Below, piece by piece: positions 1-64,000 of a stretch of 64,000 nucleotides of DNA. This DNA comes from Myxococcales bacterium. GTDB lineage: Bacteria > Myxococcota_A > Polyangia > Polyangiales > DASUME01. The translations under genes were made by a program, and so were the position numbers. Below the pieces are notes generated by a model that made no database searches, had not been told where the DNA came from, and was given only the letters and a program-made list of their open reading frames with translations. The stretch covers positions 704,001 through 768,000 of the forward strand of contig JASGJH010000001.1 of the NCBI GenBank assembly GCA_047601445.1, read 5' to 3'. Position 1 is the stretch's first letter, and each line of letters begins with the position of its first letter.

Positions 1-1
1 C

Positions 2-820
2 GATCCCCACAACGGCATGCACAGCCTGTTCGCCTCGGTGTTGCCCGAGCACTTGTTCGCGGAGCGCCCAGGCCCTGCCTACGACGCCCCCTGGGACGAG
101 CGCTCGTGGAGCTCCTTCGAGCAGCTCATCACGCAGCACGCCGCGAGCCTGGCTGCCGTGATCCTCGAGCCCATCGTGCAAGGCGCAGGCGGCATGCGCT
201 TCTACCATCCCGAGTACCTACGCCGCGTGCGCGCGCTCTGCGACCGCCACGAAGTGCTGTTGATCCTCGACGAGATTGCCACGGGCTTTGGCCGTACCGG
301 TGAGCTGTTCGGCTGCCACCACGCGCAGGTCGCGCCTGACATCATGTGCGTTGGCAAGGCCCTCACGGGCGGCATGCTCAGCTTGGCCGCCACCCTGTGT
401 ACGGAGCGCGTGGCCGCTGCCATCGGGCGCGCATCGCCCGGCGTCTTCATGCACGGGCCCACATTCATGGCGAACCCCTTGGCCTGCGCCATCTCGCTGA
501 CCAGCCTCGAGCTCCTCTCGAACAGCCCCTGGCGCGAGCGCGTGAAGGCCATCGAAGCTCAGCTGCAGCGCGAGCTCGCCCCCCTTCGCGACCTGCCGCA
601 AGTGGCGGACGTGCGCGTGCTCGGGGCCATCGGCGTCGTCGAACTCGAGCGCCCCGTGGTGATGGCCGAGGTTCAGCCGGCTTTCGTCGACGAGGGCGTC
701 TGGCTGCGCCCCTTCGGCAAGCTCGTGTATTGCATGCCGCCCTATGTCATCGCTCCGGACGAGCTCGCCCGCATCACGGGCGCGATGGGCCGGGTGATCG
801 CGCGCATCGCTCACGCCTGA
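2..820 (+). CDS. bioA: Adenosylmethionine-8-amino-7-oxononanoate aminotransferase (5' part outside window)
   Basis: [37 protein letters not shown] Lys in [25 protein letters not shown]; frame is open to the window edge. Confidence 0.95.
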
Positions 821-1749
821 GGGCGCGCAGCGTGGGCCGCGGCAGCCTCTCGCAAGGTCACGAAGCGATACCCGAGCGTCTTCAGCTTCACCAGCGCGCT
901 ACGCAGGGAGGCGCGCTTCTGCTCGTGTCCGAAGCGAAGGTCGGGCTGATAGCGTGTCAGCGGCAGCAGACCGTCGAGCGCCGCGTCGGCCAGGTCGATG
1001 CCGTGCAGCTCCAGATTCACGAACGGACGTGCGCTGGCCAGCTTCGCCAGGAGCGCCGCGCCAAGTTCTCCGGCGCTGACCACGTTGGTGCCGATGAAGG
1101 GCAAGCGGCCGCTCCAACCCGCGGTCACGCCGATGGGCAGCTCGAGCAGGCCCGCGCCCCGCCGGTAGTAGCGATCGGCGATGCGATAAGGGTCGGCGGG
1201 GGCCAACAGCACGCGCGGATCATCGACCAAGCTGCTGCTCCTGCGTCCCATCAAGCGCATCGCACCGATCACGCTGGTTTTGAGGGCATAGTAGCTAGGG
1301 CAAGGGAACACGCTCGAGTCGTAGGCTACGCCGGCCTGGTCGAGCACACGGAGCAGACCGTCCGTCATCGTGTATCCGGGGGCCCGAAAGCCCACGGGGC
1401 GAGCGCCCACGGCGCGTTCGATGGCCTCCGCTCCGCCTTCGACCTCGCGCCGCTGAACCGCAGCGGAACGACGCGTGAGATCGTAGTGGTGACTGAGCGA
1501 GTGATTGGCGATTTCGTGCCCAGCCTCGTGCAACAGGCGCAGCCGCCCGGCGTTCTCCGCCTTCGCCAGACTCGTCCCGATGGCGAAGAAGGTGGCCTTG
1601 ACGCCGAGCTCGTCGAACAAACCCACCAGCCGGGGGAGGGCGCGCACATAGATGGCGTCCATGCGCAGCTCCCCGGACGTCAGGCCGTGGATGGCTGCGT
1701 AGCAATCGATTTCGTCGAGATCGACCGAGATTGCCGCCAGCTTCGACAT
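811..1749 (-). CDS. Polysaccharide deacetylase (NodB/CE4-like) family protein
   Basis: [36 protein letters not shown] motifs; ATG at 1749 (alternative TTG at 1758). Confidence 0.85.
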
Positions 1750-1754
1750 CGAGC

Positions 1755-2477
1755 TCAACCCTTGATGCGGATCGCCACCACCAGGCGCGCGATGCCCTTC
1801 AGGACGTTCGGCACCCGACGGAACAAGTGGATCGACGGGGGCCGCTTCTCGAGCACGCGCACGGGGATCTCCTGGATGCGCACCTGGTTACTACGCTCCG
1901 CGCGGATTACGAGCTCGCTCGCGAACAGGTCCTTGTCGACGATGCAGGACGCCACCACCCTCACCAGGGAAGCGCGGCGAAACGCCTTCAGGCCATGCGT
2001 GTCGGTGCCCTTGAAGCCAAGGCTCACCCGCAGCATTCCGTTGATCACCAGGGTCGCGAAGTGGCGCATGAAGGGCCGCTCGTCGCTCGAACTATCGAGC
2101 ACCTTGGAGCCCACCACCAGGTCGGCCTTTCCGCTGTGCAAGAGGGGCAGCGCCCGCTTGTAGAAGTCCGTGTCGCACAGGTCGATCTCGTCGCAGATCA
2201 CGATCTCGCCGCGTGCCTCTTCGATGCCGCGTTTGAGGGCCTTGCCGTAGTTGGGCTCGCCCAGGCTGAAGATGCGCACCTGCGGGAAGCGCTGGGAGAG
2301 CTCCTGGCCGAGCTTGACCGTGGCATCCTTCGAGCCGTTCTCGGCCAAGATCAGCTCGTATTCGAAGCCGAAGACCTGCAGCCTGTCGACCAGGTCTTTG
2401 ACGGCGGCTTCGAGGATCGCCTCTTCGTTGTAGACGGGAATGACGATCGAGACTTGCGGCGAAACGCTGGCGGGCAT
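1755..2477 (-). CDS. Glycosyltransferase family 2 (polyprenol-phosphate glycosyltransferase/DPM1-like)
   Basis: SIVIPVYNEE, ENGSKDAT, NYGKALKRG, DEID, DTHGLKAF. Confidence 0.85.
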   Translation of the reverse strand: MPASVSPQVSIVIPVYNEEAILEAAVKDLVDRLQVFGFEYELILAENGSKDATVKLGQELSQRFPQVRIFSLGEPNYGKALKRGIEEARGEIVICDEIDLCDTDFYKRALPLLHSGKADLVVGSKVLDSSSDERPFMRHFATLVINGMLRVSLGFKGTDTHGLKAFRRASLVRVVASCIVDKDLFASELVIRAERSNQVRIQEIPVRVLEKRPPSIHLFRRVPNVLKGIARLVVAIRIKG

Positions 2478-2503
2478 CCAAAGCTCCAAAAGTGGCCGCT
2501 ATC

Positions 2504-3556
2504 TTACTCCACGGAGCTGACGATGGCGTGGGCCTGGCTCAACTCGACGAGGGCGTCACCCAGGCATGCCGGCACCACCATCGAGCGCCCGCGCTCCGCG
2601 GTGGTACTACCGAGCCGAACCTTCCCCTCGAGGACCGTGATGCCCAGCAGCCGCTCGCTGGCCGGCAGGTTGAGCACGCCGGTCCCGGCCAGGCGCCCCA
2701 CACGCAGCCACTGGCTGTTCAGTCCCCCGTCGCCAGCAAGGGGAGTGAGGCTGGCTTTGCCGTGCACCTCGGCGGGCCCCGCCTGACGCCGGATTTCCCC
2801 GACGAACGCCGGCTCCTGAACCCGCTGCCAAGCCGTCACGGCCAGCGCGTGGTCCACGTGAAGGGGGCGCAGGCTGCCGTCAGGCGCCGCCCGGCCCTGG
2901 GCGTCGTAGCGGCGGTCCCAATCCCAGTAGCGGTAGGTGACCCCACGCAAGCCCGGCATCACGTGCTGGGGCTCCACCAGGGTCAGCCCCTCGCCGATGG
3001 CGTGCGGGGTCCCCGCATCGATCACGAAGAAATCACCGGGCTCCACCGGCACGAAACGCAGCAGCTCGCGCAGCGCTCCCTGGCCCCGCTCGAGCGCAGC
3101 GCGCACGTCCGCTTCCGACGTCCCCGGCTCGAATCCGAGGTAGAGGCCCGCACCGGGCTCCCGCGCCACCACGTACCAGCTCTCCGGCTTGCCGCATTCG
3201 CCCGTGGCCAGGCCCGCGTAGTCGTCGCTCGGGTGAATCTGGACGCTGAGCGGCTCCGCGGTGTCGATCAGCTTCACCAGAAGTGCGGTGCCCACGCGAC
3301 CACGCCGGTGCTCTTCGCCCAGCACGGCGGCCGGGTCGTGCCCGATGAACTCGGTCAGCAGGCTGCCATCCTCGAGTCGGGCCGGGAAATCCGGCTCCAC
3401 CGAGACTTCCCAGGACTCACCCACCACCAGGTCGCGCGCCCCATGTAACCAGTGCTGCTTGTAGTCCCGCGCCAGCCTCCGCCCGCCCCATGGTGTGCGC
3501 GAAGGCGGCGTGAAATTGTCGGCGCGCAGGAGGACTGGCTCGATGGCGGACGTCAC
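2504..3556 (-). CDS. Class I mannose-6-phosphate isomerase (cupin)
   Basis: PWGG, GESWEVS, LLVKLID, LSVQIHP, KPESW, AGTPHAIG motifs. Confidence 0.85.
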   Translation of the reverse strand: MTSAIEPVLLRADNFTPPSRTPWGGRRLARDYKQHWLHGARDLVVGESWEVSVEPDFPARLEDGSLLTEFIGHDPAAVLGEEHRRGRVGTALLVKLIDTAEPLSVQIHPSDDYAGLATGECGKPESWYVVAREPGAGLYLGFEPGTSEADVRAALERGQGALRELLRFVPVEPGDFFVIDAGTPHAIGEGLTLVEPQHVMPGLRGVTYRYWDWDRRYDAQGRAAPDGSLRPLHVDHALAVTAWQRVQEPAFVGEIRRQAGPAEVHGKASLTPLAGDGGLNSQWLRVGRLAGTGVLNLPASERLLGITVLEGKVRLGSTTAERGRSMVVPACLGDALVELSQAHAIVSSVE

Positions 3557-3577
3557 GCCCGCGAATCTATCACGTCG

Positions 3578-4495
3578 TCACCAGGGCAGCTTGAACAAGC
3601 CCCCGGCGAACAGCTGACCAACTTCCACACCCGACAGCTGCTGACCGTTCTCGCGTCGCACCCGCCGGATCAGCACTGCTCCCTCACCAGCGCGAATCAC
3701 CACGCCCTGCGTCGCCATCACCGCGTCGCCCACTTCCAGCACACGCGGCACTCTTCCGTCGTAGACCACCGCGGAGAGCACCTCCACGGGCTCGCTGCCG
3801 AGCGTGGTCGCGGCGCCGGGGTGGGGCGCCAGCGCGCGCACCAGGTTCACGATCTCGCTCGCCTCGGCCTGCCAGCGCAGCGTTTGCAGCTCGTCGTCGG
3901 GGCTGGGGGCCGCGCTCGCCGTGCCCTCCTCCTGGGCAACTCCCGCGAGGGGCTCTCCGCGTCCCAGCTGCTGGGCCGCCTCCACGAACAAGCGCAAGCT
4001 GGGCGAGTCCAGACGTTTTGCGAGCGTCCAAGCGTTGAGTGCGGGGGCGATGGCGATCCGATGCTGCGCGACGATGTCCCCCGTGTCGTACTCGCGGGCC
4101 AGTCGATGCAGCGTCACGCCACTGTATGCGTCGCCACGAAACAGCGCCCAGAAGTACGGATCCGGTCCACGCCAACGGGGCAGCAGTGAGGGGTGCACGC
4201 CGAACGCGCCGCGCGGGGCCAAATCAAGTACGTCCTGCGGGATGAGGAAGGGCCAAAACCAGCTCAGGATCACGTCTGGTCGTGCGCTCGAAATCGCCCG
4301 TAAAACCTCGGTCGAAGTGAGGTCCGGGCGCGCCAGCACCAAGGTTCCGTGCGCAAACGTCCGGCGCACGCGTCGTGCACCCGGGGCGTCCGGATGACCG
4401 AGCGCGATGACGCAGGGGGAGACCCCGGCTTGGTGCAGGGCGAGCGCGCCCAGAGGCAAACCGAAGTAGGCGACGCGCAAGGGAAGGCTCGACAT
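3578..4495 (-). CDS. Formyltransferase (Fmt/ArnA-N-like fold)
   Basis: HPSLLPRWRG, GVTLH, YDTGDI, C-terminal VRALAPHPGA; N-terminus and the residue before VH differ from canonical Fmt. Confidence 0.8.
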   Translation of the reverse strand: MSSLPLRVAYFGLPLGALALHQAGVSPCVIALGHPDAPGARRVRRTFAHGTLVLARPDLTSTEVLRAISSARPDVILSWFWPFLIPQDVLDLAPRGAFGVHPSLLPRWRGPDPYFWALFRGDAYSGVTLHRLAREYDTGDIVAQHRIAIAPALNAWTLAKRLDSPSLRLFVEAAQQLGRGEPLAGVAQEEGTASAAPSPDDELQTLRWQAEASEIVNLVRALAPHPGAATTLGSEPVEVLSAVVYDGRVPRVLEVGDAVMATQGVVIRAGEGAVLIRRVRRENGQQLSGVEVGQLFAGGLFKLPW

Positions 4496-4526
4496 GGCCA
4501 GGCAGCTGCGTTATGCCGCTTGCCCG

Positions 4527-4931
4527 GTGTCTTTACAAACCCCGACGATCCGAGTCGTGGCCGCCATGGTCGAGAGGGGAGGTCGCTACCTGATCACGCA
4601 GCGACGCCCGAGCGCAGTCCTGCCGCTGCTGTGGGAGTTCCCGGGGGGCCGGGTCGAGGTCGGCGAAGACGACCAAGGGGCGCTCCAGCGCGAGCTCAAG
4701 GAGCGACTCGACACGGACGTATCCGTGGGCCAGCTCATCTCCTACGTCAGTCACCGCTACGAGCACTACACCGTCGAGCTCTACCTCTACGAGTGCAAGC
4801 TCACGAGCGAGACGCTCTCGGCACGGAACGTGAACGATCTCCGCTGGGTGCGCTCCGAAGAGTTCGACCTCTACGAGTTCACGCCAGCCGACGAAGCGTC
4901 CATGACCAAGCTCTTGGGGGTGGCTACATGA
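4527..4931 (+). CDS. NUDIX hydrolase, MutT/NudG-like (d)NTP pyrophosphohydrolase
   Basis: WEFPGGRVEVGE...LQRELKE Nudix box; start uncertain (GTG 4527 or ATG 4494). Confidence 0.85.
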   Translation: MSLQTPTIRVVAAMVERGGRYLITQRRPSAVLPLLWEFPGGRVEVGEDDQGALQRELKERLDTDVSVGQLISYVSHRYEHYTVELYLYECKLTSETLSARNVNDLRWVRSEEFDLYEFTPADEASMTKLLGVAT

Positions 4932-5458
4932 GCGCGCCGCGTCTTGTGCCCTGCCTCCTGCTGTGCGCGCTGAGTGCGTGTGAAGCCGCACCTGTTGCGA
5001 GCAAGTCCGAGGCCAGCAAGTCGGCAACCCATGAGTCGGCGTCGACGCCGGTCGCCGAGAGGCCTGCGGAGCCCGCTGCGCCTGCGGCCGCCGAACGAAC
5101 CTTTGGCGCACCCCTGACGCAGCAAACGGCCGTGCCCGTCTCCGAGGTGTTGGCGAACCCGGAGCCCTTGCTCGGCAAGGTGGTGCAGTGCAGCGGCGTG
5201 GTCGCACGCGTGTGCGAGCGTGCGGGTTGCTGGCTCGAGCTGCGCGCAGAAGGAAGCCCGGCCAGCGAGGGCTTGCGCGTGCCCATGGCGCGCCACGCGT
5301 TCTTCATCCCTCAGGACGCCGTGGGTCGCCCGGCCATCGTCGAGGGGGAGCTGAGTGCACGTGAGCTCGGCGCGGGGGAACGCGCGCATCTGGAGGGCGA
5401 GGGGCTCAAAGCCATTGGACCACTCTCGCTATCGGCCTCGGGCGTTGTGATACGCTGA
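4928..5458 (+). CDS. DUF4920-like lipoprotein
   Basis: Lipobox LSAC, Ala/Pro linker, VCERAGCWLEL motif; ATGA overlap with the upstream NUDIX gene. Confidence 0.7.
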   Translation: MSAPRLVPCLLLCALSACEAAPVASKSEASKSATHESASTPVAERPAEPAAPAAAERTFGAPLTQQTAVPVSEVLANPEPLLGKVVQCSGVVARVCERAGCWLELRAEGSPASEGLRVPMARHAFFIPQDAVGRPAIVEGELSARELGAGERAHLEGEGLKAIGPLSLSASGVVIR

Positions 5459-5464
5459 AGCGGC

Positions 5465-6139
5465 TTGTCTGCCCCTGACGTCTGTCCCTGCTGTCACGGA
5501 GAGCTCGCGAAGGCATCCGCGCGCTGTCGGCGCTGTACCGCGGCGGTCGGGGAAGAAAATCGCTGTCCACGCTGTCACGCCTACGCGGCGGTCATCGAGC
5601 GTTCGAGCGGCTATCACTGCGGTGCTTGCGGCGCCCCGCGTGAACGCATGGCCCAGACCCAGTGTCTGTCCGACGCCGAGCTCCTGCAGGCCCTGGAGCC
5701 ACGTCCTCCGCAACGCCATGCCCTGTGGGCTGCGCTCGCGGCGTTACCGTTCCTGATCGCCAGCCTGGCGCTGCGTTCGGTGCTTCCGGAGATGCGCTGG
5801 CTGCTCGCTCTCGCGGGCGGCTTCGTGCTGCTCTGTGTGTTCGCCTATCGACAGCGCTCCCGGCGCCTTCAGGAACGTCGCCGCGCGTTCGAGATCGAAC
5901 AACGCATCATCGGTCTCGCGTATCAAACGGACGGTGTGCTGCGTGAGCAGGAGGTCTCCACGCGGCTGCGCATCTCGCTGGTCGAGGCTCGTTTGACCCT
6001 GGAGGAGTTGGCCCGTCAGGAGCGCGCCGTCGCCTACGGGCAAGGCCACGCCGTCTCCGAGTTCCGCTTCGGGGAGGCGCGCCGTACCCGCGCCATTCGC
6101 CGACGCTCGCCACCCCCCAAGCAGGATCAGTCGTCGTAG
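5465..6139 (+). CDS. Hypothetical membrane protein with N-terminal zinc ribbons
   Basis: Four CxxC pairs (CPCC, CRRC, CPRC, CGAC), two hydrophobic helices, C-terminal wHTH-like segment; TTG start. Confidence 0.6.
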   Translation: MSAPDVCPCCHGELAKASARCRRCTAAVGEENRCPRCHAYAAVIERSSGYHCGACGAPRERMAQTQCLSDAELLQALEPRPPQRHALWAALAALPFLIASLALRSVLPEMRWLLALAGGFVLLCVFAYRQRSRRLQERRRAFEIEQRIIGLAYQTDGVLREQEVSTRLRISLVEARLTLEELARQERAVAYGQGHAVSEFRFGEARRTRAIRRRSPPPKQDQSS

Positions 6140-6867
6140 AACATCGGTGCGCGCTTGCGGATGAAGCGCAGGATCAGCTCGCGATTGTCGGCCGGCAGCG
6201 CCTCGAACTTCACGCCCATACCGGGCTCCGCCTCGGCGGACAGGTCCATCGGATCGCGCACGAAGTGCACGCGGCCCGGCAGCTTGAACTCGTAGCCGCC
6301 CGGCAGATTGACCAGCACGTACACCAGGGTGTCGACGTCCAGGGTGTTGTAGGTGGCCACGAATACGCCGCCCTCGGCGATCTCACCGGAGAAACCCACG
6401 TAGAAGTTGGTCTCGGAGCTCGCTCCCAGGTTCGCCTCCACTTCCTGGCGCGGACCGGGCGCGATGACGGGCGGGACCGACGCACCCTTGGGCGCGGCAC
6501 CCTTGGGCGCGATGGAGACGCGGGCCGGCGCCGGGAACATGCTCGGCACCACCGTGAGCGGGTGCAGTCGGCTCATGGCTCCCGCGATCGTTGCCGTGGC
6601 CACACCGACGCCGCGGTGGTTGGTCTTGACGTCCTGGAGCAGGGCCATGGTCTGGCTCAGCGAACCCAGGGCGTTTCGGATGGACACTTTGCCCGCGCGC
6701 TCGTCGCTCGCCTTCTCCGCGTCGAACAGCGCTCCCACCGCCTGGGCGATGTTCTGGGCCACACTCATCACGTCAGGGGGAGTGTTCGGATCTTCTTGCA
6801 GACCAGCCAGTGCCTTGCCCAGCTCTTCGCGCGCCCCGCGCGCAACGTCCGCTCCAGAGTAACTCAT
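6127..6867 (-). CDS. TIGR02266-type PilZ-like domain protein (degenerate c-di-GMP motifs) with N-terminal helical domain
   Basis: NFYVGFSGEIAEGGVFVAT...PGMGVKF...RFIRKRAPMFYD is typical of myxobacterial TIGR02266 proteins; RBS GAGG upstream. Confidence 0.8.
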   Translation of the reverse strand: MSYSGADVARGAREELGKALAGLQEDPNTPPDVMSVAQNIAQAVGALFDAEKASDERAGKVSIRNALGSLSQTMALLQDVKTNHRGVGVATATIAGAMSRLHPLTVVPSMFPAPARVSIAPKGAAPKGASVPPVIAPGPRQEVEANLGASSETNFYVGFSGEIAEGGVFVATYNTLDVDTLVYVLVNLPGGYEFKLPGRVHFVRDPMDLSAEAEPGMGVKFEALPADNRELILRFIRKRAPMFYDD

Positions 6868-7132
6868 CGATCTTCCTCATCCCTCAAGCTGCGCCGTGAC
6901 CGCTGTGGCTCGACTGACCGAGTCGCGCGCCGGCTCCAGCACACGCGCACAAAACACCGGCCCAGCATAACGTTCCCGTGGGCTGCATTCCAGTCTCTCT
7001 CTATCCCGGGATGGGTCCGCGGGGCATTCTTGCTCGCTGACCATCCGTTCCCCCCGGGAGCCAGGGATAAACGGGCGGCCTGCAAAGGGTCGCTCCCAGG
7101 GCCCTTCGACCGGTCCGTCCTTTGGGGCGAAA

Positions 7133-7567
7133 TCAGAGCGACTTCGTAAAGACCATTCGGGCGCGCCCGGGGCCGGCGTAGTCGGGGACCTCGCGCGCCT
7201 CGAAGCCCAGGGCGGTGTGGAACTTCCACGAGGCCTCGTGACCCACCATGCCGATCGCCTTGATGGTCCTGAAGCCGGCCCGCCTACAGGCCGCCTCGAA
7301 GTGCTGGTAGAGGCTTTTCCCCACGCCGTGACGACGAGCGTTGGGATCGATGCCCACGAGGTGAACGTACCCGACGCCCGAAGCGGGCACCGCCAGGCCG
7401 AGCAGGAAACCCACCACGCGCCCGTCGACCTCGGCGATCAGCGCATGCTCACCGAGCTCGTGGAAGAAAAACGGACTTGCGCGCTCGGTGGAGGGGCCGC
7501 CCCACCATGCGTCGAAGACGGACACGATATAGTCGAAGTCCTGTTTGGTGATGCCTCGGACGATCAT
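7133..7567 (-). CDS. GNAT family acetyltransferase
   Basis: GYVHLVGIDPNARRHGVGKSLY acetyl-CoA motif A; KFHTALGF. Confidence 0.85.
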   Translation of the reverse strand: MIVRGITKQDFDYIVSVFDAWWGGPSTERASPFFFHELGEHALIAEVDGRVVGFLLGLAVPASGVGYVHLVGIDPNARRHGVGKSLYQHFEAACRRAGFRTIKAIGMVGHEASWKFHTALGFEAREVPDYAGPGRARMVFTKSL

Positions 7568-7647
7568 GTCTTTCCGCTGGGCCACATGCGCTCCCACATC
7601 AAACCACCCTCTGCGCGGCGGAATCGCGCGCAAGATAGCAGCGATCG

Positions 7648-8253
7648 ATGACTGATAACCAGGTACTTTTCTGTCCCTTCTGCCGCGAGAGCTTCGAGGG
7701 ACGAACCACCTGCCCGGAACATGATCTGACCCTCGTGGACTTCGCGAAATTGGGGCCCGATCCGCTCGAGCCGGACAACATGCCGGAGGTCATCGACGAA
7801 ACGCCGTTGGCGCTCGTGGAGCCCACGTTCGGCCGCGGCTACGTGGCGGCCGGCGCATTCCTCAACGCGCTCGCACTGGCCTGCAACTTCGTGCGCGGCT
7901 CGAGCGCCTCTCCGGGCGTGAGCACGCGGGATCTCGCCGTAACGTTGCCGAGCCTGTGGACGCTGGGCCTGGTGAGCTTCACGTTGCTCTTCATCCTGCA
8001 GCGCCGCCGCACGCCGCGCGCGCTGCGTAGCGTGCGCGTGTTGGTGCCCGTGCTGGCGTTCGTTTCTCCGCTCACGGCGGCCTGGGCGTTCCATCGCTTG
8101 AGCGAAGGCGTGCTCGTGTGGTCCACGGGCGAACGCGCGCTCCATCCAGTGCCCGGTCTCGCCCTCTATCTCATTGTCCTGGCGTCCGCGCTCATCTTCT
8201 TCGGCGGCCTGCGCCTCGGTGTGCTTCCCAAGCGCAAGGAACTGCGTGTCTAG
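7648..8253 (+). CDS. Hypothetical membrane protein with N-terminal CxxC...CxxH zinc ribbon
   Basis: FCPFCRE...CPEHD followed by about four hydrophobic segments. Confidence 0.65.
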   Translation: MTDNQVLFCPFCRESFEGRTTCPEHDLTLVDFAKLGPDPLEPDNMPEVIDETPLALVEPTFGRGYVAAGAFLNALALACNFVRGSSASPGVSTRDLAVTLPSLWTLGLVSFTLLFILQRRRTPRALRSVRVLVPVLAFVSPLTAAWAFHRLSEGVLVWSTGERALHPVPGLALYLIVLASALIFFGGLRLGVLPKRKELRV

Positions 8254-8259
8254 TCGAGG

Positions 8260-9012
8260 TCAGTAGGCGCGCTTGAAGGACCAGGCCGCCGTGCCCACCG
8301 TCAAGCAGGCGAAGCCGCAGATCACCGCCAGGTTCAGCGCCATTCCGTGCTGCCCCACGCCGATCAACACCTGTCTCAGCGCGTCCACCGCGTAGGTGAT
8401 GGGGTTGAGGCGGATCAAGGCCTGGAGCCAGCTCGGCGCGTCGTTCACCGGATACATGGAGCCAGACAGGAAGAACAAGGGGAGGGCCACCAGGTTGGCC
8501 AGGTTCGAGAAGCCCTCGAACGTCTTCAAGCGCGCCGCGATGCACAGCGCGAGGCCCACCACCGAGGCGCTCGTCACGAACACGATCGCCAACGTCGGCA
8601 ACAGGCCGGCCCAGCGCACCGGCACGCCCACGAGCGGAGAAAAGAGCAGGGTCAACAGGGCCTGGAGGCCCGTCGTCAAGGTGCCTGCCAGCACCTTTCC
8701 CAGCACGATGGAGAGCCGCGACACGGGAGCGATCAGGACCTCCTTGAGGAAGCCGAACTCGCGATCCCAGACGGTGGAGACGCCCGCAAACAAGCCGCTG
8801 AACAGCACGGTCATGGCCACGATGCCCGGCAGCAGATACGCCGCGTAGGAGACCCCCGTTTGGGCCCGAAACGCGTTGTGCATGCCGCTGCCCAGGAAGA
8901 TCAGCCACAGCACGGGGCGCGCCAACGACGCGTACAGCGCGCTGCGCTCGCGCGAGAAGCGGAGCAGCTCCCGCTTGCACAGGGCGTAGATGGTCTCGAG
9001 ACTTCGCATCAT
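8260..9012 (-). CDS. ABC-2 type transporter permease
   Basis: DREFGFLKEVLIAP, LNPITYAVDALR, six TM segments. Confidence 0.9.
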   Translation of the reverse strand: MMRSLETIYALCKRELLRFSRERSALYASLARPVLWLIFLGSGMHNAFRAQTGVSYAAYLLPGIVAMTVLFSGLFAGVSTVWDREFGFLKEVLIAPVSRLSIVLGKVLAGTLTTGLQALLTLLFSPLVGVPVRWAGLLPTLAIVFVTSASVVGLALCIAARLKTFEGFSNLANLVALPLFFLSGSMYPVNDAPSWLQALIRLNPITYAVDALRQVLIGVGQHGMALNLAVICGFACLTVGTAAWSFKRAY

Positions 9013-9836
9013 CAGCGAAATCTCCCGCGGCGCTGGACTTCGCGGCGTGCGTGGTCGCGGCTCGAGGCTTCCTCTTCACGGATGGCCGAGCCCGTGAGGT
9101 ACACGAACACGTCCTCCAACGCGGCTTTGCCATGGGCGAGCTCGGGCGGCAGGCGCGCTTTCAGCTCGCTGGGGCTGCCCTGCGCCACCACCTGCCCGCG
9201 GTCCACGATGGTCACGGCGTCGGCGCTCTCGACCTCCTCGAGGTAGTGCGTGGTCAAGAACACCGTCATGCCGCGCTGCTGCCGCAATTCCGACAGGTGT
9301 TGCCAAAAGCTGCGCCGGGTCTGTGGGTCGAGCCCTGCGGTCGGCTCGTCCAGGAACAACACCTCGGGCTCGTGCAGCAGCACCCGCGCCAATTCCAGCC
9401 TGCGGCGCATGCCTCCGCTGTAGCCGCGCACGATGTTGCCAATGCTCGCCCCCAGGCCCGTCAGTTGCACGGCTTGATCCATGCGGCGCTTGCGCTCGCC
9501 GCGCGGCACGCCGTAGACCAGCGCATGCAGCTCCAGGTTTTCGAGGCCCGTCAGGCGGTCGTCGACGCAGGGATCCTGGAACAACACGCCGATCTTGGCG
9601 CGTACCCGGTCGGGTGTGCGGGCCACGTCGAAGCCCGCCACGCGCGCGCTGCCGGCGCTGGGTGAACGCAGGGTGCAGAGCACCGACACCGTGGTCGATT
9701 TGCCGGCGCCGTTGGGCCCGAGAAAGCCGAACAACGAACAACGCGGTACCCGAAAGCTGACCCCATCGACTGCGACGAAGTCGCCAAAGCGAACCGAAAG
9801 GCGATCACAGACGATGGCGTCGTCGTCGCGGCTCAC
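9012..9836 (-). CDS. ABC exporter ATP-binding protein (DrrA-like)
   Basis: GPNGAGKST, YSGGMRRR, FLDEPTAGLDP, TTHYLEE. Confidence 0.92.
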   Translation of the reverse strand: MSRDDDAIVCDRLSVRFGDFVAVDGVSFRVPRCSLFGFLGPNGAGKSTTVSVLCTLRSPSAGSARVAGFDVARTPDRVRAKIGVLFQDPCVDDRLTGLENLELHALVYGVPRGERKRRMDQAVQLTGLGASIGNIVRGYSGGMRRRLELARVLLHEPEVLFLDEPTAGLDPQTRRSFWQHLSELRQQRGMTVFLTTHYLEEVESADAVTIVDRGQVVAQGSPSELKARLPPELAHGKAALEDVFVYLTGSAIREEEASSRDHARREVQRRGRFR

Positions 9837-9851
9837 GAGAGCTCCCGTCCT

Positions 9852-10878
9852 TCAGCCTTCGGACGCTCCAGGCGGCGAGGATTGTGAGGGGGGCGAATTG
9901 GGCAGGTCCGGTCGGTAGAGGTAGCCCTGCTGTTGGAACACGCAGATGCGGTCGCGACCATCGTGCTTCGCACGGTAGAGGGCCTCGTCGGCGGCCTTGA
10001 GCAGCTGATCCTTGCTCTTGATGTCGCGGCTCGGATAGAGCGAGATGCCTACCGAAATGGTCACCTTCAAGCGCTTGTCCGCGCCGACCGTCACGCTCTT
10101 CTGTCCGACCGTCCGCCACACGCGATCGGCCACCGTGAGCGCGCCGGCGAAATGCGTGTTCGGCAGGACGAGCAAGAACTCCTCGCCCCCATAGCGCGCC
10201 ACCACGTCGACTTCGCGCACGGCCCCCGAGATGCGTTGGGCCACCTCGCGCAACACCTGATCTCCCACGTCGTGACCGTGCTCGTCGTTGACGTTCTTGA
10301 AGCGATCGATGTCGATCATCGCGCAGGCCAGCGGGTAGCGGTAGCGCTGGGCGCGCTTGAACTCTTCTCCCAGCCGCGTCTGCAGGTACCGATAGTTGTA
10401 GGTGCCGGTCAGTTCGTCCTGGATGGCCAGACGCTCGAGACGCTTCTTGCTCTCGAGTACCTCGTCGTGGGCCCGCTTGAGACGCAGCAAATTGTCCACG
10501 CGCGCCAGCAGCTCGCGCTCGTCGAAGGGCTTGCCCAGATAGTCATCTGCACCGATGCGCAGTCCCTCGATGCGGCTCTCCGTGTCGCTGCGCGAGGTGA
10601 GCAGTACGATCGGTAGGAAGCGCTCGTCCGACATCCCTTTGAGCAGCCGACAGCATTCGATCCCGCTCAGGCGCGGCATGACGATGTCCAAAATCGCCAG
10701 GTCTACGCCGCCTTTCTTGGCGCGATCGAGGGCGGCTTGGCCGTCCTCGACGGCCTCCACGCGCAGGCCATGGTCCTGCAACACCTTGGTTACCATCTGG
10801 CGGGCGATGCGGTCGTCTTCGGCGACCAGTACCAGGGGAATTTCCTGCCGCTGCGGGGGCTCCGAATCCAGCCTGCAT
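9852..10878 (-). CDS. Response-regulator diguanylate cyclase (REC-GGEEF); apparent +1 frameshift near 10866
   Basis: REC start LVLVAEDD lies upstream of the first in-frame ATG; removing one base at GAATC 10864-10868 joins it to ATG 10878; AILDIVMP phospho-Asp; RxxD I-site (REVD) and GGEEF. Confidence 0.88.
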
Positions 10879-11193
10879 TCGTTTCAGGGTACGTCCTTCC
10901 CCCGCGCCTGTCTATGGACAGGTGAGATCCGGGAAAGCCTCGTGTGCACGAGGGCTTTCATCGCGCTACACGGATTATGCCAAAAGCCGTAAGCGGCTTC
11001 TCAGCACGGCCCCGGGGGCCTATACTTCAACAAGGCTCGACCGCCGTCGGTTCATGTCAGCGACCGCCGGTGCTCGAGGCCAAGCCCAGAGATTGGACGA
11101 GCCCGGCACGGTCGGGTTCCCCGCGCAGAAGTACGGAACTGAATCTGCCCGCCGCGAGAGCGGGCGCACTTCGACCGCGGTAAGGAGAACGGG

Positions 11194-12675
11194 ATGGAGA
11201 TTAAGCAGCAGCTACGGCTCTCACAACAGCTCGTGATGACGCCACAGCTGCAGCAGGCCATCAAACTGCTCCAGATGTCTCGGATGGAGCTCGTCGACAT
11301 GGTTCGCGAGGAGCTCATGGAGAACCCGGTCCTGGAGGACACCCAGGATCAGGCGGACGGCATCCGGGCCGACCGGAGTGAACAGGCCGCCGAGCGGGCC
11401 GAGATCAGCACCATCGATCAGCAGATCAACGCCGACGACCGGGCGGTGGGGCTCGAGAACAAGGCCAGCGAAAAGAAGGCCGACGAGATCGACTGGGAGC
11501 GCTATCTCGAGAACCACGCGTTGCAGGCGCCACTGCCCTCGTTCCGCGGCGGTCTCGAAGACGAGATGCCCAGCTACGAGGCCACGGCCACGCGCGCCGA
11601 GGACCTCACCGATCACCTCACCTGGCAGGTGCGCATGAGCGACCTGCTCGACGACGAGAAGGGGTTCGCCCTGCTCGTGATCGGAAACCTCGACGATCAC
11701 GGCTATTTGCGCGTGGAAGGTGTGGCCGAAGAGGAAATCGTCCCCAGGCTCGCGGCCGAAGCGGGTCTCGATCCTGAAGACGCCGAAGAGGTGCTCAAGA
11801 TCATCCAGCGCTTCGATCCCGTGGGCGTGGGCTCACGCAGCCTGCGCGAGTGCTTGTTGATGCAAGCCGAGCACTTCGGGCTCGACCAGCTCGCCATCCA
11901 GGTGCTGGGAGAACACCTGCACAACCTGGAGAAGCGTAACTACCAGGCCATCGCCAAGGCGCTCAAGGTTACCGTCGAAGAGGTCTACGACGTTGCCCAG
12001 GTCATCTCCGAGCTGGAGCCACGCCCAGGGCGCAACTTCGTCAGCGAGGAGCCCCGCTACATCACCCCGGACGTCGAGGTGATCAAGGTCGGGGACGAAT
12101 ACTTCGTGCGCGCCAACGACGACGGCATGCCGCGCCTGAAGATCAGCAACTTCTACCGGGCCGCCATGCAGGGGGACCCGAAGGCCAAGGAGTACATCCA
12201 GGGCAAGCTGCGCAGCGCGCAGTGGCTCATCCGCAGCATCGACCAGCGCCGCAAGACCATCGTGCGCGTGACCGAATGCATCGTGGAGAAGCAGCGCGAA
12301 TTCTTCGACCGCGGCATCGACTACCTGAAGCCGATGATCCTGCGCGACGTGGCCGAAACCGTGGGCATGCACGAGAGCACGATCTCGCGCGTGACCAGCA
12401 ATAAGTATGTAAACACACCTCAGGGGCTGTACGAGCTCAAGTTCTTCTTCAACAGCGCCATCCGCCGCGAACACGATGATGACATCGCGTCCGAGAGCGT
12501 GAAGCAGGCGATCAAGAAGATCATTTCCGAGGAAGAAGCCAAGGAACCGCACAGCGATCAGAAGATTGTGGAGATCCTCGCGCAACAGGACATCGTCATC
12601 GCGCGGCGAACGGTGGCAAAGTATCGGGAGATGCTTGGCATCTTGAGTTCGTCGAAGCGCAAGAAGTACTTTTAA
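11194..12675 (+). CDS. rpoN: RNA polymerase sigma-54 factor
   Basis: MTPQLQQAIKLLQ, HESTISRVT, RpoN box ARRTVAKYRE; RBS AAGGAG. Confidence 0.98.
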   Translation: MEIKQQLRLSQQLVMTPQLQQAIKLLQMSRMELVDMVREELMENPVLEDTQDQADGIRADRSEQAAERAEISTIDQQINADDRAVGLENKASEKKADEIDWERYLENHALQAPLPSFRGGLEDEMPSYEATATRAEDLTDHLTWQVRMSDLLDDEKGFALLVIGNLDDHGYLRVEGVAEEEIVPRLAAEAGLDPEDAEEVLKIIQRFDPVGVGSRSLRECLLMQAEHFGLDQLAIQVLGEHLHNLEKRNYQAIAKALKVTVEEVYDVAQVISELEPRPGRNFVSEEPRYITPDVEVIKVGDEYFVRANDDGMPRLKISNFYRAAMQGDPKAKEYIQGKLRSAQWLIRSIDQRRKTIVRVTECIVEKQREFFDRGIDYLKPMILRDVAETVGMHESTISRVTSNKYVNTPQGLYELKFFFNSAIRREHDDDIASESVKQAIKKIISEEEAKEPHSDQKIVEILAQQDIVIARRTVAKYREMLGILSSSKRKKYF

Positions 12676-12717
12676 GACGTCCCGCCGGCGCGGTGCCGGC
12701 AAATCGGAGGGTTAGCT

Positions 12718-13029
12718 ATGAGAATCGCATTCACGTTCCGCAATCTCGATTCATCTGATGCGATCAAGAACTACGCCTCCGAAAAGCTCGCCAAAGTACA
12801 GAAATACTTGAGGGCCCCCCTCGACGCCGACGTCACGGTGTCGGTGGAGCGCCACTATCACCAGGTCGAAGTCGTGCTCCGCTCCGATGGCCATACCTTC
12901 GTGGCCACCGAGCAATCCGACGACATGTACAAGTCCATCGACATCGTGTCCGACACGGTGGAGTCCCAGATTCGTCGCACCAAAGGGGCCGAACAGGACC
13001 GGCGGCGCCAGGCCAACTCAGAAAAGTGA
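12718..13029 (+). CDS. hpf: Ribosome hibernation promoting factor (short HPF/RaiA)
   Basis: FRNLDSSDAIKNYASEKL, DMYKSID, QIRRTK; position downstream of rpoN. Confidence 0.92.
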   Translation: MRIAFTFRNLDSSDAIKNYASEKLAKVQKYLRAPLDADVTVSVERHYHQVEVVLRSDGHTFVATEQSDDMYKSIDIVSDTVESQIRRTKGAEQDRRRQANSEK

Positions 13030-13082
13030 ACCGCGCGCGATTGCGTGCGGTGAAATCCTAGGGTAATCGGCGAGCGCTGGTT

Positions 13083-13544
13083 ATGCGGCTCATCGACATT
13101 CTCAGCGAAGAGCGGGTTACGACGCGACTCTCGGTCTCGAGCAAAGACGAGGCCCTGAGGGCGCTGTCGCAGCTATTTGCCGAACGCGACCCCGCGCTCG
13201 ATGTGAACGTCGTCCATGAGGTGCTGTCCGAGCGCGAGCGCCTGGCCAGCACCGGCGTGGGCAGCAGCGTGGCCATTCCCCATGGACGCATATCGGCTAT
13301 CGATGACCTGCGTGCGGCCATGGCGATCAGCCGAGACGGTATCCCGTTCGAGGCCATCGATGGCGCGCCGGTGCGCATCATCATCGGCGTGCTGGCGCCA
13401 CAGCATCACACCGGCGATCACTTGAGGGTCTTGGCGCGGGTTTCGCGCCTGTTGCGGAACAGCGAGGTCCGAGAGGGCTTGCTGGGGGCGGAGGACGCCC
13501 ACGCTGCCTACGAGGTGATCGCCCGTGCCGACCGACAAGCCTGA
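13083..13544 (+). CDS. ptsN: PTS IIA (Ntr-type)
   Basis: ERERLASTGVGSSVAIPHGR with phospho-His; HLRVLARVSRLL. Confidence 0.9.
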   Translation: MRLIDILSEERVTTRLSVSSKDEALRALSQLFAERDPALDVNVVHEVLSERERLASTGVGSSVAIPHGRISAIDDLRAAMAISRDGIPFEAIDGAPVRIIIGVLAPQHHTGDHLRVLARVSRLLRNSEVREGLLGAEDAHAAYEVIARADRQA

Positions 13545-14544
13545 GGAATCCGCGCGGGACCAGCGTGCGCAGGGCGCAGTCGCAGACCGCGAGGCGTCAA
13601 GAGAGGTCCAGCGGGTTTCCGTGCGGGAGCTCCTCGAGCATCCGGATCTGCGCGAGGGCTTCACGTTGCGGGCCGGGGCTCCCGGGGTGGACCGCTTCAT
13701 CGACCACCAGCGGGTGCAGAAGTCTGGCCTGGTGCTGGCCATGCACTCCCAAGGCGTGTTGCCGCAGCGGATCCAGGTGCTCGGCGAAACCGAGATCAGT
13801 TATCTGGAGAGCTTGCCCGCGTCGGTGCGGGAAGAACGCGTCGTGTTCATGCTCTCGCTGGGCATGTCCCTGGTGGTGGTCACGCGCGGCGTGGAGCCGC
13901 CGCGGGCCCTGGTGGAGCACGCCGACCGCACGGGAACACCGCTCGTGATCTCGAGCCTGCGCTCGAGCGCCACCATCAATCGCCTGCACCATGTGCTCGA
14001 TCACGTGCTCGCGGCACGCACTCGCGTGCACGGCGTGTTCGTGGTGGTCCACGGCGTAGGTATTCTGCTCACGGGAGCCAGCGGCATCGGCAAGAGCGAG
14101 TGCGCGCTCTTCTTGGTGGAGCGCGGGCACCGGCTGGTGGCGGACGACCAGGTCGAGCTCACGCGCTTGCCCAACTCGACCCTGCTCGGGGCCCCGATCC
14201 CACTGCTGAAGCATCATTTGGAGATTCGGGGACTTGGCATCCTGAACATCCGCGACCTATTTGGCGCTACGGCGGTGCGTGAAGCGGCCCGGGTGGACCT
14301 GGTGGTCGAGCTGTGTCCCTTCCGTGACGACGAGTCTTACGAACGGCTGGGGCTCGACGACCAGAGCATCGAGCTGCTGGAAACCAGCGTCTCCAAGCTG
14401 CGGGTACCCGTGCGGCCCGGGCGAGATATGGCGGTCATCCTCGAGATCTCCGCGCGCAACCATCTGCTCAAACGTGAGGGCCTACACGGGGCGCGCCGGT
14501 TCGCCGAGCGGCTCGACCGAGAGCTCTTCCATCGTGACAAGTGA
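13525..14544 (+). CDS. hprK: HPr kinase/phosphorylase
   Basis: RIQVLGETE, GASGIGKSECAL, HRLVADD, LEIRGLGI, PVRPGR; start uncertain. Confidence 0.95.
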   Translation: MPTDKPEESARDQRAQGAVADREASREVQRVSVRELLEHPDLREGFTLRAGAPGVDRFIDHQRVQKSGLVLAMHSQGVLPQRIQVLGETEISYLESLPASVREERVVFMLSLGMSLVVVTRGVEPPRALVEHADRTGTPLVISSLRSSATINRLHHVLDHVLAARTRVHGVFVVVHGVGILLTGASGIGKSECALFLVERGHRLVADDQVELTRLPNSTLLGAPIPLLKHHLEIRGLGILNIRDLFGATAVREAARVDLVVELCPFRDDESYERLGLDDQSIELLETSVSKLRVPVRPGRDMAVILEISARNHLLKREGLHGARRFAERLDRELFHRDK

Positions 14545-14604
14545 CGCGGGCTCCAGACGCCGGACGACGACGTTGCACGTCGCAAAATTGAGTATGCTTG
14601 TGTC

Positions 14605-15462
14605 ATGAGCGCACAGCTCGTCATCGTCACGGGGCTGTCGGGGGCCGGTCGCACCACGGCCCTCAGAGTGCTCGAGGATCTCGGCTTCTATTGCGTCGAC
14701 AATCTGCCTCCGCGGCTCGCACCGGGGCTGCTCGAGCTGCTCGAGAGCGGCAACGAGGAGGTACCGGTGGGGCTCGGGGTCGACGTGCGCAGCGGCGTCT
14801 TCTTGGAGGGCGCCGGCGACGCGCTCGACGAGCTAGCCGCGCGCGGGTTTCCGCCGGAGGTGCTGTTCCTGGATGCCTCGGACGAGGCGTTGACCCGGCG
14901 CTTCAGCGAGACGCGGCGGCCTCATCGCCTGGCCCCGAGCGGGGATCTGCTGTCGGCGATCCGAGCCGAGCGCGAGCGCCTGGCGCCCCTGCGCCGCCGT
15001 GCCAGCCGCGTCATCGACACCACGCATCTCAACGTGCACGACCTGCGTCGCCAGTTGGTGGCCATCGTCTCGGGCCGACCCGACGGCATTCGCCTGGTCA
15101 CCCGCGTCGTCTCGTTCGGCTTCAAGTACGGCCTGCCGCAGGATGCCGACTTGGTGTTCGATCTGCGTTACCTGCCGAACCCCTATTTCGTGCCGGAACT
15201 GAGCGCCTTGAGCGGGCTCACCGAGCCGGTGCGCAACTACGTGCTGCAGACCGCAGAGGCGCAAGATCTACTCGAGGATTTGTCGCGCCTGTTGCAGAAG
15301 CTGCTGCCGCGCTACGCGGCCGAGGGCAAGGCCTATCTCACGGTGGCCATCGGCTGCACCGGTGGGCGGCACCGCTCGGTGGCCATGGCGGAGGCTCTCG
15401 GCGCCAAGCTCTCACACGGCGAGGTGGTGGTCGTGCACCGTGACGTCGAGAGGGCGAAGTGA
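14605..15462 (+). CDS. rapZ: RNase adapter RapZ/YvcJ family P-loop protein
   Basis: GLSGAGRT, EDLGFYCVDNLP, SFGFKYG, LPNPYF, IGCTGGRHRSV. Confidence 0.95.
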   Translation: MSAQLVIVTGLSGAGRTTALRVLEDLGFYCVDNLPPRLAPGLLELLESGNEEVPVGLGVDVRSGVFLEGAGDALDELAARGFPPEVLFLDASDEALTRRFSETRRPHRLAPSGDLLSAIRAERERLAPLRRRASRVIDTTHLNVHDLRRQLVAIVSGRPDGIRLVTRVVSFGFKYGLPQDADLVFDLRYLPNPYFVPELSALSGLTEPVRNYVLQTAEAQDLLEDLSRLLQKLLPRYAAEGKAYLTVAIGCTGGRHRSVAMAEALGAKLSHGEVVVVHRDVERAK

Positions 15463-15737
15463 TGTCGGAGGCGCGCGGCAAGTTCCTGATCGTCAACAAG
15501 CTCGGCATGCACGCGCGGGCCGCCACCAAGCTCGTCCAGACCGCCAGCCGTTTCAAGGCCGACATCCAGGTCCAGAAAGACGGTCACTCCGCCAACGCCA
15601 AGAGTGTGATGGGCGTGCTGCTCCTGTGTGGTCATCAGGGTTCCAGCGTGGAGGTCTCGGCGCAGGGAGAGGACGCCGAAGAGGCCGTGAGGACGATCGG
15701 TGAGCTGATCGACAACCGCTTCGGGGAGTCGAGCTGA
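15459..15737 (+). CDS. ptsH: Phosphocarrier protein HPr
   Basis: GMHARAA (His15), NAKSVMGV (Ser46). Confidence 0.95.
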   Translation: MMSEARGKFLIVNKLGMHARAATKLVQTASRFKADIQVQKDGHSANAKSVMGVLLLCGHQGSSVEVSAQGEDAEEAVRTIGELIDNRFGESS

Positions 15738-17506
15738 TGTCCACGGAGCGCCGGGTCTTGAGCGGTATCGCCGCATCCCCTGGCGTTGCGGTCGGTCGAG
15801 TCTGCATCGTCGATCGCTCCCATGTCTACGTGCCCAGGCGTTACGTGGCGCGCGATGAGCTTGCGGCCGAAGAGAAGCGCCTGCACCAGGCCATCGAAGC
15901 GTCGCGCATGGAGCTGGAGAGCATCCGCGCGCGCATCGGCTCGGTGGCGGAGAACCGCTTGCTGCTCGACGCTCAGCTCTTGATGCACCGGGACGAGCTC
16001 TTGATCGATGGTGCGATCGAGCTCTTGCGGGAGCGCTCCATCAACGCCGAATGGGCGCTCGCCCAGGTCATCGCGCGCATCGCGGAGCGCATGCGCCAGG
16101 CCAACGAGGAGTACTTCCGCGAGCGCGCGGTGGACATCGAGCACGTGGGCCAGCGCATCCAGCACAAGCTGGTGGGGGGCGACATGATGTTGCCTCAAGT
16201 TGGGCCCGACTCGGTGATCGTGGCGGACGACCTCGGACCCGCCGACGCCGCACAGCTGCTGCGCTCCATGGCCGGTGGCATCGCGATCGATCTGGGCAGC
16301 GCCTCCAGCCACACGGCCATTCTCGCGCGCGCCCTGCATATCCCCGCGGTGGTGGGGGTCCGCAACTTGTCGCGGCTGGTGGCCGACGACGACCTCGTGA
16401 TCGTCGACGCGTTCCGGGGTGAGGTGGTGCTGTCGCCGAGTGAATCCGAGCTGGAGCTCGCGCGCTCGCGCGGGCAGCGCTATCGCACGTTCACCCAGGG
16501 CCTACGTGAGCGCGTGGGTCCGAGCGTGCAGACCCGCGAGGGAACCCAAATCGTGCTCGACGCCAACGTCGAGGTGCCGCCCGAGGCCGCGCTGGCGCTG
16601 GCGGCCGGGGCTTCGGGTATCGGGCTCTACCGAACCGAGTTTCTGTACCTCGATCGCACCTCCACGCCGAACGAAGAAGAGCAAGCCACCATCTACCGCG
16701 ACGTGGCGCAGGTGCTCGCGCCGCGCCCGGTGGTCTTTCGCACCTTCGATATGGGAGGCGATCGCTTGCACGGCTTCGAGCGCGAGGCCGACTCGTTCAA
16801 CCCCGCGCTCGGCCTGCGCGCGTTGCGACTCGGCCTCTCGCATCCCTCGCTGCTGAAGACCCAGCTGCGCGCCATCCTGCGCGCCAGCGAGCTCGGTAAT
16901 GTCCACATCATGTTCCCGCTCGTAACCAGCGTGCAGGAGCTGCGCTGCGCGCGCGCTCTCTTGGCCCAGGTGACGCAGGAGCTCGAGGCCGAAGGAGTGG
17001 CCCTGGGAGAGGTGAAGGTGGGCTGCATGATCGAGGTGCCCTCGGCCGCGCTCACGGCGGGCGCGCTGGCCCGGGAGTGCGACTTCTTCTCGGTCGGCAC
17101 CAACGATCTCGTGCAGTACGCCATGGCCGTCGACCGCTCGAACCCGCAGGTGGCTCACCTGGGCAATCCTCTGCACCCCGCGGTGTTGCGCCTGCTCGAG
17201 ATGACCACCAAGGCCGGCAAGCAACACAACATCGACGTGGCCATGTGCGGCGGCATGGCGGCGGACCTGATCGCCTTGCCCATCGTGCTCGGGCTGGGTT
17301 ACGAGCACCTCTCGGTGGACATCGGCTACCTGCCCCTGACGCGTGCCTGCATCGAGCGGGTCGACATGAAGATGGCGCGAGAAGTCGCCGCCTACGCGCT
17401 CGAATGTGGCACGGCGGAAGAAGTGCGTGAGCTGGTCATGCGGTATTTTCGGACCGACTTGCGGGAGCTCTGGGAGGAGCAGGGGCTAATCCATGAAGGT
17501 TCATGA
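15737..17506 (+). CDS. ptsI: Phosphoenolpyruvate-protein phosphotransferase (Enzyme I)
   Basis: GIAASPGVAVG, SHTAILARA, GIGLYRTEFLY, MIEVPSAA, SVGTNDLVQY; no N-terminal GAF domain. Confidence 0.95.
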   Translation: MSTERRVLSGIAASPGVAVGRVCIVDRSHVYVPRRYVARDELAAEEKRLHQAIEASRMELESIRARIGSVAENRLLLDAQLLMHRDELLIDGAIELLRERSINAEWALAQVIARIAERMRQANEEYFRERAVDIEHVGQRIQHKLVGGDMMLPQVGPDSVIVADDLGPADAAQLLRSMAGGIAIDLGSASSHTAILARALHIPAVVGVRNLSRLVADDDLVIVDAFRGEVVLSPSESELELARSRGQRYRTFTQGLRERVGPSVQTREGTQIVLDANVEVPPEAALALAAGASGIGLYRTEFLYLDRTSTPNEEEQATIYRDVAQVLAPRPVVFRTFDMGGDRLHGFEREADSFNPALGLRALRLGLSHPSLLKTQLRAILRASELGNVHIMFPLVTSVQELRCARALLAQVTQELEAEGVALGEVKVGCMIEVPSAALTAGALARECDFFSVGTNDLVQYAMAVDRSNPQVAHLGNPLHPAVLRLLEMTTKAGKQHNIDVAMCGGMAADLIALPIVLGLGYEHLSVDIGYLPLTRACIERVDMKMAREVAAYALECGTAEEVRELVMRYFRTDLRELWEEQGLIHEGS

Positions 17507-17921
17507 GTTTGCGGCACCGGATCACGCGTTCAATCATCGCTTCCGCGTGGCGGTTTCGGATATCGACGAGCTCGGGCACGCCAACAACGTCGTTTGGGTG
17601 CGCTGGATCAACGAGGCGGCTTTGGCTCACTGCGAGGCCGTGGGGTTCGGTCCCAAGGCGCTCACGGACCTTGCGCTCGCCTGGGTGGTGCGGCGTCACG
17701 ACATCGAGTACCTGCTGCCTGCGCTGGCGGACCAGGAGATCGAAGCGTTCACGTGGCCCGTCACGCTCAAGGGCGTGACCTCCATGCGGCGCACCCTGTT
17801 TCAGCACGCGGGCAAGGTCCTGGCCCGCGCCGAGACCACCTGGATCATGATTGATCTGACCTCGGCCAAGCCCAAGCGGGTACCGCCCGAGTTCGCGCGC
17901 GTTTTCGGCTTCGCGGCGTAG
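17493..17921 (+). CDS. Acyl-CoA thioesterase (hotdog, 4HBT/YbgC-like)
   Basis: DIDELGHANN motif. Confidence 0.88.
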   Translation: MKVHEFAAPDHAFNHRFRVAVSDIDELGHANNVVWVRWINEAALAHCEAVGFGPKALTDLALAWVVRRHDIEYLLPALADQEIEAFTWPVTLKGVTSMRRTLFQHAGKVLARAETTWIMIDLTSAKPKRVPPEFARVFGFAA

Positions 17922-17993
17922 GCAGGGAGGAGCCCGCGCCGACCAGGGCAGGGCGCTGTGCTCGCGTCGCAAACGGCTCGATGGGCCGCGTGC

Positions 17994-20576
17994 CTAGTCG
18001 AGCAGGTAGCGACGTAGCTGGCTGATGAAGGCGTCACGCTGCTCGGCGGCTGCGTCGGCCTCCACGTTGCCCTTCTCCGAGAACTTGAGCAGCCCGTGAT
18101 CCTTGAGGGCGAGCAGAGCATTCTCGAGCTTGGGCTTGGAAATGGACTCGCGGTCCTGGATCTCTCCAGCCAAGTACAGGCGTTGGCCGACCGCCAGCGC
18201 CTTCTTCATAAAGTCCTTACGCGAGAGCCCGCCGGCCGGCAGCTCTCCCAGGGCCTTGGCGCCGAGCCAGTAGGCCTCGAAATAACTGCGGATCATGGCC
18301 GCGTACACGCGCACGCGCTGCCCCGGGCGCCCCTCGGCGGTGCGGATGCGGTCGACGAAGCGCTCGACCTCTCCGGAGCGCAGCATGCCCTCCAGTGCGT
18401 CGTCGAAGATCTTCTCGAAGTCCGTGTCCGCGCGGTACATGAACTCGTACTTGAACAGGCGCGAGATTTTGCGCACGCGCTCGCGCAGCGTGTGCTCGGA
18501 GACGGCGTTCTCGTCGTCGCTCACCAACAGGGCGGTGGAGATGAGAGCGCTCGGCACGAAGAAGTGCACGATGTTGTTCTTGTAGTACTCGAGGGCGAGC
18601 CGGCGCTCTTCGGGCACCGTGTACACGGCGTCGCGACCGTCGCCGTGCTGCACCACCAGCTTGCCGTCGCGCAGCAGTGCTACGGCTTCGTCGATGGCGC
18701 GGGCGTTGATGGGGCCCGGGTCGTCGATGGTGGGCGCTAGCCGCGCGTCGAAGCGGCGCAACACGTCGCGCACCATGTTGGCCATCTCGTCGAGCTGCAC
18801 ACGCCCGAGGCCGCGTCGCCGGTGGGCCATCAGGCAGCTGGCGATCAGGGCTACGGGGGTCACCACGGTGACGCGGTTGATCTCGTAGGTGGCGCGGTGG
18901 CCGATGCGCTGCACCAGGTTCTTGCGCTCGTTCTCGTCGAGCTCCCCGGGCTCGCGGTGCGCGCTGCCACCTGCCTGCAGCGAGTCTTCGAGCAGCTTCT
19001 CGAAGGGCATGACATCGCCGAACTGGATGTACAGGCGACCGTAGCGCGAGCGCAGGACATCCGGCGTCTTGAGCAGCCCCCCGATGTTCTCCTTTTGCTT
19101 GTCGCCACCCGCCAGCTCGTCCACGTAGCTCTGCTGTTCGACGATGAGCTCGTAGCCTACAGAGATGGGTACGAAGTGCACCCGGCGGCCCTTGAGCGCC
19201 AGGCAGGCGTCGACCAGCATCGAGAGCAGACCGAACTTGGGCGGCAATAGCTTACCGGTACGCGAGCGACCGCCCTCGATGAAGAGCTCGATGTGGTGCC
19301 CGTCGAGCAACAGCTTGCGCATGTAGGTGTCGACGACGGACGAATAGAGCTTCTTGCCCTTGAAGCTACGCCGGATGAAGAAGGCGCCGCCGCGGCGCAG
19401 GATCGGCCCGAGCGGCCAAAAGCTGAGGTTGTCGCCGGCCGCGATGAGTGGTGGCGAGAGCTGGTGCGCGTAAAACACATCGCTGAGCACCAGATAGTCC
19501 ACGTGGCTCTTGTGGCTGGGCAGCAGGATCAACGGGCCGTGCCGAGCCGCCTCGCGCACGCGGGCCAGCCCCGCCTCGTCCACGTCGATGCCGTCGTAGA
19601 TCTTGTGCCACACGCGATCCAACAGCCGGTGCAGGATGGCGAGGGTGTAGATGTCGGGCGTGCCGCACAGTTTGCGCAGCTCCTTGTCGACCTCGGCCAC
19701 CACCTGGGTCTCGCTGCGGTTCGAGCTGCGCATGGCCTCCTGGATGTCCTTGCGCAGGCGCGGGCTCTTGATGATCTCCTCGCGCAGACGATGCGGGGTC
19801 TTCTTGGTGGGACCCACCACCAAGGTGCGCTCGCGCTCCATGCGCCGTGTGACCGCGTAGCGAACCTTCTCGGCGGCTTCCGTGTCGGAGAGTCCAGGGT
19901 TGGCCGTGAGGAAGGCCTTCAAATCGAAGGGCTCGCCGGTGCGCAATACGGCGTCGCGATAGTGGATGAGGAAGCGGAAGATGGAGCGCACGCGGCCCGG
20001 CCACTCCATGGGACCGAGCAAGAAATCCCAGGGGCGCCGCTGCTGTTGTCCAGCGATCTTTCCCCAGATGAACGTCTGCGGCACGAGCAGGATAGGGCGC
20101 TCGCTCTCGCGCTGCGCCGCGATCAGCGTGACCACCAGGTCGGTCGCCGGATCTTCTCCTTTGCGCGAGGTGGTGCCGATGCCGGGCGGTCTGCGCAGAA
20201 ACAAGAGCGCGCTCTGGTGCTGACGCAGCTTCTTGGCGAGCGCGGCCTGTTCGGAGGCTGCCTTGGTCTCGCCGCGCTTGGGACGCAGACGGCCGAACGG
20301 CCCCCACAACCACAGGCCGAGATCGTTCACGAAGCGCAGCAGAGGGAGCTCGAAGCGCTTGGTCAGGTAGTCGAGGCACAGGAAGTCGACCACCGACAGC
20401 GATCGCATCATGTAGACGACGGTCCCGCGCATGGCCGCGCTGCGGACCGCCTCGACCCACTGCGGATCCACGTGGATGTGCCGGAAGAAGCGGGCGGTGA
20501 GCCAGCGCAAGAAGCCGTTCGGTCGGTAGACGGGGGTACTTTCTTCGCGGCTGGCTTCAGTGATGGCAGCGGTCAT
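17994..20576 (-). CDS. plsB: Glycerol-3-phosphate acyltransferase
   Basis: HKSHVD (HX4D), GAFFIRRSF, FIEGGRSRTGK, ALEYYKNN. Confidence 0.88.
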   Translation of the reverse strand: MTAAITEASREESTPVYRPNGFLRWLTARFFRHIHVDPQWVEAVRSAAMRGTVVYMMRSLSVVDFLCLDYLTKRFELPLLRFVNDLGLWLWGPFGRLRPKRGETKAASEQAALAKKLRQHQSALLFLRRPPGIGTTSRKGEDPATDLVVTLIAAQRESERPILLVPQTFIWGKIAGQQQRRPWDFLLGPMEWPGRVRSIFRFLIHYRDAVLRTGEPFDLKAFLTANPGLSDTEAAEKVRYAVTRRMERERTLVVGPTKKTPHRLREEIIKSPRLRKDIQEAMRSSNRSETQVVAEVDKELRKLCGTPDIYTLAILHRLLDRVWHKIYDGIDVDEAGLARVREAARHGPLILLPSHKSHVDYLVLSDVFYAHQLSPPLIAAGDNLSFWPLGPILRRGGAFFIRRSFKGKKLYSSVVDTYMRKLLLDGHHIELFIEGGRSRTGKLLPPKFGLLSMLVDACLALKGRRVHFVPISVGYELIVEQQSYVDELAGGDKQKENIGGLLKTPDVLRSRYGRLYIQFGDVMPFEKLLEDSLQAGGSAHREPGELDENERKNLVQRIGHRATYEINRVTVVTPVALIASCLMAHRRRGLGRVQLDEMANMVRDVLRRFDARLAPTIDDPGPINARAIDEAVALLRDGKLVVQHGDGRDAVYTVPEERRLALEYYKNNIVHFFVPSALISTALLVSDDENAVSEHTLRERVRKISRLFKYEFMYRADTDFEKIFDDALEGMLRSGEVERFVDRIRTAEGRPGQRVRVYAAMIRSYFEAYWLGAKALGELPAGGLSRKDFMKKALAVGQRLYLAGEIQDRESISKPKLENALLALKDHGLLKFSEKGNVEADAAAEQRDAFISQLRRYLLD

Positions 20577-20729
20577 CGGACGCCCAAACCTAGCAAAGGC
20601 GCGCCGGTGCGGCTGGCCCGAAACCGCCACTGAGCCGATGTAATCTGGCTTTTTGCACAGGGCTGCCGCGGCGCGTCAGCCGGGGTGCCATGCGCGCCGG
20701 CAGTGCGGCTCTAGCGGTCGCCCCGCCGT

Positions 20730-21293
20730 TCAGGGAGAGGCTTGTGCGCCGCTGGCCGAAAAGTCCGCGCTCAAGCTGCGCCGCTCGGCGCGGGAGATCG
20801 TGATCGCATCGAGCACGCGACGCGTTCCGCGCGATTCGATCTCGACGCTGTAGGTCCCGGCGCTGACTCGACTGGTCACACCGGCAGTCAGCGTGGCGAT
20901 GACGTCCTTGCCTCGCAGCAGCCTGATGGTGCCCACCGTGCGTCGGCCGTCCCGGGTCAGCTCCACCAGGATCTCGCCGGTCTCGAAGCTGGCCCGGGCC
21001 TTCGTGAGCTCACCCACGCGCGCTTCGACGCGCTGCTTGGAGGTCGGGGCGTCGATGGCGCCGTCGAGGGTGATCTGCAGGTCGTAGCCGCCCGGCGGAA
21101 CCTCCTGAGCGCGGCCGCAGCTGCCCTTGGCGATCTGGGTTTCCCCGGACATCACGCGGAAAGAACCCAGGGCCGGCTGGCCATTCTCCTGCACCTCGCA
21201 GTCGACGCGGGCGCTCGGGGCAGCGGCCACCGAGGTCGCCGACGACACGCCCAGGAGCGCTGAAATGGCGAAAAATACGAAGGACTTGCGCAT
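20730..21293 (-). CDS. Secreted hypothetical protein (beta-sandwich/PEGA-like repeats)
   Basis: Signal peptide MRKSFVFFAISALLGVSSA; two PGGY/AGTY-containing beta-rich units. Confidence 0.6.
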   Translation of the reverse strand: MRKSFVFFAISALLGVSSATSVAAAPSARVDCEVQENGQPALGSFRVMSGETQIAKGSCGRAQEVPPGGYDLQITLDGAIDAPTSKQRVEARVGELTKARASFETGEILVELTRDGRRTVGTIRLLRGKDVIATLTAGVTSRVSAGTYSVEIESRGTRRVLDAITISRAERRSLSADFSASGAQASP

Positions 21294-21420
21294 GTAATCG
21301 ACTTTCTGGGAGGGCCTGCGCCAGGTCCCGAGCCCGGAACTCGGCTGGCCGCCGTTCCGCTGCGTGCGGAGCCCCATAGCAAGCCGAACCGGGCTCCGAA
21401 AGCAGCGTGTGCGCCTGAGC

Positions 21421-21450
21421 TTGACAGGGCACTCGGCCAAGCTAACACTT
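21421..21450 (+). promoter_or_regulatory. Candidate sigma70-type promoter for rplM-rpsI
   Basis: Perfect TTGACA at 21421; imperfect -10 (TAACACT). Confidence 0.45.
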
Positions 21451-21565
21451 CGCCTCCCGTTCGGGTCGGCAATTGCCTTTAGGTAAAAAGGTTGGCCTCC
21501 GGGTCAGGTTCAAGGCTTCGGTTCCTCGTAAGAGGTGCCGACTGCAAGAGAGACGGAAGGTATCG

Positions 21566-21994
21566 ATGCGCACGCTCAGCGCCAAGGCCGAAGAAGTAAA
21601 CCGCCGTTGGTTCGTGGTGAACGCCGAAGGCAAGACCCTCGGCCGTATCGCCACCCAGATCGCTGCGGTGCTTCGCGGCAAGACCAAGCCCGAGTACACG
21701 CCCCACGTGGACACCGGTGACTTCGTGATCGTCATCAACGCCGAGAAGGTCAAGGTCACGGGCGCGAAGCTCGACCACACCTTCTATCACCGGCACCTCG
21801 GTCGTCCCGGCGGCATGCTGGAGTTCACCTACCGCGACGCGCTCGACAAGCGTCCCACTTTGGCCATCGAGCACGCCGTCAAGGGCATGCTGCCCAAGAA
21901 CCCGCTCGGCCGTAAGATGGCCACCAAGCTCAAGGTCTACGCCGGTGCGGCTCACCCGCACGCCGCGCAGCAGCCCGAAAACCTCGCGGTTTGA
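21566..21994 (+). CDS. rplM: 50S ribosomal protein L13
   Basis: [33 protein letters not shown]. Confidence 0.98.
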
Positions 21995-22022
21995 AGATTA
22001 AGCAAGAGAGATAGGACCCCAG

Positions 22023-22427
22023 ATGCCTCAGGCGATCATTCACGGCAAGAACTACGGCACGGGCCGCCGCAAGACCGCGGTCGCGCGCGTTTTCCTCAAG
22101 TCCGGCGAGGGCAAGATCTCGATCAACGGCCGCACGCCGGAGGATTACTTCCCCCGCGAGACGCTCCGCATGATCATGGGCCAGCCCTTCGACGTGCTCG
22201 AGAAGCAGGGCCAGTTCGACGTGGTGGTCAACGTTCACGGCGGCGGCATCGCAGCGCAGGCTGAGGCCGTTCGTCATGGCATCTCGCGCGCCCTGCTCAG
22301 CGTGAGCCCCGAGTACCGCACGCCCCTCAAGCGTGCCGGCTACCTCACGCGTGACTCGCGTAAGGTCGAGCGCAAGAAGCCCGGTCGTCCCGGCGCACGC
22401 AAGCGCTTCCAGTACTCGAAGCGCTGA
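22023..22427 (+). CDS. rpsI: 30S ribosomal protein S9
   Basis: [30 protein letters not shown]. Confidence 0.98.
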
Positions 22428-22452
22428 TCCCAAGCTTCTGGTTTCACACCGC

Positions 22453-22490
22453 GCGCGCCATCAGGGATCTGGTGGCGCGTTCGTCGTTTT
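22453..22490 (+). terminator. Probable intrinsic terminator after rpsI
   Basis: CGCGCCATCAG-GGAT-CTGGTGGCGCG hairpin followed by a T-rich tract. Confidence 0.6.
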
Positions 22491-22522
22491 GGGCGTGCAC
22501 TTGATAGCCATTGGAGTTCGCA

Positions 22523-23588
22523 ATGCAGCTGGAGCAGAGCACAGGCAAGGTCCGCGTCGCTGTCGTGGGGGCCACCGGATATACCGGGTCCGAGCTGCTG
22601 CGACTGATTCACGTGCACCCGCGAGCCGAGGTGTCGGTGGTGGCGGGGCACGGCAAGGCCGGTCAGAAGATCGCAAACGTCTTGCCCAACCTCCACGGTG
22701 TCTACGCGGGCGAGGTCGTGGCTGCGGATCCAGCCGCCATCGCGGCGCAGTGTCAGGCTGCTTTCTGTGGCTTGCCCCACGGAGCTAGCGCCCCCATCGT
22801 GCGGGAGCTGCGCGCGAAGGGCGTGATCGTGTTCGATCTTTCGGCCGACTTCCGGCTCAAGGATTCTCGCGGTCTATCGCGAGTGGTACGGCGAGCACGG
22901 CGCGCCCGAGCTCAACCCCCAGGCGGTCTACGGCCTGTGCGAGTTCGAGCGGGAAGCCATCGCCAAGGCCGACCTCGTGGCGGTCCCCGGCTGCTACCCC
23001 ACGGCCACGTCGCTGGCGCTCGCGCCGCTGGTCAAGGCCGGCATCATCGACCTCGACAGCATCGTAGTGGACGCCAAGAGCGGCGCCTCCGGCGGCGGGC
23101 GCGGACTCGCGGAGAGCTTCCATTTCTCTCAGCTGGCAGAGGGCTTCCGGGCTTACAAGGTCGGCGGGCTGCACCGCCATACCCCCGAGATCGAGCAAGC
23201 GCTGGGTAAGTACGCAGGGCGTTCGGTGCGTATCACCTTCACGCCGCACCTGGTGCCCATGATCCGAGGCATCCTCTCGACCTGCTACGCCAAGCTCACC
23301 CGGGACGCGAACCGCGAAGAGTGCACCGAGCTGGCGCGCGCCATGTACCAGGGGTCGCCTTCGGTCACCGTGCTCGAGCCCGGCGAAAACCCCGATACGG
23401 CCTGGGTCAAGAGCTCCAACCGCTGCTTCCTCTCGTACACCGTGGACAAGCGCACGGGCCGCGTCATCGCGCAGTCCGTAATCGACAACCTGGTGAAGGG
23501 CGCCTCGGGACAGGCCATCCAGTGCTTCAACCTGCGTTTCGGGTTCCCGGAAGGGACGGGGCTCGAGGGCGTGGGCACGTTCCCATGA
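22523..23588 (+). CDS. argC: N-acetyl-gamma-glutamyl-phosphate reductase; apparent +1 frameshift at 22862-22866
   Basis: GATGYTG and DLSADFRL in one frame; PGCYPT, KSGASGGGR, HRHTPEI, DNLVKGASGQA in the next; deleting one T restores a 354 aa ORF. Confidence 0.93.
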
Positions 23589-24490
23589 TGCGAGTCCTTC
23601 ACTTCAGTGATGTCCACGTGCAAGAGGCCTTCAGCGCCATGCCCGTGGGGGAGCTGATGGGGAAGCGCCTGCTCGCGGCTGGTAACCTGTTCCTCGTGCG
23701 CGGTCGCCTGTTCAAGGACGTGCCGCAAAAATTGCAGGCCCTCGCCGAGTTCGCCCGCAGCGAGCAACCGGACCTGGTGATCTGCACCGGGGACTACACC
23801 GCGGTGGGCAGCGAGGCCGAGTACGCCGCGGCCCGGCGCGCCATGGAGCCGTTCCTGAAGGCTCCGCTAGGCTTCTGCACCGTCCCGGGCAACCACGATC
23901 TCTACCTGTCCGACACGCTCCGCGAACGACGCTTCGAGCGGCATTTCGGCGATTTGCTGCAGACAGAACTGCCCGAGCTCGCCGTGGACGGGCTGTTTCC
24001 TTACGTGCGCTTCGTGGGCGATCAGCTGGCCGTGGTGGGCATCAACAGCGCCAAGCCGAACCCCAATCCGTTTGCCTCGTCGGGCTACGTGTCGGCCGCC
24101 CAGCTCACGGCGCTCGAGCATATTCTCCGGCATCCGAAGCTCGCCGACCGCTGGACCTTCGTGATCACGCACTACGGGTTCCTCCGCGAAGACGGCACGC
24201 CCGACAAACCCAAGCACGGCCTCGACAACGCGAACGAAGTGCTCCAACTCTGCACGCGTCCGCGCGTCGCGCTGCTGCACGGCCACATTCATCACAACTT
24301 TTCGCACGCGCCTACGGCGGAGCATCCCTGGCTGTTTTGTGCCGGCAGTGCGACCCACAGAGGCAGGGAAGGGCTGTGGATCTACGAGTTCGAGGGCGCT
24401 CGTGTGCGTGCGATCCCGGGCCAATGGGATCGAGATCGCTACAAACTCGAACACTCTCGAAGCGTGATCTTGAGCGCCGAAGGGCCCTGA
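23585..24490 (+). CDS. Calcineurin-like metallophosphoesterase
   Basis: SDVH, TGDY, PGNHD, H, HGHIH motifs. Confidence 0.88.
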   Translation: MMRVLHFSDVHVQEAFSAMPVGELMGKRLLAAGNLFLVRGRLFKDVPQKLQALAEFARSEQPDLVICTGDYTAVGSEAEYAAARRAMEPFLKAPLGFCTVPGNHDLYLSDTLRERRFERHFGDLLQTELPELAVDGLFPYVRFVGDQLAVVGINSAKPNPNPFASSGYVSAAQLTALEHILRHPKLADRWTFVITHYGFLREDGTPDKPKHGLDNANEVLQLCTRPRVALLHGHIHHNFSHAPTAEHPWLFCAGSATHRGREGLWIYEFEGARVRAIPGQWDRDRYKLEHSRSVILSAEGP

Positions 24491-24619
24491 TTTGCGCTTT
24501 CGTTGGCCCTCGGTCGAAGTGGGCGTAGCATGTACGTTGTGGTGGTTGATTGTCGGGAAATCGGGACCGGCAAGCAGCTCGCGGGCAGAACTGCTCGCTT
24601 CGACCACGGGAGTGCTTAC

Positions 24620-25132
24620 ATGCGAACTGGCTCCAGGAAACGACGCAGCCTCCGACGCGCAGTAGAGCTCGAATGCGCTCTGCAGAGCGATTTGTGGGAC
24701 GGCATGGTTTCCCTGGCCGCGACGAACGTGTCCAACGAAGGTGTTTGGATCGACACCCCGTACACGCTCGACCCCGGCGAAGAGCTGGTGCTTTCTTTTC
24801 TTCCGCCAGGAGCGCGCCAAGGCGAAGAGGTGTGGGCCGTGGCCGAGGTTGCGAGAGTGGGGATATGGCGCCGCAGGTTGGACCCCTGGCCAGCGGGCAT
24901 GGGCCTCACGTTTCGCTACCTGAGCAACGTTGACCGCCACTTCCTGGCGCGCTCCCTGGTGGGGTATCCGCCGCGGCTTCCGCGCCGCCGTGGGCCGCCT
25001 CCGCTGCCGGGAACGCGCGGCCACTACGGCGGCGACGAGCGGCGCACGCACGCCACGGTGCTGAGCTTGGTCGACGTCACCTTTCTCGACACGCCGATGC
25101 GCGCTTCGAGCGAACGCCTCAAGCTCCTCTGA
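24620..25132 (+). CDS. PilZ domain protein
   Basis: RRSLR (RxxxR), NVSNEG (NxSxxG), GMGLTF. Confidence 0.75.
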   Translation: MRTGSRKRRSLRRAVELECALQSDLWDGMVSLAATNVSNEGVWIDTPYTLDPGEELVLSFLPPGARQGEEVWAVAEVARVGIWRRRLDPWPAGMGLTFRYLSNVDRHFLARSLVGYPPRLPRRRGPPPLPGTRGHYGGDERRTHATVLSLVDVTFLDTPMRASSERLKLL

Positions 25133-25191
25133 CCAGCGTGCCCTTCCCGGGCACGCCAGCGCCAGTCGCGGCGCCAGCGTCGGTCAGCGAG

Positions 25192-25602
25192 CTAGTTCTC
25201 GCCGTCGCGCAGATAGGCGACCGTGCGCACCAGGGAGACGATGCGCTCGCGCATCTCCGAGTTCAGATCGCGAAAGCTCACGCCCATGCCGGGATTGAGG
25301 TTCTCGTCGAAGGGACGCCATGGGTTGATCCAGGTGACCTCGCCTCTCAGCTCGATGGGCTCCTGGCCGTCCGGCGTGAAGCGCAGGTGCAGCAGGGTCC
25401 CGATCGGCAGTGGCTGATCCGAGCGGATGAAGATGCCCATCTCGCTGATGTTCTGGATGTACGAGAAGAGAAAGGTGTCGCCACTCGAGTAGTCGACCGA
25501 GATCGAGGTCTCATAGCGCTCGTACTGGCGCCGCTCGATCCCGCTCTTGGCCGGCTCGCTCTTTTCGGCTTCCTGGATGCCGTGTTCAGTTTGCGTCTCC
25601 AC
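25192..25602 (-). CDS. TIGR02266-family PilZ domain protein
   Basis: RQYER, NISEMGIFI, PGMGVSF, LVRTVAYL. Confidence 0.85.
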   Translation of the reverse strand: METQTEHGIQEAEKSEPAKSGIERRQYERYETSISVDYSSGDTFLFSYIQNISEMGIFIRSDQPLPIGTLLHLRFTPDGQEPIELRGEVTWINPWRPFDENLNPGMGVSFRDLNSEMRERIVSLVRTVAYLRDGEN

Positions 25603-25620
25603 GCGACCCTCCCATCAGCT

Positions 25621-27982
25621 TCATCGCACTTCGAACTCGCCGGCCCGCAACCGGTCCTGTCCGTCCTGGGGGCCCTCTACGACCTTGAGCCTGGTTTCTC
25701 CCCTGAAGAAGCCAATGTTCAACGTGTAGCGTCCGGGGCGTGAGGTGGCCGGCACGGGGATGTCCTGTCGGTCCACGATCACGTCTCCTTCGTCCCATAG
25801 CCTCACTGGGTACTTCCCGTCTACAGGTTCGTGGTCGCCGTTGATGCGTTGATTCGGTGCGTCAACGTGGAGAAAGATTTTGTACGTCCCCAAATTGCCC
25901 TGGAGGGCGCGCCAAAACCAAGTGACATGAGCCACTTGGCCCGCTCCCACGTAGTCCTTGCCGCCGAGGTCGAGGGTGTAACCGACCAGCTCTATTTTGT
26001 CCTCGAAGCGGGCGTGAACCGGGTGCTGGACGGTCGGCTCGCTGGTGCGCACGAAGCGCGCGATGGGATTGAGATCGTGTTGGCCCTTGATGGGCTGCGA
26101 AACCACCAGCGTAACCCGCGCGTTTTCGGCGCTCGGCACGAACAAATGCCTGTGCGTCTTGCGGCGAAAGGCCACGTCGATGTCGGCCAGCTGATCGCTC
26201 GGGATCGCGGCCCAGCGGCGCTCGCTGCCGGCGCTCAGGTAGTCGATGAGCTCGGGGCGCGTCTTGATCTCGCGGATGTCGCCCTTGGCGTAGTAGTGCG
26301 CTGCACCACTTTCCACCTGGTGCTGCACGAGCGGTTCTCCGGGCGCTGCGAGGCGGTTGTAGGCATCGAAGAGCTTCGCGGGCGAGAACTGCGCGCTGAG
26401 TTCCGGGACGAACGACACACTCGTGTACATAGCGAGGCCCAGTGCGACGGCGAACATTGGCACATGACGCAGCGCAGCGAGACGCGAGCTGTAGTGGAAC
26501 ACCAGTTGTCCGAGCGCGACGCCGAGAGGCAGCGCAAGTGGCAGCACACCCGCGACCTTGCCGATGCGACGGGCGAGGGAGGTCAGGGGCACGCTCGGCA
26601 CGAAGCTGAGCACGCCGAAGAGGAGCAGACCCAAGAGCAGTAGCGCCGCCAGGATCAACCACGCCTTGTGTCCGCGGCTTTGGCGAAACAGGCGCACCGC
26701 GCCGCGATAGGGCGCTCGCAGATCAAGCGCGCTCGAGCGTTCGCTGGCCATGGATGAGAGCGCGAGCGCGAGCGCGAACGCCCCCAGCAGCGCCGACCAG
26801 GCGCGCTTGGGATTGAAGGCGGGCGGAAGCTTGGTGTCGCCCAGTACCAGCCCACCGAGCGGGCTCGCGGGGTAGAGCGCGAAGTCGCGGATGATGAGGC
26901 CCACTAGCAGGAGCGCGATCACCGCCTCCGGCCAGAAGCTACGCGTGCGATCGTCGCGATCGCTCAGCCACAACGCTGCGGCGATGGCAAGCGCAGCTGG
27001 AGCCGGGAACGGCGTGCTGCCGTAGGAGCTCATGAACAGTGTTTGAGCGGCGTAGGCCAGGCTCGCCCACGCGATGCACAGCAGGCGCAGCGGTTGATCT
27101 GCACGCGCATCGAGCCGTAGGAGGGCTCCCAGGGCCACGGGCAGCAAGGCGCTCCAGGGGGCGAAGGAATGGAAGAGTTGCTCGACCACGCGATCGTAGC
27201 TGGGCACGGAACCGTCGTTGGGCGCTCCGCCGAGCCACAGGCTGTACTCGGCTTCCCGCCGAAGCACGGCGCGCACCACCGCGATCGAGACGAACGAGGC
27301 CGCCGCGATGACCAGCCAACGCGCCCGCTGACGGGCGACCGAGTCGTCCACCGGGCCGCGCAGCAGAGACACCAGCGCGACTGCACCCAGCGCGGGCAAG
27401 ACTGTCAACATCACGCCCGTGGAGAAGGCGCCCAGCACGGCACCCAGGAGCGCGAGCGTCAGCCAGGCATAGGGGGCCCATGGCTGCTCGTCGGATACGC
27501 CCTCGCGGGCAGCAGGAAACACGGCGGCTGCCGCTCCCCAGAAGACGAGGGCAGCGGCCAGAAAGCCAGGGCTGCCTCCGAGCAGCAGGCGCGAGTGAAG
27601 CAAGAAGTAGGGCGTGGTACCGAGGATCACCACCGCGTAGAGTGCGCTGCGTGTGCCAGCCAAGCGACGCACACACAGGCCGCATGCGAGCAACAGCGCC
27701 AGACCGGCCAAGGCGATGGGCGCGCGGCCGGCCCACTCACGGACCCCGAAGCTCGAGAACCCGAGGGCCACCAACCGCAGCGCGAGCGTACGAGGCTCGC
27801 TGCTCGGGAGATTGCCAGCTACCAGCTGACGCGCCTTGTCGGCGCTGCCGAGCTCCCATGGATCCCAGAATCCCGAAGTTGGCGAGTCCGAGCAGCGTGG
27901 CACCCATCAACGCGACCAACGCGAGCAAGGCGAGTGGCTGGCCGAACCGAAGAGAGTGCGGGGAGCGAGCGTCCGACGTCAT
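25621..27982 (-). CDS. GT-C fold membrane glycosyltransferase (ArnT/PMT-like) with C-terminal extracytoplasmic Ig-like domain; apparent +1 frameshift at 27868-27872
   Basis: TM1 followed by WDPWE once one base is removed, GVREWAGRAP, many TM helices, C-terminal KIFLHVD...NGDHEP domain. Confidence 0.75.
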
Positions 27983-28027
27983 GGGTCCGCGACGCGGATA
28001 CCACACCTGGGCCGCCAAAGCAGCGGT

Positions 28028-29614
28028 CTAGAGCTCTTCCTCGCCCAGATCGAGCGGGTCGTCGTGGGATGCGTTGCTGGTGACCGGCGCGGGACGTTCG
28101 ATGGCCACCCGCTCGAGGGCCGAGGTGAACTCGCGAACTTGGCGCTTGAACTCGGGCAAATCCTTGGAGGCCATGGGCAGACCAGGGCCATTCAGCTGGG
28201 TCGCGGGATCCAGGAAATTGCCGGAGCGCTTGAGTGAGAAATGCAGGTGCGGTCCGGTCGAGCGACCGGTGGAGCCGACGTACGCGATCACCTGGCGCTG
28301 CTCGACCTTGCTGCCCTTCTTGAGGCCTGGCGAGAAGCGCGACAGGTGGGCGTAAAACGTCTCGTAACCCTGGGCGTGGGAGATCGCGAGCAGGTTGCCG
28401 TTGGGACCCTTGGGGCCGATGAAGGTGATGGTCCCGGACGCCGCTGCGCGCACCGGGGTTCCACTGCCGGCTGCGTAGTCGATGCCGTTGTGGAGCTTCT
28501 TGCGCTTGAGCACGGGGTGCAGGCGCATGCCGAAGCCCGACGAGATGTGGTCGTAGCGCAGCGGCGTACGCAGCCAGCCTCCGTGCAGAGCGCGGCCCGT
28601 GGCGTCGTAGAAATCGCCGTCCTCACCCTTGGCCGAGTGCCAGAACGCGGTGAGGTGACCGGCCTTGGCGCCGCGAAACTCGATGGCGTGGATGGTCCCG
28701 TAGCGCAGGAACGTGTCCTCGACGTAGTCCTCGTCGAAGATGATCCGGAAGGTGTCACCAGCGCGGGTATCGGTGGAGAAGTTCACCTTGCCCTCGAAGA
28801 CTTCGGCGAACACGCCGGCCAACGAACGACCGAGCTTGAGGCCCTCGAGGGCATCGCCCAGGGAGCCGTCCACGGTGCCACCCTTGGCCACGCGCTCGTG
28901 GCGGATGGGCACCTGGATCTGTCGTCCCTCGAAGCTCCCGCCGTCGGCGCGGCGCGCCTCGTAGCGCTGCGTCAGGCCCGAGCGGTACTCGAAACGCACC
29001 AGACCTCCGCTGCTGTCTCGCTCCATGATCAGCGTGTCGTCCGGTTGCGAGCGCCGGAAATCCATCACGGGCGTGAGACCAGTGATCACCTGGTTGGCCT
29101 CGTCGCGGGACAGACCATTCTTTTCGAGTGCGTCCTTGAACGAGACGGCTTGCCCGAAGCTGCGCTGGCTGCGGCTCGATGCGCGCGGGTCAGCCGGGGG
29201 GAGGTTGGGCTGGGGCGCCTCGGGCTTCGGCGTGGCCGCCAGCACGGCCGCGGGCGCGCTCGGCTCGCTCGGAGAGGCGCTGGGCGCAGAGTCGAGCACG
29301 GGGGCAGTGTCTGCGGGCACCACTCCGGCCTGCTCGCTCGCTTCAGCGTCCAGGCCGTGATCGTCGCTTTCCTGCTCCGAAGGTCCTGAGATGAACGCGA
29401 TGGCCGCCAGCGCCGCGCCGCCCAACAACGCTGCCGCAATCAGCAGCAAGCGCAGCGCGCGCCGGCTCCGAAGGGCGGAGCGCTCTTCGCGCAAGAGCGG
29501 GATATTGATGGAAGGCAGGGGTCGGAGGGGACGCATCGCGTCCTTCGGGGGCTGCTCCGACGTCATGGCGGCGGCTGGCATATCAGGGGGGGGCCCTAAA
29601 AGCAATCCTCTCAA
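28028..29614 (-). CDS. M23 family peptidoglycan endopeptidase
   Basis: HNGIDY, YAHLS, STGPHLHF; N-terminal TM anchor; start uncertain. Confidence 0.9.
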   Translation of the reverse strand: MRGLLLGPPPDMPAAAMTSEQPPKDAMRPLRPLPSINIPLLREERSALRSRRALRLLLIAAALLGGAALAAIAFISGPSEQESDDHGLDAEASEQAGVVPADTAPVLDSAPSASPSEPSAPAAVLAATPKPEAPQPNLPPADPRASSRSQRSFGQAVSFKDALEKNGLSRDEANQVITGLTPVMDFRRSQPDDTLIMERDSSGGLVRFEYRSGLTQRYEARRADGGSFEGRQIQVPIRHERVAKGGTVDGSLGDALEGLKLGRSLAGVFAEVFEGKVNFSTDTRAGDTFRIIFDEDYVEDTFLRYGTIHAIEFRGAKAGHLTAFWHSAKGEDGDFYDATGRALHGGWLRTPLRYDHISSGFGMRLHPVLKRKKLHNGIDYAAGSGTPVRAAASGTITFIGPKGPNGNLLAISHAQGYETFYAHLSRFSPGLKKGSKVEQRQVIAYVGSTGRSTGPHLHFSLKRSGNFLDPATQLNGPGLPMASKDLPEFKRQVREFTSALERVAIERPAPVTSNASHDDPLDLGEEEL

Positions 29615-29629
29615 GATCCCCCGTTTGGG

Positions 29630-30595
29630 TCAGGCGTCGAACATCCCGAGCGCCCAACGCAGCGTGTTCCGATCGGTGTTCTGTCCCGTGTGCACGATCA
29701 CGACGCGAGACCCTGCGAGCTCGCCACGGATCTTGCGGGCAGCTGCGTAGGCGGCTGCAGCGGCACCTTCGGCCACGTTGTGCGTGGTCTCCAGGGCTTC
29801 GCGCACCGCTTCACGCATCTCCTCCTCGCTCACCAGCACCACTTGATCGAGCTGGCCGCGCAGGAGTTGGAACGGTAGGTCGTAGGCGAAGCGCGTGGCC
29901 AACCCGCCGGCGAAGGTGTCGGCGTGACCCGTGCTCACGAGCTGGCCGGCCTCGAGCGACTGCGCCAGTGCCGGCGCGCGCTCGGCCTGGACTCCGATGA
30001 TCTTCACGTGGGGCAAGAGCGAACGCAGCGCGATTACAGTGCCCGAAGCGCAACTTCCCGAGCCCATGGGCACGATGATGGCGTCGAGCTCCGGCAGCTT
30101 CTCGGCGACCTCCAGCGCCATCGTTCCCACGCCGGCGATCAGCAAAGGCTCATTGGCAGGGTGCACGTAGCGCAGGTGCTCGCTGTGGGCGCGGGCCTCG
30201 GCCTCCAGCCGCGCGTCATCGAAATCGCGGCCGAACTCCACGATCTCCGCGCCCAGGGCCTGCATCAGGGTGTTCTTCTCGGGGTTGTTCCCGCGCGGCA
30301 CGTAGATGACGCAGCGCGATCCGAACAACCGCGCCGCGTAGGCCAGCGATAGGCCGTGGTTGCCGCGGGTGGCCGCGATGACCCCGTACTTGAGCTCGCG
30401 CTCGCCCAGGTTGGCGAACAGGTTCAGCCCGCCGCGCACCTTGAAGGCGCCGATCGGCAGGTGATTTTCGTGCTTCACGTAGGCATCGAAGCCCAGCCGT
30501 GTGCTCAAAAGAGGATGGCGATACAGCGCCGTCGGGGCGAGGTAACGCTTCAAAACGCTTCGCGCGCTGAGGATGTCGCGCATCGTCACGGTCAT
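29630..30595 (-). CDS. PLP-dependent threonine/serine dehydratase (no ACT domain)
   Basis: KHENHLPIGAFKVRGG, TRGNHG, PMGSG. Confidence 0.88.
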   Translation of the reverse strand: MTVTMRDILSARSVLKRYLAPTALYRHPLLSTRLGFDAYVKHENHLPIGAFKVRGGLNLFANLGERELKYGVIAATRGNHGLSLAYAARLFGSRCVIYVPRGNNPEKNTLMQALGAEIVEFGRDFDDARLEAEARAHSEHLRYVHPANEPLLIAGVGTMALEVAEKLPELDAIIVPMGSGSCASGTVIALRSLLPHVKIIGVQAERAPALAQSLEAGQLVSTGHADTFAGGLATRFAYDLPFQLLRGQLDQVVLVSEEEMREAVREALETTHNVAEGAAAAAYAAARKIRGELAGSRVVIVHTGQNTDRNTLRWALGMFDA

Positions 30596-30704
30596 GGGTG
30601 GACGCGAGGATAGCAGCGAAGGCCCGGCTCATTGAGCACTGTTTGGAGGGCGGCGTCGGACCCGCCAAGATGGGGACTTCGCAGGCGAAGTGTGCCGGCC
30701 GTTC

Positions 30705-30734
30705 TTGACACTTCGGCGCACGGGCGCTACTCGT
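30705..30734 (+). promoter_or_regulatory. Candidate sigma70-type promoter for tRNA-Val
   Basis: TTGACA-17 bp-TACTCG about 60 bp upstream of the tRNA. Confidence 0.45.
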
Positions 30735-30793
30735 TCGCACGCTTCTGCCCGAGCCGGTCGGCCCTACGCCGATCCGAATTGGACAGCAGCTAC

Positions 30794-30865
<72 letters not shown>

Positions 30866-31080
30866 CTGCGGCGCTCCCAGAGCGCGCGGTGTTCAAGCCT
30901 GATCTCTCGCGTTCTTGCGGGGGTGCAAGCGGAACGCTTGCCAGGTTCTGCCCGTGTTCTAGCCGCATCTGTTCGGGCGGCTAGCGCAAGCGTCAGCTTG
31001 CGGCGGGCGGGCTCCAGGGGTAATCCGGCGAGCGGACACATTGTCGAGAAGGGTGCTCCCTTCCTACCGGAGGTTCTGCC

Positions 31081-31782
31081 ATCAATAAGCCCAACTTCGA
31101 TCCTCGAGCGCGCGTATTTTCCGGTCCACGAGTCAACGAACGCATCCGCGTTCCCGAAGTGCGCGTGATTGGACCCGAGGGCGAGATGCTGGGAATCATG
31201 CAGACGCGTGAGGCCTTCCTCTACGCCCGCGACCGCGAACTCGACCTCGTAGAAGTCAATCCCAAGGCCCATCCCCCGGTTTGCAAGGTGATGGACTTCG
31301 GAAAGTACAAGTACGAGGAAAAGAAGAAGCAGGCTGACGCGCGCAAGCGCCAGACCATCGTCGAACTCAAAGAGATCAAGATCCGTCCCAAGACGGACGA
31401 TCACGACATGGAGTTCAAGCTCAAGCACATCCGTCGTTTCCTCGAAGAGGGCGACAAGGTGAAGATTACCTGTCGCTTCCGCGGTCGCGAGATCACGCAC
31501 CCCGAGACGGCGCAGAAGCAGCTCGACATCATGGCCGAGCGCATCCAGGACATCGGCAGCGTGGAGACCACGGCCCGCATGGAGGGACGCACCATGACCC
31601 TCGTGTTGGCACCCAAGGTGTCCAAGGCCCAGATGATGGCCAAGAAGCGCCAGGAAGAGCAGCGCGCACGTCGTGAGAAGGTGCTTGCTGCCGGCGGCAG
31701 CGAGGCCGAGGCGGCCGCAGCCGAGAACGAGGAAGACGAGGATTGGGAGGACGAGGGGGCCGAGGACAACTCCCTGAACTGA
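31081..31782 (+). CDS. infC: Translation initiation factor IF-3, probable ATC start, acidic C-terminal extension
   Basis: GGAGG 7 nt before ATC 31081, in frame with RVNERIRVPEVRVIG; PPVCKVMDFGKYKYE, KEIKIRP, FRGREI. Confidence 0.95.
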   Translation: MNKPNFDPRARVFSGPRVNERIRVPEVRVIGPEGEMLGIMQTREAFLYARDRELDLVEVNPKAHPPVCKVMDFGKYKYEEKKKQADARKRQTIVELKEIKIRPKTDDHDMEFKLKHIRRFLEEGDKVKITCRFRGREITHPETAQKQLDIMAERIQDIGSVETTARMEGRTMTLVLAPKVSKAQMMAKKRQEEQRARREKVLAAGGSEAEAAAAENEEDEDWEDEGAEDNSLN

Positions 31783-31843
31783 GGGACAGACGTCCCGGTT
31801 CGGCGGAACCCCCGGCAACTGCTCACTTCCCGTTCGAGTCAAC

Positions 31844-31872
31844 TTGACAGAAGTCCCCCGGACTTCTACATA
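31844..31872 (+). promoter_or_regulatory. Candidate sigma70-type promoter for rpmI-rplT with palindromic spacer
   Basis: TTGACA-17 bp-TACATA; AGAAGTCC-CCC-GGACTTCT inverted repeat covers the spacer. Confidence 0.5.
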
Positions 31873-31982
31873 GCGCGACCCGCGTAGCATGGGTGAACGC
31901 CCGTGTACGCCTTGCTCTCCGGCCTCGCCCGTCCGTTCGGCGGCCCCGAGTTTCGGAAAGCAGTTACGACCCAGGATTTGCC

Positions 31983-32180
31983 ATGCCGAAGATGAAGACC
32001 AACAGCAGCGCGAAGAAGCGCTTCAAGGTGACGGGCAGCGGCCGCGTGCGTCGCGGTTCGGCAGGCCTTAGCCACATGATGATCGGCAAGTCTGCCAATC
32101 GCCGTCGCAAGCTCCGCAAGCATGAGATGGTGGACGACGCCGACCAGAAGCGCATCAAGCGCCTCTTGCCCTACGGTTGA
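31983..32180 (+). CDS. rpmI: 50S ribosomal protein L35
   Basis: MPKMKTNSSAKKRFKVTGSG. Confidence 0.97.
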   Translation: MPKMKTNSSAKKRFKVTGSGRVRRGSAGLSHMMIGKSANRRRKLRKHEMVDDADQKRIKRLLPYG

Positions 32181-32254
32181 TTCAAACTCACGAACCCCAT
32201 GTTCTGCCGTCTGTCTTCGCAGGACAGCGGCCCTGGTAAAAGGAACTAGATCTC

Positions 32255-32602
32255 ATGCCGCGCGCAAAACGCGGGTTCAAAGCCCGCCGCCGTCGTAACC
32301 GAGTCTTGAAGCACGCCAAGGGCTTCTATGGCGCCCGCCGCACCCAGTTCGGCGATGCCGTCGAGCAGGTGCGCCACGCCTGGTCCGCCTCCTACCGCAG
32401 CCGCCGCCAGCGTCGTCGCGACTACCGCGCGCTCTGGATCGCCCGTATCAACGCGGGTGCGCGTCTCGTGGGCGTCAGCTACTCCAAGCTGATGGGCAAG
32501 CTCAAGAGCTCCAAGATCGAGCTCGACCGCAAGGTCCTCGCCGACATCGCGCTGCAGGATCCCGCGGGCTTTAAGGCGGTTGTTCAGGCCAGCCAGGGCT
32601 AA
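32255..32602 (+). CDS. rplT: 50S ribosomal protein L20
   Basis: MPRAKRG, RALWIARINAGAR, LDRKVLADIA. Confidence 0.97.
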   Translation: MPRAKRGFKARRRRNRVLKHAKGFYGARRTQFGDAVEQVRHAWSASYRSRRQRRRDYRALWIARINAGARLVGVSYSKLMGKLKSSKIELDRKVLADIALQDPAGFKAVVQASQG

Positions 32603-32664
32603 AGACACCGCTTCCTACTGTGCTCGCGGGCGGGCCGCCCGCTTCGACACACGCTTACTCCATG

Positions 32665-32707
32665 CCCCGGCTGACCGTGCAAACGGTCTCGCTGGGGTTT
32701 TTGTTTT
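32665..32707 (+). terminator. Intrinsic terminator-like hairpin between rplT and pheS
   Basis: CCCCGGC..GACCGT-GCAA-ACGGTC..GCTGGGG then TTTTTGTTTT. Confidence 0.7.
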
Positions 32708-32730
32708 GCCGAACAGAACCGGGAACGGCC

Positions 32731-33756
32731 ATGAGTCAGCCAGACATCGTCCAAGAGTTCGAAGCAGGCTTCGCTCGCATGCGCGAGGCGTACAAGGGGG
32801 CCTTCGAGGGCGCCAAGAGTGAGCATGAGTTGCGCGAGCAGAACGCGCGCTTCTTGGGCCCGGCGGGCGAGCTCACCCAGCTGATGAAGCGCATGCGCGA
32901 CGTGCCCGGGGACAAGAAGAAGGAACTCGGGCAACGCTCCAACACGCTCAAGGCGGAGATCGAGCAGGCCTTTGCCGAACGCCTGGCGAACCTGGCGCGC
33001 GCGGTGCGCGAGGCGGAGTTGTCGGGGCCGATGCTCGATGTGAGCCTGCCGGGACGCACCGCGCGGGTGGGGCGCCTGCATCCGATCACCCAGGTGACTT
33101 ATCGTCTGCTCGACGTGTTCACGTCCATGGGCTTCGACGTGGCCGACGGCCCCGAGATCGATTTGCACGAGCACAACTTCGACAAGCTCGGCTTCCCCAA
33201 GGACCACCCTGCGACGGACATGCAGGACAGCTTCTACATCTCGCGGGACGGCACCGTGAGTCAGAAGTCCCTGCTGCGCACGCACACGTCCACCATCCAG
33301 ATTCGCGAGATGCTGACGCGCAAGCCGCCGCTCGCCGTGGTGGCCCCTGGCGCGGTCTTCCGGCGCGACGACGACGCCACTCATTCGCCGATGTTCTTCC
33401 AGATCGAGGGCTTCATCGTCGACGAGGGCATCACCTTCGCGCACCTGAAGGGCGTCCTCACGCGCTTCTTGCAGGCCTTGTTCGGCGCCGACGCGCCGGT
33501 GCGCTTTCGCCCCAGCTACTTCCCCTTCGTGGAGCCTGGCGGCGAGGTCGACGTGGGCCGCAACGGCAAGTGGCTGGAGGTCCTAGGCTGCGGGATGATC
33601 CACCCCGTGGTGCTCGAGAACGTGGGCTACGACCCCGAGCGCGTGAGCGGCTTCGCCTTCGGCATGGGCGTCGATCGCATGGCGATGCTCCTCTACGGGA
33701 TCGACAACATCAAACAGCTTTACGAGAACGACGTAAGGCTCCTGTCTCAGTTCTAA
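32731..33756 (+). CDS. pheS: Phenylalanine-tRNA ligase alpha subunit
   Basis: GRLHPI, HPATDMQDSFY, LLRTHTS, FRPSYFPFVEP, GFAFGMGVDR. Confidence 0.97.
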   Translation: MSQPDIVQEFEAGFARMREAYKGAFEGAKSEHELREQNARFLGPAGELTQLMKRMRDVPGDKKKELGQRSNTLKAEIEQAFAERLANLARAVREAELSGPMLDVSLPGRTARVGRLHPITQVTYRLLDVFTSMGFDVADGPEIDLHEHNFDKLGFPKDHPATDMQDSFYISRDGTVSQKSLLRTHTSTIQIREMLTRKPPLAVVAPGAVFRRDDDATHSPMFFQIEGFIVDEGITFAHLKGVLTRFLQALFGADAPVRFRPSYFPFVEPGGEVDVGRNGKWLEVLGCGMIHPVVLENVGYDPERVSGFAFGMGVDRMAMLLYGIDNIKQLYENDVRLLSQF

Positions 33757-33768
33757 GCGGGTGCGCTC

Positions 33769-36237
33769 ATGTTGGCTTCCACCAAATGGTTGAATGAACT
33801 CACGGGACTCGGGGCGAGCGTCGAGCAGCTCTCGGCGCGCTTCACCGAGCTCGGGCTCGAGGTCGAGGGCATCAAGGCCTACGGTCAGCTACCCGGCGTC
33901 GTGGTGGCCGAGGTGCGCGGTAAGCGCGCCCATCCGCAGCGCGAGAACCTCTCGTTGGTCACGCTGTTCGACGGCAGCCAGGAGATCGAGGTCGTCTGCG
34001 GCGCGCCCAACGTCCCGGTGGCTGGCAAGCGCGTGTTGTTTGCGCAGCTGGGCGCCAAGCTGCCGAACGGCATGGAGATCAGCGAGCGCAAGCTGGCCGG
34101 CGTGGTGTCACGCGGGATGATCTGTTCCGAGGTGGAGCTCGACATCGGGGCTGACGGAGACGGCATTCTGGTGCTCGCGGACGATGCGGTCGCCAAGCCC
34201 GGCACCAGTGCGAGTCAGGCTCTCGACCTCGAGGACCATGTGCTCGAGATCGGTCTCACGCCCAATCGCCCGGATTGTCTCGGGCACGTGGGCCTGGCCC
34301 GCGAGCTGTGCGCCGCGCTGCCCGGGGGCACCCTGAAGTTGCCCAGGGGGGCCGAGCCGAGCCGCACCCTGCGCTCCGAGATCCCTGCGGGCACCAAGCC
34401 CGTCGAGCTGTTCGCGGGCCAAATGTCGGACGCGATGGCGACTCCGGTCGCGCTCACGGTCGCCGATCCCGAGCGCTGTCCCCGCTACGCCGCTTGCGTG
34501 GTGCAGGGAGTCAAGGTGGGGCCTTCGCCGTTCTGGCTGCGCTACCGCCTGCACGTGATGGGGCTGCGCTCCATCAACAACGCCGTCGACATCACCAATC
34601 TCGTGCTGCTCGAGTACGGCTATCCGACCCACGCCTTCGATCTGGGGCTCGTGCGCGGCGGACGCATCGAGGTGCGCACGGGGAGGGCAGGCGAGTCGCT
34701 GCGATCCCTCGATGGCGTGGAGCGCCAAGTCGGCTCGGACGATCTCGTGATTTGCGACGCCGAGGGGCCGCTGGCCGTAGCAGGCGTGATGGGTGGTGCC
34801 GATAGCGGTATTCGCGAGACGACCCAGAACGTGCTGGTCGAGTGCGCCTACTTCGATCCCCGTGGCGTGCGACGCACGTCGCGGCGGCTGGGGCTGCACA
34901 CGGACTCGTCGCACCGTTTCGAGCGCGGTGTGGATCCGCAGGCGGTTCCGCGTGTCCTGGCTCGGGTCGCGGCGCTCCTCTCGGAGCTATGCGGCGGGGT
35001 ACCGGCCGCTTCGGGCTTCGAGGTGTATCCCAAGTCGATCGCGCAGCCCGAGATCACGCTGCGCAGCGCGCGTACCGAGGCGTTGCTGGGCGTGAAGCTT
35101 CCGGCGGGCAAGGCGCAGGCCGTGCTCTCGGCTTTGGGGTGCCAGGTGAGCGAAGGGGCCGCCGGCCAGTTCAAGGTGGTGGCGCCTTCGCATCGCCCAG
35201 ACCTCACGCGCGAGGAAGACCTCATCGAGGAGATCGCGCGCGTTTGGGGCTACGACAAGATCCCCACCGAGGTCCCGAGCATCAAGGCTTCCCACGACGG
35301 CACGCAGCCGCTCACGCGCTTCGTGCGTGCGCTGAAGGAGCGCGCAGCCGCCGTGGGACTGACCGAAGCGGTGAACTACGCCTTCGTTGCACCCAAGCAG
35401 CTCGAGCGCGCGCGTGTGTCCACGAATGCCGTGCGCGTGGCCAATCCACTCTCCGAGGAGCGCTCTGTGATGCGCACGAGCCTCCTGCCTGGTCTGGCTG
35501 CCAACCTGCTGCGCGCACAGCGCCACCAGGTTGCGAGCACCACCATCTTCGAACTCGCACGCACCTTCGAACCCAGCCAGGGCGACCTACCTCAGGAACG
35601 CCACATGTTCGGCGTGATCTTGGCGGGCAGCCGGGCGGACTGGATCGGGGAAGAGGGAACGCTCGACTTCTTCGATGGCAAGGGTGTGCTCGAGAGCATC
35701 GTGCGCCCGTTGACGCGCCAGAGTGTCGACACGTTGCCCGACGCGGAGTTCGTTGCTGCTCAAGCGTTTCTGCATCCACGGCGCGCCGCGCGCCTCGTGG
35801 TGGGTTCGCGCTCGGTGGGGCTGCTGGGGGAGCTGCACCCGGATGTGGTGGAGTCCCTCGAGCTGAGCGGGCCCGTCGTGTATGCGGAGATCGTGGTGGC
35901 CGAGCTGCTCGCGGCGCGTGAAGCGGGTGCACCGCAGGTGCGTGGCTTGCCGCGCTTCCCGGCCTCCAGCCGAGACATCGCTATCGAGGTCGACGAGGCT
36001 GTCTCGGCTGGCAGCGTGGCCGAGCTCCTGCGTCGTGCCGGGGGCAAGCTGCTCGAACAGGTGCGCCTGTTCGACCTTTATCGAGGCGGTCAGCTGAAGG
36101 CGGGGAAGAAGAGCCTGGCGTTCCGGCTAACCTACCGAGACGCGGAAGCGACGCTGACCGATCAGCGTGTCGACGAGGCTCACGCCAAGGTGGTGGCCGA
36201 GGCAAGCAAGGGCTTTGGCGGGTCGCTGCGAACCTGA
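33769..36237 (+). CDS. pheT: Phenylalanine-tRNA ligase beta subunit
   Basis: VCGAPNV, LTPNRPDCL, RFERGVDP, REEDLIEEIAR, MRTSLLPGL, KKSLAFRLTYR. Confidence 0.97.
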   Translation: MLASTKWLNELTGLGASVEQLSARFTELGLEVEGIKAYGQLPGVVVAEVRGKRAHPQRENLSLVTLFDGSQEIEVVCGAPNVPVAGKRVLFAQLGAKLPNGMEISERKLAGVVSRGMICSEVELDIGADGDGILVLADDAVAKPGTSASQALDLEDHVLEIGLTPNRPDCLGHVGLARELCAALPGGTLKLPRGAEPSRTLRSEIPAGTKPVELFAGQMSDAMATPVALTVADPERCPRYAACVVQGVKVGPSPFWLRYRLHVMGLRSINNAVDITNLVLLEYGYPTHAFDLGLVRGGRIEVRTGRAGESLRSLDGVERQVGSDDLVICDAEGPLAVAGVMGGADSGIRETTQNVLVECAYFDPRGVRRTSRRLGLHTDSSHRFERGVDPQAVPRVLARVAALLSELCGGVPAASGFEVYPKSIAQPEITLRSARTEALLGVKLPAGKAQAVLSALGCQVSEGAAGQFKVVAPSHRPDLTREEDLIEEIARVWGYDKIPTEVPSIKASHDGTQPLTRFVRALKERAAAVGLTEAVNYAFVAPKQLERARVSTNAVRVANPLSEERSVMRTSLLPGLAANLLRAQRHQVASTTIFELARTFEPSQGDLPQERHMFGVILAGSRADWIGEEGTLDFFDGKGVLESIVRPLTRQSVDTLPDAEFVAAQAFLHPRRAARLVVGSRSVGLLGELHPDVVESLELSGPVVYAEIVVAELLAAREAGAPQVRGLPRFPASSRDIAIEVDEAVSAGSVAELLRRAGGKLLEQVRLFDLYRGGQLKAGKKSLAFRLTYRDAEATLTDQRVDEAHAKVVAEASKGFGGSLRT

Positions 36238-36525
36238 TCGCGTGAGGCGCCGGGCCTGAGTGCGCCAGACACGGGGCTTGGCATGGCCCATGTAGGATAT
36301 GTGCACGATCTGGTTGGGGATCTCGTCCTTGGCCCGAATCAGCACGTTTCTCGTTAGCCAGATCGCAAAAAGTGCAGGTCGGCGGACAGAAATCACCCTG
36401 GTGGAGGCGTAGAAAGGCCGGGTGCGTTTCATCTTTGCCAACGAAACCGGCTATTTGCGCTTGTGCCTCGCGATCGAACGTGGTCACAATAGAGGGTCGC
36501 TAGGGGACGCGTTCAGGAGGCCTTC

Positions 36526-36852
36526 ATGACCAAGGCTGAGATCATCGACGCCGTTTACGAGAAAGTCGGCGGATTCTCAAAGAAGGAGTCCGCCGAAATC
36601 GTGGAGGCGGTGTTCGACACCATGAAGGAAGTCCTGGCCGACGGGAAAAAGATCAAGATCTCCGGCTTTGGGAACTTCGTGGTGCGAGCCAAGAAGCAGC
36701 GCATCGGTCGCAACCCGCAGACGGGAGCACCGATTCCGATCAGCGCGCGTCGCGTGCTCACCTTCAAACCGAGCCAGGTTCTGAAGGGCGTGCTCAATCC
36801 GCACAAGGCGGAGGCTCAAGCACAGCTGCGCCAGGCGCAGACCGAAGGCTAA
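36526..36852 (+). CDS. ihfA: Integration host factor alpha
   Basis: MTKAEI, KISGFGNF, GRNPQTG, RRVLTFKPS; follows pheT. Confidence 0.92.
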   Translation: MTKAEIIDAVYEKVGGFSKKESAEIVEAVFDTMKEVLADGKKIKISGFGNFVVRAKKQRIGRNPQTGAPIPISARRVLTFKPSQVLKGVLNPHKAEAQAQLRQAQTEG

Positions 36853-36882
36853 AACTTCCTTCCGCAGCAGGGCAGTCTCTCC

Positions 36883-37491
36883 ATGCCGTCCGTGCCCCCT
36901 GACGATCAGCGCCAAGTCCCGCATGGCAGCGCCTCTGGTGACGACACCGAGACGCTGTTGCTCGATCTGCGTCCAGGCAAGACCGCGCTCCCAGACAAGC
37001 AGTTCTTCAAGATCGGCGAAGCAGCAGACATCGTCGGCGTGAAGACCCACGTGTTGCGCTACTGGGAGAGCGAGTTTCCGAGCTTGCGCCCCATGAAGAC
37101 GCGCGGCGCGCATCGCATGTACCGCCGGGCCGATGTGGAGCTCGCCTGCTTGATCAGGCGGCTTTTGCACCAGGAGGGCTACACGATCCCGGGCGCCAAA
37201 AAGCGTGTGCGCGAGCTCGTCGCTATGCGCGCGCAGGGCGGCGTTCCGAGTGACGGCGAAGCCAATCGGGCCACGGGGCCCAAGGCGAAGACGAGCGTGG
37301 ATCCACAGGCTGCGCGTGAGCTCGGCCTGCGAGCGGAGCTCATCCACGTGCGCAACGAGCTGTCGGCGCTGCTTTCGTCGCTCGATCGCCAGGTCGCTGC
37401 CAAGGACGCGGCGGCGGGCGAGGAGCCGGCACGGGCTACGGTTACTGCCGTGGTCGCCAAAACGGCGCTCATCACCCAGCGCACGCGCTGA
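36883..37491 (+). CDS. MerR-family HTH protein (conserved after ihfA)
   Basis: [26 protein letters not shown]. Confidence 0.9.
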
Positions 37492-37632
37492 AAACGCCCG
37501 GAATTCGCCCAACTGGGAGGCGCGAGGCGTTCCCATCCGGAATCGTTTCAGAATGCGTTGTTCGGAGTTGCGGGCAGGGACGATTCGACTATCCTCCGCA
37601 CCTCTTCGAGCCGAGAGGTTCGCGGAAACGTT

Positions 37633-37710
37633 CGGGGCGTAGCGCAGCCTGGTTAGCGCACCAGACTGGGGGTCTGGGGGTCGCTGGTTCGAATCCAGTC
37701 GCCCCGACCA
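37633..37710 (+). tRNA. tRNA-Pro(GGG)
   Basis: CGGGGCG/CGCCCCG acceptor, CCAGA-CTGGGGG-TCTGG anticodon arm, GGTTCGAATCC, encoded CCA. Confidence 0.97.
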
Positions 37711-37718
37711 GTACAAGA

Positions 37719-37753
37719 GAAGCCCGCAGGTCCCCCAGACCTGCGGGTTTTCC
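37719..37753 (+). terminator. Terminator after tRNA-Pro
   Basis: GCCCGCAGGTC/GACCTGCGGGT hairpin followed by TTT. Confidence 0.7.
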
Positions 37754-37787
37754 CAATTCGGACTCGCAGTGACCGCTGTTCGCAGCG

Positions 37788-38615
37788 GTGCCAGGAGAGA
37801 ACCCGATGGTCGAGTCAGGTTCGTCGACGTCTGCAGTCGGCGCAGGGCCGGAGCAAGGCGCCCAGGGCAGACCGCTAATCCTGCTGTCGAACGACGACGG
37901 AGTGCACGCGGAGGGGCTGCACAAGCTGCGCCTGGCACTGCGCGAGATCGCCGACGTGTTCGTGGTGGCGCCGGCCTCCGAGCAGAGCGCCACGAGCCAC
38001 CGCATTACCCTGGCCGAGCCGCTGCGGCATCGGGACCTCGGACATGATGTGCACATGGTGGATGGCAGCCCCGCCGATTGCATCTACGTGGCGCTGAATC
38101 TGGGTGGACTGTTGCCGCGTCGTCCGAACCTCGTTGTGAGCGGCATCAACCACGGGTTCAACCTGGGCATGGACGTGATTTACTCGGGCACCGTGGCGGC
38201 GGCTCGCGAGGGGGCGCTGCGCGGCATTCCGGCGCTTGCGATCTCTGCCGATCCCCAGGCAGACATGTCTGTGGCCGCGACCCACAGCGTGCCGCTCGTG
38301 CAGCGCTTGCTCGAGGCGCCTCGGCCCGAGGGGGCCGCTCCGCTGCTTAACGTGAACTTCCCTGCCGGCTCTCCGCGCGGCGTACTCGCGACGCGCCTGG
38401 GCAAGCGCGACTACGAAGATCGCGTGGAGGTTCGCAGCGATCCGCGCGGGCGCCGCTATTACTGGGTCGGTGGCCCAGCGGTCGTTCACGACGGCAGCGA
38501 AGGCGCCGACACCACCGCGGTCGACCTGGGCTACGTGTCGGTCACGCCGCTGTCGCTCGAGATGACCCAAGCCGCCCACGCTCCCTTGGCGCTTTGGATT
38601 GCAGGGCAGCGCTAG
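37788..38615 (+). CDS. surE: 5'/3'-nucleotidase SurE
   Basis: LLSNDDG, EQSATSH, GSPADC, SGINHG, YSGTVAAA; start uncertain. Confidence 0.95.
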   Translation: MPGENPMVESGSSTSAVGAGPEQGAQGRPLILLSNDDGVHAEGLHKLRLALREIADVFVVAPASEQSATSHRITLAEPLRHRDLGHDVHMVDGSPADCIYVALNLGGLLPRRPNLVVSGINHGFNLGMDVIYSGTVAAAREGALRGIPALAISADPQADMSVAATHSVPLVQRLLEAPRPEGAAPLLNVNFPAGSPRGVLATRLGKRDYEDRVEVRSDPRGRRYYWVGGPAVVHDGSEGADTTAVDLGYVSVTPLSLEMTQAAHAPLALWIAGQR

Positions 38616-38672
38616 TCGGAGCAAGTCTTGCGGGAGCGCGCTCGCGGTGCGCGCGCAAGCGAGGCATGTGTC

Positions 38673-39203
38673 GTGACCGATCTCCGCCTGGAACGCCTGA
38701 AAATGCTGATCCGCGATGTCCCGGACTTCCCCAAGCCTGGCGTCGTGTTCAAGGACATCACCCCCGTGCTCGCCGCGCCGGCCGCTTTTCGAGACGTGAT
38801 CGAGCTGATGGCGGAGCCTTACTTGCAGTCGGACGTCGACGCGGTGCTGGGCATCGAATCGCGCGGCTTCATGTTTGGGGCGCCGCTGGCACTGCAGCTC
38901 GGGGCGGCCTTCGTCCCCGTGCGCAAGCCTGGCAAGTTGCCCCGCGCCGCCAATCGCGTGCAGTACGCGCTGGAATACGGCAGCGATGCTCTGGAGATCC
39001 ACCTCGACGCGCTGGAGCGAGGCGCCCGCGTCTTGATCGTGGATGACGTGATCGCGACGGGGGGCACAGCAGCCGCGGCGGCGCAGCTGGCCACCCTGGC
39101 GGGAGCCCACGTGCTCGGGGCTACTTTCTTGATGGAGCTCGCATTCTTGGAGGGCAGGGCCCGGCTGGGGGATGTCCCCATGAGCGCACTGCTGCGCTAC
39201 TGA
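38673..39203 (+). CDS. apt: Adenine phosphoribosyltransferase
   Basis: PDFPKPGVVFKDITP, ESRGF, RKPGKLP, VDDVIATGGT. Confidence 0.95.
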   Translation: MTDLRLERLKMLIRDVPDFPKPGVVFKDITPVLAAPAAFRDVIELMAEPYLQSDVDAVLGIESRGFMFGAPLALQLGAAFVPVRKPGKLPRAANRVQYALEYGSDALEIHLDALERGARVLIVDDVIATGGTAAAAAQLATLAGAHVLGATFLMELAFLEGRARLGDVPMSALLRY

Positions 39204-39289
39204 GTGCGTCCCTGGGATGTCCGTCGTGGGCGTTCCCAACGTGCGCGTCCTGGTCGTTCCGAGAAGCAGATGTTATAGGTGCCGCCGCC

Positions 39290-39366
39290 GCTCCCGTAGC
39301 TCAGCTGGATAGAGCAGTCGCTTCCTAAGCGAAAGGTCCCAGGTTCGAATCCCGGCGGGAGCGCCA
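39290..39366 (+). tRNA. tRNA-Arg(CCT)
   Basis: GCTCCCG/CGGGAGC acceptor, TCGC-TTCCTAA-GCGA anticodon arm, GGTTCGAATCC, encoded CCA. Confidence 0.95.
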
Positions 39367-39395
39367 ATCACGAGCAGTGTTCGAGCTGCTGCTCG

Positions 39396-42300
39396 TTACA
39401 ATTGCTCGAGCAGGCCCACCCTGGACTTCGCGAGACTCAACGCGCGCCGATTTTCGGGTACATCGTTGAGGAATCTGCGTCGCATGGCGGGGTCGCTGAT
39501 CTTGGCGGCGCGCTCGGACAGCCAGGCGTGGCTCGATGCTACGAGCTGGTCGGCAGCTTCGGTCTTGGCTGCGGCGAGCAAGCACTCGATGCGCGCATTG
39601 CAGATCGTCATTCGCAGATCCGGGTAGGCGTCACCTTCAAGGGCTGCGCTGCCTTTCGCTGACGCGAGGTCGGCTTCCGAGATGCGGCCGAGTGCGAGCA
39701 GCACTCGAGAGTGCACGCTCGAGGTGTAGGCGTCGGCGTCGGGCGCAGTCTCGGGCAGAACAACAGCAAGCGCGCGTTGGCACGAGCGATCGGCTTCCTC
39801 GAGCTTTCCTTGCGCTAGCTGCGCTTCGGCGAGATGAGCGAGGGAGAACGCGTGCTCTCGGTGCATGCTTGGCCAGATGGCAAGGCCATCGGCGGAGGCT
39901 CGTAGGTAGTCCATGGCTTCGGTCAAGCGTCCTGTGTGCAATGCACATAAGCCAAGATTCTGCTGGTACATGACCCGATGCACAGCGGTCGAGCTCGGGG
40001 CCTCCAGTGCCTGGGCCAGGACGTCTTCGGCCTCGAAATACGCTCCGACCAAGAGGAGCCAGTAGCCTAGGTCGACAAAGGCAAGACTGAGCTCGTATGC
40101 CGCTCCTGCATCCTGAAACAGCGTCAGGGCCCTCTGCCCGTGCGCTATCGCGCTGCCGAGGTCACCCGCAAATCCTGCTGCCATCATGCACGCGCTTAGG
40201 GCATATCCGCGCGCGCGCAGCGAGTTTTCCGGAACGTGCACGGATAGTGTTGCCGCCAACAGGCGCTTCGCTAGCTCCTTGTTGCCAAGGATGAACATCG
40301 TGCGGGTCAAGGCGCCAAAAGCGATGGCTGCTTCGTAGATTGCGTCTGCCGGATCGAGGACATTCAACATTTCCGCACAGACACTCTCCATGCCCGGCAA
40401 ATCTTCACGTGCGAGCATGGCCTCTGCCAATGCGAGGGACGCGCGCCACCAACCCTCTGCCCCTACGGGCAGCAGTTCGCGGGCTCTCACCGCCCATGAG
40501 TGGGCCTTGTCGTCCTTCAACTGCCAGGCGAACGCGTGCGCGACCATCGCGCTGACCTCACCGAGTGCTCGCCCGTCGAGGCCACATGCCACGGCTCGCT
40601 TGCCGAGCTCTTCCAGGTCGGCCCATAAGTTCGTTTCGAACGCGCGAGCGACGGCCCTGGCGTAGGCCTGTGCGGCCCGTTCACGGGCCCCACCTCGATT
40701 CGAAATGCTCCGCCAGTACGGCTGGTTCGGTTACGCCCAGGGACTCGAGCCAGTCGCCTCCCAAACGATGGGCCAGGCTGCGCTCGCTTTCGGTGAGGAG
40801 GGCATAGGCCGCGTCGCGCACCAGAGCGTGGCGAAAGCCGTATTCGTTGGCATCACCGTCTCCGCGCACGAACACCAGCTCGCGTTCCACCAGGACGGTC
40901 AGCCAGCCCCTGAGATCGAAGCGCTTCGCTTGCGGTCCGAGTAGTGCAGTCACGCCGTCCGCTCGGAACTCGGCACCAAACACACTGGCAATACGCAGCA
41001 CGAGCTTGGCGTCTTCGCCAAGGGCGTCGAGGCGCGCTTGAATCGCGGCCAAAATGCTGTCGGGCAAGGAGTCGCCTGACTGACCCGCGCCGCCACTGCG
41101 GATCAACTCTTCGAGGTAGAAGGGGTTCCCGTCCGCGCGCTCGATCAGTCCCTTGCGTTGTTCGAGGCCCAGCTCGGCCTCCGGAATGGCCGCCAGAAGC
41201 CGCTCGCAGGCGCGGGGATTGAGCTTGGGGAGACGGAGCGCCAGAACTTCGCGCTCGGTCCACAAGCGGGGGAATTTGTCGTGAATCTCGGGCCGAGCGA
41301 AGGCGACCAGCAGCAGCGGCTGTTCGGACTGCCGCAGGTTGGCTTCGAGAAATTGCAAGCTCGCCTGATCGGACCAGTGCAAGTCGTCCATCATGATCAC
41401 CACGGGACGCTTTTGGCACTCTGCGGAGAGAAAGTTGAGCCAGCTCGTAAGCATGCGCTTGGCCAGGAGCTGGGGGTCGCTGCGCGCCATCTCGAGATCG
41501 GAGCCCGCGGCACAGGGAAAGGACAAGCCGAGCATCTCTCCGAAGTACTCGCTGACTTGCTGGGCCCGTGCGGCGGGTAGCACGGACGCGACCCGTTCGT
41601 TCAGGCGGGTGCACTTGGTCGCCAGTGAGTCGCCGGCGACGATGCCCGCCAGGCTCGTTAGGGCGGGCGCGAGCGCGGAGAAGGGGGCGCCGCTTCGCAG
41701 CGCATCGCCTGCACCCGTGAGCAAGGTGAAGTCGGTTCCCGTCTTTCGCAGGCGCTGCATGAGCTCGAAGCGCAGTCGCGACTTGCCCGCGCCCGCGGGG
41801 GCGGTCACTAGCACGGCGCGCGTGACGTACTCGTCCACGCATTCCCGGAACAGCAGCTCGATTTGCCCTAGCTCTCGGTCGCGGCCCACGAAAGGAGTCA
41901 GTCGGCCGAGCAGGGTGCGCGGTGCCTCACCGCCGAAGCGAATGCGCTCGAGGAAATGGCGATTTCCGACGGACCGCAGCTCGAAGCGCGCCTCGAGCAA
42001 GGATACGCTGGCTTCATCGAGCCGGATCACGCCCTGGCCGGTTTCAACGAGCAGCCGGGCACCGTTCTCGAGCAGGCTCCCCATGGGCAGTCTACCCTCG
42101 ATCACGGCCCGCGCGGTCGTCACGACCAGAGGAGAGTCCGGCAAGAGCTCACGCAGGGCCAACGCGCAGTGCGCTGCCGCGATCGTCTGCTCGTGCAGCG
42201 CCTGGTAACGGTCGAGCAACAGCACGATGCTGCCATCAACGAGCCGCTCGTAGCGTGCGCCGTGGCGGTCGAGGAGGACGTCGAGAATTTGCGCGAGACG

Positions 42301-43258
42301 TTCGTCGGAGTACTCGTCCGTCTGCGCCGCGAACACCGCGCTCAGGACCCGTTGCTGGACACGCGGCCGCAGCGAGGGCACGTCGCTACCGCCCGCCCTC
42401 AGCTCCTCGCTCAGCAGGTCGATGGAGATGGCGGCCTCCGGGCCCGCCGCGTCGATGCGGCGCAGCTCGGCCCCGATCGCCGCATAGGAGGGACGGTTCG
42501 CTGCGACCTTCTGGAGCATGGTTCCGAGCAGGTGTCCGAGCGCGTCCGGCACCTTGGTGCGCAGGGAGCCGATGGCCGGGGGCTGCTCGAAACAGATCTT
42601 GGCCAGGGTCGCGAGCGCCGTATCGCTCTCGAAGGGGGAGACGCCACACATGCACTCGAAGAGCACGCTGCCGAGGGAGAACACGTCGGAGCTCACCTCG
42701 AGCGTTCGCAGGCCGCGCGCCTGCTCCGGGGACATATAGAGCGGGGTTCCGAGCACGACTCCGCTGCGTGTGAGCGCGTCGGCTTCGTCGACCCGTCGTG
42801 CCAGGCCGAAGTCGAGCAGCTTGGCGTCCGCGATGCGACCGGCCGGCAAGAAAATGTTCTCGGGCTTGACGTCCCGGTGGATCACGCCGCGCTGTGCAGC
42901 CGACGCCAGACCATCGACGATGCGCATGGCGAGGGTGACGAGGTCATCGAGCCGCAGCCAACCTTTGCGCAGCCGGGCCGCCAGGGTCTGGCCCTCCAGC
43001 CACTCCATGACCAGGTAGGGCTGACCGGTGACCGCGCTGCCGTGGGCGATGTAGCGCACAATGCTCGGGTGCTGCAGCTCCGCTAGGAGGGGCGACCTCA
43101 CGCTGAAAGCGTCCTTCGTCGACGCCACCTTTGCCGTGGAGGATCTTGACGGCCACGGGCTTGCCGTCGAAGAGGTCGCACGCACGGTAGACCGCTCCAA
43201 AGCCTCCGGACCCTACTTGCTCGGCAATTTCGAAGCGCTCGGCCAGCAGCAACGCCAT
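39396..43258 (-). CDS. Ser/Thr kinase - degenerate cyclase-like - STAND/AAA NTPase - TPR protein; two apparent +1 frameshifts (about 43090 and 40699)
   Basis: GSGGFGAVY, VAVK, HRDVKPEN, DFG, YMSPEQ; FVGRDREL, APAGAGKS, MMDDLHW, GNPFYLEE, FRHALVRDAAY; helical repeats; three ORF pieces join to about 1286 aa. Confidence 0.85.
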
Positions 43259-43354
43259 GGAATCAGCAGGAATGGTAGGCGATTTGGCCGGGGCCGAATA
43301 GCGCGCCCGGAGCAGGACCACAGGAATGCCTATGTAGGAGCTGCTCGTTACCGA

Positions 43355-44671
43355 CTAGTTCACGCTGCGCAGCAGCTCGAGCATCTTGTCGGCTTCCACG
43401 AATTCGGTGACGCGGGCATGTTCGTTTCCAGCGCTGTCGTGCAAAACCACCAGGGGCAGACCGCGCGCGCCATAGCCGCTGAGCCACTCGCGACCGCGCG
43501 CCACGTCGTGGCCGGGGCTGAGGTCGACCTTGACCTTCACGAAGCGCGAGATCTCGCTGATCACGCGTGGGTCGCTGAAGGTGTGGCGCTCGAGCTCGCC
43601 GCAGGCCTGACACCAGCTGGCACCAAAATCGATGAGCATGGGAGAAGCCGCCGCCTTGGCCTTGGCGCGTGCGCTCACCAGGTCGGCCTCCCAGCCCGAG
43701 TGCGTGGGCTTGGCTTCCAGGCGTCCGAGCATCAGCAGTGCACCGAGGCTCACCGCCGCGATGCCGAGGGTCTTGCGCGTGCGGTCGAGGCTGCCGCTCG
43801 AGAAGCTCAGGTGAATGGCGCCCAGCGCGAGGCCCGCGATGATGCAGCCCGCGGCCACATAGAGGAAGCCAGCGCTCGCGGTGATGGCCGTGTAGCCGGG
43901 CAACCACGCGCGCACGAAGTAGAGCGCCGACGCGATCATCACCAGGCCAAAGGTGCTCTTGACCCACTCCATCCAGCGTCCGCTCTTGGGCAGGGCCACC
44001 GCGAAGGTGCCCACGATCCAGAACAGCAGGCCCATGCCGAGCGAGTAGCTGATCATGCACGCCGCGCCGAAACCGATGTTGCCGGTGGTTCCGATCCACG
44101 GCAGCAGCAGCCCGAGCACGGGGCCCACGCAGGGCGCGGCGATCACCGAGCTGGCCATGCCGAGCACGAACGCCCCGCGGTAGCCAATGCCGCCCATATC
44201 GCTCAGCTTGGTGGTCAGGCTGTGGGGGAGGGCCAGTTCGAAGGCCCCAAACATCGAGAGTGCCATCGCCACGAACACGGCCGCGAGCCCGAAGGCGATC
44301 ACCGGATTCCCCAGTTCATCGCCGAACACGCCGCCGGTCAGGGCGGCGCCCACTCCGAGCACGCTGAAGAGCACCGTCATGCCCGCCACGAACGCCGTGG
44401 AGAGCAGCGCACCCTCCGCGCGGCTCTGGACCTTGCGTGCGCCGAAGACGCTGACCGTGATGGCGATCATCGGGTAGACGCACGGGGTGAGCGAGGTGGC
44501 GACGCCGGCGACGAACGAGAGCGCGAGCGCGCTACCGGTGCTGCCGCCCTCGAGGGCGCTGCGGAAGGCCGCCGCCATGCCGTCGTCGGCGTGGGCGAGG
44601 CTCGGGGCGAGTACGCCGAGGGCACCCAAGGCGTAGGCGAGCGAGCTGAAGAGGGAGACGAAGAGACGCAT
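43355..44671 (-). CDS. dsbD: DsbD/CcdA-type thiol:disulfide interchange protein with C-terminal thioredoxin domain
   Basis: SLTPCVYPMI, APCVGP, LPKSGRWM, FGASWCQAC. Confidence 0.88.
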   Translation of the reverse strand: MRLFVSLFSSLAYALGALGVLAPSLAHADDGMAAAFRSALEGGSTGSALALSFVAGVATSLTPCVYPMIAITVSVFGARKVQSRAEGALLSTAFVAGMTVLFSVLGVGAALTGGVFGDELGNPVIAFGLAAVFVAMALSMFGAFELALPHSLTTKLSDMGGIGYRGAFVLGMASSVIAAPCVGPVLGLLLPWIGTTGNIGFGAACMISYSLGMGLLFWIVGTFAVALPKSGRWMEWVKSTFGLVMIASALYFVRAWLPGYTAITASAGFLYVAAGCIIAGLALGAIHLSFSSGSLDRTRKTLGIAAVSLGALLMLGRLEAKPTHSGWEADLVSARAKAKAAASPMLIDFGASWCQACGELERHTFSDPRVISEISRFVKVKVDLSPGHDVARGREWLSGYGARGLPLVVLHDSAGNEHARVTEFVEADKMLELLRSVN

Positions 44672-44823
44672 CACTTGCCGTTTATAGCCTGAACCCGAGG
44701 CAGCACGTGTGCCTTCGCGGGTAGGGGCCCGCGCCCCCACTTGGATCGGCGGCTGGGGGACGGCGACCCCATCTCACTCGCACCTACGTCGCGAAACCAG
44801 GAGGGTTTCGGGCACCATCGCGT

Positions 44824-44839
44824 TGGCCCGAGCATTGCT
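44824..44839 (+). promoter_or_regulatory. Sigma54 (-24/-12) promoter
   Basis: TGGCCCG-AGCA-TTGCT matches TGGCACG-N4-TTGC; RBS GGAGG at 44867, ATG at 44878. Confidence 0.75.
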
Positions 44840-44877
44840 GTCTTGGGGCAGTGGTGGCTTGGGCTCGGAGGCTAAGC

Positions 44878-47163
44878 ATGGGTCGATTCCAAACGGTGCG
44901 ACGAGAACTAACCGGTCTATTGCTTGGCTCCCTGTTGTTGGGTGCGGGCGCTACGGGCTGTACGACGGAACCGAAGGACCAGAGCGTGTTGCCTGGCGTC
45001 AATTCGGTGGTGTTCGTGAAGCGTGCCTACCTCAAAGAGGACGGCAGTCACGAGGTCACGGGTGGCATGGGGCAGGTCTTCGACTACGACCGCTACAACC
45101 CCGGTGAGGGAGCGGGCCTGTTCGTGCTCACTCCACCGTCGCCGAACGGCAAGCTGCGCAACCTGACCGAGAACTTCAAGGGCGTGGACATCAACGGTCT
45201 CGACCTCTCGTTCGACGCGAAGAAGGTCGTGTTCTCGATGCGCACGGCGGATGACAACCGCTACCACATCTACGTGGCCAACGTGGACGGCACGGGTGCG
45301 GTCCGCCAGCTCACCATGCACGACGCCGACGACGTGCAGCCCATCTTCCTGGCCGGTGGACGCGTCGCCTTCGTGACGAACCAGCCCTTCACCGAGAGCG
45401 GCACTCGCGCGGACGAGTACAACCACGGCCGCCGCGTGACCCAGCTCGCCACCATCTCGGAGGCCGGCGGCGACGCAGATCGACGTCTGTGTTCGCAGAA
45501 CCTCTCCCACACCACGGGCCCTTTCGCCATGTCGAACGGCCTGGTGGGGTACTCGCGCTGGGAGCACTTGGGGCCGACCAACGACCTCAAGTTGTTCGCC
45601 ATGCGCCCCGATTGCACGCAGATGCGCGCCATTGCGGGCCAGCACGACAAGCCCTTCAACAGCCTGGTCCAGGTGCGCGAGACGGCGCCCGGCGAGTTCC
45701 TGGGCATCGCCACCACGCGCGAGGGCACCATCCAGTCGGGTGCTCTCATGCACGTGAGCGTGCCGCACCCGAACACCGGCGACGGCGCGGGCATCAACTT
45801 CTTCGACGAGCAGCGCGCGCGCTTCCAGAACCTCACGCTCAACGTGCCGATGGACATGACCTCGCCACCCTCGGGCGTGGGCCGCTATCGCTCGCCGCAC
45901 ATGCTGACTGGCACCGAGAAGGTGCTGGTCTCCTGGGCCGATGGCGACGTGAACGAGCGCAACGAGCTGGCGGGCACTGCGCCCAACTTCGGGCTCTATC
46001 TGTACGACCCGGGCAAGGGCAAGCGCGAGCTCGTGTACGACGACCCGTTGCTGTGGGACTTGTATGCCATCCCGGTGGTCGCGCGCGCGGAGCCCAACCC
46101 GCTGCCTGCGGTCAACGAGGGAACCTACGACCTCAGCATGCCGGCGACCATCGGCTCCATCGACGTGCGCAACACGTCGCTCTCGGAGACCGTATCGGGT
46201 GGCCAGCTCGACAACGTGGACCTCGGTGAAGCCCTCAAGCAAGCCCAGCGTGTGCGCGTGATCGAGGGCTTCTCCTCCGAGATCGGCAGCGTGGGTCAGT
46301 TTGGTCTCACGATGCACGAAGGTGCCGCCATCCTGGGCGAGCCGCGCGTGTACCCAGACGGTTCCTGGCGCGCGCAGGTGCCGCCGTACATTCCGATGCA
46401 CCTGCAGCCGATCGACCGCTTCGATCTGGCGATTCGGAATCAGCTCCTGTGGATCCAAGCCATGCCTGGCGAGAGCCGCGTATGTGGCGGCTGCCACGAG
46501 AACCGCACGGGCGCCGTGCAGGGTATGACCACCGTGGCCGAGCGCTTCACGGAAAACCTGGTGAAGCCCGCGGCCGAGCGTCTGGAGCTGCCCTGGTACG
46601 CAGCCACCACCGGAAAGAACGTGCAGGACGTGCTCGACGCCAAGTGCGTGAGCTGCCACGCGGGTGGCGCGAACGATCCCTTTGCTGGCCAGACCTATCG
46701 CGTGATCGTGACGGTCGAAGAGGGGCCGATGGAAGGCGAAATGCTGACCTACGACATCCCGATCCTCGACCTGTCGTCCAGACCCCTCACCGCGTACTAC
46801 GAGAAGGAAGCGGTGACCTATCCGGCCTCGTACATCAGCTTGCTGTTCCCGTCGGCGATGATGGGTGAGATTCGCGTGGAGGGAGCGCCCGTGGAATGGG
46901 TGGTCCCGGGCAACGCGCGCGCCAGCCGCTTCATCGCCAAGCTCAACGTCAACGCGGTGCAGTATCAGGACGGCGCCGATGGCAAGCCGGTGCTGACCGA
47001 GACCGATGAGTGGGCGTTCCCTGGCAAGGGGCACCCCGAGGACAAGGGCGTGACGCTGACGCGTGAGGAGCGCCTGACCCTGATTCGCTCGATCGACTTG
47101 GGTGGTCAGTACTACTCGCGGCGCAACGTCCAGGGCGCAGGCGAAATGATCTACGAACCGTGA
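44878..47163 (+). CDS. Hydrazine synthase alpha-like lipoprotein (TolB/PD40 propeller, HZS-alpha middle domain, 2 CXXCH)
   Basis: Lipobox GATGC, LSFDAKKVVFS, YSRWEH, DGSWRAQVPP..PMHLQPID, PGESRVCGGCHE, CVSCH. Confidence 0.75.
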   Translation: MGRFQTVRRELTGLLLGSLLLGAGATGCTTEPKDQSVLPGVNSVVFVKRAYLKEDGSHEVTGGMGQVFDYDRYNPGEGAGLFVLTPPSPNGKLRNLTENFKGVDINGLDLSFDAKKVVFSMRTADDNRYHIYVANVDGTGAVRQLTMHDADDVQPIFLAGGRVAFVTNQPFTESGTRADEYNHGRRVTQLATISEAGGDADRRLCSQNLSHTTGPFAMSNGLVGYSRWEHLGPTNDLKLFAMRPDCTQMRAIAGQHDKPFNSLVQVRETAPGEFLGIATTREGTIQSGALMHVSVPHPNTGDGAGINFFDEQRARFQNLTLNVPMDMTSPPSGVGRYRSPHMLTGTEKVLVSWADGDVNERNELAGTAPNFGLYLYDPGKGKRELVYDDPLLWDLYAIPVVARAEPNPLPAVNEGTYDLSMPATIGSIDVRNTSLSETVSGGQLDNVDLGEALKQAQRVRVIEGFSSEIGSVGQFGLTMHEGAAILGEPRVYPDGSWRAQVPPYIPMHLQPIDRFDLAIRNQLLWIQAMPGESRVCGGCHENRTGAVQGMTTVAERFTENLVKPAAERLELPWYAATTGKNVQDVLDAKCVSCHAGGANDPFAGQTYRVIVTVEEGPMEGEMLTYDIPILDLSSRPLTAYYEKEAVTYPASYISLLFPSAMMGEIRVEGAPVEWVVPGNARASRFIAKLNVNAVQYQDGADGKPVLTETDEWAFPGKGHPEDKGVTLTREERLTLIRSIDLGGQYYSRRNVQGAGEMIYEP

Positions 47164-47180
47164 AGGAAGGGAGGAAGACC

Positions 47181-48086
47181 ATGAACAAGCTCCAAGCATC
47201 GTTGTCGTTCGCCGTCCTGGCTCTGGCCCTTTCGCAGGGCGCCGAGGCCGAGGCCCAGCAGATCCCCGATACGCGCGAATACAGCCGTCGCGGCGAGATC
47301 AGCCCCAACACCACGGCTCCCAGCATCGCGCAGATGATCGCCACCATTCAGAGCGGTTCACCCGAGAGCCTCAAGGCCACGCTGGAGTACGGCGAGCGGG
47401 TGGTGTGCCAGGAGTGCGTGCCGCTGCTCGAGAAGAAGTTGCTCGATAGCGGCGTGCCGCGTGTGCGCGAGATGAGCGCCTGGTGGCTGCGGCGCCAGCC
47501 CTTCGCGGCGCCCGCGCTGGTGATGCGCCTGCGCAAGCTGGTGCGCACCGACGCCGACCCGGTCAGGCGGGCGAGGGCGGCCGAGGCGCTCGGCGAGTTC
47601 ATGGATCCGTTCGCGGTGGGCGAGCTGTCCGACGCCGCCATGGCCGACACCGATCCCAAGGTGCGTGTGGCCGCCGTGCACGCGATTGCTCGGCTGAACA
47701 ACGACGCGGGCTTCGCCGTGCTGACGGACACCCTGAGCGATGCCGACACCACCGTGAAGATCGCCACGCTCGACGAGCTGGTCAACATCGGAGCCTTCCG
47801 CGACCACGGAGCACTGATTGCGCTGCTGGGCGACACGAACGCCGAGGTGCGCACACGGGCTGCCCGGCTGTGCGGCGAGTACCGTGTGGCCGAGGCTCAA
47901 ACCACGCTGATCGCGATGTTGGAGGGCGATTCGGCCTCTCAGGCACGCAAGGCGGCGGCCTGGGCGCTGGGCCGGGTAGGGGCCGCGGAAGGACAATCCG
48001 CGCTCGCCGAGGCCTCGGGTCGGGAGCAGGAACAGGGTGTGCTCGACGCCATCAGAATCGCCCAGCGCATGCCGCTAAGACTCTGA
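47181..48086 (+). CDS. Secreted HEAT-repeat protein
   Basis: Signal peptide; repeats DPVRRARAAEALG, DPKVRVAAVHAIA, NAEVRTRAARLCG, ARKAAAWALG; CQEC. Confidence 0.85.
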   Translation: MNKLQASLSFAVLALALSQGAEAEAQQIPDTREYSRRGEISPNTTAPSIAQMIATIQSGSPESLKATLEYGERVVCQECVPLLEKKLLDSGVPRVREMSAWWLRRQPFAAPALVMRLRKLVRTDADPVRRARAAEALGEFMDPFAVGELSDAAMADTDPKVRVAAVHAIARLNNDAGFAVLTDTLSDADTTVKIATLDELVNIGAFRDHGALIALLGDTNAEVRTRAARLCGEYRVAEAQTTLIAMLEGDSASQARKAAAWALGRVGAAEGQSALAEASGREQEQGVLDAIRIAQRMPLRL

Positions 48087-48131
48087 TCGCACTCCGAATC
48101 CCGATACAATCCCCGGGTGCATCCGAGTTCC

Positions 48132-51100
48132 ATGAACCAACGGTCTTCCAGGCTTCGCTCGAGCGCGCCCGCGGGCGGAAGAGCCCGCATCGTTAGCGCT
48201 CGAGGCCGCCTGGCCGCGCTGCTCGTCAGTCTGCTGTACGCCGGTGCTTGCGAAGAGGCGTCGCCACCGGCGTTCACCTACTACGACGATCGCGTGGCGC
48301 CGGTCATCGGTGTGGGCTGCGTGCAGCAAACCACGGGCTGCCATCTGGCGAGCCCAGCGCAGACCGCCGTCGGAAATCTCGACCTCTCGAGCTACGACGC
48401 GCTGATGCGCCGCTCGGATGTGCTGCCGGCTTCGGGCCCCTATCCCGTGGGGCAGCTGCTGCTCAAGGGCGGCGACCCGGTGGACATCCCGGTGCAGACC
48501 TTCGACGCGCCGGACCCGGCGCACCCGAACGATCGCTTCGTGCCGATCACCACCGACATCCGGCACGCGGGCGGTAGCCTCTTGCGCATCGGCTCCGACG
48601 GTTACGCGCAGCTCAAGAGCTGGATTAACCAGGGCTACCGGCGCGACGGTGCCGTCGTCGAGACGCTCAACATGAGCAAGGGGTTCTGCACCTCGGGCCC
48701 CGGGCAGCACACTGGCTTCGATCCCAACGTGGCGCCCACCGACCCGAGCTACGCCTCCTTCGTGGCCAAGGTGCAGCCCGTGCTCCTCAACCGCTGCGCG
48801 GGGTCTTCCTGCCACGGCTCGCGCATCGCTGACCTCTACGTGAGCTGCGGTGAGAGCGAAGCGGAGAAGCGCTGGAACTACTTCGTGGCGGTCTCGCACG
48901 TGGATTCCACGGTGTCGCTCTCGGAGATCCTGCGGCGCCCGCTCTCCAAGGTGCGCGGCGGAACCTTCCACGAGGGAGGTACCATCTTCGCGGACACCGA
49001 CGACGCGGACTACAAGACCTTGCGCGCATGGGCCGAGGAGCTCGCCGGGCGGGCCCCCGAAGTGGTGAACTACCAGCCCACCGACATCGGCCTGCGCTTC
49101 TTCGGCAACTACGTGCAGCCGACGATGGTGCGCAAGGGGTGCATGTTCGGCAACTGCCACTCGCCGTCGATGTTCCACGACCTACGCCTGCGCACCGGCT
49201 CGCAGGGCACGTTCTCGCGCATCGCCATCGATCGGAACTACGAGGCCGCGAAGCTGCTGCTGGCCACGGATTCCGCGGATCCCAACGACAGCCGCATCAT
49301 CGCCAAGAACCTGTTCGCCCCCGACAAAGGCGGCAAGGGGCTGACCCATCGCGGCGGCGCGCTGTTCGAGGACTTCGCCGAGCCGGCGCGCAAGAGTTCC
49401 TGCGAGGGCATCGAAATCAACGCCAGCACCGATCTGAACAAGGCGCCCGCCTACTGTGTGTTCGCGGCCTGGCATGCGCTGGAGCGTGATCTCGCCATCG
49501 GCAAGGGGGAGCTCCAGCAAGGGCCGAGCTACGGCCTGGTGTGGGTCTCCCGTCCGCTCGGGGTCGGCGATCCGCGTGACTTCGACACCTATCGTCCGGG
49601 TGCGGATCTATTGCTCGGAGAGCTCACGCTCGACGCGAACGGCAAGCCCAGCGTGAGCGGAGGCAGCAGTTTGCTGGCCGGCTGCGGGCTCGATTCCAAG
49701 ACCGCCGACGTGCGTGGGCCAACGGTGTCCTGGGACGGCAAGAAGAATCGCGTTCTCCGCGCGCGCCTCGGCGGCTGCGCCGCTGCGTCTCTATGAGGCC
49801 AACGCCGACGGCTCCACCTGTGCACCTTTGACGGGGACTGCGTCGCCCGCGGCGGATGGCAACGGCATCAAGATGCACGACTTCGAATCCGGCCTACGCG
49901 CCCGACGGTCGATTGGTGTTCGCCAGCACCCGCGGCAATCTCCAGGGCGGCTACGCCTACCAGGGACCGCAGCGCACGCCCTCGCAGCTCGCACCCAACG
50001 CCAACCTGTACGTGTTCGCCCCCGCCGAGGGCGCGGTGCGGCAGCTGACCTTCCTGCTCAATCAGGAGATGATGCCGAACTTCATGGCGGATGGTCGCGT
50101 GATCTTCACCGCCGAAAAGCGTGCGCCCGAGTTCTTCCAGCTCGCCGGCCGCCGCATGAACCTCGACGGCGGTGACTATCATCCGTTGATCGCCCAGCGG
50201 GGCAGCGTGGGCTTCGCCCAGGCCACCGAGTTCGTGGAGCTCCCGGATCGCAACCTGGCGCTCGTGGCGTCGAACGCGGGCAACCGCGATGGTGCGGGCA
50301 GTATCGCCATCGTCAACCGCTCGCTCGGGCCCGATCAGAACGATCGCGATCCCAACGACCGCTACTTCTTGCACGCCATCCGCTTCCCCGCGCCGGGGGC
50401 GCTGGCCGGCCAAGCGGGCGCGTTCCGCTCGCCGGCGAGCTTGCCGTCGGGTTGGATGGTGGTCTCCTGTGACCCGGACGCTACGGACCTCACCCAGGGC
50501 AACTTCGACTTCGACCTGTGCGCCTTCGATCCGCGCACCGGGGCCGTCGAGCACCTGATCGGGCAGGCCGGTCGCGCCGAGGTCGAAGCCGTGGCCGTGT
50601 ATGCGCGGCCTCAGCACGGTGTCTTCCAGTCGCGTCCCGATGAGGCCAACGCCAACACCAGTGTGGACGTCGCTCAGACCGATGCCGAGGTGCACTTGGC
50701 CGATTTCCCGCTGCTCGCCACGCTCTTGTTCTCGAACACCCGCACGGGTCGGCCGCTCGACCCGCGCGTCGAGGGCGTCGAGATCTTGGAGTCCCTGCCG
50801 CCGCCGCCCGAGGCCACCGACTTCAGCGCGCTGAACGCGAGCCAGGTCACCCAGGACAGCTTCGGTCCGGTCTTCACGAACTACGAGTCGCTGGGGCCGA
50901 TCGCGCTGAACGACGATGGCTCCACCAAGTTCCGCGTGGCGGGCGGGCACCCGATCCTCTACGCGGCCACGGATGGCAAGGGACGCGTCCTGCCCTTCGA
51001 AGCCGAGGGGGGGCCCTTCACGGGCGACATGATTCAGCGCGAGGAGATGCAGTACTACCCGGGCGAACGCAGCAACCAGGGCTTCCGCCGCGAGCTCTTC

Positions 51101-51232
51101 AATGGCATGTGCGGTGGCTGCCACGGGTCCCTCACGGGCTACGAACTCGACGTGGCGGTCGACATCGACGTGCTCACCCAGGCCTCCCAGACGATTGCCA
51201 AACCGGACCCCGCTGTCGACTTGGTTCGCTAG
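48132..51232 (+). CDS. Multiheme hydrazine synthase alpha-like lipoprotein with three N-terminal cytochrome c-like domains; two apparent +1 frameshifts (49745-49749, 49885-49889)
   Basis: Lipobox YAGAC; CVQQTTGCH, CAGSSCH, CMFGNCH, CGGCH; PD40 motifs VSWDGKKIAFS and DFDPAYAPDGRLVFASTR after repair; about 1032 aa. Confidence 0.72.
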
Positions 51233-51304
51233 TGATCTGCTTCAGTTGCCGAGCAAAGCTTATGCTACGGTTCGGTCCGTCCTTCTGAGTCGCCAGGGCC
51301 GTCT

Positions 51305-51853
51305 TTGCCGCTTCCAACGCAACTCTTGCTGACGTTTGCCTCCGGCGTCCTCGCTGCGCTCGCAGCGCGCACCGACCTACGCGGCAGCCCCAAGCCGGCG
51401 TTCGTGTCGCGCGCGTTTTACGCCTACCTGCTCTACGTGGCGCTCGTGATGGTGCCGGTCTCGGCGTACTTCTACGTGTTTCACGGGGACTGGTTCCTGC
51501 TCTACCTGGCGGACACGGAGCGCGTCCCAAGCGCCTTGGCCCTGGTGGGAGGCCTGCTCGAGGTGGGCCTCGGGGCGGTCGGTTTTCTGATCGGGGCCTC
51601 CATGGTGCGCACGCAGCGCGACCAGTGGGCGGGGGCGGCGATCGGGGCAACCCTCTCGTTGGCCCTGGGCATGCTTCCAGTAGTGCGAAATCGGCTCCTG
51701 GTGGTGGGGAGCTACCGCCAGTACCACGGGGACTTCGGGCTGAGTTCCTATGGAGGTGCACTCTTGCAGGGAACCCTGGTGATGTCCCTCTGGATGGTGC
51801 TCGGGCTTGCTTTCTTGGTGTACCGGCTGGGGCCCGGAGCGCGTCGCGGTTAG
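51305..51853 (+). CDS. Hypothetical integral membrane protein
   Basis: About five TM helices, HGDWFLLYL; TTG start. Confidence 0.7.
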   Translation: MPLPTQLLLTFASGVLAALAARTDLRGSPKPAFVSRAFYAYLLYVALVMVPVSAYFYVFHGDWFLLYLADTERVPSALALVGGLLEVGLGAVGFLIGASMVRTQRDQWAGAAIGATLSLALGMLPVVRNRLLVVGSYRQYHGDFGLSSYGGALLQGTLVMSLWMVLGLAFLVYRLGPGARRG

Positions 51854-52037
51854 ACCGCCGCGCGGCGGGCCAGGCCCGCGAGAGTCCGGGTGTTTTGACC
51901 CGAGCGGGAGACCTTACTTACACCCGGCCACACCCCTGTTGACGGGGTATCGGCTTGTTGTTAGCGTCCGGCCGGCTTGTCAGCGAGTTTCGCTAGGTTT
52001 TTTGGAGTGGCGCGTGAGCAAAGGCCGGGATTTGGGA

Positions 52038-52346
52038 ATGCATAAAGCGTGCATCGGTCTGCTGGCCATGATCACGGCCTGCCTGAGCGCATCGGGCTGT
52101 GTGGCCTCTTCGGCAGCGGTTCAATCCACCAGGGCTGCACGCGCGGTGGAGCATGCGCGGCGCTCCCATGCGGGAGACCAGGCGCCCTACGAGTTCACCC
52201 TGGCTGAAGCCTACTTGAACAAGGCGCGCGAAGAGACCGCCGAGGCGGCGTACCAAGACGCCAATCGGCTCGCGCGGCAGTCTCAGGACAACGCAGCCAA
52301 GGCCATCGAGCGTTCCAGGCAAGTGCGTACCACGGGGGGACAGTAA
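52038..52346 (+). CDS. DUF4398-like lipoprotein
   Basis: Lipobox ASGC; APYEFTLAEAYLNKAREE. Confidence 0.8.
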   Translation: MHKACIGLLAMITACLSASGCVASSAAVQSTRAARAVEHARRSHAGDQAPYEFTLAEAYLNKAREETAEAAYQDANRLARQSQDNAAKAIERSRQVRTTGGQ

Positions 52347-52351
52347 CCGAG

Positions 52352-53512
52352 ATGGCCTCGCTTCGTTACCCCGCTCGCGCGCCCGAGGGCGCGCTTCGAC
52401 TCGCTCTCAAGCGGGCTCGGCTGCTCGGGCCGGCCGCGTCTCTGGTTTTCAGCGCGAGCCTCACTGCATGCACCGAGGCAAACGTGCTGCAGGGCCATAT
52501 CGACGGCCTACGCGAGATCGCGCAGCAGGCGGCGCAGAACGGCGCCATGAACTGCGCGCCGCAGGAGCTCGCGCTGGCCGAGGCCAACCTCGAGTTCGCG
52601 GACCTGGAGCTCGCGCAGGGCGATCAGGGGCGTGCCAAGGAGCACCTGGTACTGGCGGAGACCAATGCCAACGCCGCGCTGCGTTTGAGCCCGAAGGACC
52701 GCTGCACCGGTCAACCGGTGGCAGATGATCGCGACCGCGACGGCATCCTCGATCCCGAGGACAAGTGCCCGGATGTTCCCGAGGACCGCGACGGCATCGA
52801 GGACCTCGACGGCTGCCCCGAGGACCAGGACACTGACGGCGACAACTTCGCTGACTCGATCGACCTGTGCGTGGCCGAGCCCGAGGATATCGACGGCTAT
52901 TTGGATACCGATGGCTGCCCGGATCACGACAACGACGCCGACTTGGTGCTGGACGGGAACGACAAGTGCCCGCTCGCACCCGAGGATCCCGACGGCTTCG
53001 AGGACACCGACGGTTGCCCCGACGAGGACAACGATCTCGACGGCTTCGCCGACAAGGCCGACCAGTGCCCAAACGAGGTGGGTCCGGAGAGCGAGCGCGG
53101 CTGCCCGAAGGTCTACAAGGACGTGGTCGTCACCGACAGCCAGGTGGTGATCAAGCAGCAGGTCCACTTCGAGACCAACAAGGCCAAGATCAAGCCCGAG
53201 TCCTTCGACTTGCTCGACACCGTGGCCCAGGCGCTGCGCGACTTCCCCGCCATCCGCGTGGAAGTGCAGGGACACACCGATTCGGTGGGCCCCGACAAGA
53301 AGAACCTCAAGCTCTCGCAGCAACGCGCAGATTCGGTGCGAGAGTACTTGATCGGCCGCGGCATCGAGCCCTACCGCATGACAGCGATGGGGTACGGTGA
53401 GTCGCGTCCCATCGAACCCAACACGACGGCCTCGGGTCGCGCGGCCAACCGCCGCGTCGAGTTCCGGCGCACGGATGAGGGCTCACGAAATTCCCCCGCT
53501 CAAGCACCGTGA
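52352..53512 (+). CDS. OmpA-family lipoprotein with DUF4398-like helix and thrombospondin type-3 (Asp-rich) repeats
   Basis: LTAC lipobox, DxDxDG..D..DxCP repeats, QVHFETNK, VQGHTD, LSQQRA, NRRVEF. Confidence 0.9.
   Translation: MASLRYPARAPEGALRLALKRARLLGPAASLVFSASLTACTEANVLQGHIDGLREIAQQAAQNGAMNCAPQELALAEANLEFADLELAQGDQGRAKEHLVLAETNANAALRLSPKDRCTGQPVADDRDRDGILDPEDKCPDVPEDRDGIEDLDGCPEDQDTDGDNFADSIDLCVAEPEDIDGYLDTDGCPDHDNDADLVLDGNDKCPLAPEDPDGFEDTDGCPDEDNDLDGFADKADQCPNEVGPESERGCPKVYKDVVVTDSQVVIKQQVHFETNKAKIKPESFDLLDTVAQALRDFPAIRVEVQGHTDSVGPDKKNLKLSQQRADSVREYLIGRGIEPYRMTAMGYGESRPIEPNTTASGRAANRRVEFRRTDEGSRNSPAQAP
52735..53106 (+). repeat. Intragenic TSP3-like repeats (DxDGxxDxxDxCPxxPEDxDGxxDxDGCP), about 3.5 copies
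   Basis: Visible in translation and as recurring GACGGCTGCCC/GAGGA DNA units. Confidence 0.75.
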
Positions 53513-53566
53513 GTTAACCCAACGCGGTGCGCGGCGAACGGCGCGCCACCGGAGTACGAGACACCT

Positions 53567-55219
53567 ATGCGTCGACTGAAGCTTATCTTCGCCCTTGTTT
53601 TACTCACCTCCTCCAGCGTCGTGGCCGAGGCTCAGGCCAACCCACGACAGCTCGCCGACGCCAATCGCGCGGCGATGGATGCCTACAACAACCTCGAGAT
53701 CGAGGTCGCCAAGGAGACCTTGGAGAAGGCTATCGCGGGGGCCGAGAGCAACGGGCTCACCGGCAGCGGGTTGGCGCGCACCTACGCGAACCTCGGCGTC
53801 GTGTTGGTCGGCGGTCTGAGTGATTCTGCGGCGGCGCTCGATGCCTTCATCCGCGCGCTCCAGGAAGACGGCTCGGTCGAGCCGGATCCGCTGGTGTCGA
53901 CGCCCGAGGTGCTGCAGGTGTTCGCGCAGGCCAAGCGCAAGGCGGGGCAGGGTGGCGGCAAGCGCAGCAAGCCCACGCCGGCCCCAGCGCCTGCACCCGT
54001 GGCCGTCGAGGGAGACCTCGAGCACGTGCCGGCGGGCGAACAGCTCAAGAACACCGATCTGCCCGTGTATGTGGCGGCCTCGAACCCCGAGATCGCCAGC
54101 ATGAAGATCTTCTACCGCTCGGTGGGCATGCCCAAGCCCAAGTCGGCTGCGATGGTCCAGGCGACCGACGGTTTCACCTATCTGATCCCGTGCGCCGACG
54201 TGTTCGAGCCGAACGTCGAGTACTTCATCGTGGCGTTCGACGCAGCAGGCGAGAAGATCGGCACCGCGGGCAGCCCCGAGAATCCGGTGTCCGTGCCGGT
54301 GGTGGCCGTGCGTAGTCAGCCGGCGCCGTCCCTGCCCGGCGAGGTTCCGCCGAGTCAGTGCGGCGGCGGTGAGGAAGCCGCCGCGGTGTCGACGACCAGC
54401 GTGGCGGCCATGGGGCACGAAGGTTCCCTGGGCGATACCTGCACGAGCGATAGTCAGTGCGGCGAGGGCCTGGTCTGCTTCGACAACTTCTGCGCGATGG
54501 GCGAGCGCAAGAAGGACGACGATGACGATGACGATGAGAGCGACGGCGACGCTGCCCGCTTCTACATCGACCTCGGCGCCGGCGTGGCGCTCGTGATGGT
54601 GAGCAACAATTCCGCTGCCGACACGAACCCGCCCGAAGGCGTGGCGCGCGACGCCAGCAACGCCGCCGGCGCCCAGAGCGGCGAGCAGAAGATCCAGACG
54701 GCCACCGACTACGCGTCGGCGCAGGGCTGGAACTGCAAGGTGCAAGAGGTGTCGGGCGGCAGCCTGTCCTTCTCGAACTGCAAGACCACGGTGGCGGCAG
54801 CGGGCTTCGTCGGCGTGCCTGTCCTGAACGGCAACGTCGGGTACATCATCAGCGACCGCTTCGCGCTGGAGGGGCAGCTGCGCATCCCGCTCAAGCACGG
54901 CTCGCGCTCGATGAGCGCGTTCGGCATCGGCGCGCGCGCGGAGATTTTGCTCACTGAACTGCAGGAGACGGGCTTCCATGCCGGTCTGCTCGGCGGTGTC
55001 TTGATCGGCACCGTGTCTGCTCAGGCGCCGGCCGCCAAGGCGGCCACGGTGAAGGGACCCTACGCAACTTCGGGACCGTTCGGTCTGCAGCTCGGTATGC
55101 GCCTCGGCTACCAGTTCGCGCGCAACGTGGGCTTCATGGTCACGCCGGTGGCGGACCTGATGTTCGGCGACTTCCTGTTCGCGCTCGACCTCACCGGCAA
55201 CCTGCGCATCGCGTTCTGA
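53567..55219 (+). CDS. Secreted multidomain protein: TPR, beta-sandwich, Cys-rich knot, probable C-terminal beta-barrel
   Basis: Signal peptide, ARTYANLGVV, CTSDSQCGEGLVCFDNFC, poly-Asp linker, alternating C-terminus ending NLRIAF. Confidence 0.7.
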   Translation: MRRLKLIFALVLLTSSSVVAEAQANPRQLADANRAAMDAYNNLEIEVAKETLEKAIAGAESNGLTGSGLARTYANLGVVLVGGLSDSAAALDAFIRALQEDGSVEPDPLVSTPEVLQVFAQAKRKAGQGGGKRSKPTPAPAPAPVAVEGDLEHVPAGEQLKNTDLPVYVAASNPEIASMKIFYRSVGMPKPKSAAMVQATDGFTYLIPCADVFEPNVEYFIVAFDAAGEKIGTAGSPENPVSVPVVAVRSQPAPSLPGEVPPSQCGGGEEAAAVSTTSVAAMGHEGSLGDTCTSDSQCGEGLVCFDNFCAMGERKKDDDDDDDESDGDAARFYIDLGAGVALVMVSNNSAADTNPPEGVARDASNAAGAQSGEQKIQTATDYASAQGWNCKVQEVSGGSLSFSNCKTTVAAAGFVGVPVLNGNVGYIISDRFALEGQLRIPLKHGSRSMSAFGIGARAEILLTELQETGFHAGLLGGVLIGTVSAQAPAAKAATVKGPYATSGPFGLQLGMRLGYQFARNVGFMVTPVADLMFGDFLFALDLTGNLRIAF

Positions 55220-55324
55220 ACCGCGTAGGCGCGGGCGAGCTCGTGCCCGCGCTTCCCGCTTGGTGGGCTCGCCCGCTACGCGTGCGACGCGGGCGCGCCC
55301 TCGCCCTCGCCCTCGGACGCGACT

Positions 55325-58300
55325 TCAGCTCGTGCGGCGCCGTACGCGCAGGGCGGCTTCGCCAACCCAGAAGCGATACAAGTCGCCCGTGGTCTCCTCG
55401 CTGCGATCGGTGGCTCCGGTGTCGCGGCTGCGGGCCAGGCAATCCAGGGCTGCGCTCAGGTCGTCGCAAAGCAACGCCGCGGCGCGCGTGGCTTCGCGCT
55501 CGCGACTTTCAACCCAGGGCACCAGGTCCATGCCGCCCATCGCCGCATAGCGCTGGGCCGTGTCCTCCACGAGCTTGCGCGTGCGGCGCGACAGCGCCTT
55601 GTAGAGGCGCTTGCCCTGATCATCGAGGATCTCCTCGCTGGTCAAGCCGGTGCCAAAGCTCGGCACTTGGTTGCGAGTGTAGGCGGCGAACACGACGTCG
55701 AGCTCCCGCGGCGTGAGCTTGAGGATGGGATGACACTTGCGTGCGCAAAGGATGAGCATGCGCGCCAGCATGAACACCTGCTGCGACTCGCCTTGCTCGA
55801 GGATCCAGGCGGGCACCAGGAGCAGCGGTACTCCGTCTAGCTCGATGCCAGGCCCACGCCCGCGGGTGCGGTGGACGTAGAGCTCGTACTCCTGGACGCC
55901 GACCAGCGCTGCGATGCGGTCGGAGAGGATGCGCAGCGCGTGTCCCGCCCGCGCGCTCAAGCGATCGCGCGACGACACGCCGTAGCCGGAGAGATCGGGC
56001 GGGTAGAGCTTGTCGAGGCCCTCCCCGAGATAGGCGAGGTACTCGGCTGCGATGCCCATGGGCATCAGATCGGTGGCGAGTTCGTCGACCGTGTTACCTG
56101 CCCACGAACCGGGCTCGCTGGGCAGCGGGCCGGGCCTCGGGCCGTCGACGCCGCGCGGGCCGTAGCCCATCAAACGCAGGACTTCCTTGGCGCGGGCCTT
56201 GGCGTCCTCCTGCCCCAGGCTGCCGAACGTGTCGGCCAGGTCGCGCCAGGTGGAGGCGCGCTCGGAATCGAGCAAGAGCAACCCGCGTAGCTCCTTGACG
56301 CAAGCTTCGGCGGCGCCGGTCTCACGCAGCAAAGCGGCGTACTGCGTGCGCAGGGTGAGGCTGTTTGGTTGCTTGGTGATGGCGTCGCGTAAGGTCTCGA
56401 TGGCCTGGCTTGGGGCACCGATTTCGCGCGCCTGAACCCGCGCGAGCTCGAGGTAGATCTCACTCGATACGGCCCGCCCGTCGGCGAAGCTCTGCACGTG
56501 CTTGCGCAGGGCGCGCTCGTAGTCGGCGTGGCTCACACCAGCTTGCGCGCCGATGGCCTCGCGCATGGCTGCGCCTGCGCCCCCCAATGGACCGTCGAGC
56601 GCGACGGCTTCGGACATGGCGCGCACCAGGCCGGCGTGGTCGCCACGCCGCTGCTCCACGCGCGCCAGGTGAAGAAGCGCAGCCACCCGGTTTTCAGGGC
56701 GATCGGCCAGTTCCACCAGCCGATGGGCCACGGTGAGCGCTTCGGCGTGTTGGGACTCCCGCGACAGCAGGTCCGACAGCCGATGCAGCAAGTTGGTGTC
56801 GTTCGCACTGAGCTTGACCGCAGCGCGCAGCTGGGCGATGGCCAGCGCGGGTTTGTTGAGCTGTTCTTCGTAGAGCAGCGCGAGCTCGGTGTGGGCGTGC
56901 AAGGCAAGCGAGGAGTCCACGCCGCGTGCAGAGGGGCGCGCGCAGAATTCCGTGATGCGTGCGAGCAGCGCGGCGGCCTGGCTGAACTGGCCGTCACGCT
57001 TGAGCACGCGAGCGAGGTCGCTCATCACATGGGCATCGTCGGGGGCCAGGCGCATCGCGCGCTCGAGCGCCCCGATGGCGCCCGCAAGGTTGTTCTGGGT
57101 GTCTCCGTAGAGCGCGGCGACTTGGCGCCAGATGGCCGAGGCGCGCTGCTTGTCGCCGGAGGAGTTGGCCGCGCGTGCCAGGAGCTCCGTGAGTCGGTCG
57201 ATGTCGCCCGTGCGCGCCAGGCACGCGCGGAGCTCGCGCGCAGCGGCGGTGCTCTCAGGGTCGAGCTCGAGGGCCTGCTCGAGCGCATGGGCTGCGTTGT
57301 CGTCGTCCTGGGTGGCGCGCGCGGCGCGCACGTAGAGGGCCGCCGCTGTCTTGCGGTCGTTCAGCACGGTGGCTTCGCGCTCCGCGGCCTCGAGCAAGAC
57401 TTCGTACTCGTTGTTGTGCAGCGCGAGGCGCGACAACCCACGTGCCGCGGCCAAGTTCTCGGGATCGATGTCGAGGGCGTTGCGATAGAGGGGCAGGGCG
57501 CTCTCGGGATCGCTCGCCTCGAGGGACTCGCCGAGGCGCGTGAGATGCGAGGCGCGCAGCGCGCGATCGCGGGAGACGTTGGCGATGCGCTGATCGACCA
57601 GGCTGAGCAGTGAAGCCTCACGCTGCTCCAGGGCGAGCAGTTCGAGCGCCCCGAGGGCCTCGAGGTCGTGCGGGGAGAGCACCAGGATTTCCTGGTAGGC
57701 ACGCAGGGGCGTAAAGGTGCCTTCTGCGCGTCCTCCGAGGCGCGCTAGCTCGCGCAGCGCGGCGGTGCGCGAGTTCGGATCCGTGAGCACGCGCGCCGAG
57801 GTCGCGAGCACGCCCGCCAGCTCCTGCCACTGGTTGGTCTTGCGATACAGCGACTCGAGCGCCAGCAGCGCGCCGTGGTGCGAAGCCTCGATGGTGCGCA
57901 CCTCTTCGAAGCACGCGATGGCACGACGCAGGTCGCGCTGGTGGTCGCGCAGGACCTCCCCGAGCTGCATCAAGAGCGCGATGCGATGGGCGGGATCGCT
58001 CGCCAGGTCGACCGCACGGGCCAGGTCTTCTCCGAGTTTGCTGTGTTCTCCGCGGGCGGACCGCAGGCGGATGCGCCCCGTGAGCGCCAGGAGCTGATTT
58101 TCGTCCTCTTGGAGGGCCTTGTCGTAGGAGTCAATGGCCGCCTCGGGCTTCAAGAGGCGGTATTCGTAGACCTCACCGACCCGCAGGTGGATGGTGGCCC
58201 GCTCCTCGCGCGTCGCGTGGTTCTTGAGATCGCGCAGCAGGACCTCGATGAGCTCCTCCCAGCGGCTGTGTTCGCGCAGTTTGCGGGCCAGGGCGCGCAA

Positions 58301-60682
58301 CGCGGTGCTGGAGGTCGGGTCCAGCGTGACGGCACGGCGATAGAGCTCGGTGGCTTCCTGGTGCGAGCCGAGGCGATTCTCGGCCAGTTCGGCCATCTTG
58401 AAGAGCAGCTGCGCGGCGCGCGGCGTGTCGCCGAGCACCGTGAGCTCCGCCTGGTAGAGCGCCAGCAAATCCTCCCAGCGCCCCGCCTGATAGTAGATGC
58501 GGCCGAGGGTGGTCAGCGCGGGCACGTAGCAGGAGTCGAGGGCGACGACCTTCTTGAGCATCGCCATCGCTGCGTCGCGCTCGTTCAGATGCTCGTCGAG
58601 CACCTCGGCGGCTCGGTGCAGGAGCGCTACGCGCTGCGAGCGGTCGGCCGTGAGCTCGGCCTCGCGCACCAAGGCATCGGACAAGTCAGAGTAGCGCTCG
58701 GCGGCCTCGGCGGCACGCTGCAGGGCGTGGAGCGAGCCGAGGTGCTTGGGATCGCGCTTGAGCACACGCCGGTAGGCGTGCATGGCCTGGGTGGGATCTT
58801 CCAGCTGATCTTCGTAGAGACTTCCCACTTTGATCAGGTACGTGATGGCCAGCTCGCCCTCGACCCGCTCTACCGCGCGCTCGTACAGCTCGATGAGCTC
58901 GCGGTAGCGCTTGGTCTGCGAGAACAGGCGAGTCAGCGCCTTAAACGAGGGGGCATAGATGGCCACAGCCGAGAGCGCTCGCGTGTGATGCTCGAGCGCG
59001 CCGTCGACATCATCGAGCCGCTTCTCGAGAATCTCCGCCACCCGCGCGTGGCTCGCGGCGCGCCGCGCCACGTCCGTGGTCGCCGCGCCTTCGGCCAGGT
59101 GCATGGCCATCAGTTCGTCCCAGCGCCCGCGCGCGGCGTAGTAGTTCCCGAGCGCCTGCAGCGCGGGCACGTAGCAGGGGTCTACGTGGAGCGAGCGGGC
59201 GAACCAGCGCTGCGCCGTGTCCGGGTCGTTCAGGTGCTCGTCGTGGATCTGGCCGATCCGATGCAACAAGCCCGCACGGTCCGGCACCGCGCCCAGGGCC
59301 TCGGCCAGCTCCGAGAGTACGAGCGCGAGCCCAGTGTAGTCGCGCGCGGCCTCCTTGAGCTGGACCAGTTCCTCGAGCAACAGTCGGTCACGCGGCGCGA
59401 ACGCCAGCGCCGCCTCCAGCGCCTGGATGGCGTCGGGCCGATTGCCGAGCTTGTCCGCCTGCAGCCGCGCCACCCCGTGGAGCGCCGCCAAGCGAAGCGT
59501 CTGGTCCGAGCTGCGCGCGGCCTCCAGTTCGAGCATCCGGATCAGATCCCGATGACGACCACGGCCGTAGTAGAGACGCTTGAGCGCCTCGAGCGCATCC
59601 TGGGAGTCCGGGTCGATCTCGAGGGCGGTCTCGTACTGCGCGATGGATCCCTCGACGTCCTTGAGGCGCGTCTCGAGGAGCTGTGCGCGCTGGACCAGCA
59701 GCGCGGCGCGTTGCTTGGTATCTGCCTCGAGCGCATTGGCCTGGCGCGCCAGGGTTTGCGCGAGGTCGGGCCAGGCTTCGCTCAGGAACTCGCACTGCTC
59801 GAGCGCCTTCAAGACCACCGTGTCGGAGGGCGCCAGTGCCAGCGCGGTGCTGTACACGCGATGGGCCTCCTGTCGCAGCGCGAGACCGTCCTCGAGCAAG
59901 CGCCCCTTGGCGTAGAGCAGTCGCGCCTTGTGCTGCGGATCAGGCGTGAGCCGCGCCTCGGCGTCGTAGAGATCGGCGGCCTGCCGCAGGCTTCGGCGCG
60001 CGATCAGGCCACGCCGCAGACCTCGGATGGTCGGCAGGTGGTCGGGCGCCCGCTCGAGCGCCTGCTGATAGTGCGAGACGGCCTTCTTGGCGTCGCCCAG
60101 TGGATGCTCCCAGAGCCGCGCCAGCTCGTAGTGGAGGCGGGCTGCGCGCTGAGGCGTGGGCTGCTCTCCGAGGAGCGCTTCGCAGCGTGCGATCAGCGCC
60201 CGAGCCTGGTCTTCGGGGGAGCTCGCGGGTGCCTGGGCGGCCGCCGGAGGTTCGTCCGGGAGCAAGAGCTCCATCGTGGCGTCGGGTTCCTCCGCCGCGG
60301 GTGGGGGACACGTCACGGCCTCGGCCGACGCGAGCTTGCGTGGGTCGATGGCCCGCGGGCTCGACTCGCGCTCCGGGCTGACGTTGTTGGACGGCGCGAC
60401 CGACTTGTTGCTGATCACCACGGCGGCCGCGCTCTGACGCGGGAAGCTCGGCAAGCGCGGGGGCGGCAGCGCTCCCCCGGGCAGGCTCGGCCGATTCTTG
60501 GGCGGCAGGGGCGGCGGGCGAGACGATGGACGCTCGGGGCTGGCGGAGCTGACCGAGTGCTCGGCCGACGGCGGCTCCGTGAAGGTCACGAGGATATCGT
60601 TCGAGCCAATTTCGTCGTCGCCCTCGGTTGCGTCGTGAGGCTTGGTGCTCACGGGGTCCACGGGGCGTCCATCGGGCGTCAT
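55325..60682 (-). CDS. Giant TPR protein (myxobacterial AgmK/GltI-like architecture)
   Basis: Pro-rich N-terminus, many TPR-like units (A..YE.AL.LDP....AL.AL..LY), 1785 aa. Confidence 0.85.
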   Translation of the reverse strand: MTPDGRPVDPVSTKPHDATEGDDEIGSNDILVTFTEPPSAEHSVSSASPERPSSRPPPLPPKNRPSLPGGALPPPRLPSFPRQSAAAVVISNKSVAPSNNVSPERESSPRAIDPRKLASAEAVTCPPPAAEEPDATMELLLPDEPPAAAQAPASSPEDQARALIARCEALLGEQPTPQRAARLHYELARLWEHPLGDAKKAVSHYQQALERAPDHLPTIRGLRRGLIARRSLRQAADLYDAEARLTPDPQHKARLLYAKGRLLEDGLALRQEAHRVYSTALALAPSDTVVLKALEQCEFLSEAWPDLAQTLARQANALEADTKQRAALLVQRAQLLETRLKDVEGSIAQYETALEIDPDSQDALEALKRLYYGRGRHRDLIRMLELEAARSSDQTLRLAALHGVARLQADKLGNRPDAIQALEAALAFAPRDRLLLEELVQLKEAARDYTGLALVLSELAEALGAVPDRAGLLHRIGQIHDEHLNDPDTAQRWFARSLHVDPCYVPALQALGNYYAARGRWDELMAMHLAEGAATTDVARRAASHARVAEILEKRLDDVDGALEHHTRALSAVAIYAPSFKALTRLFSQTKRYRELIELYERAVERVEGELAITYLIKVGSLYEDQLEDPTQAMHAYRRVLKRDPKHLGSLHALQRAAEAAERYSDLSDALVREAELTADRSQRVALLHRAAEVLDEHLNERDAAMAMLKKVVALDSCYVPALTTLGRIYYQAGRWEDLLALYQAELTVLGDTPRAAQLLFKMAELAENRLGSHQEATELYRRAVTLDPTSSTALRALARKLREHSRWEELIEVLLRDLKNHATREERATIHLRVGEVYEYRLLKPEAAIDSYDKALQEDENQLLALTGRIRLRSARGEHSKLGEDLARAVDLASDPAHRIALLMQLGEVLRDHQRDLRRAIACFEEVRTIEASHHGALLALESLYRKTNQWQELAGVLATSARVLTDPNSRTAALRELARLGGRAEGTFTPLRAYQEILVLSPHDLEALGALELLALEQREASLLSLVDQRIANVSRDRALRASHLTRLGESLEASDPESALPLYRNALDIDPENLAAARGLSRLALHNNEYEVLLEAAEREATVLNDRKTAAALYVRAARATQDDDNAAHALEQALELDPESTAAARELRACLARTGDIDRLTELLARAANSSGDKQRASAIWRQVAALYGDTQNNLAGAIGALERAMRLAPDDAHVMSDLARVLKRDGQFSQAAALLARITEFCARPSARGVDSSLALHAHTELALLYEEQLNKPALAIAQLRAAVKLSANDTNLLHRLSDLLSRESQHAEALTVAHRLVELADRPENRVAALLHLARVEQRRGDHAGLVRAMSEAVALDGPLGGAGAAMREAIGAQAGVSHADYERALRKHVQSFADGRAVSSEIYLELARVQAREIGAPSQAIETLRDAITKQPNSLTLRTQYAALLRETGAAEACVKELRGLLLLDSERASTWRDLADTFGSLGQEDAKARAKEVLRLMGYGPRGVDGPRPGPLPSEPGSWAGNTVDELATDLMPMGIAAEYLAYLGEGLDKLYPPDLSGYGVSSRDRLSARAGHALRILSDRIAALVGVQEYELYVHRTRGRGPGIELDGVPLLLVPAWILEQGESQQVFMLARMLILCARKCHPILKLTPRELDVVFAAYTRNQVPSFGTGLTSEEILDDQGKRLYKALSRRTRKLVEDTAQRYAAMGGMDLVPWVESREREATRAAALLCDDLSAALDCLARSRDTGATDRSEETTGDLYRFWVGEAALRVRRRTS

Positions 60683-60764
60683 GGTGACCCGAGTGTACCG
60701 GGGGTCCGCCAGTGATTGAAACCCGTGATTGCAGTCCCGAATCGGTTCGCCGGGACCCGAGACG

Positions 60765-60808
60765 AAAAAGGCGCCGGCCGGGTCACGAATGTGCCGAGCG
60801 GACGCCTT
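60765..60808 (-). terminator. Probable terminator after iscA-like gene
   Basis: Minus strand AAGGCG...CGCCTTTTT imperfect hairpin with a T tract. Confidence 0.5.
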
Positions 60809-60830
60809 GCAGGTGGAGCCTGGTTCGCGG

Positions 60831-61154
60831 TCAGGCGCTGAAGCTGGAGCCGCAGCCGCAGGTGGACTTCGCCTGCGGATTCAGGAACTTGAAGCCCGCG
60901 CCGTGCAGGCCCTCGACGTAGTCGATTTGGACGCCCTCGAGGTACTGGTGGCTGATCATGTCCACGAACAGCTTGATCCCCTCGGATTCATACTGCTCGT
61001 CCATGTCGTTGACCTCGTCCTCGAAGTAGAGGTCGTACTGGAACCCGGAACAGCCGCCTCCGATAACGCGCAGGCGCAGGCCCTGCTCCCCGAGGCTCTC
61101 GGTATCTCGGATCTCTTTCACCTTGGCGGCGGCTTTCTCAGTCAACGTGATCAT
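60831..61154 (-). CDS. HesB/IscA/ErpA A-type Fe-S carrier
   Basis: GGGCSGFQY, NPQAKSTCGCGSSF. Confidence 0.95.
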   Translation of the reverse strand: MITLTEKAAAKVKEIRDTESLGEQGLRLRVIGGGCSGFQYDLYFEDEVNDMDEQYESEGIKLFVDMISHQYLEGVQIDYVEGLHGAGFKFLNPQAKSTCGCGSSFSA

Positions 61155-61207
61155 GGTCGGGTCTCTCCTAAAACTGGACCTCGCTGCGAACTATGGGCCC
61201 GTTCTGC

Positions 61208-62185
61208 TCAGCGAGCAACGATAGGGCACTCCTCCGTAGCGGACCCCACAATAGAGCGCACCACCCACTCCCGCTCACCCGCGCGGAGTAGCTTGCCCGT
61301 CTCGGCCAGGGGGCGCTTCACGTAGGCCAGCGCCACGGTCTTGTTGCCCACAGTCGCAGCCGTCCCCTGAGGCGTTACGGCGCTGCTCGTCAGGTCGCCC
61401 ACGCGCTTGCCCTCCGGGTCGTACGCCACCGTCTCCGTCACCAGCTCGAAGCTACCGGCTGTCTCGAGCTGCACCAGGCGTCGATTGAGCTGGCCGCGGT
61501 TCTCGAGCATGCAAATGACCTCTTGTCCGAGGTAGCAGCCCTTGTTGAACGAGACTGCCCGGCTCTTGAGCCCCGCCTCCTGTGGGTAGTTGTCCTCGCC
61601 GAAGTCCACGCCGCAGCGGGGTACGCCTGCGAGCACGTGGGCCTGTGCCCAGCTCGCGTCGTCTACCACGTCACCACCGACCGCGCGCGCAGCGCTCACC
61701 AGACGCTCGAGGGCTGCAGGCGACTCGGACTCCGCCACCCAGATATCGAAGCCCGCGCTTTCCAGACGACTCACCGGCAGGGCGCTCTCCGAGAAGCCCG
61801 CTGCGGCCACCACGCGTTCCGCCTCCGGGCCCTGCACCGTGAGGACGCGCTGCCCGGCGTCCAGGTCGAGCTCTACGTCTTCCATGATGATGTGCTTGTC
61901 GAAGGAGGTCGTGGCCAGCTCCACGCGGGCGCCCGGCAGGACCAAGGCGAGGTCGTCCCCACGCCGACAGACCCAACCGTCCGTGAGCACCCGACCCTTC
62001 ACGTTCACCGCGAGCACGTACACGGCCTTGCCCTTGTCGAGCTCCCGCAGGTCGTTGGTCACCTGACCGCTGAGCCAGCTCTGGGCGTCGTCGCCACGCA
62101 CATGCAGCACGCGGTCGGAGATCGCGTAGACCGCGGCGTGCCGAAAGGGTCCGAAGGGAAACAGTGCAGCGAAGGTCTGGCCCAT
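61208..62185 (-). CDS. ygfZ: Folate-binding Fe-S repair protein YgfZ/CAF17
   Basis: GQVTNDL, KGRVL, SFNKGCYLGQE. Confidence 0.9.
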   Translation of the reverse strand: MGQTFAALFPFGPFRHAAVYAISDRVLHVRGDDAQSWLSGQVTNDLRELDKGKAVYVLAVNVKGRVLTDGWVCRRGDDLALVLPGARVELATTSFDKHIIMEDVELDLDAGQRVLTVQGPEAERVVAAAGFSESALPVSRLESAGFDIWVAESESPAALERLVSAARAVGGDVVDDASWAQAHVLAGVPRCGVDFGEDNYPQEAGLKSRAVSFNKGCYLGQEVICMLENRGQLNRRLVQLETAGSFELVTETVAYDPEGKRVGDLTSSAVTPQGTAATVGNKTVALAYVKRPLAETGKLLRAGEREWVVRSIVGSATEECPIVAR

Positions 62186-62258
62186 GGTGGAGACAAGCTG
62201 GGTCGGCCACGGGCATTGCGCAAGTCGTTGCCTCGCGGGGAGGTTACACGCGACCCGC

Positions 62259-63041
62259 TCAGGGCAGCGGCCGCAGGGTCCCCGAGACGACCGTGCGCAT
62301 GCCCTCGGGGGTGCGCAGGAGCAAGGCGCCTTCGGGCGAGACACCCGACACCACGCCCGCGAATTCATCGCAACGCGCACTCTCCCCGCGCAGCGCCAGC
62401 CGCTCCTCCAGCGCCCGCACCACCGGCGCCGCCCCGTAGGTGACGTAGCGGTCGACCCAGTGCTCCACGTGCTCCAGCAAGGTCGCCAACACCGAGGCGC
62501 GGTCGAGATCGTCCGCCAGGCTGCCCGCCAGGGCGAGCGAGGTGGGCTCGGTGTCGAGTCCAGTCGGGAAGGTCCGGCGGTTCACGTTGACGCCGATGCC
62601 GATCACCACGGGCTGCGTGCTCTGCCCGAAGGACACGCTCTCGATCAGGATGCCGGCGCACTTGCGGCGATCGATCCACACGTCGTTGGGCCACTTCACG
62701 GCGGCTCGTCGTCCCGTCGCGAGGAACACGTCGGCCGTCTCGGCGACCGCCAGGCCCACGGCCAAGGTGAGGGGAGGGAGCTGGCCCAACGTCAGCGGCA
62801 CGTGGGCGACGATGGACAGATAGAGGTCCTGCCCCGCGGGCGACACCCAGTAGCGTCCGCGCGAGCCTCGGCCCTTGGTCTGGGTTTCCGCCACGATGGT
62901 GTGGCCGTCCACGGCCCCCGCCAGGGCCGCGGCCCGCGCGTCGTCGTTGGTGGAGCCGGTCTCGCCGACCAGGGCCAGTGAGCGCCCGTAGCGGCTGCTC
63001 TTGAGTTGCTGATGAATGCGCTCCAGCGTGAGTTCGGCCAT
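62259..63041 (-). CDS. birA: Biotin-protein ligase (no N-terminal HTH)
   Basis: GSTNDDA, QTKGRGSRGRYW, KWPNDV, KCAGILIE, GIGVNV. Confidence 0.93.
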   Translation of the reverse strand: MAELTLERIHQQLKSSRYGRSLALVGETGSTNDDARAAALAGAVDGHTIVAETQTKGRGSRGRYWVSPAGQDLYLSIVAHVPLTLGQLPPLTLAVGLAVAETADVFLATGRRAAVKWPNDVWIDRRKCAGILIESVSFGQSTQPVVIGIGVNVNRRTFPTGLDTEPTSLALAGSLADDLDRASVLATLLEHVEHWVDRYVTYGAAPVVRALEERLALRGESARCDEFAGVVSGVSPEGALLLRTPEGMRTVVSGTLRPLP

Positions 63042-63043
63042 TC

Positions 63044-63940
63044 TCAGCCTCCGTCTCGTGGATGGCTTGCCTCGGACACCGCGTCACTCTCATCCCAGTC
63101 GAGGCCGATGTCCACCGAGGGCGCCGAATGCGTCAGCGCGCCCACGCTGATCACGTCCACCCCGTAGCTCGCGAGCCGTGCGATCCGCTCCAGCGTGATG
63201 CCCCCCGAGGCTTCGAGGATGGCGCGCCCGCTGCGCGCTCGGTTCAGCGCCACGGCGTCTTGCACCATGGCGTCGTCGAAGTTGTCGAGCAGCACGATGT
63301 CCGCGCCAGCGTCGAGGGCGACCGCGAGCTGTGCCATCGAATCCACTTCGCACTCAATGCGCGAGGTGTGCGGCGCGTGCTCACGGCAACGCGTGATGGC
63401 CTGGGCCACACCGCCTGCGGCGGCCACGTGGTTGTCCTTGATCAGCACGGCGGAGCTCAGGTCTTCGCGATGATTGTGGCCGCCACCTGCTCGCACCGCC
63501 TGGCGCTCCAGCGCGCGCAGCCCGGGTGTGGTCTTACGCGTGTCGGCAATGCGCGTGCGCGACCCGTCGGGCAGCGCTTTGACGTAGCGGCGGGTCAAGG
63601 TGGCGATGCCGCTCAAACGCTGGATGAAGTTCAGCGCCACGCGCTCGCCCTTGAGCAGCGACGCCGCGGGGCCCGTGACGAACGCGATGGCCTGGCCCTT
63701 CTCGAGGGCCGTTCCGTCGGGCACCAGCTCGCTCACCACCACGCTCGGGTCGAGCTGGGCGAACACCTCGCGAATGATCTCGCCGCCGCTCACGACCAGG
63801 GGGCAGCGCGCCCGAAAGACGCAGCGACCGAGCACGTCGGCTGGCACGCAGGATTCCGTGGTGATGTCACCGCGCCCCACGTCCTCTTCCAGGGCGAGCG
63901 CCACGACACGGGCAAGATGAATCGGGGACTTCAGGTTCAC
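63044..63940 (-). CDS. nadC: Nicotinate-nucleotide diphosphorylase (quinolinate phosphoribosyltransferase)
   Basis: ALEEDVGRGDIT, ERVALN, DTRKTTPG, LIKDNH, LLDNF, EASGGI, SVGALTHS. Confidence 0.96.
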   Translation of the reverse strand: MNLKSPIHLARVVALALEEDVGRGDITTESCVPADVLGRCVFRARCPLVVSGGEIIREVFAQLDPSVVVSELVPDGTALEKGQAIAFVTGPAASLLKGERVALNFIQRLSGIATLTRRYVKALPDGSRTRIADTRKTTPGLRALERQAVRAGGGHNHREDLSSAVLIKDNHVAAAGGVAQAITRCREHAPHTSRIECEVDSMAQLAVALDAGADIVLLDNFDDAMVQDAVALNRARSGRAILEASGGITLERIARLASYGVDVISVGALTHSAPSVDIGLDWDESDAVSEASHPRDGG

Positions 63941-64000
63941 TTCCACTTCTCCACGGGGTATCCGCGCCAACGCGCGACCATCAACAAGCGCGGATCGGGG

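Follow-up and report, generated by a model that had tools for sequence, protein, structure and literature searches.

Two HzsA-like lipoproteins and a HEAT-repeat protein encoded as a conserved gene trio: a proposed multiheme system of the myxobacterial envelope

Results and Discussion

A three-gene unit conserved across the class

Analysis of a 64,000-nucleotide stretch of myxobacterial DNA (the window) led us to propose, with moderate confidence, that three consecutive genes, encoding the lipoprotein A1, a HEAT-repeat protein and a second lipoprotein, A2 (Table 1), are one inherited unit. Their products would form a likely lipid-anchored complex of the cell envelope, with six predicted c-type hemes, that would serve aerobic myxobacteria as a multi-electron oxidoreductase and not as a hydrazine synthase. 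The first-pass annotation of this DNA had described a non-anammox heteromeric heme system, and the two HzsA paralogues with their HEAT partner, the conserved gene order and the sigma54-like site agree with that description.

Table 1. Features of the A1-HEAT-A2 locus and its flanking genes (positions in the window).
Feature	Position	Strand	Details
Sigma54-like -24/-12 site	44824..44839	+	TGGCCCGAGCATTGCT (TGGCCC-N5-TTGCT); about 40 bases 5' of A1
A1, HzsA-like lipoprotein, 761 aa	44878..47163	+	Propeller, HZS_alpha, two heme motifs
HEAT-repeat protein, exported (predicted)	47181..48086	+	HEAT_2 E 7e-25; CQEC
A2, HzsA-like lipoprotein, about 1,020 aa	48132..51232	+	PD40 above cut-off; fold; CGGCH at 51110
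Three putative bis-His heme repeats within A2	48318..49350	+	CVQQTTGCH, CAGSSCH, CMFGNCH
dsbD, transmembrane and thioredoxin domains; flanking housekeeping gene	43355..44671	-	DsbD_TM E 3e-45
Membrane protein, 182 aa; flanking gene	51305..51853	+	No family in Pfam and NCBIfam searches

A1 was found in 111 of the 251 genomes sampled from the class (44%; one of the carriers, G485, is unpublished), mostly as a single copy. A2 is present in the same 111 genomes, plus three weak partial matches, and so is a HEAT orthologue (E <= 9e-35), plus seven weak generic matches, which indicates that the conserved unit consists of these three genes. The expected conservation of gene order in relatives was observed across the class, including other orders, where A1-HEAT-A2 stands behind mutS, and orthologues of the trio are present in the cultured Sandaracinus amylolyticus. 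No cultured Polyangiaceae appeared among the best 120 matches of one homologue search, and a cluster look-up gave one informative record, from the Nannocystaceae. Since the relatives belong to the Polyangiales or Sandaracinaceae, the host is not a planctomycete, in keeping with the first-pass annotation, in which it had looked myxobacterial. In addition, A2 paralogues with neither A1 nor HEAT beside them were seen in 10 fetched loci (L091-L097, L099, L100 and L102; short contigs in two cases), suggesting that A2-type proteins may act alone.

The two flanking genes had been grouped with the trio, the membrane protein as a member and the DsbD as a helper in heme maturation, and neither assignment held. 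The divergent DsbD-thioredoxin fusion itself was recovered: like the DsbD/CcdA thiol reductant transporters it has the DsbD_TM domain, a membrane cysteine pair (CVYP, CVGP) and a thioredoxin CxxC (WCQAC), and it differs in having no detected N-terminal alpha domain and no tie to the trio. It is the only DsbD_TM match in the genome, and when the surroundings of the membrane gene were examined in 12 loci, the two genes proved to be directly adjacent in 5, with no trio between them, so that a dedicated helper was rejected. The membrane gene occurs in 21/21 genomes of family f3, where four have the trio, and in 16/17 of family f64, where none has it (limited search sensitivity may explain why it was not seen in f68 and f11), and was therefore discarded as a subunit.

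Upstream of A1, where a sigma54-driven operon had been suggested, a sigma54-like -24/-12 element, GG-N10-GC, is present, and motif inspection showed that it recurs in relatives. Sixteen of the 28 related loci, which are kin, have such a motif 5' of A1, compared with 2.6% of 3,000 random 290-base windows, a control unmatched for intergenic DNA. The trio would be switched on via sigma54.

Both lipoproteins share the core of HzsA

The layout of propeller, middle domain and c-heme motif that had been likened to anammox HzsA was recovered in the predicted structures, in which the top Foldseek match of both A1 (E 1e-26, TM 0.61) and A2 (E 3e-22) is HzsA (5C2V). A1 consists of a six-bladed propeller, an HZS_alpha middle domain matching Pfam PF18582 (E 4e-12, 46.9 bits against a gathering cut-off of 26.6) and a C-terminal cytochrome domain; it carries CGGCH at 46483 and, in the cytochrome domain, CVSCH at 46645. 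Its lipobox cysteine, Cys28, is invariant in 45/45 aligned homologues, and together these features confirm an HzsA-like lipoprotein. In A2, three N-terminal repeats with putative bis-His hemes are followed by the propeller, the middle domain and CGGCH. Pfam HZS_alpha gave no match to A2 and NCBIfam one weak match (E 2.5e-5); A1 and A2 are homologous over 466 columns (hhalign probability 99%), as expected of the paralogous lipoproteins first annotated, and by profile and fold A2 belongs to the HZS_alpha family even with no PF18582 match. The PD40 propeller predicted for both was found by Pfam above cut-off in A2; in A1 the PD40 search gave no match, and the propeller is clear in the model.

Compared with HzsA of Kuenenia stuttgartiensis (5C2V chain A; NF052339), A1 and A2 have the propeller, the middle domain and the first heme motif in common at 15-18% identity, and HzsA can be aligned to a family profile over almost its whole length (E 5e-89). 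The scores against NCBIfam NF052339 are 50.9 and 22.4 bits, with a cut-off of 800. The differences are that A1 and A2 are lipoproteins, that two paralogues and a HEAT partner replace beta and gamma, that A2 adds three heme-type repeats and that the hosts of the trio are aerobic. The C-terminal heme domain of HzsA is missing from A2 and retained in A1, where the motif C590/C593/H594 is invariant and the distal H719, which aligns near HzsA His772, is found in 45/45 and in 26/28 (class-wide) rows. Four of the 28 class-wide rows have CX4CH instead of CX2CH at this motif, indicating that the two spacings interchange.

Two +1 insertions, near 49749 and 49889, interrupt the reading frame of A2; the repaired A2 of the first-pass annotation was borne out, with two frameshifts in place of the one reported. 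In 21 of the 22 related loci holding both halves of A2 these are in one frame, the exception (L028) being broken at many places. Other genes of the window, an argC-like gene and a kinase gene, are also disrupted by frameshifts, suggesting that the two insertions are probably assembly errors. A pseudogene was considered as well, and is unlikely given the in-frame homologues and the invariant motifs described below.

Three further heme-type repeats in A2

The pair of lipoproteins likely carries six hemes, judging from the motifs, three of them in the N-terminal repeats of A2, which the earlier annotation had missed. The first repeat has a CX6CH motif, varying as CX6-8CH across the family, and the other two have CX4CH; each motif is followed by a distal invariant His of the His-x-Gly-Gly type, and neither these distal His nor any motif Cys or His varies in 50/50 rows. 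CX4CH is a described heme motif, and CX6-8CH is absent from the heme motifs listed in the same paper (PMC11492766). Repeats 2 and 3 resemble each other (hhalign 99%), and the likeness of the A2 repeats to the C-terminal heme domain of A1 covers 21 columns only, at a probability of 5-61%. Repeats related to those of A2 show a weak profile likeness to the monoheme cytochrome c PccH (PF22297; 4RLR; E 6e-5), as does the C-terminal heme domain of the family (E 9e-5). PccH is a small single-domain protein, whereas A2 has the domain three times, with wide Cys spacing and fused to a propeller enzyme core.

These motifs could instead be disulfides or metal sites, leaving three hemes per pair and a structural A2 N-terminus, an explanation that we consider clearly unlikely. 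The N-terminal part of A2 itself has no Pfam match, and a VIA-align search with the whole A2 model returned propellers only and hardly covered the repeats. A2 also has further invariant cysteines, probably forming disulfides. However, the combination of Cys...Cys-His and a distal invariant His recurs three times in helical domains, related repeats match PccH, and the same spacing replaces CX2CH in the second heme domain of A1. Cytochrome c clusters are also among the atlas neighbours (score 0.91, 28% of members), which is a lead only.

The HEAT protein is predicted to bind A1

The HEAT_2 match, an N-terminus that is signal-peptide-like from sequence and the CQEC motif agree with the secreted HEAT-repeat protein with a CxxC of the first annotation. 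Residues E69, C76, C79, R96, W101 and W102 are invariant in 37 rows, and no His follows the CxxC. The multimer modelling that had been suggested as a check gave an ipSAE of 0.79 for A1 with HEAT, against 0.00 for the best control; the mark used is reached by 116/157 solved complexes and 2/215 mismatched pairs, rates that are only rough for the alignments used here. The runs share at least 44% of contacts, the partner pLDDT is at least 82, and the confident interface residues do not include the HEAT CxxC. The HEAT protein is thus predicted to bind the A1 propeller, and in the model its solenoid would clasp the propeller beside two invariant loops, D179-E180-Y181 and E463-S466-E468.

A different role for this protein would be that of a maturation factor, whose ExxExxxCxxC end would reduce the apo-cytochromes or hold them during heme attachment, A1 and A2 then acting alone or as a pair; we regard this as unlikely. 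It would account for the invariant CxxC, and no convincing CcmH-type protein with a CxxC emerged from a motif scan of the genome with a crude pattern. The protein also bears a weak likeness to CpcE/CpcF and NblB, at E values of 1e-8 to 2e-4 and with scores that fall well short of cut-off (22 and 21 bits for the NCBIfam HEAT-type phycobilin lyases CpcE/CpcF, with cut-offs of 330 and 220), but these are generic HEAT matches. Moreover, the predicted partner of HEAT is A1, which has canonical motifs, and A2 paralogues with unusual motifs occur with no adjacent HEAT gene. For heme attachment, CcmF- and CcmC-like genes and a CcmE of the CxxxY type are present in the genome, and this housekeeping Ccm system may serve the trio, with reductant from the single DsbD.

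Hydrazine synthesis is unlikely

The first-pass annotation had raised N-N or NO chemistry and had noted the absence of hzsB and hzsC. The latter is correct for the gene survey of the window and for the distant loci mapped around the trio; the genome does hold an unlinked HzsBC-like gene (propeller and di-heme) 7.7 Mb away (HzsB E 8e-6, HzsC E 1e-4). The complex could therefore carry out N-N/N-O chemistry like hydrazine synthase, with this beta-gamma-like protein as partner, in keeping with the HzsA fold of both models and with distant two-repeat A2-like genes that sit directly before HzsBC-like genes. We judge this very improbable. Tyr591 is the proximal ligand of heme alpha-I in HzsA (PMC12607021, PMC12758564), and Tyr at the equivalent His+4 was found in 0/45 and 0/28 A1 rows and 0/50 A2 rows, A1 having a two-residue gap at the site and Arg at His+3. 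HzsA Cys303 aligns with A1 position 256 (H, F, E or other, never Cys) and with A2 Arg675, and the NF052339 scores are far from the cut-off.

The distribution of genes was compared in 80 hand-picked genomes of the class, 35 carriers and 45 non-carriers, which are kin and not independent, and no tested trait tracks the trio. The HzsBC-like gene, searched with a single-protein query, is in 7/35 carriers and 9/45 non-carriers, and clade II nosZ-like genes in 11/35 and 7/45. Squalene cyclases occur in 13/35 and 23/45, and the gliding-linked NF033768 in all 80 genomes. A heme-copper oxidase family gene, taken as the sign of an aerobic host, is present in 35/35 carriers and also in 40/45 non-carriers, and so does not explain the distribution of the trio. 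In the source genome narG, nirK and nosZ gave nothing above cut-off, and the NrfA and NirS profiles short weak matches only; PF13447, taken as a test for hydrazine dehydrogenase/HAO, matched neither this genome nor any control genome. The loss of Tyr591 and Cys303, and an HzsBC-like gene and nosZ that do not track the trio, make hydrazine synthesis by the trio unlikely.

Non-anammox HzsA homologues have already been published as clades I-IV (Hagglund et al. 2025, PMC12758564). These have the same gap at Ser590/Tyr591, no Cys303 and a canonical first heme pocket, and they differ from the trio in adjoining fused beta-gamma genes and in belonging to Planctomycetota, Desulfobacterota and a few others; clade I has no His772, unlike A1 with His719. 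The Cys303 zinc ligand of HzsA is itself missing in Scalinduaceae. The main text of that paper does not mention Myxococc-, Polyangi-, Sorangium, Sandaracin-, HEAT or DsbD, and its supplementary HZS-A BLAST table has at least eight Polyangia matches, with no discussion there. Among the top structural matches to the HZS alpha subunit it reports no protein of other confirmed function. No published description of the A1-HEAT-A2 trio was found in the titles and abstract openings of the PMC open set and bioRxiv.

A proposed role for the trio

In the multi-electron oxidoreductase that we favour, four bis-His hemes, three in the A2 repeats and one at the A1 C-terminus, would act as an electron store and relay. 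The two hemes at the HzsA alpha-I position, with an ordinary His as proximal ligand to judge from the alignments, may be ligand-binding or catalytic sites. Conservation across aligned rows shows an invariant Tyr/His/acid cluster in A1, which would line its alpha-I-type pocket (Y181, H211 and H230 being candidate distal ligands), the pocket of A2 being probably lined by invariant Arg residues. Of the possible chemistries, the likeliest would be one linked to O2 or peroxide, in which a small substrate is oxidized or reduced at the cell surface or within the periplasm. No dedicated electron donor or acceptor was found, which speaks against this reading.

Alternatively, the trio may be an electron buffer of the envelope, or a sensor of gases or redox state, its hemes responding to O2, NO or the redox state and its propellers handing the signal on to other envelope proteins; this is somewhat unlikely in our estimate. 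Both propellers and HEAT repeats often serve as binding surfaces, which would suit such a role. Like a housekeeping module, the trio is conserved and single copy, and its flanks hold dsbD, mutS or variable genes, with no recurrent substrate-handling genes. However, no transducer gene is linked to the trio, whose presence the neighbouring membrane gene does not follow, and six hemes with an invariant Tyr/His/acid cluster would exceed the usual needs of sensing.

A more far-reaching proposal, which we put forward as a long shot, is that the trio adds a third architecture to the hydrazine-synthase superfamily: a two-alpha heterodimer with a three-heme wire and a HEAT cap replacing beta and gamma, with CX6CH/CX8CH heme attachment, that carries out an N-O or N-N reaction on the cell surface of aerobic myxobacteria. 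If so, the cultured S. amylolyticus would offer an oxygen-tolerant model for the role of the HzsA ancestor.

Automatic 'hydrazine synthase alpha' labels in soil metagenomes, such as several JGI names, would wrongly suggest anammox. The trio is a sharply bounded module with a cultured orthologue host, open to expression and assay in air, and the wide Cys spacings of A2 probe how far cytochrome c maturation stretches. It bears on the role of the HZS-alpha family outside anammox and on the origin of hydrazine synthase.

Gene order, distribution and flanking genes

The window spans G000:C1:704001-768000. The source genome (G000) is a single contig of 9.5 Mb with 66% GC, and its closest relatives are Myxococcales, Polyangiales or Sandaracinaceae. 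Three linked genes, A1, HEAT and A2 (the trio), encode two putative heme lipoproteins resembling HzsA, the alpha subunit of anammox hydrazine synthase, and an exported HEAT-repeat protein. Pfam matches agree with the HZS_alpha, PD40, HEAT and DsbD-thioredoxin assignments of the first-pass annotation. The single repaired A2 frame proposed there exists intact in relatives, but two insertions have to be removed rather than one: comparison with four relatives places an extra A near 49749 and another near 49889. Since both halves lie in a single frame in 21 of the 22 related loci holding them, and other genes of the window are frameshifted, we read these breaks as probable assembly errors. For A2, an unbroken orthologue of 1,017 aa at the related locus L001 was analysed in place of the frameshifted copy.

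Features of the window and of the source genome (window positions unless marked G000:C1; A2 repeats by residue)
Feature	Position	Strand	Match or remark
rpoN, hpf, ptsN, hprK, rapZ-like cluster	11194-15459		names presumed from sequence features
argC-like gene	~22500-23585		frameshifted; further sign of indel errors
kinase-AAA gene	40681-43321		frameshifted; further sign of indel errors
dsbD	43355-44671	-	DsbD_TM and thioredoxin; divergent
TGGC-N7-TTGCW	44824	+	only match on this strand
A1	44878-47163	+	HZS_alpha, E 4e-12
HEAT	47181-48086	+	HEAT_2, E 7e-25
A2	48132-51232	+	PD40 in last part
A2 repeat 1	C47-x6-C54-H55, H129		invariant in 50/50 rows
A2 repeat 2	C207-x4-C212-H213, H265		invariant in 50/50 rows
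A2 repeat 3	C322-x4-C327-H328, H391		invariant in 50/50 rows
182-aa membrane protein	51305-51853	+	no family assigned
Conserved block	51305-60682		persists where trio is missing
CcmE (L131)	G000:C1:464516-464818		CPSKY (CxxxY type)
ccmC-like	near 3.407 Mb (G000)		ccm genes scattered
ccmF-like	near 6.615 Mb (G000)		ccm genes scattered
HzsBC-like gene	G000:C1:8455419-8458364 (L125:4420-7365)		982 aa; HzsB E 8e-6, HzsC E 1e-4

HEAT follows A1 in 26 of 29 related loci and A2 follows HEAT in 24 of 29, the misses being contig ends. In other orders of the class the trio keeps this arrangement and lies behind mutS without an adjoining dsbD or membrane gene; the synteny that the first-pass annotation proposed to check is thus conserved. 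Among 251 Polyangia genomes (G000 and the unpublished G485 included), A1 was found in 111, A2 in the same 111 plus three weak partial matches; HEAT again matched these 111 (E <= 9e-35), with generic matches in a further seven. The distribution across families is patchy (45/48, 23/37, 13/26, 12/44, 4/21, 0/17 and 0/12). Among 301 genomes of the phylum, A1 was matched over its full length (E <= 1e-82) in members of this class alone, and matches outside it were short (E >= 8e-15).

Of 12 membrane-gene loci retrieved, five have dsbD directly adjoining the membrane gene with no trio between. The membrane gene occurs in 21/21 genomes of a family with four trios and in 16/17 of a trio-less family, and dsbD is the only DsbD_TM gene in G000. 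The trio thus forms a cassette that has been acquired or lost between two ordinary flanking genes, and these results argue against DsbD or the membrane protein belonging to the system. The conserved block that begins with the membrane gene also holds a DUF4398 protein, a DUF4398-TSP3-OmpA protein with C-terminal likeness to TraB below the cut-off, a 550-aa exported family-less protein and a convergent 1,785-aa TPR protein.

The sigma54-like motif has 245 matches genome-wide, so a single site on its own means little. Sixteen of 28 loci, which are kin, have a relaxed form of the motif upstream of A1, compared with 2.6% of 3,000 random windows (L023, where A1 starts the contig, was left out; two other loci are truncated). 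This is in line with the sigma54-driven expression proposed before, and no activator was identified for the site.

Relationship to HzsA

AlphaFold models (mean pLDDT 80.8 for A1, 87.4 for A2) both retrieved HzsA first in Foldseek, with TolB ranking below (A1, E 1e-26, TM 0.61; A2, E 3e-22, TM 0.37/0.48). The two proteins can be aligned with each other across 466 columns (23% identity), and together these results support their description as paralogues with the HzsA layout. A 59-row family profile covers HzsA residues 23-772 (E 5e-89), and 8,373 proteins matched at E <= 0.001 among 50%-identity representatives, indicating that the wider family is large.

Heme alpha-I of HzsA has Tyr591 as proximal ligand, with zinc bound by His587 and Cys303 (excerpts of PMC12607021; PMC12758564). 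The first heme motif of A1 is CGGCH-E-x-R, and no Tyr occurs at His+4 in 45 close and 28 class-wide A1 rows or in 50 A2 rows; this matches a two-residue gap reported for other non-anammox homologues in PMC12758564. The Cys303 column corresponds to Arg675 in A2 and, in A1, to position 256, where H, F, E or another residue stands. Both equivalents, which belong to the Zn site and heme alpha-I ligands that the first-pass annotation proposed to check, are thus missing. A1 does retain the second heme motif, and its His719 lies near HzsA His772. D179-E180-Y181, H211, W228, H230, R460, E463 and E468 of A1 are invariant or nearly so, and the matching face of A2 has invariant Arg and Lys residues. In the monomer model, confidence is low for two of the conserved A1 loops, as would be expected of loops ordered by heme or a partner.

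ESMFold2 modelling of A1 (34-752) with HEAT gave an ipSAE of 0.79, compared with 0.00 for the best control; the mark is met by 116/157 solved complexes and 2/215 mismatched pairs, rough counts with self-supplied alignments. Runs share at least 44% of contacts, with partner pLDDT of at least 82. The predicted A1 interface comprises residues 141-150, 196-201, 170-185 and 467-473, the last two beside invariant loops, and no confident contact involves the CxxC of HEAT. As a prediction, the model supports binding of HEAT to A1.

Non-anammox HzsA homologues are already published (PMC12758564); the main text of that paper has no mention of the searched myxobacterial names, HEAT or DsbD, and eight Polyangia matches are among those listed in its supplementary HZS-A BLAST table. 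No description of the trio was found in the literature searched, which mostly lay outside subscription journals.

Predicted heme content and possible function

Beyond the earlier description, the first 440 residues of A2 contain three helical repeats. The alignment probability is 99% between repeats 2 and 3 and 92-95% for repeat 1 over ~25 columns; to the heme domain at the C-terminus of A1 they give a short and weak match, and related repeats match Pfam PccH (E 6e-5). The Cys spacing of repeat 1 varies from x6 to x8 class-wide, and the second heme motif of A1 is CX4CH in 4/28 rows. Of these spacings, CX4CH has been described as a heme motif, and the motif list in PMC11492766 contains neither CX6CH nor CX8CH. 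G000 has genes resembling ccmF and ccmC, and its CcmE carries CPSKY, of the CxxxY type known from Desulfovibrio and archaea (PMC9084895). From these motifs we infer that an A1/A2 pair would carry six hemes. Counting against a six-heme complex are ten loci (L091-L097, L099, L100, L102) where A2 paralogues with all four motifs lack an adjoining A1 or HEAT. Their neighbours, read by eye, presumably include amidohydrolase-, tryptophanase-, cysteine synthase- and alternative-complex-III-like genes.

In other Myxococcota, five distant A2-like genes (L073, L074, L075, L077, L079) encode two repeats of the CX3-4CH type together with a heme domain at the C-terminus. Each directly precedes a propeller gene whose product has two or three heme motifs, and one of these products matches HzsB and HzsC. 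This looks like an ancestral alpha plus beta-gamma layout, missing from the trio. The first-pass annotation found no hzsB or hzsC in the window; an HzsBC-like gene (propeller plus di-heme) does exist elsewhere in G000, unlinked to the trio. Its relatives occur, often in multiple copies, in 7/35 trio carriers and 9/45 non-carriers, hand-picked kin genomes (16/80).

None of five marker families accounts for the trio distribution. nosZ does not track it, and a heme-copper oxidase family gene is present in 35/35 carriers and 40/45 non-carriers. In G000, nosZ, narG and nirK gave nothing above the cut-off, and NrfA and NirS only weak fragments. The HAO profile PF13447 had no match, in the control genomes as well. 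One family (f64) lacks a heme-copper oxidase match in three of four genomes tested (G301, G356, G362) and the trio in 17/17, and may represent an anaerobic branch within the class. The lack of an explanatory marker and of an electron donor linked to the trio both count against an oxidoreductase. An envelope six-heme oxidoreductase is nevertheless the most likely reading, at an even chance; hydrazine production is very improbable. The three genes form a real and conserved, as yet uncharacterised, variant of the HzsA family.
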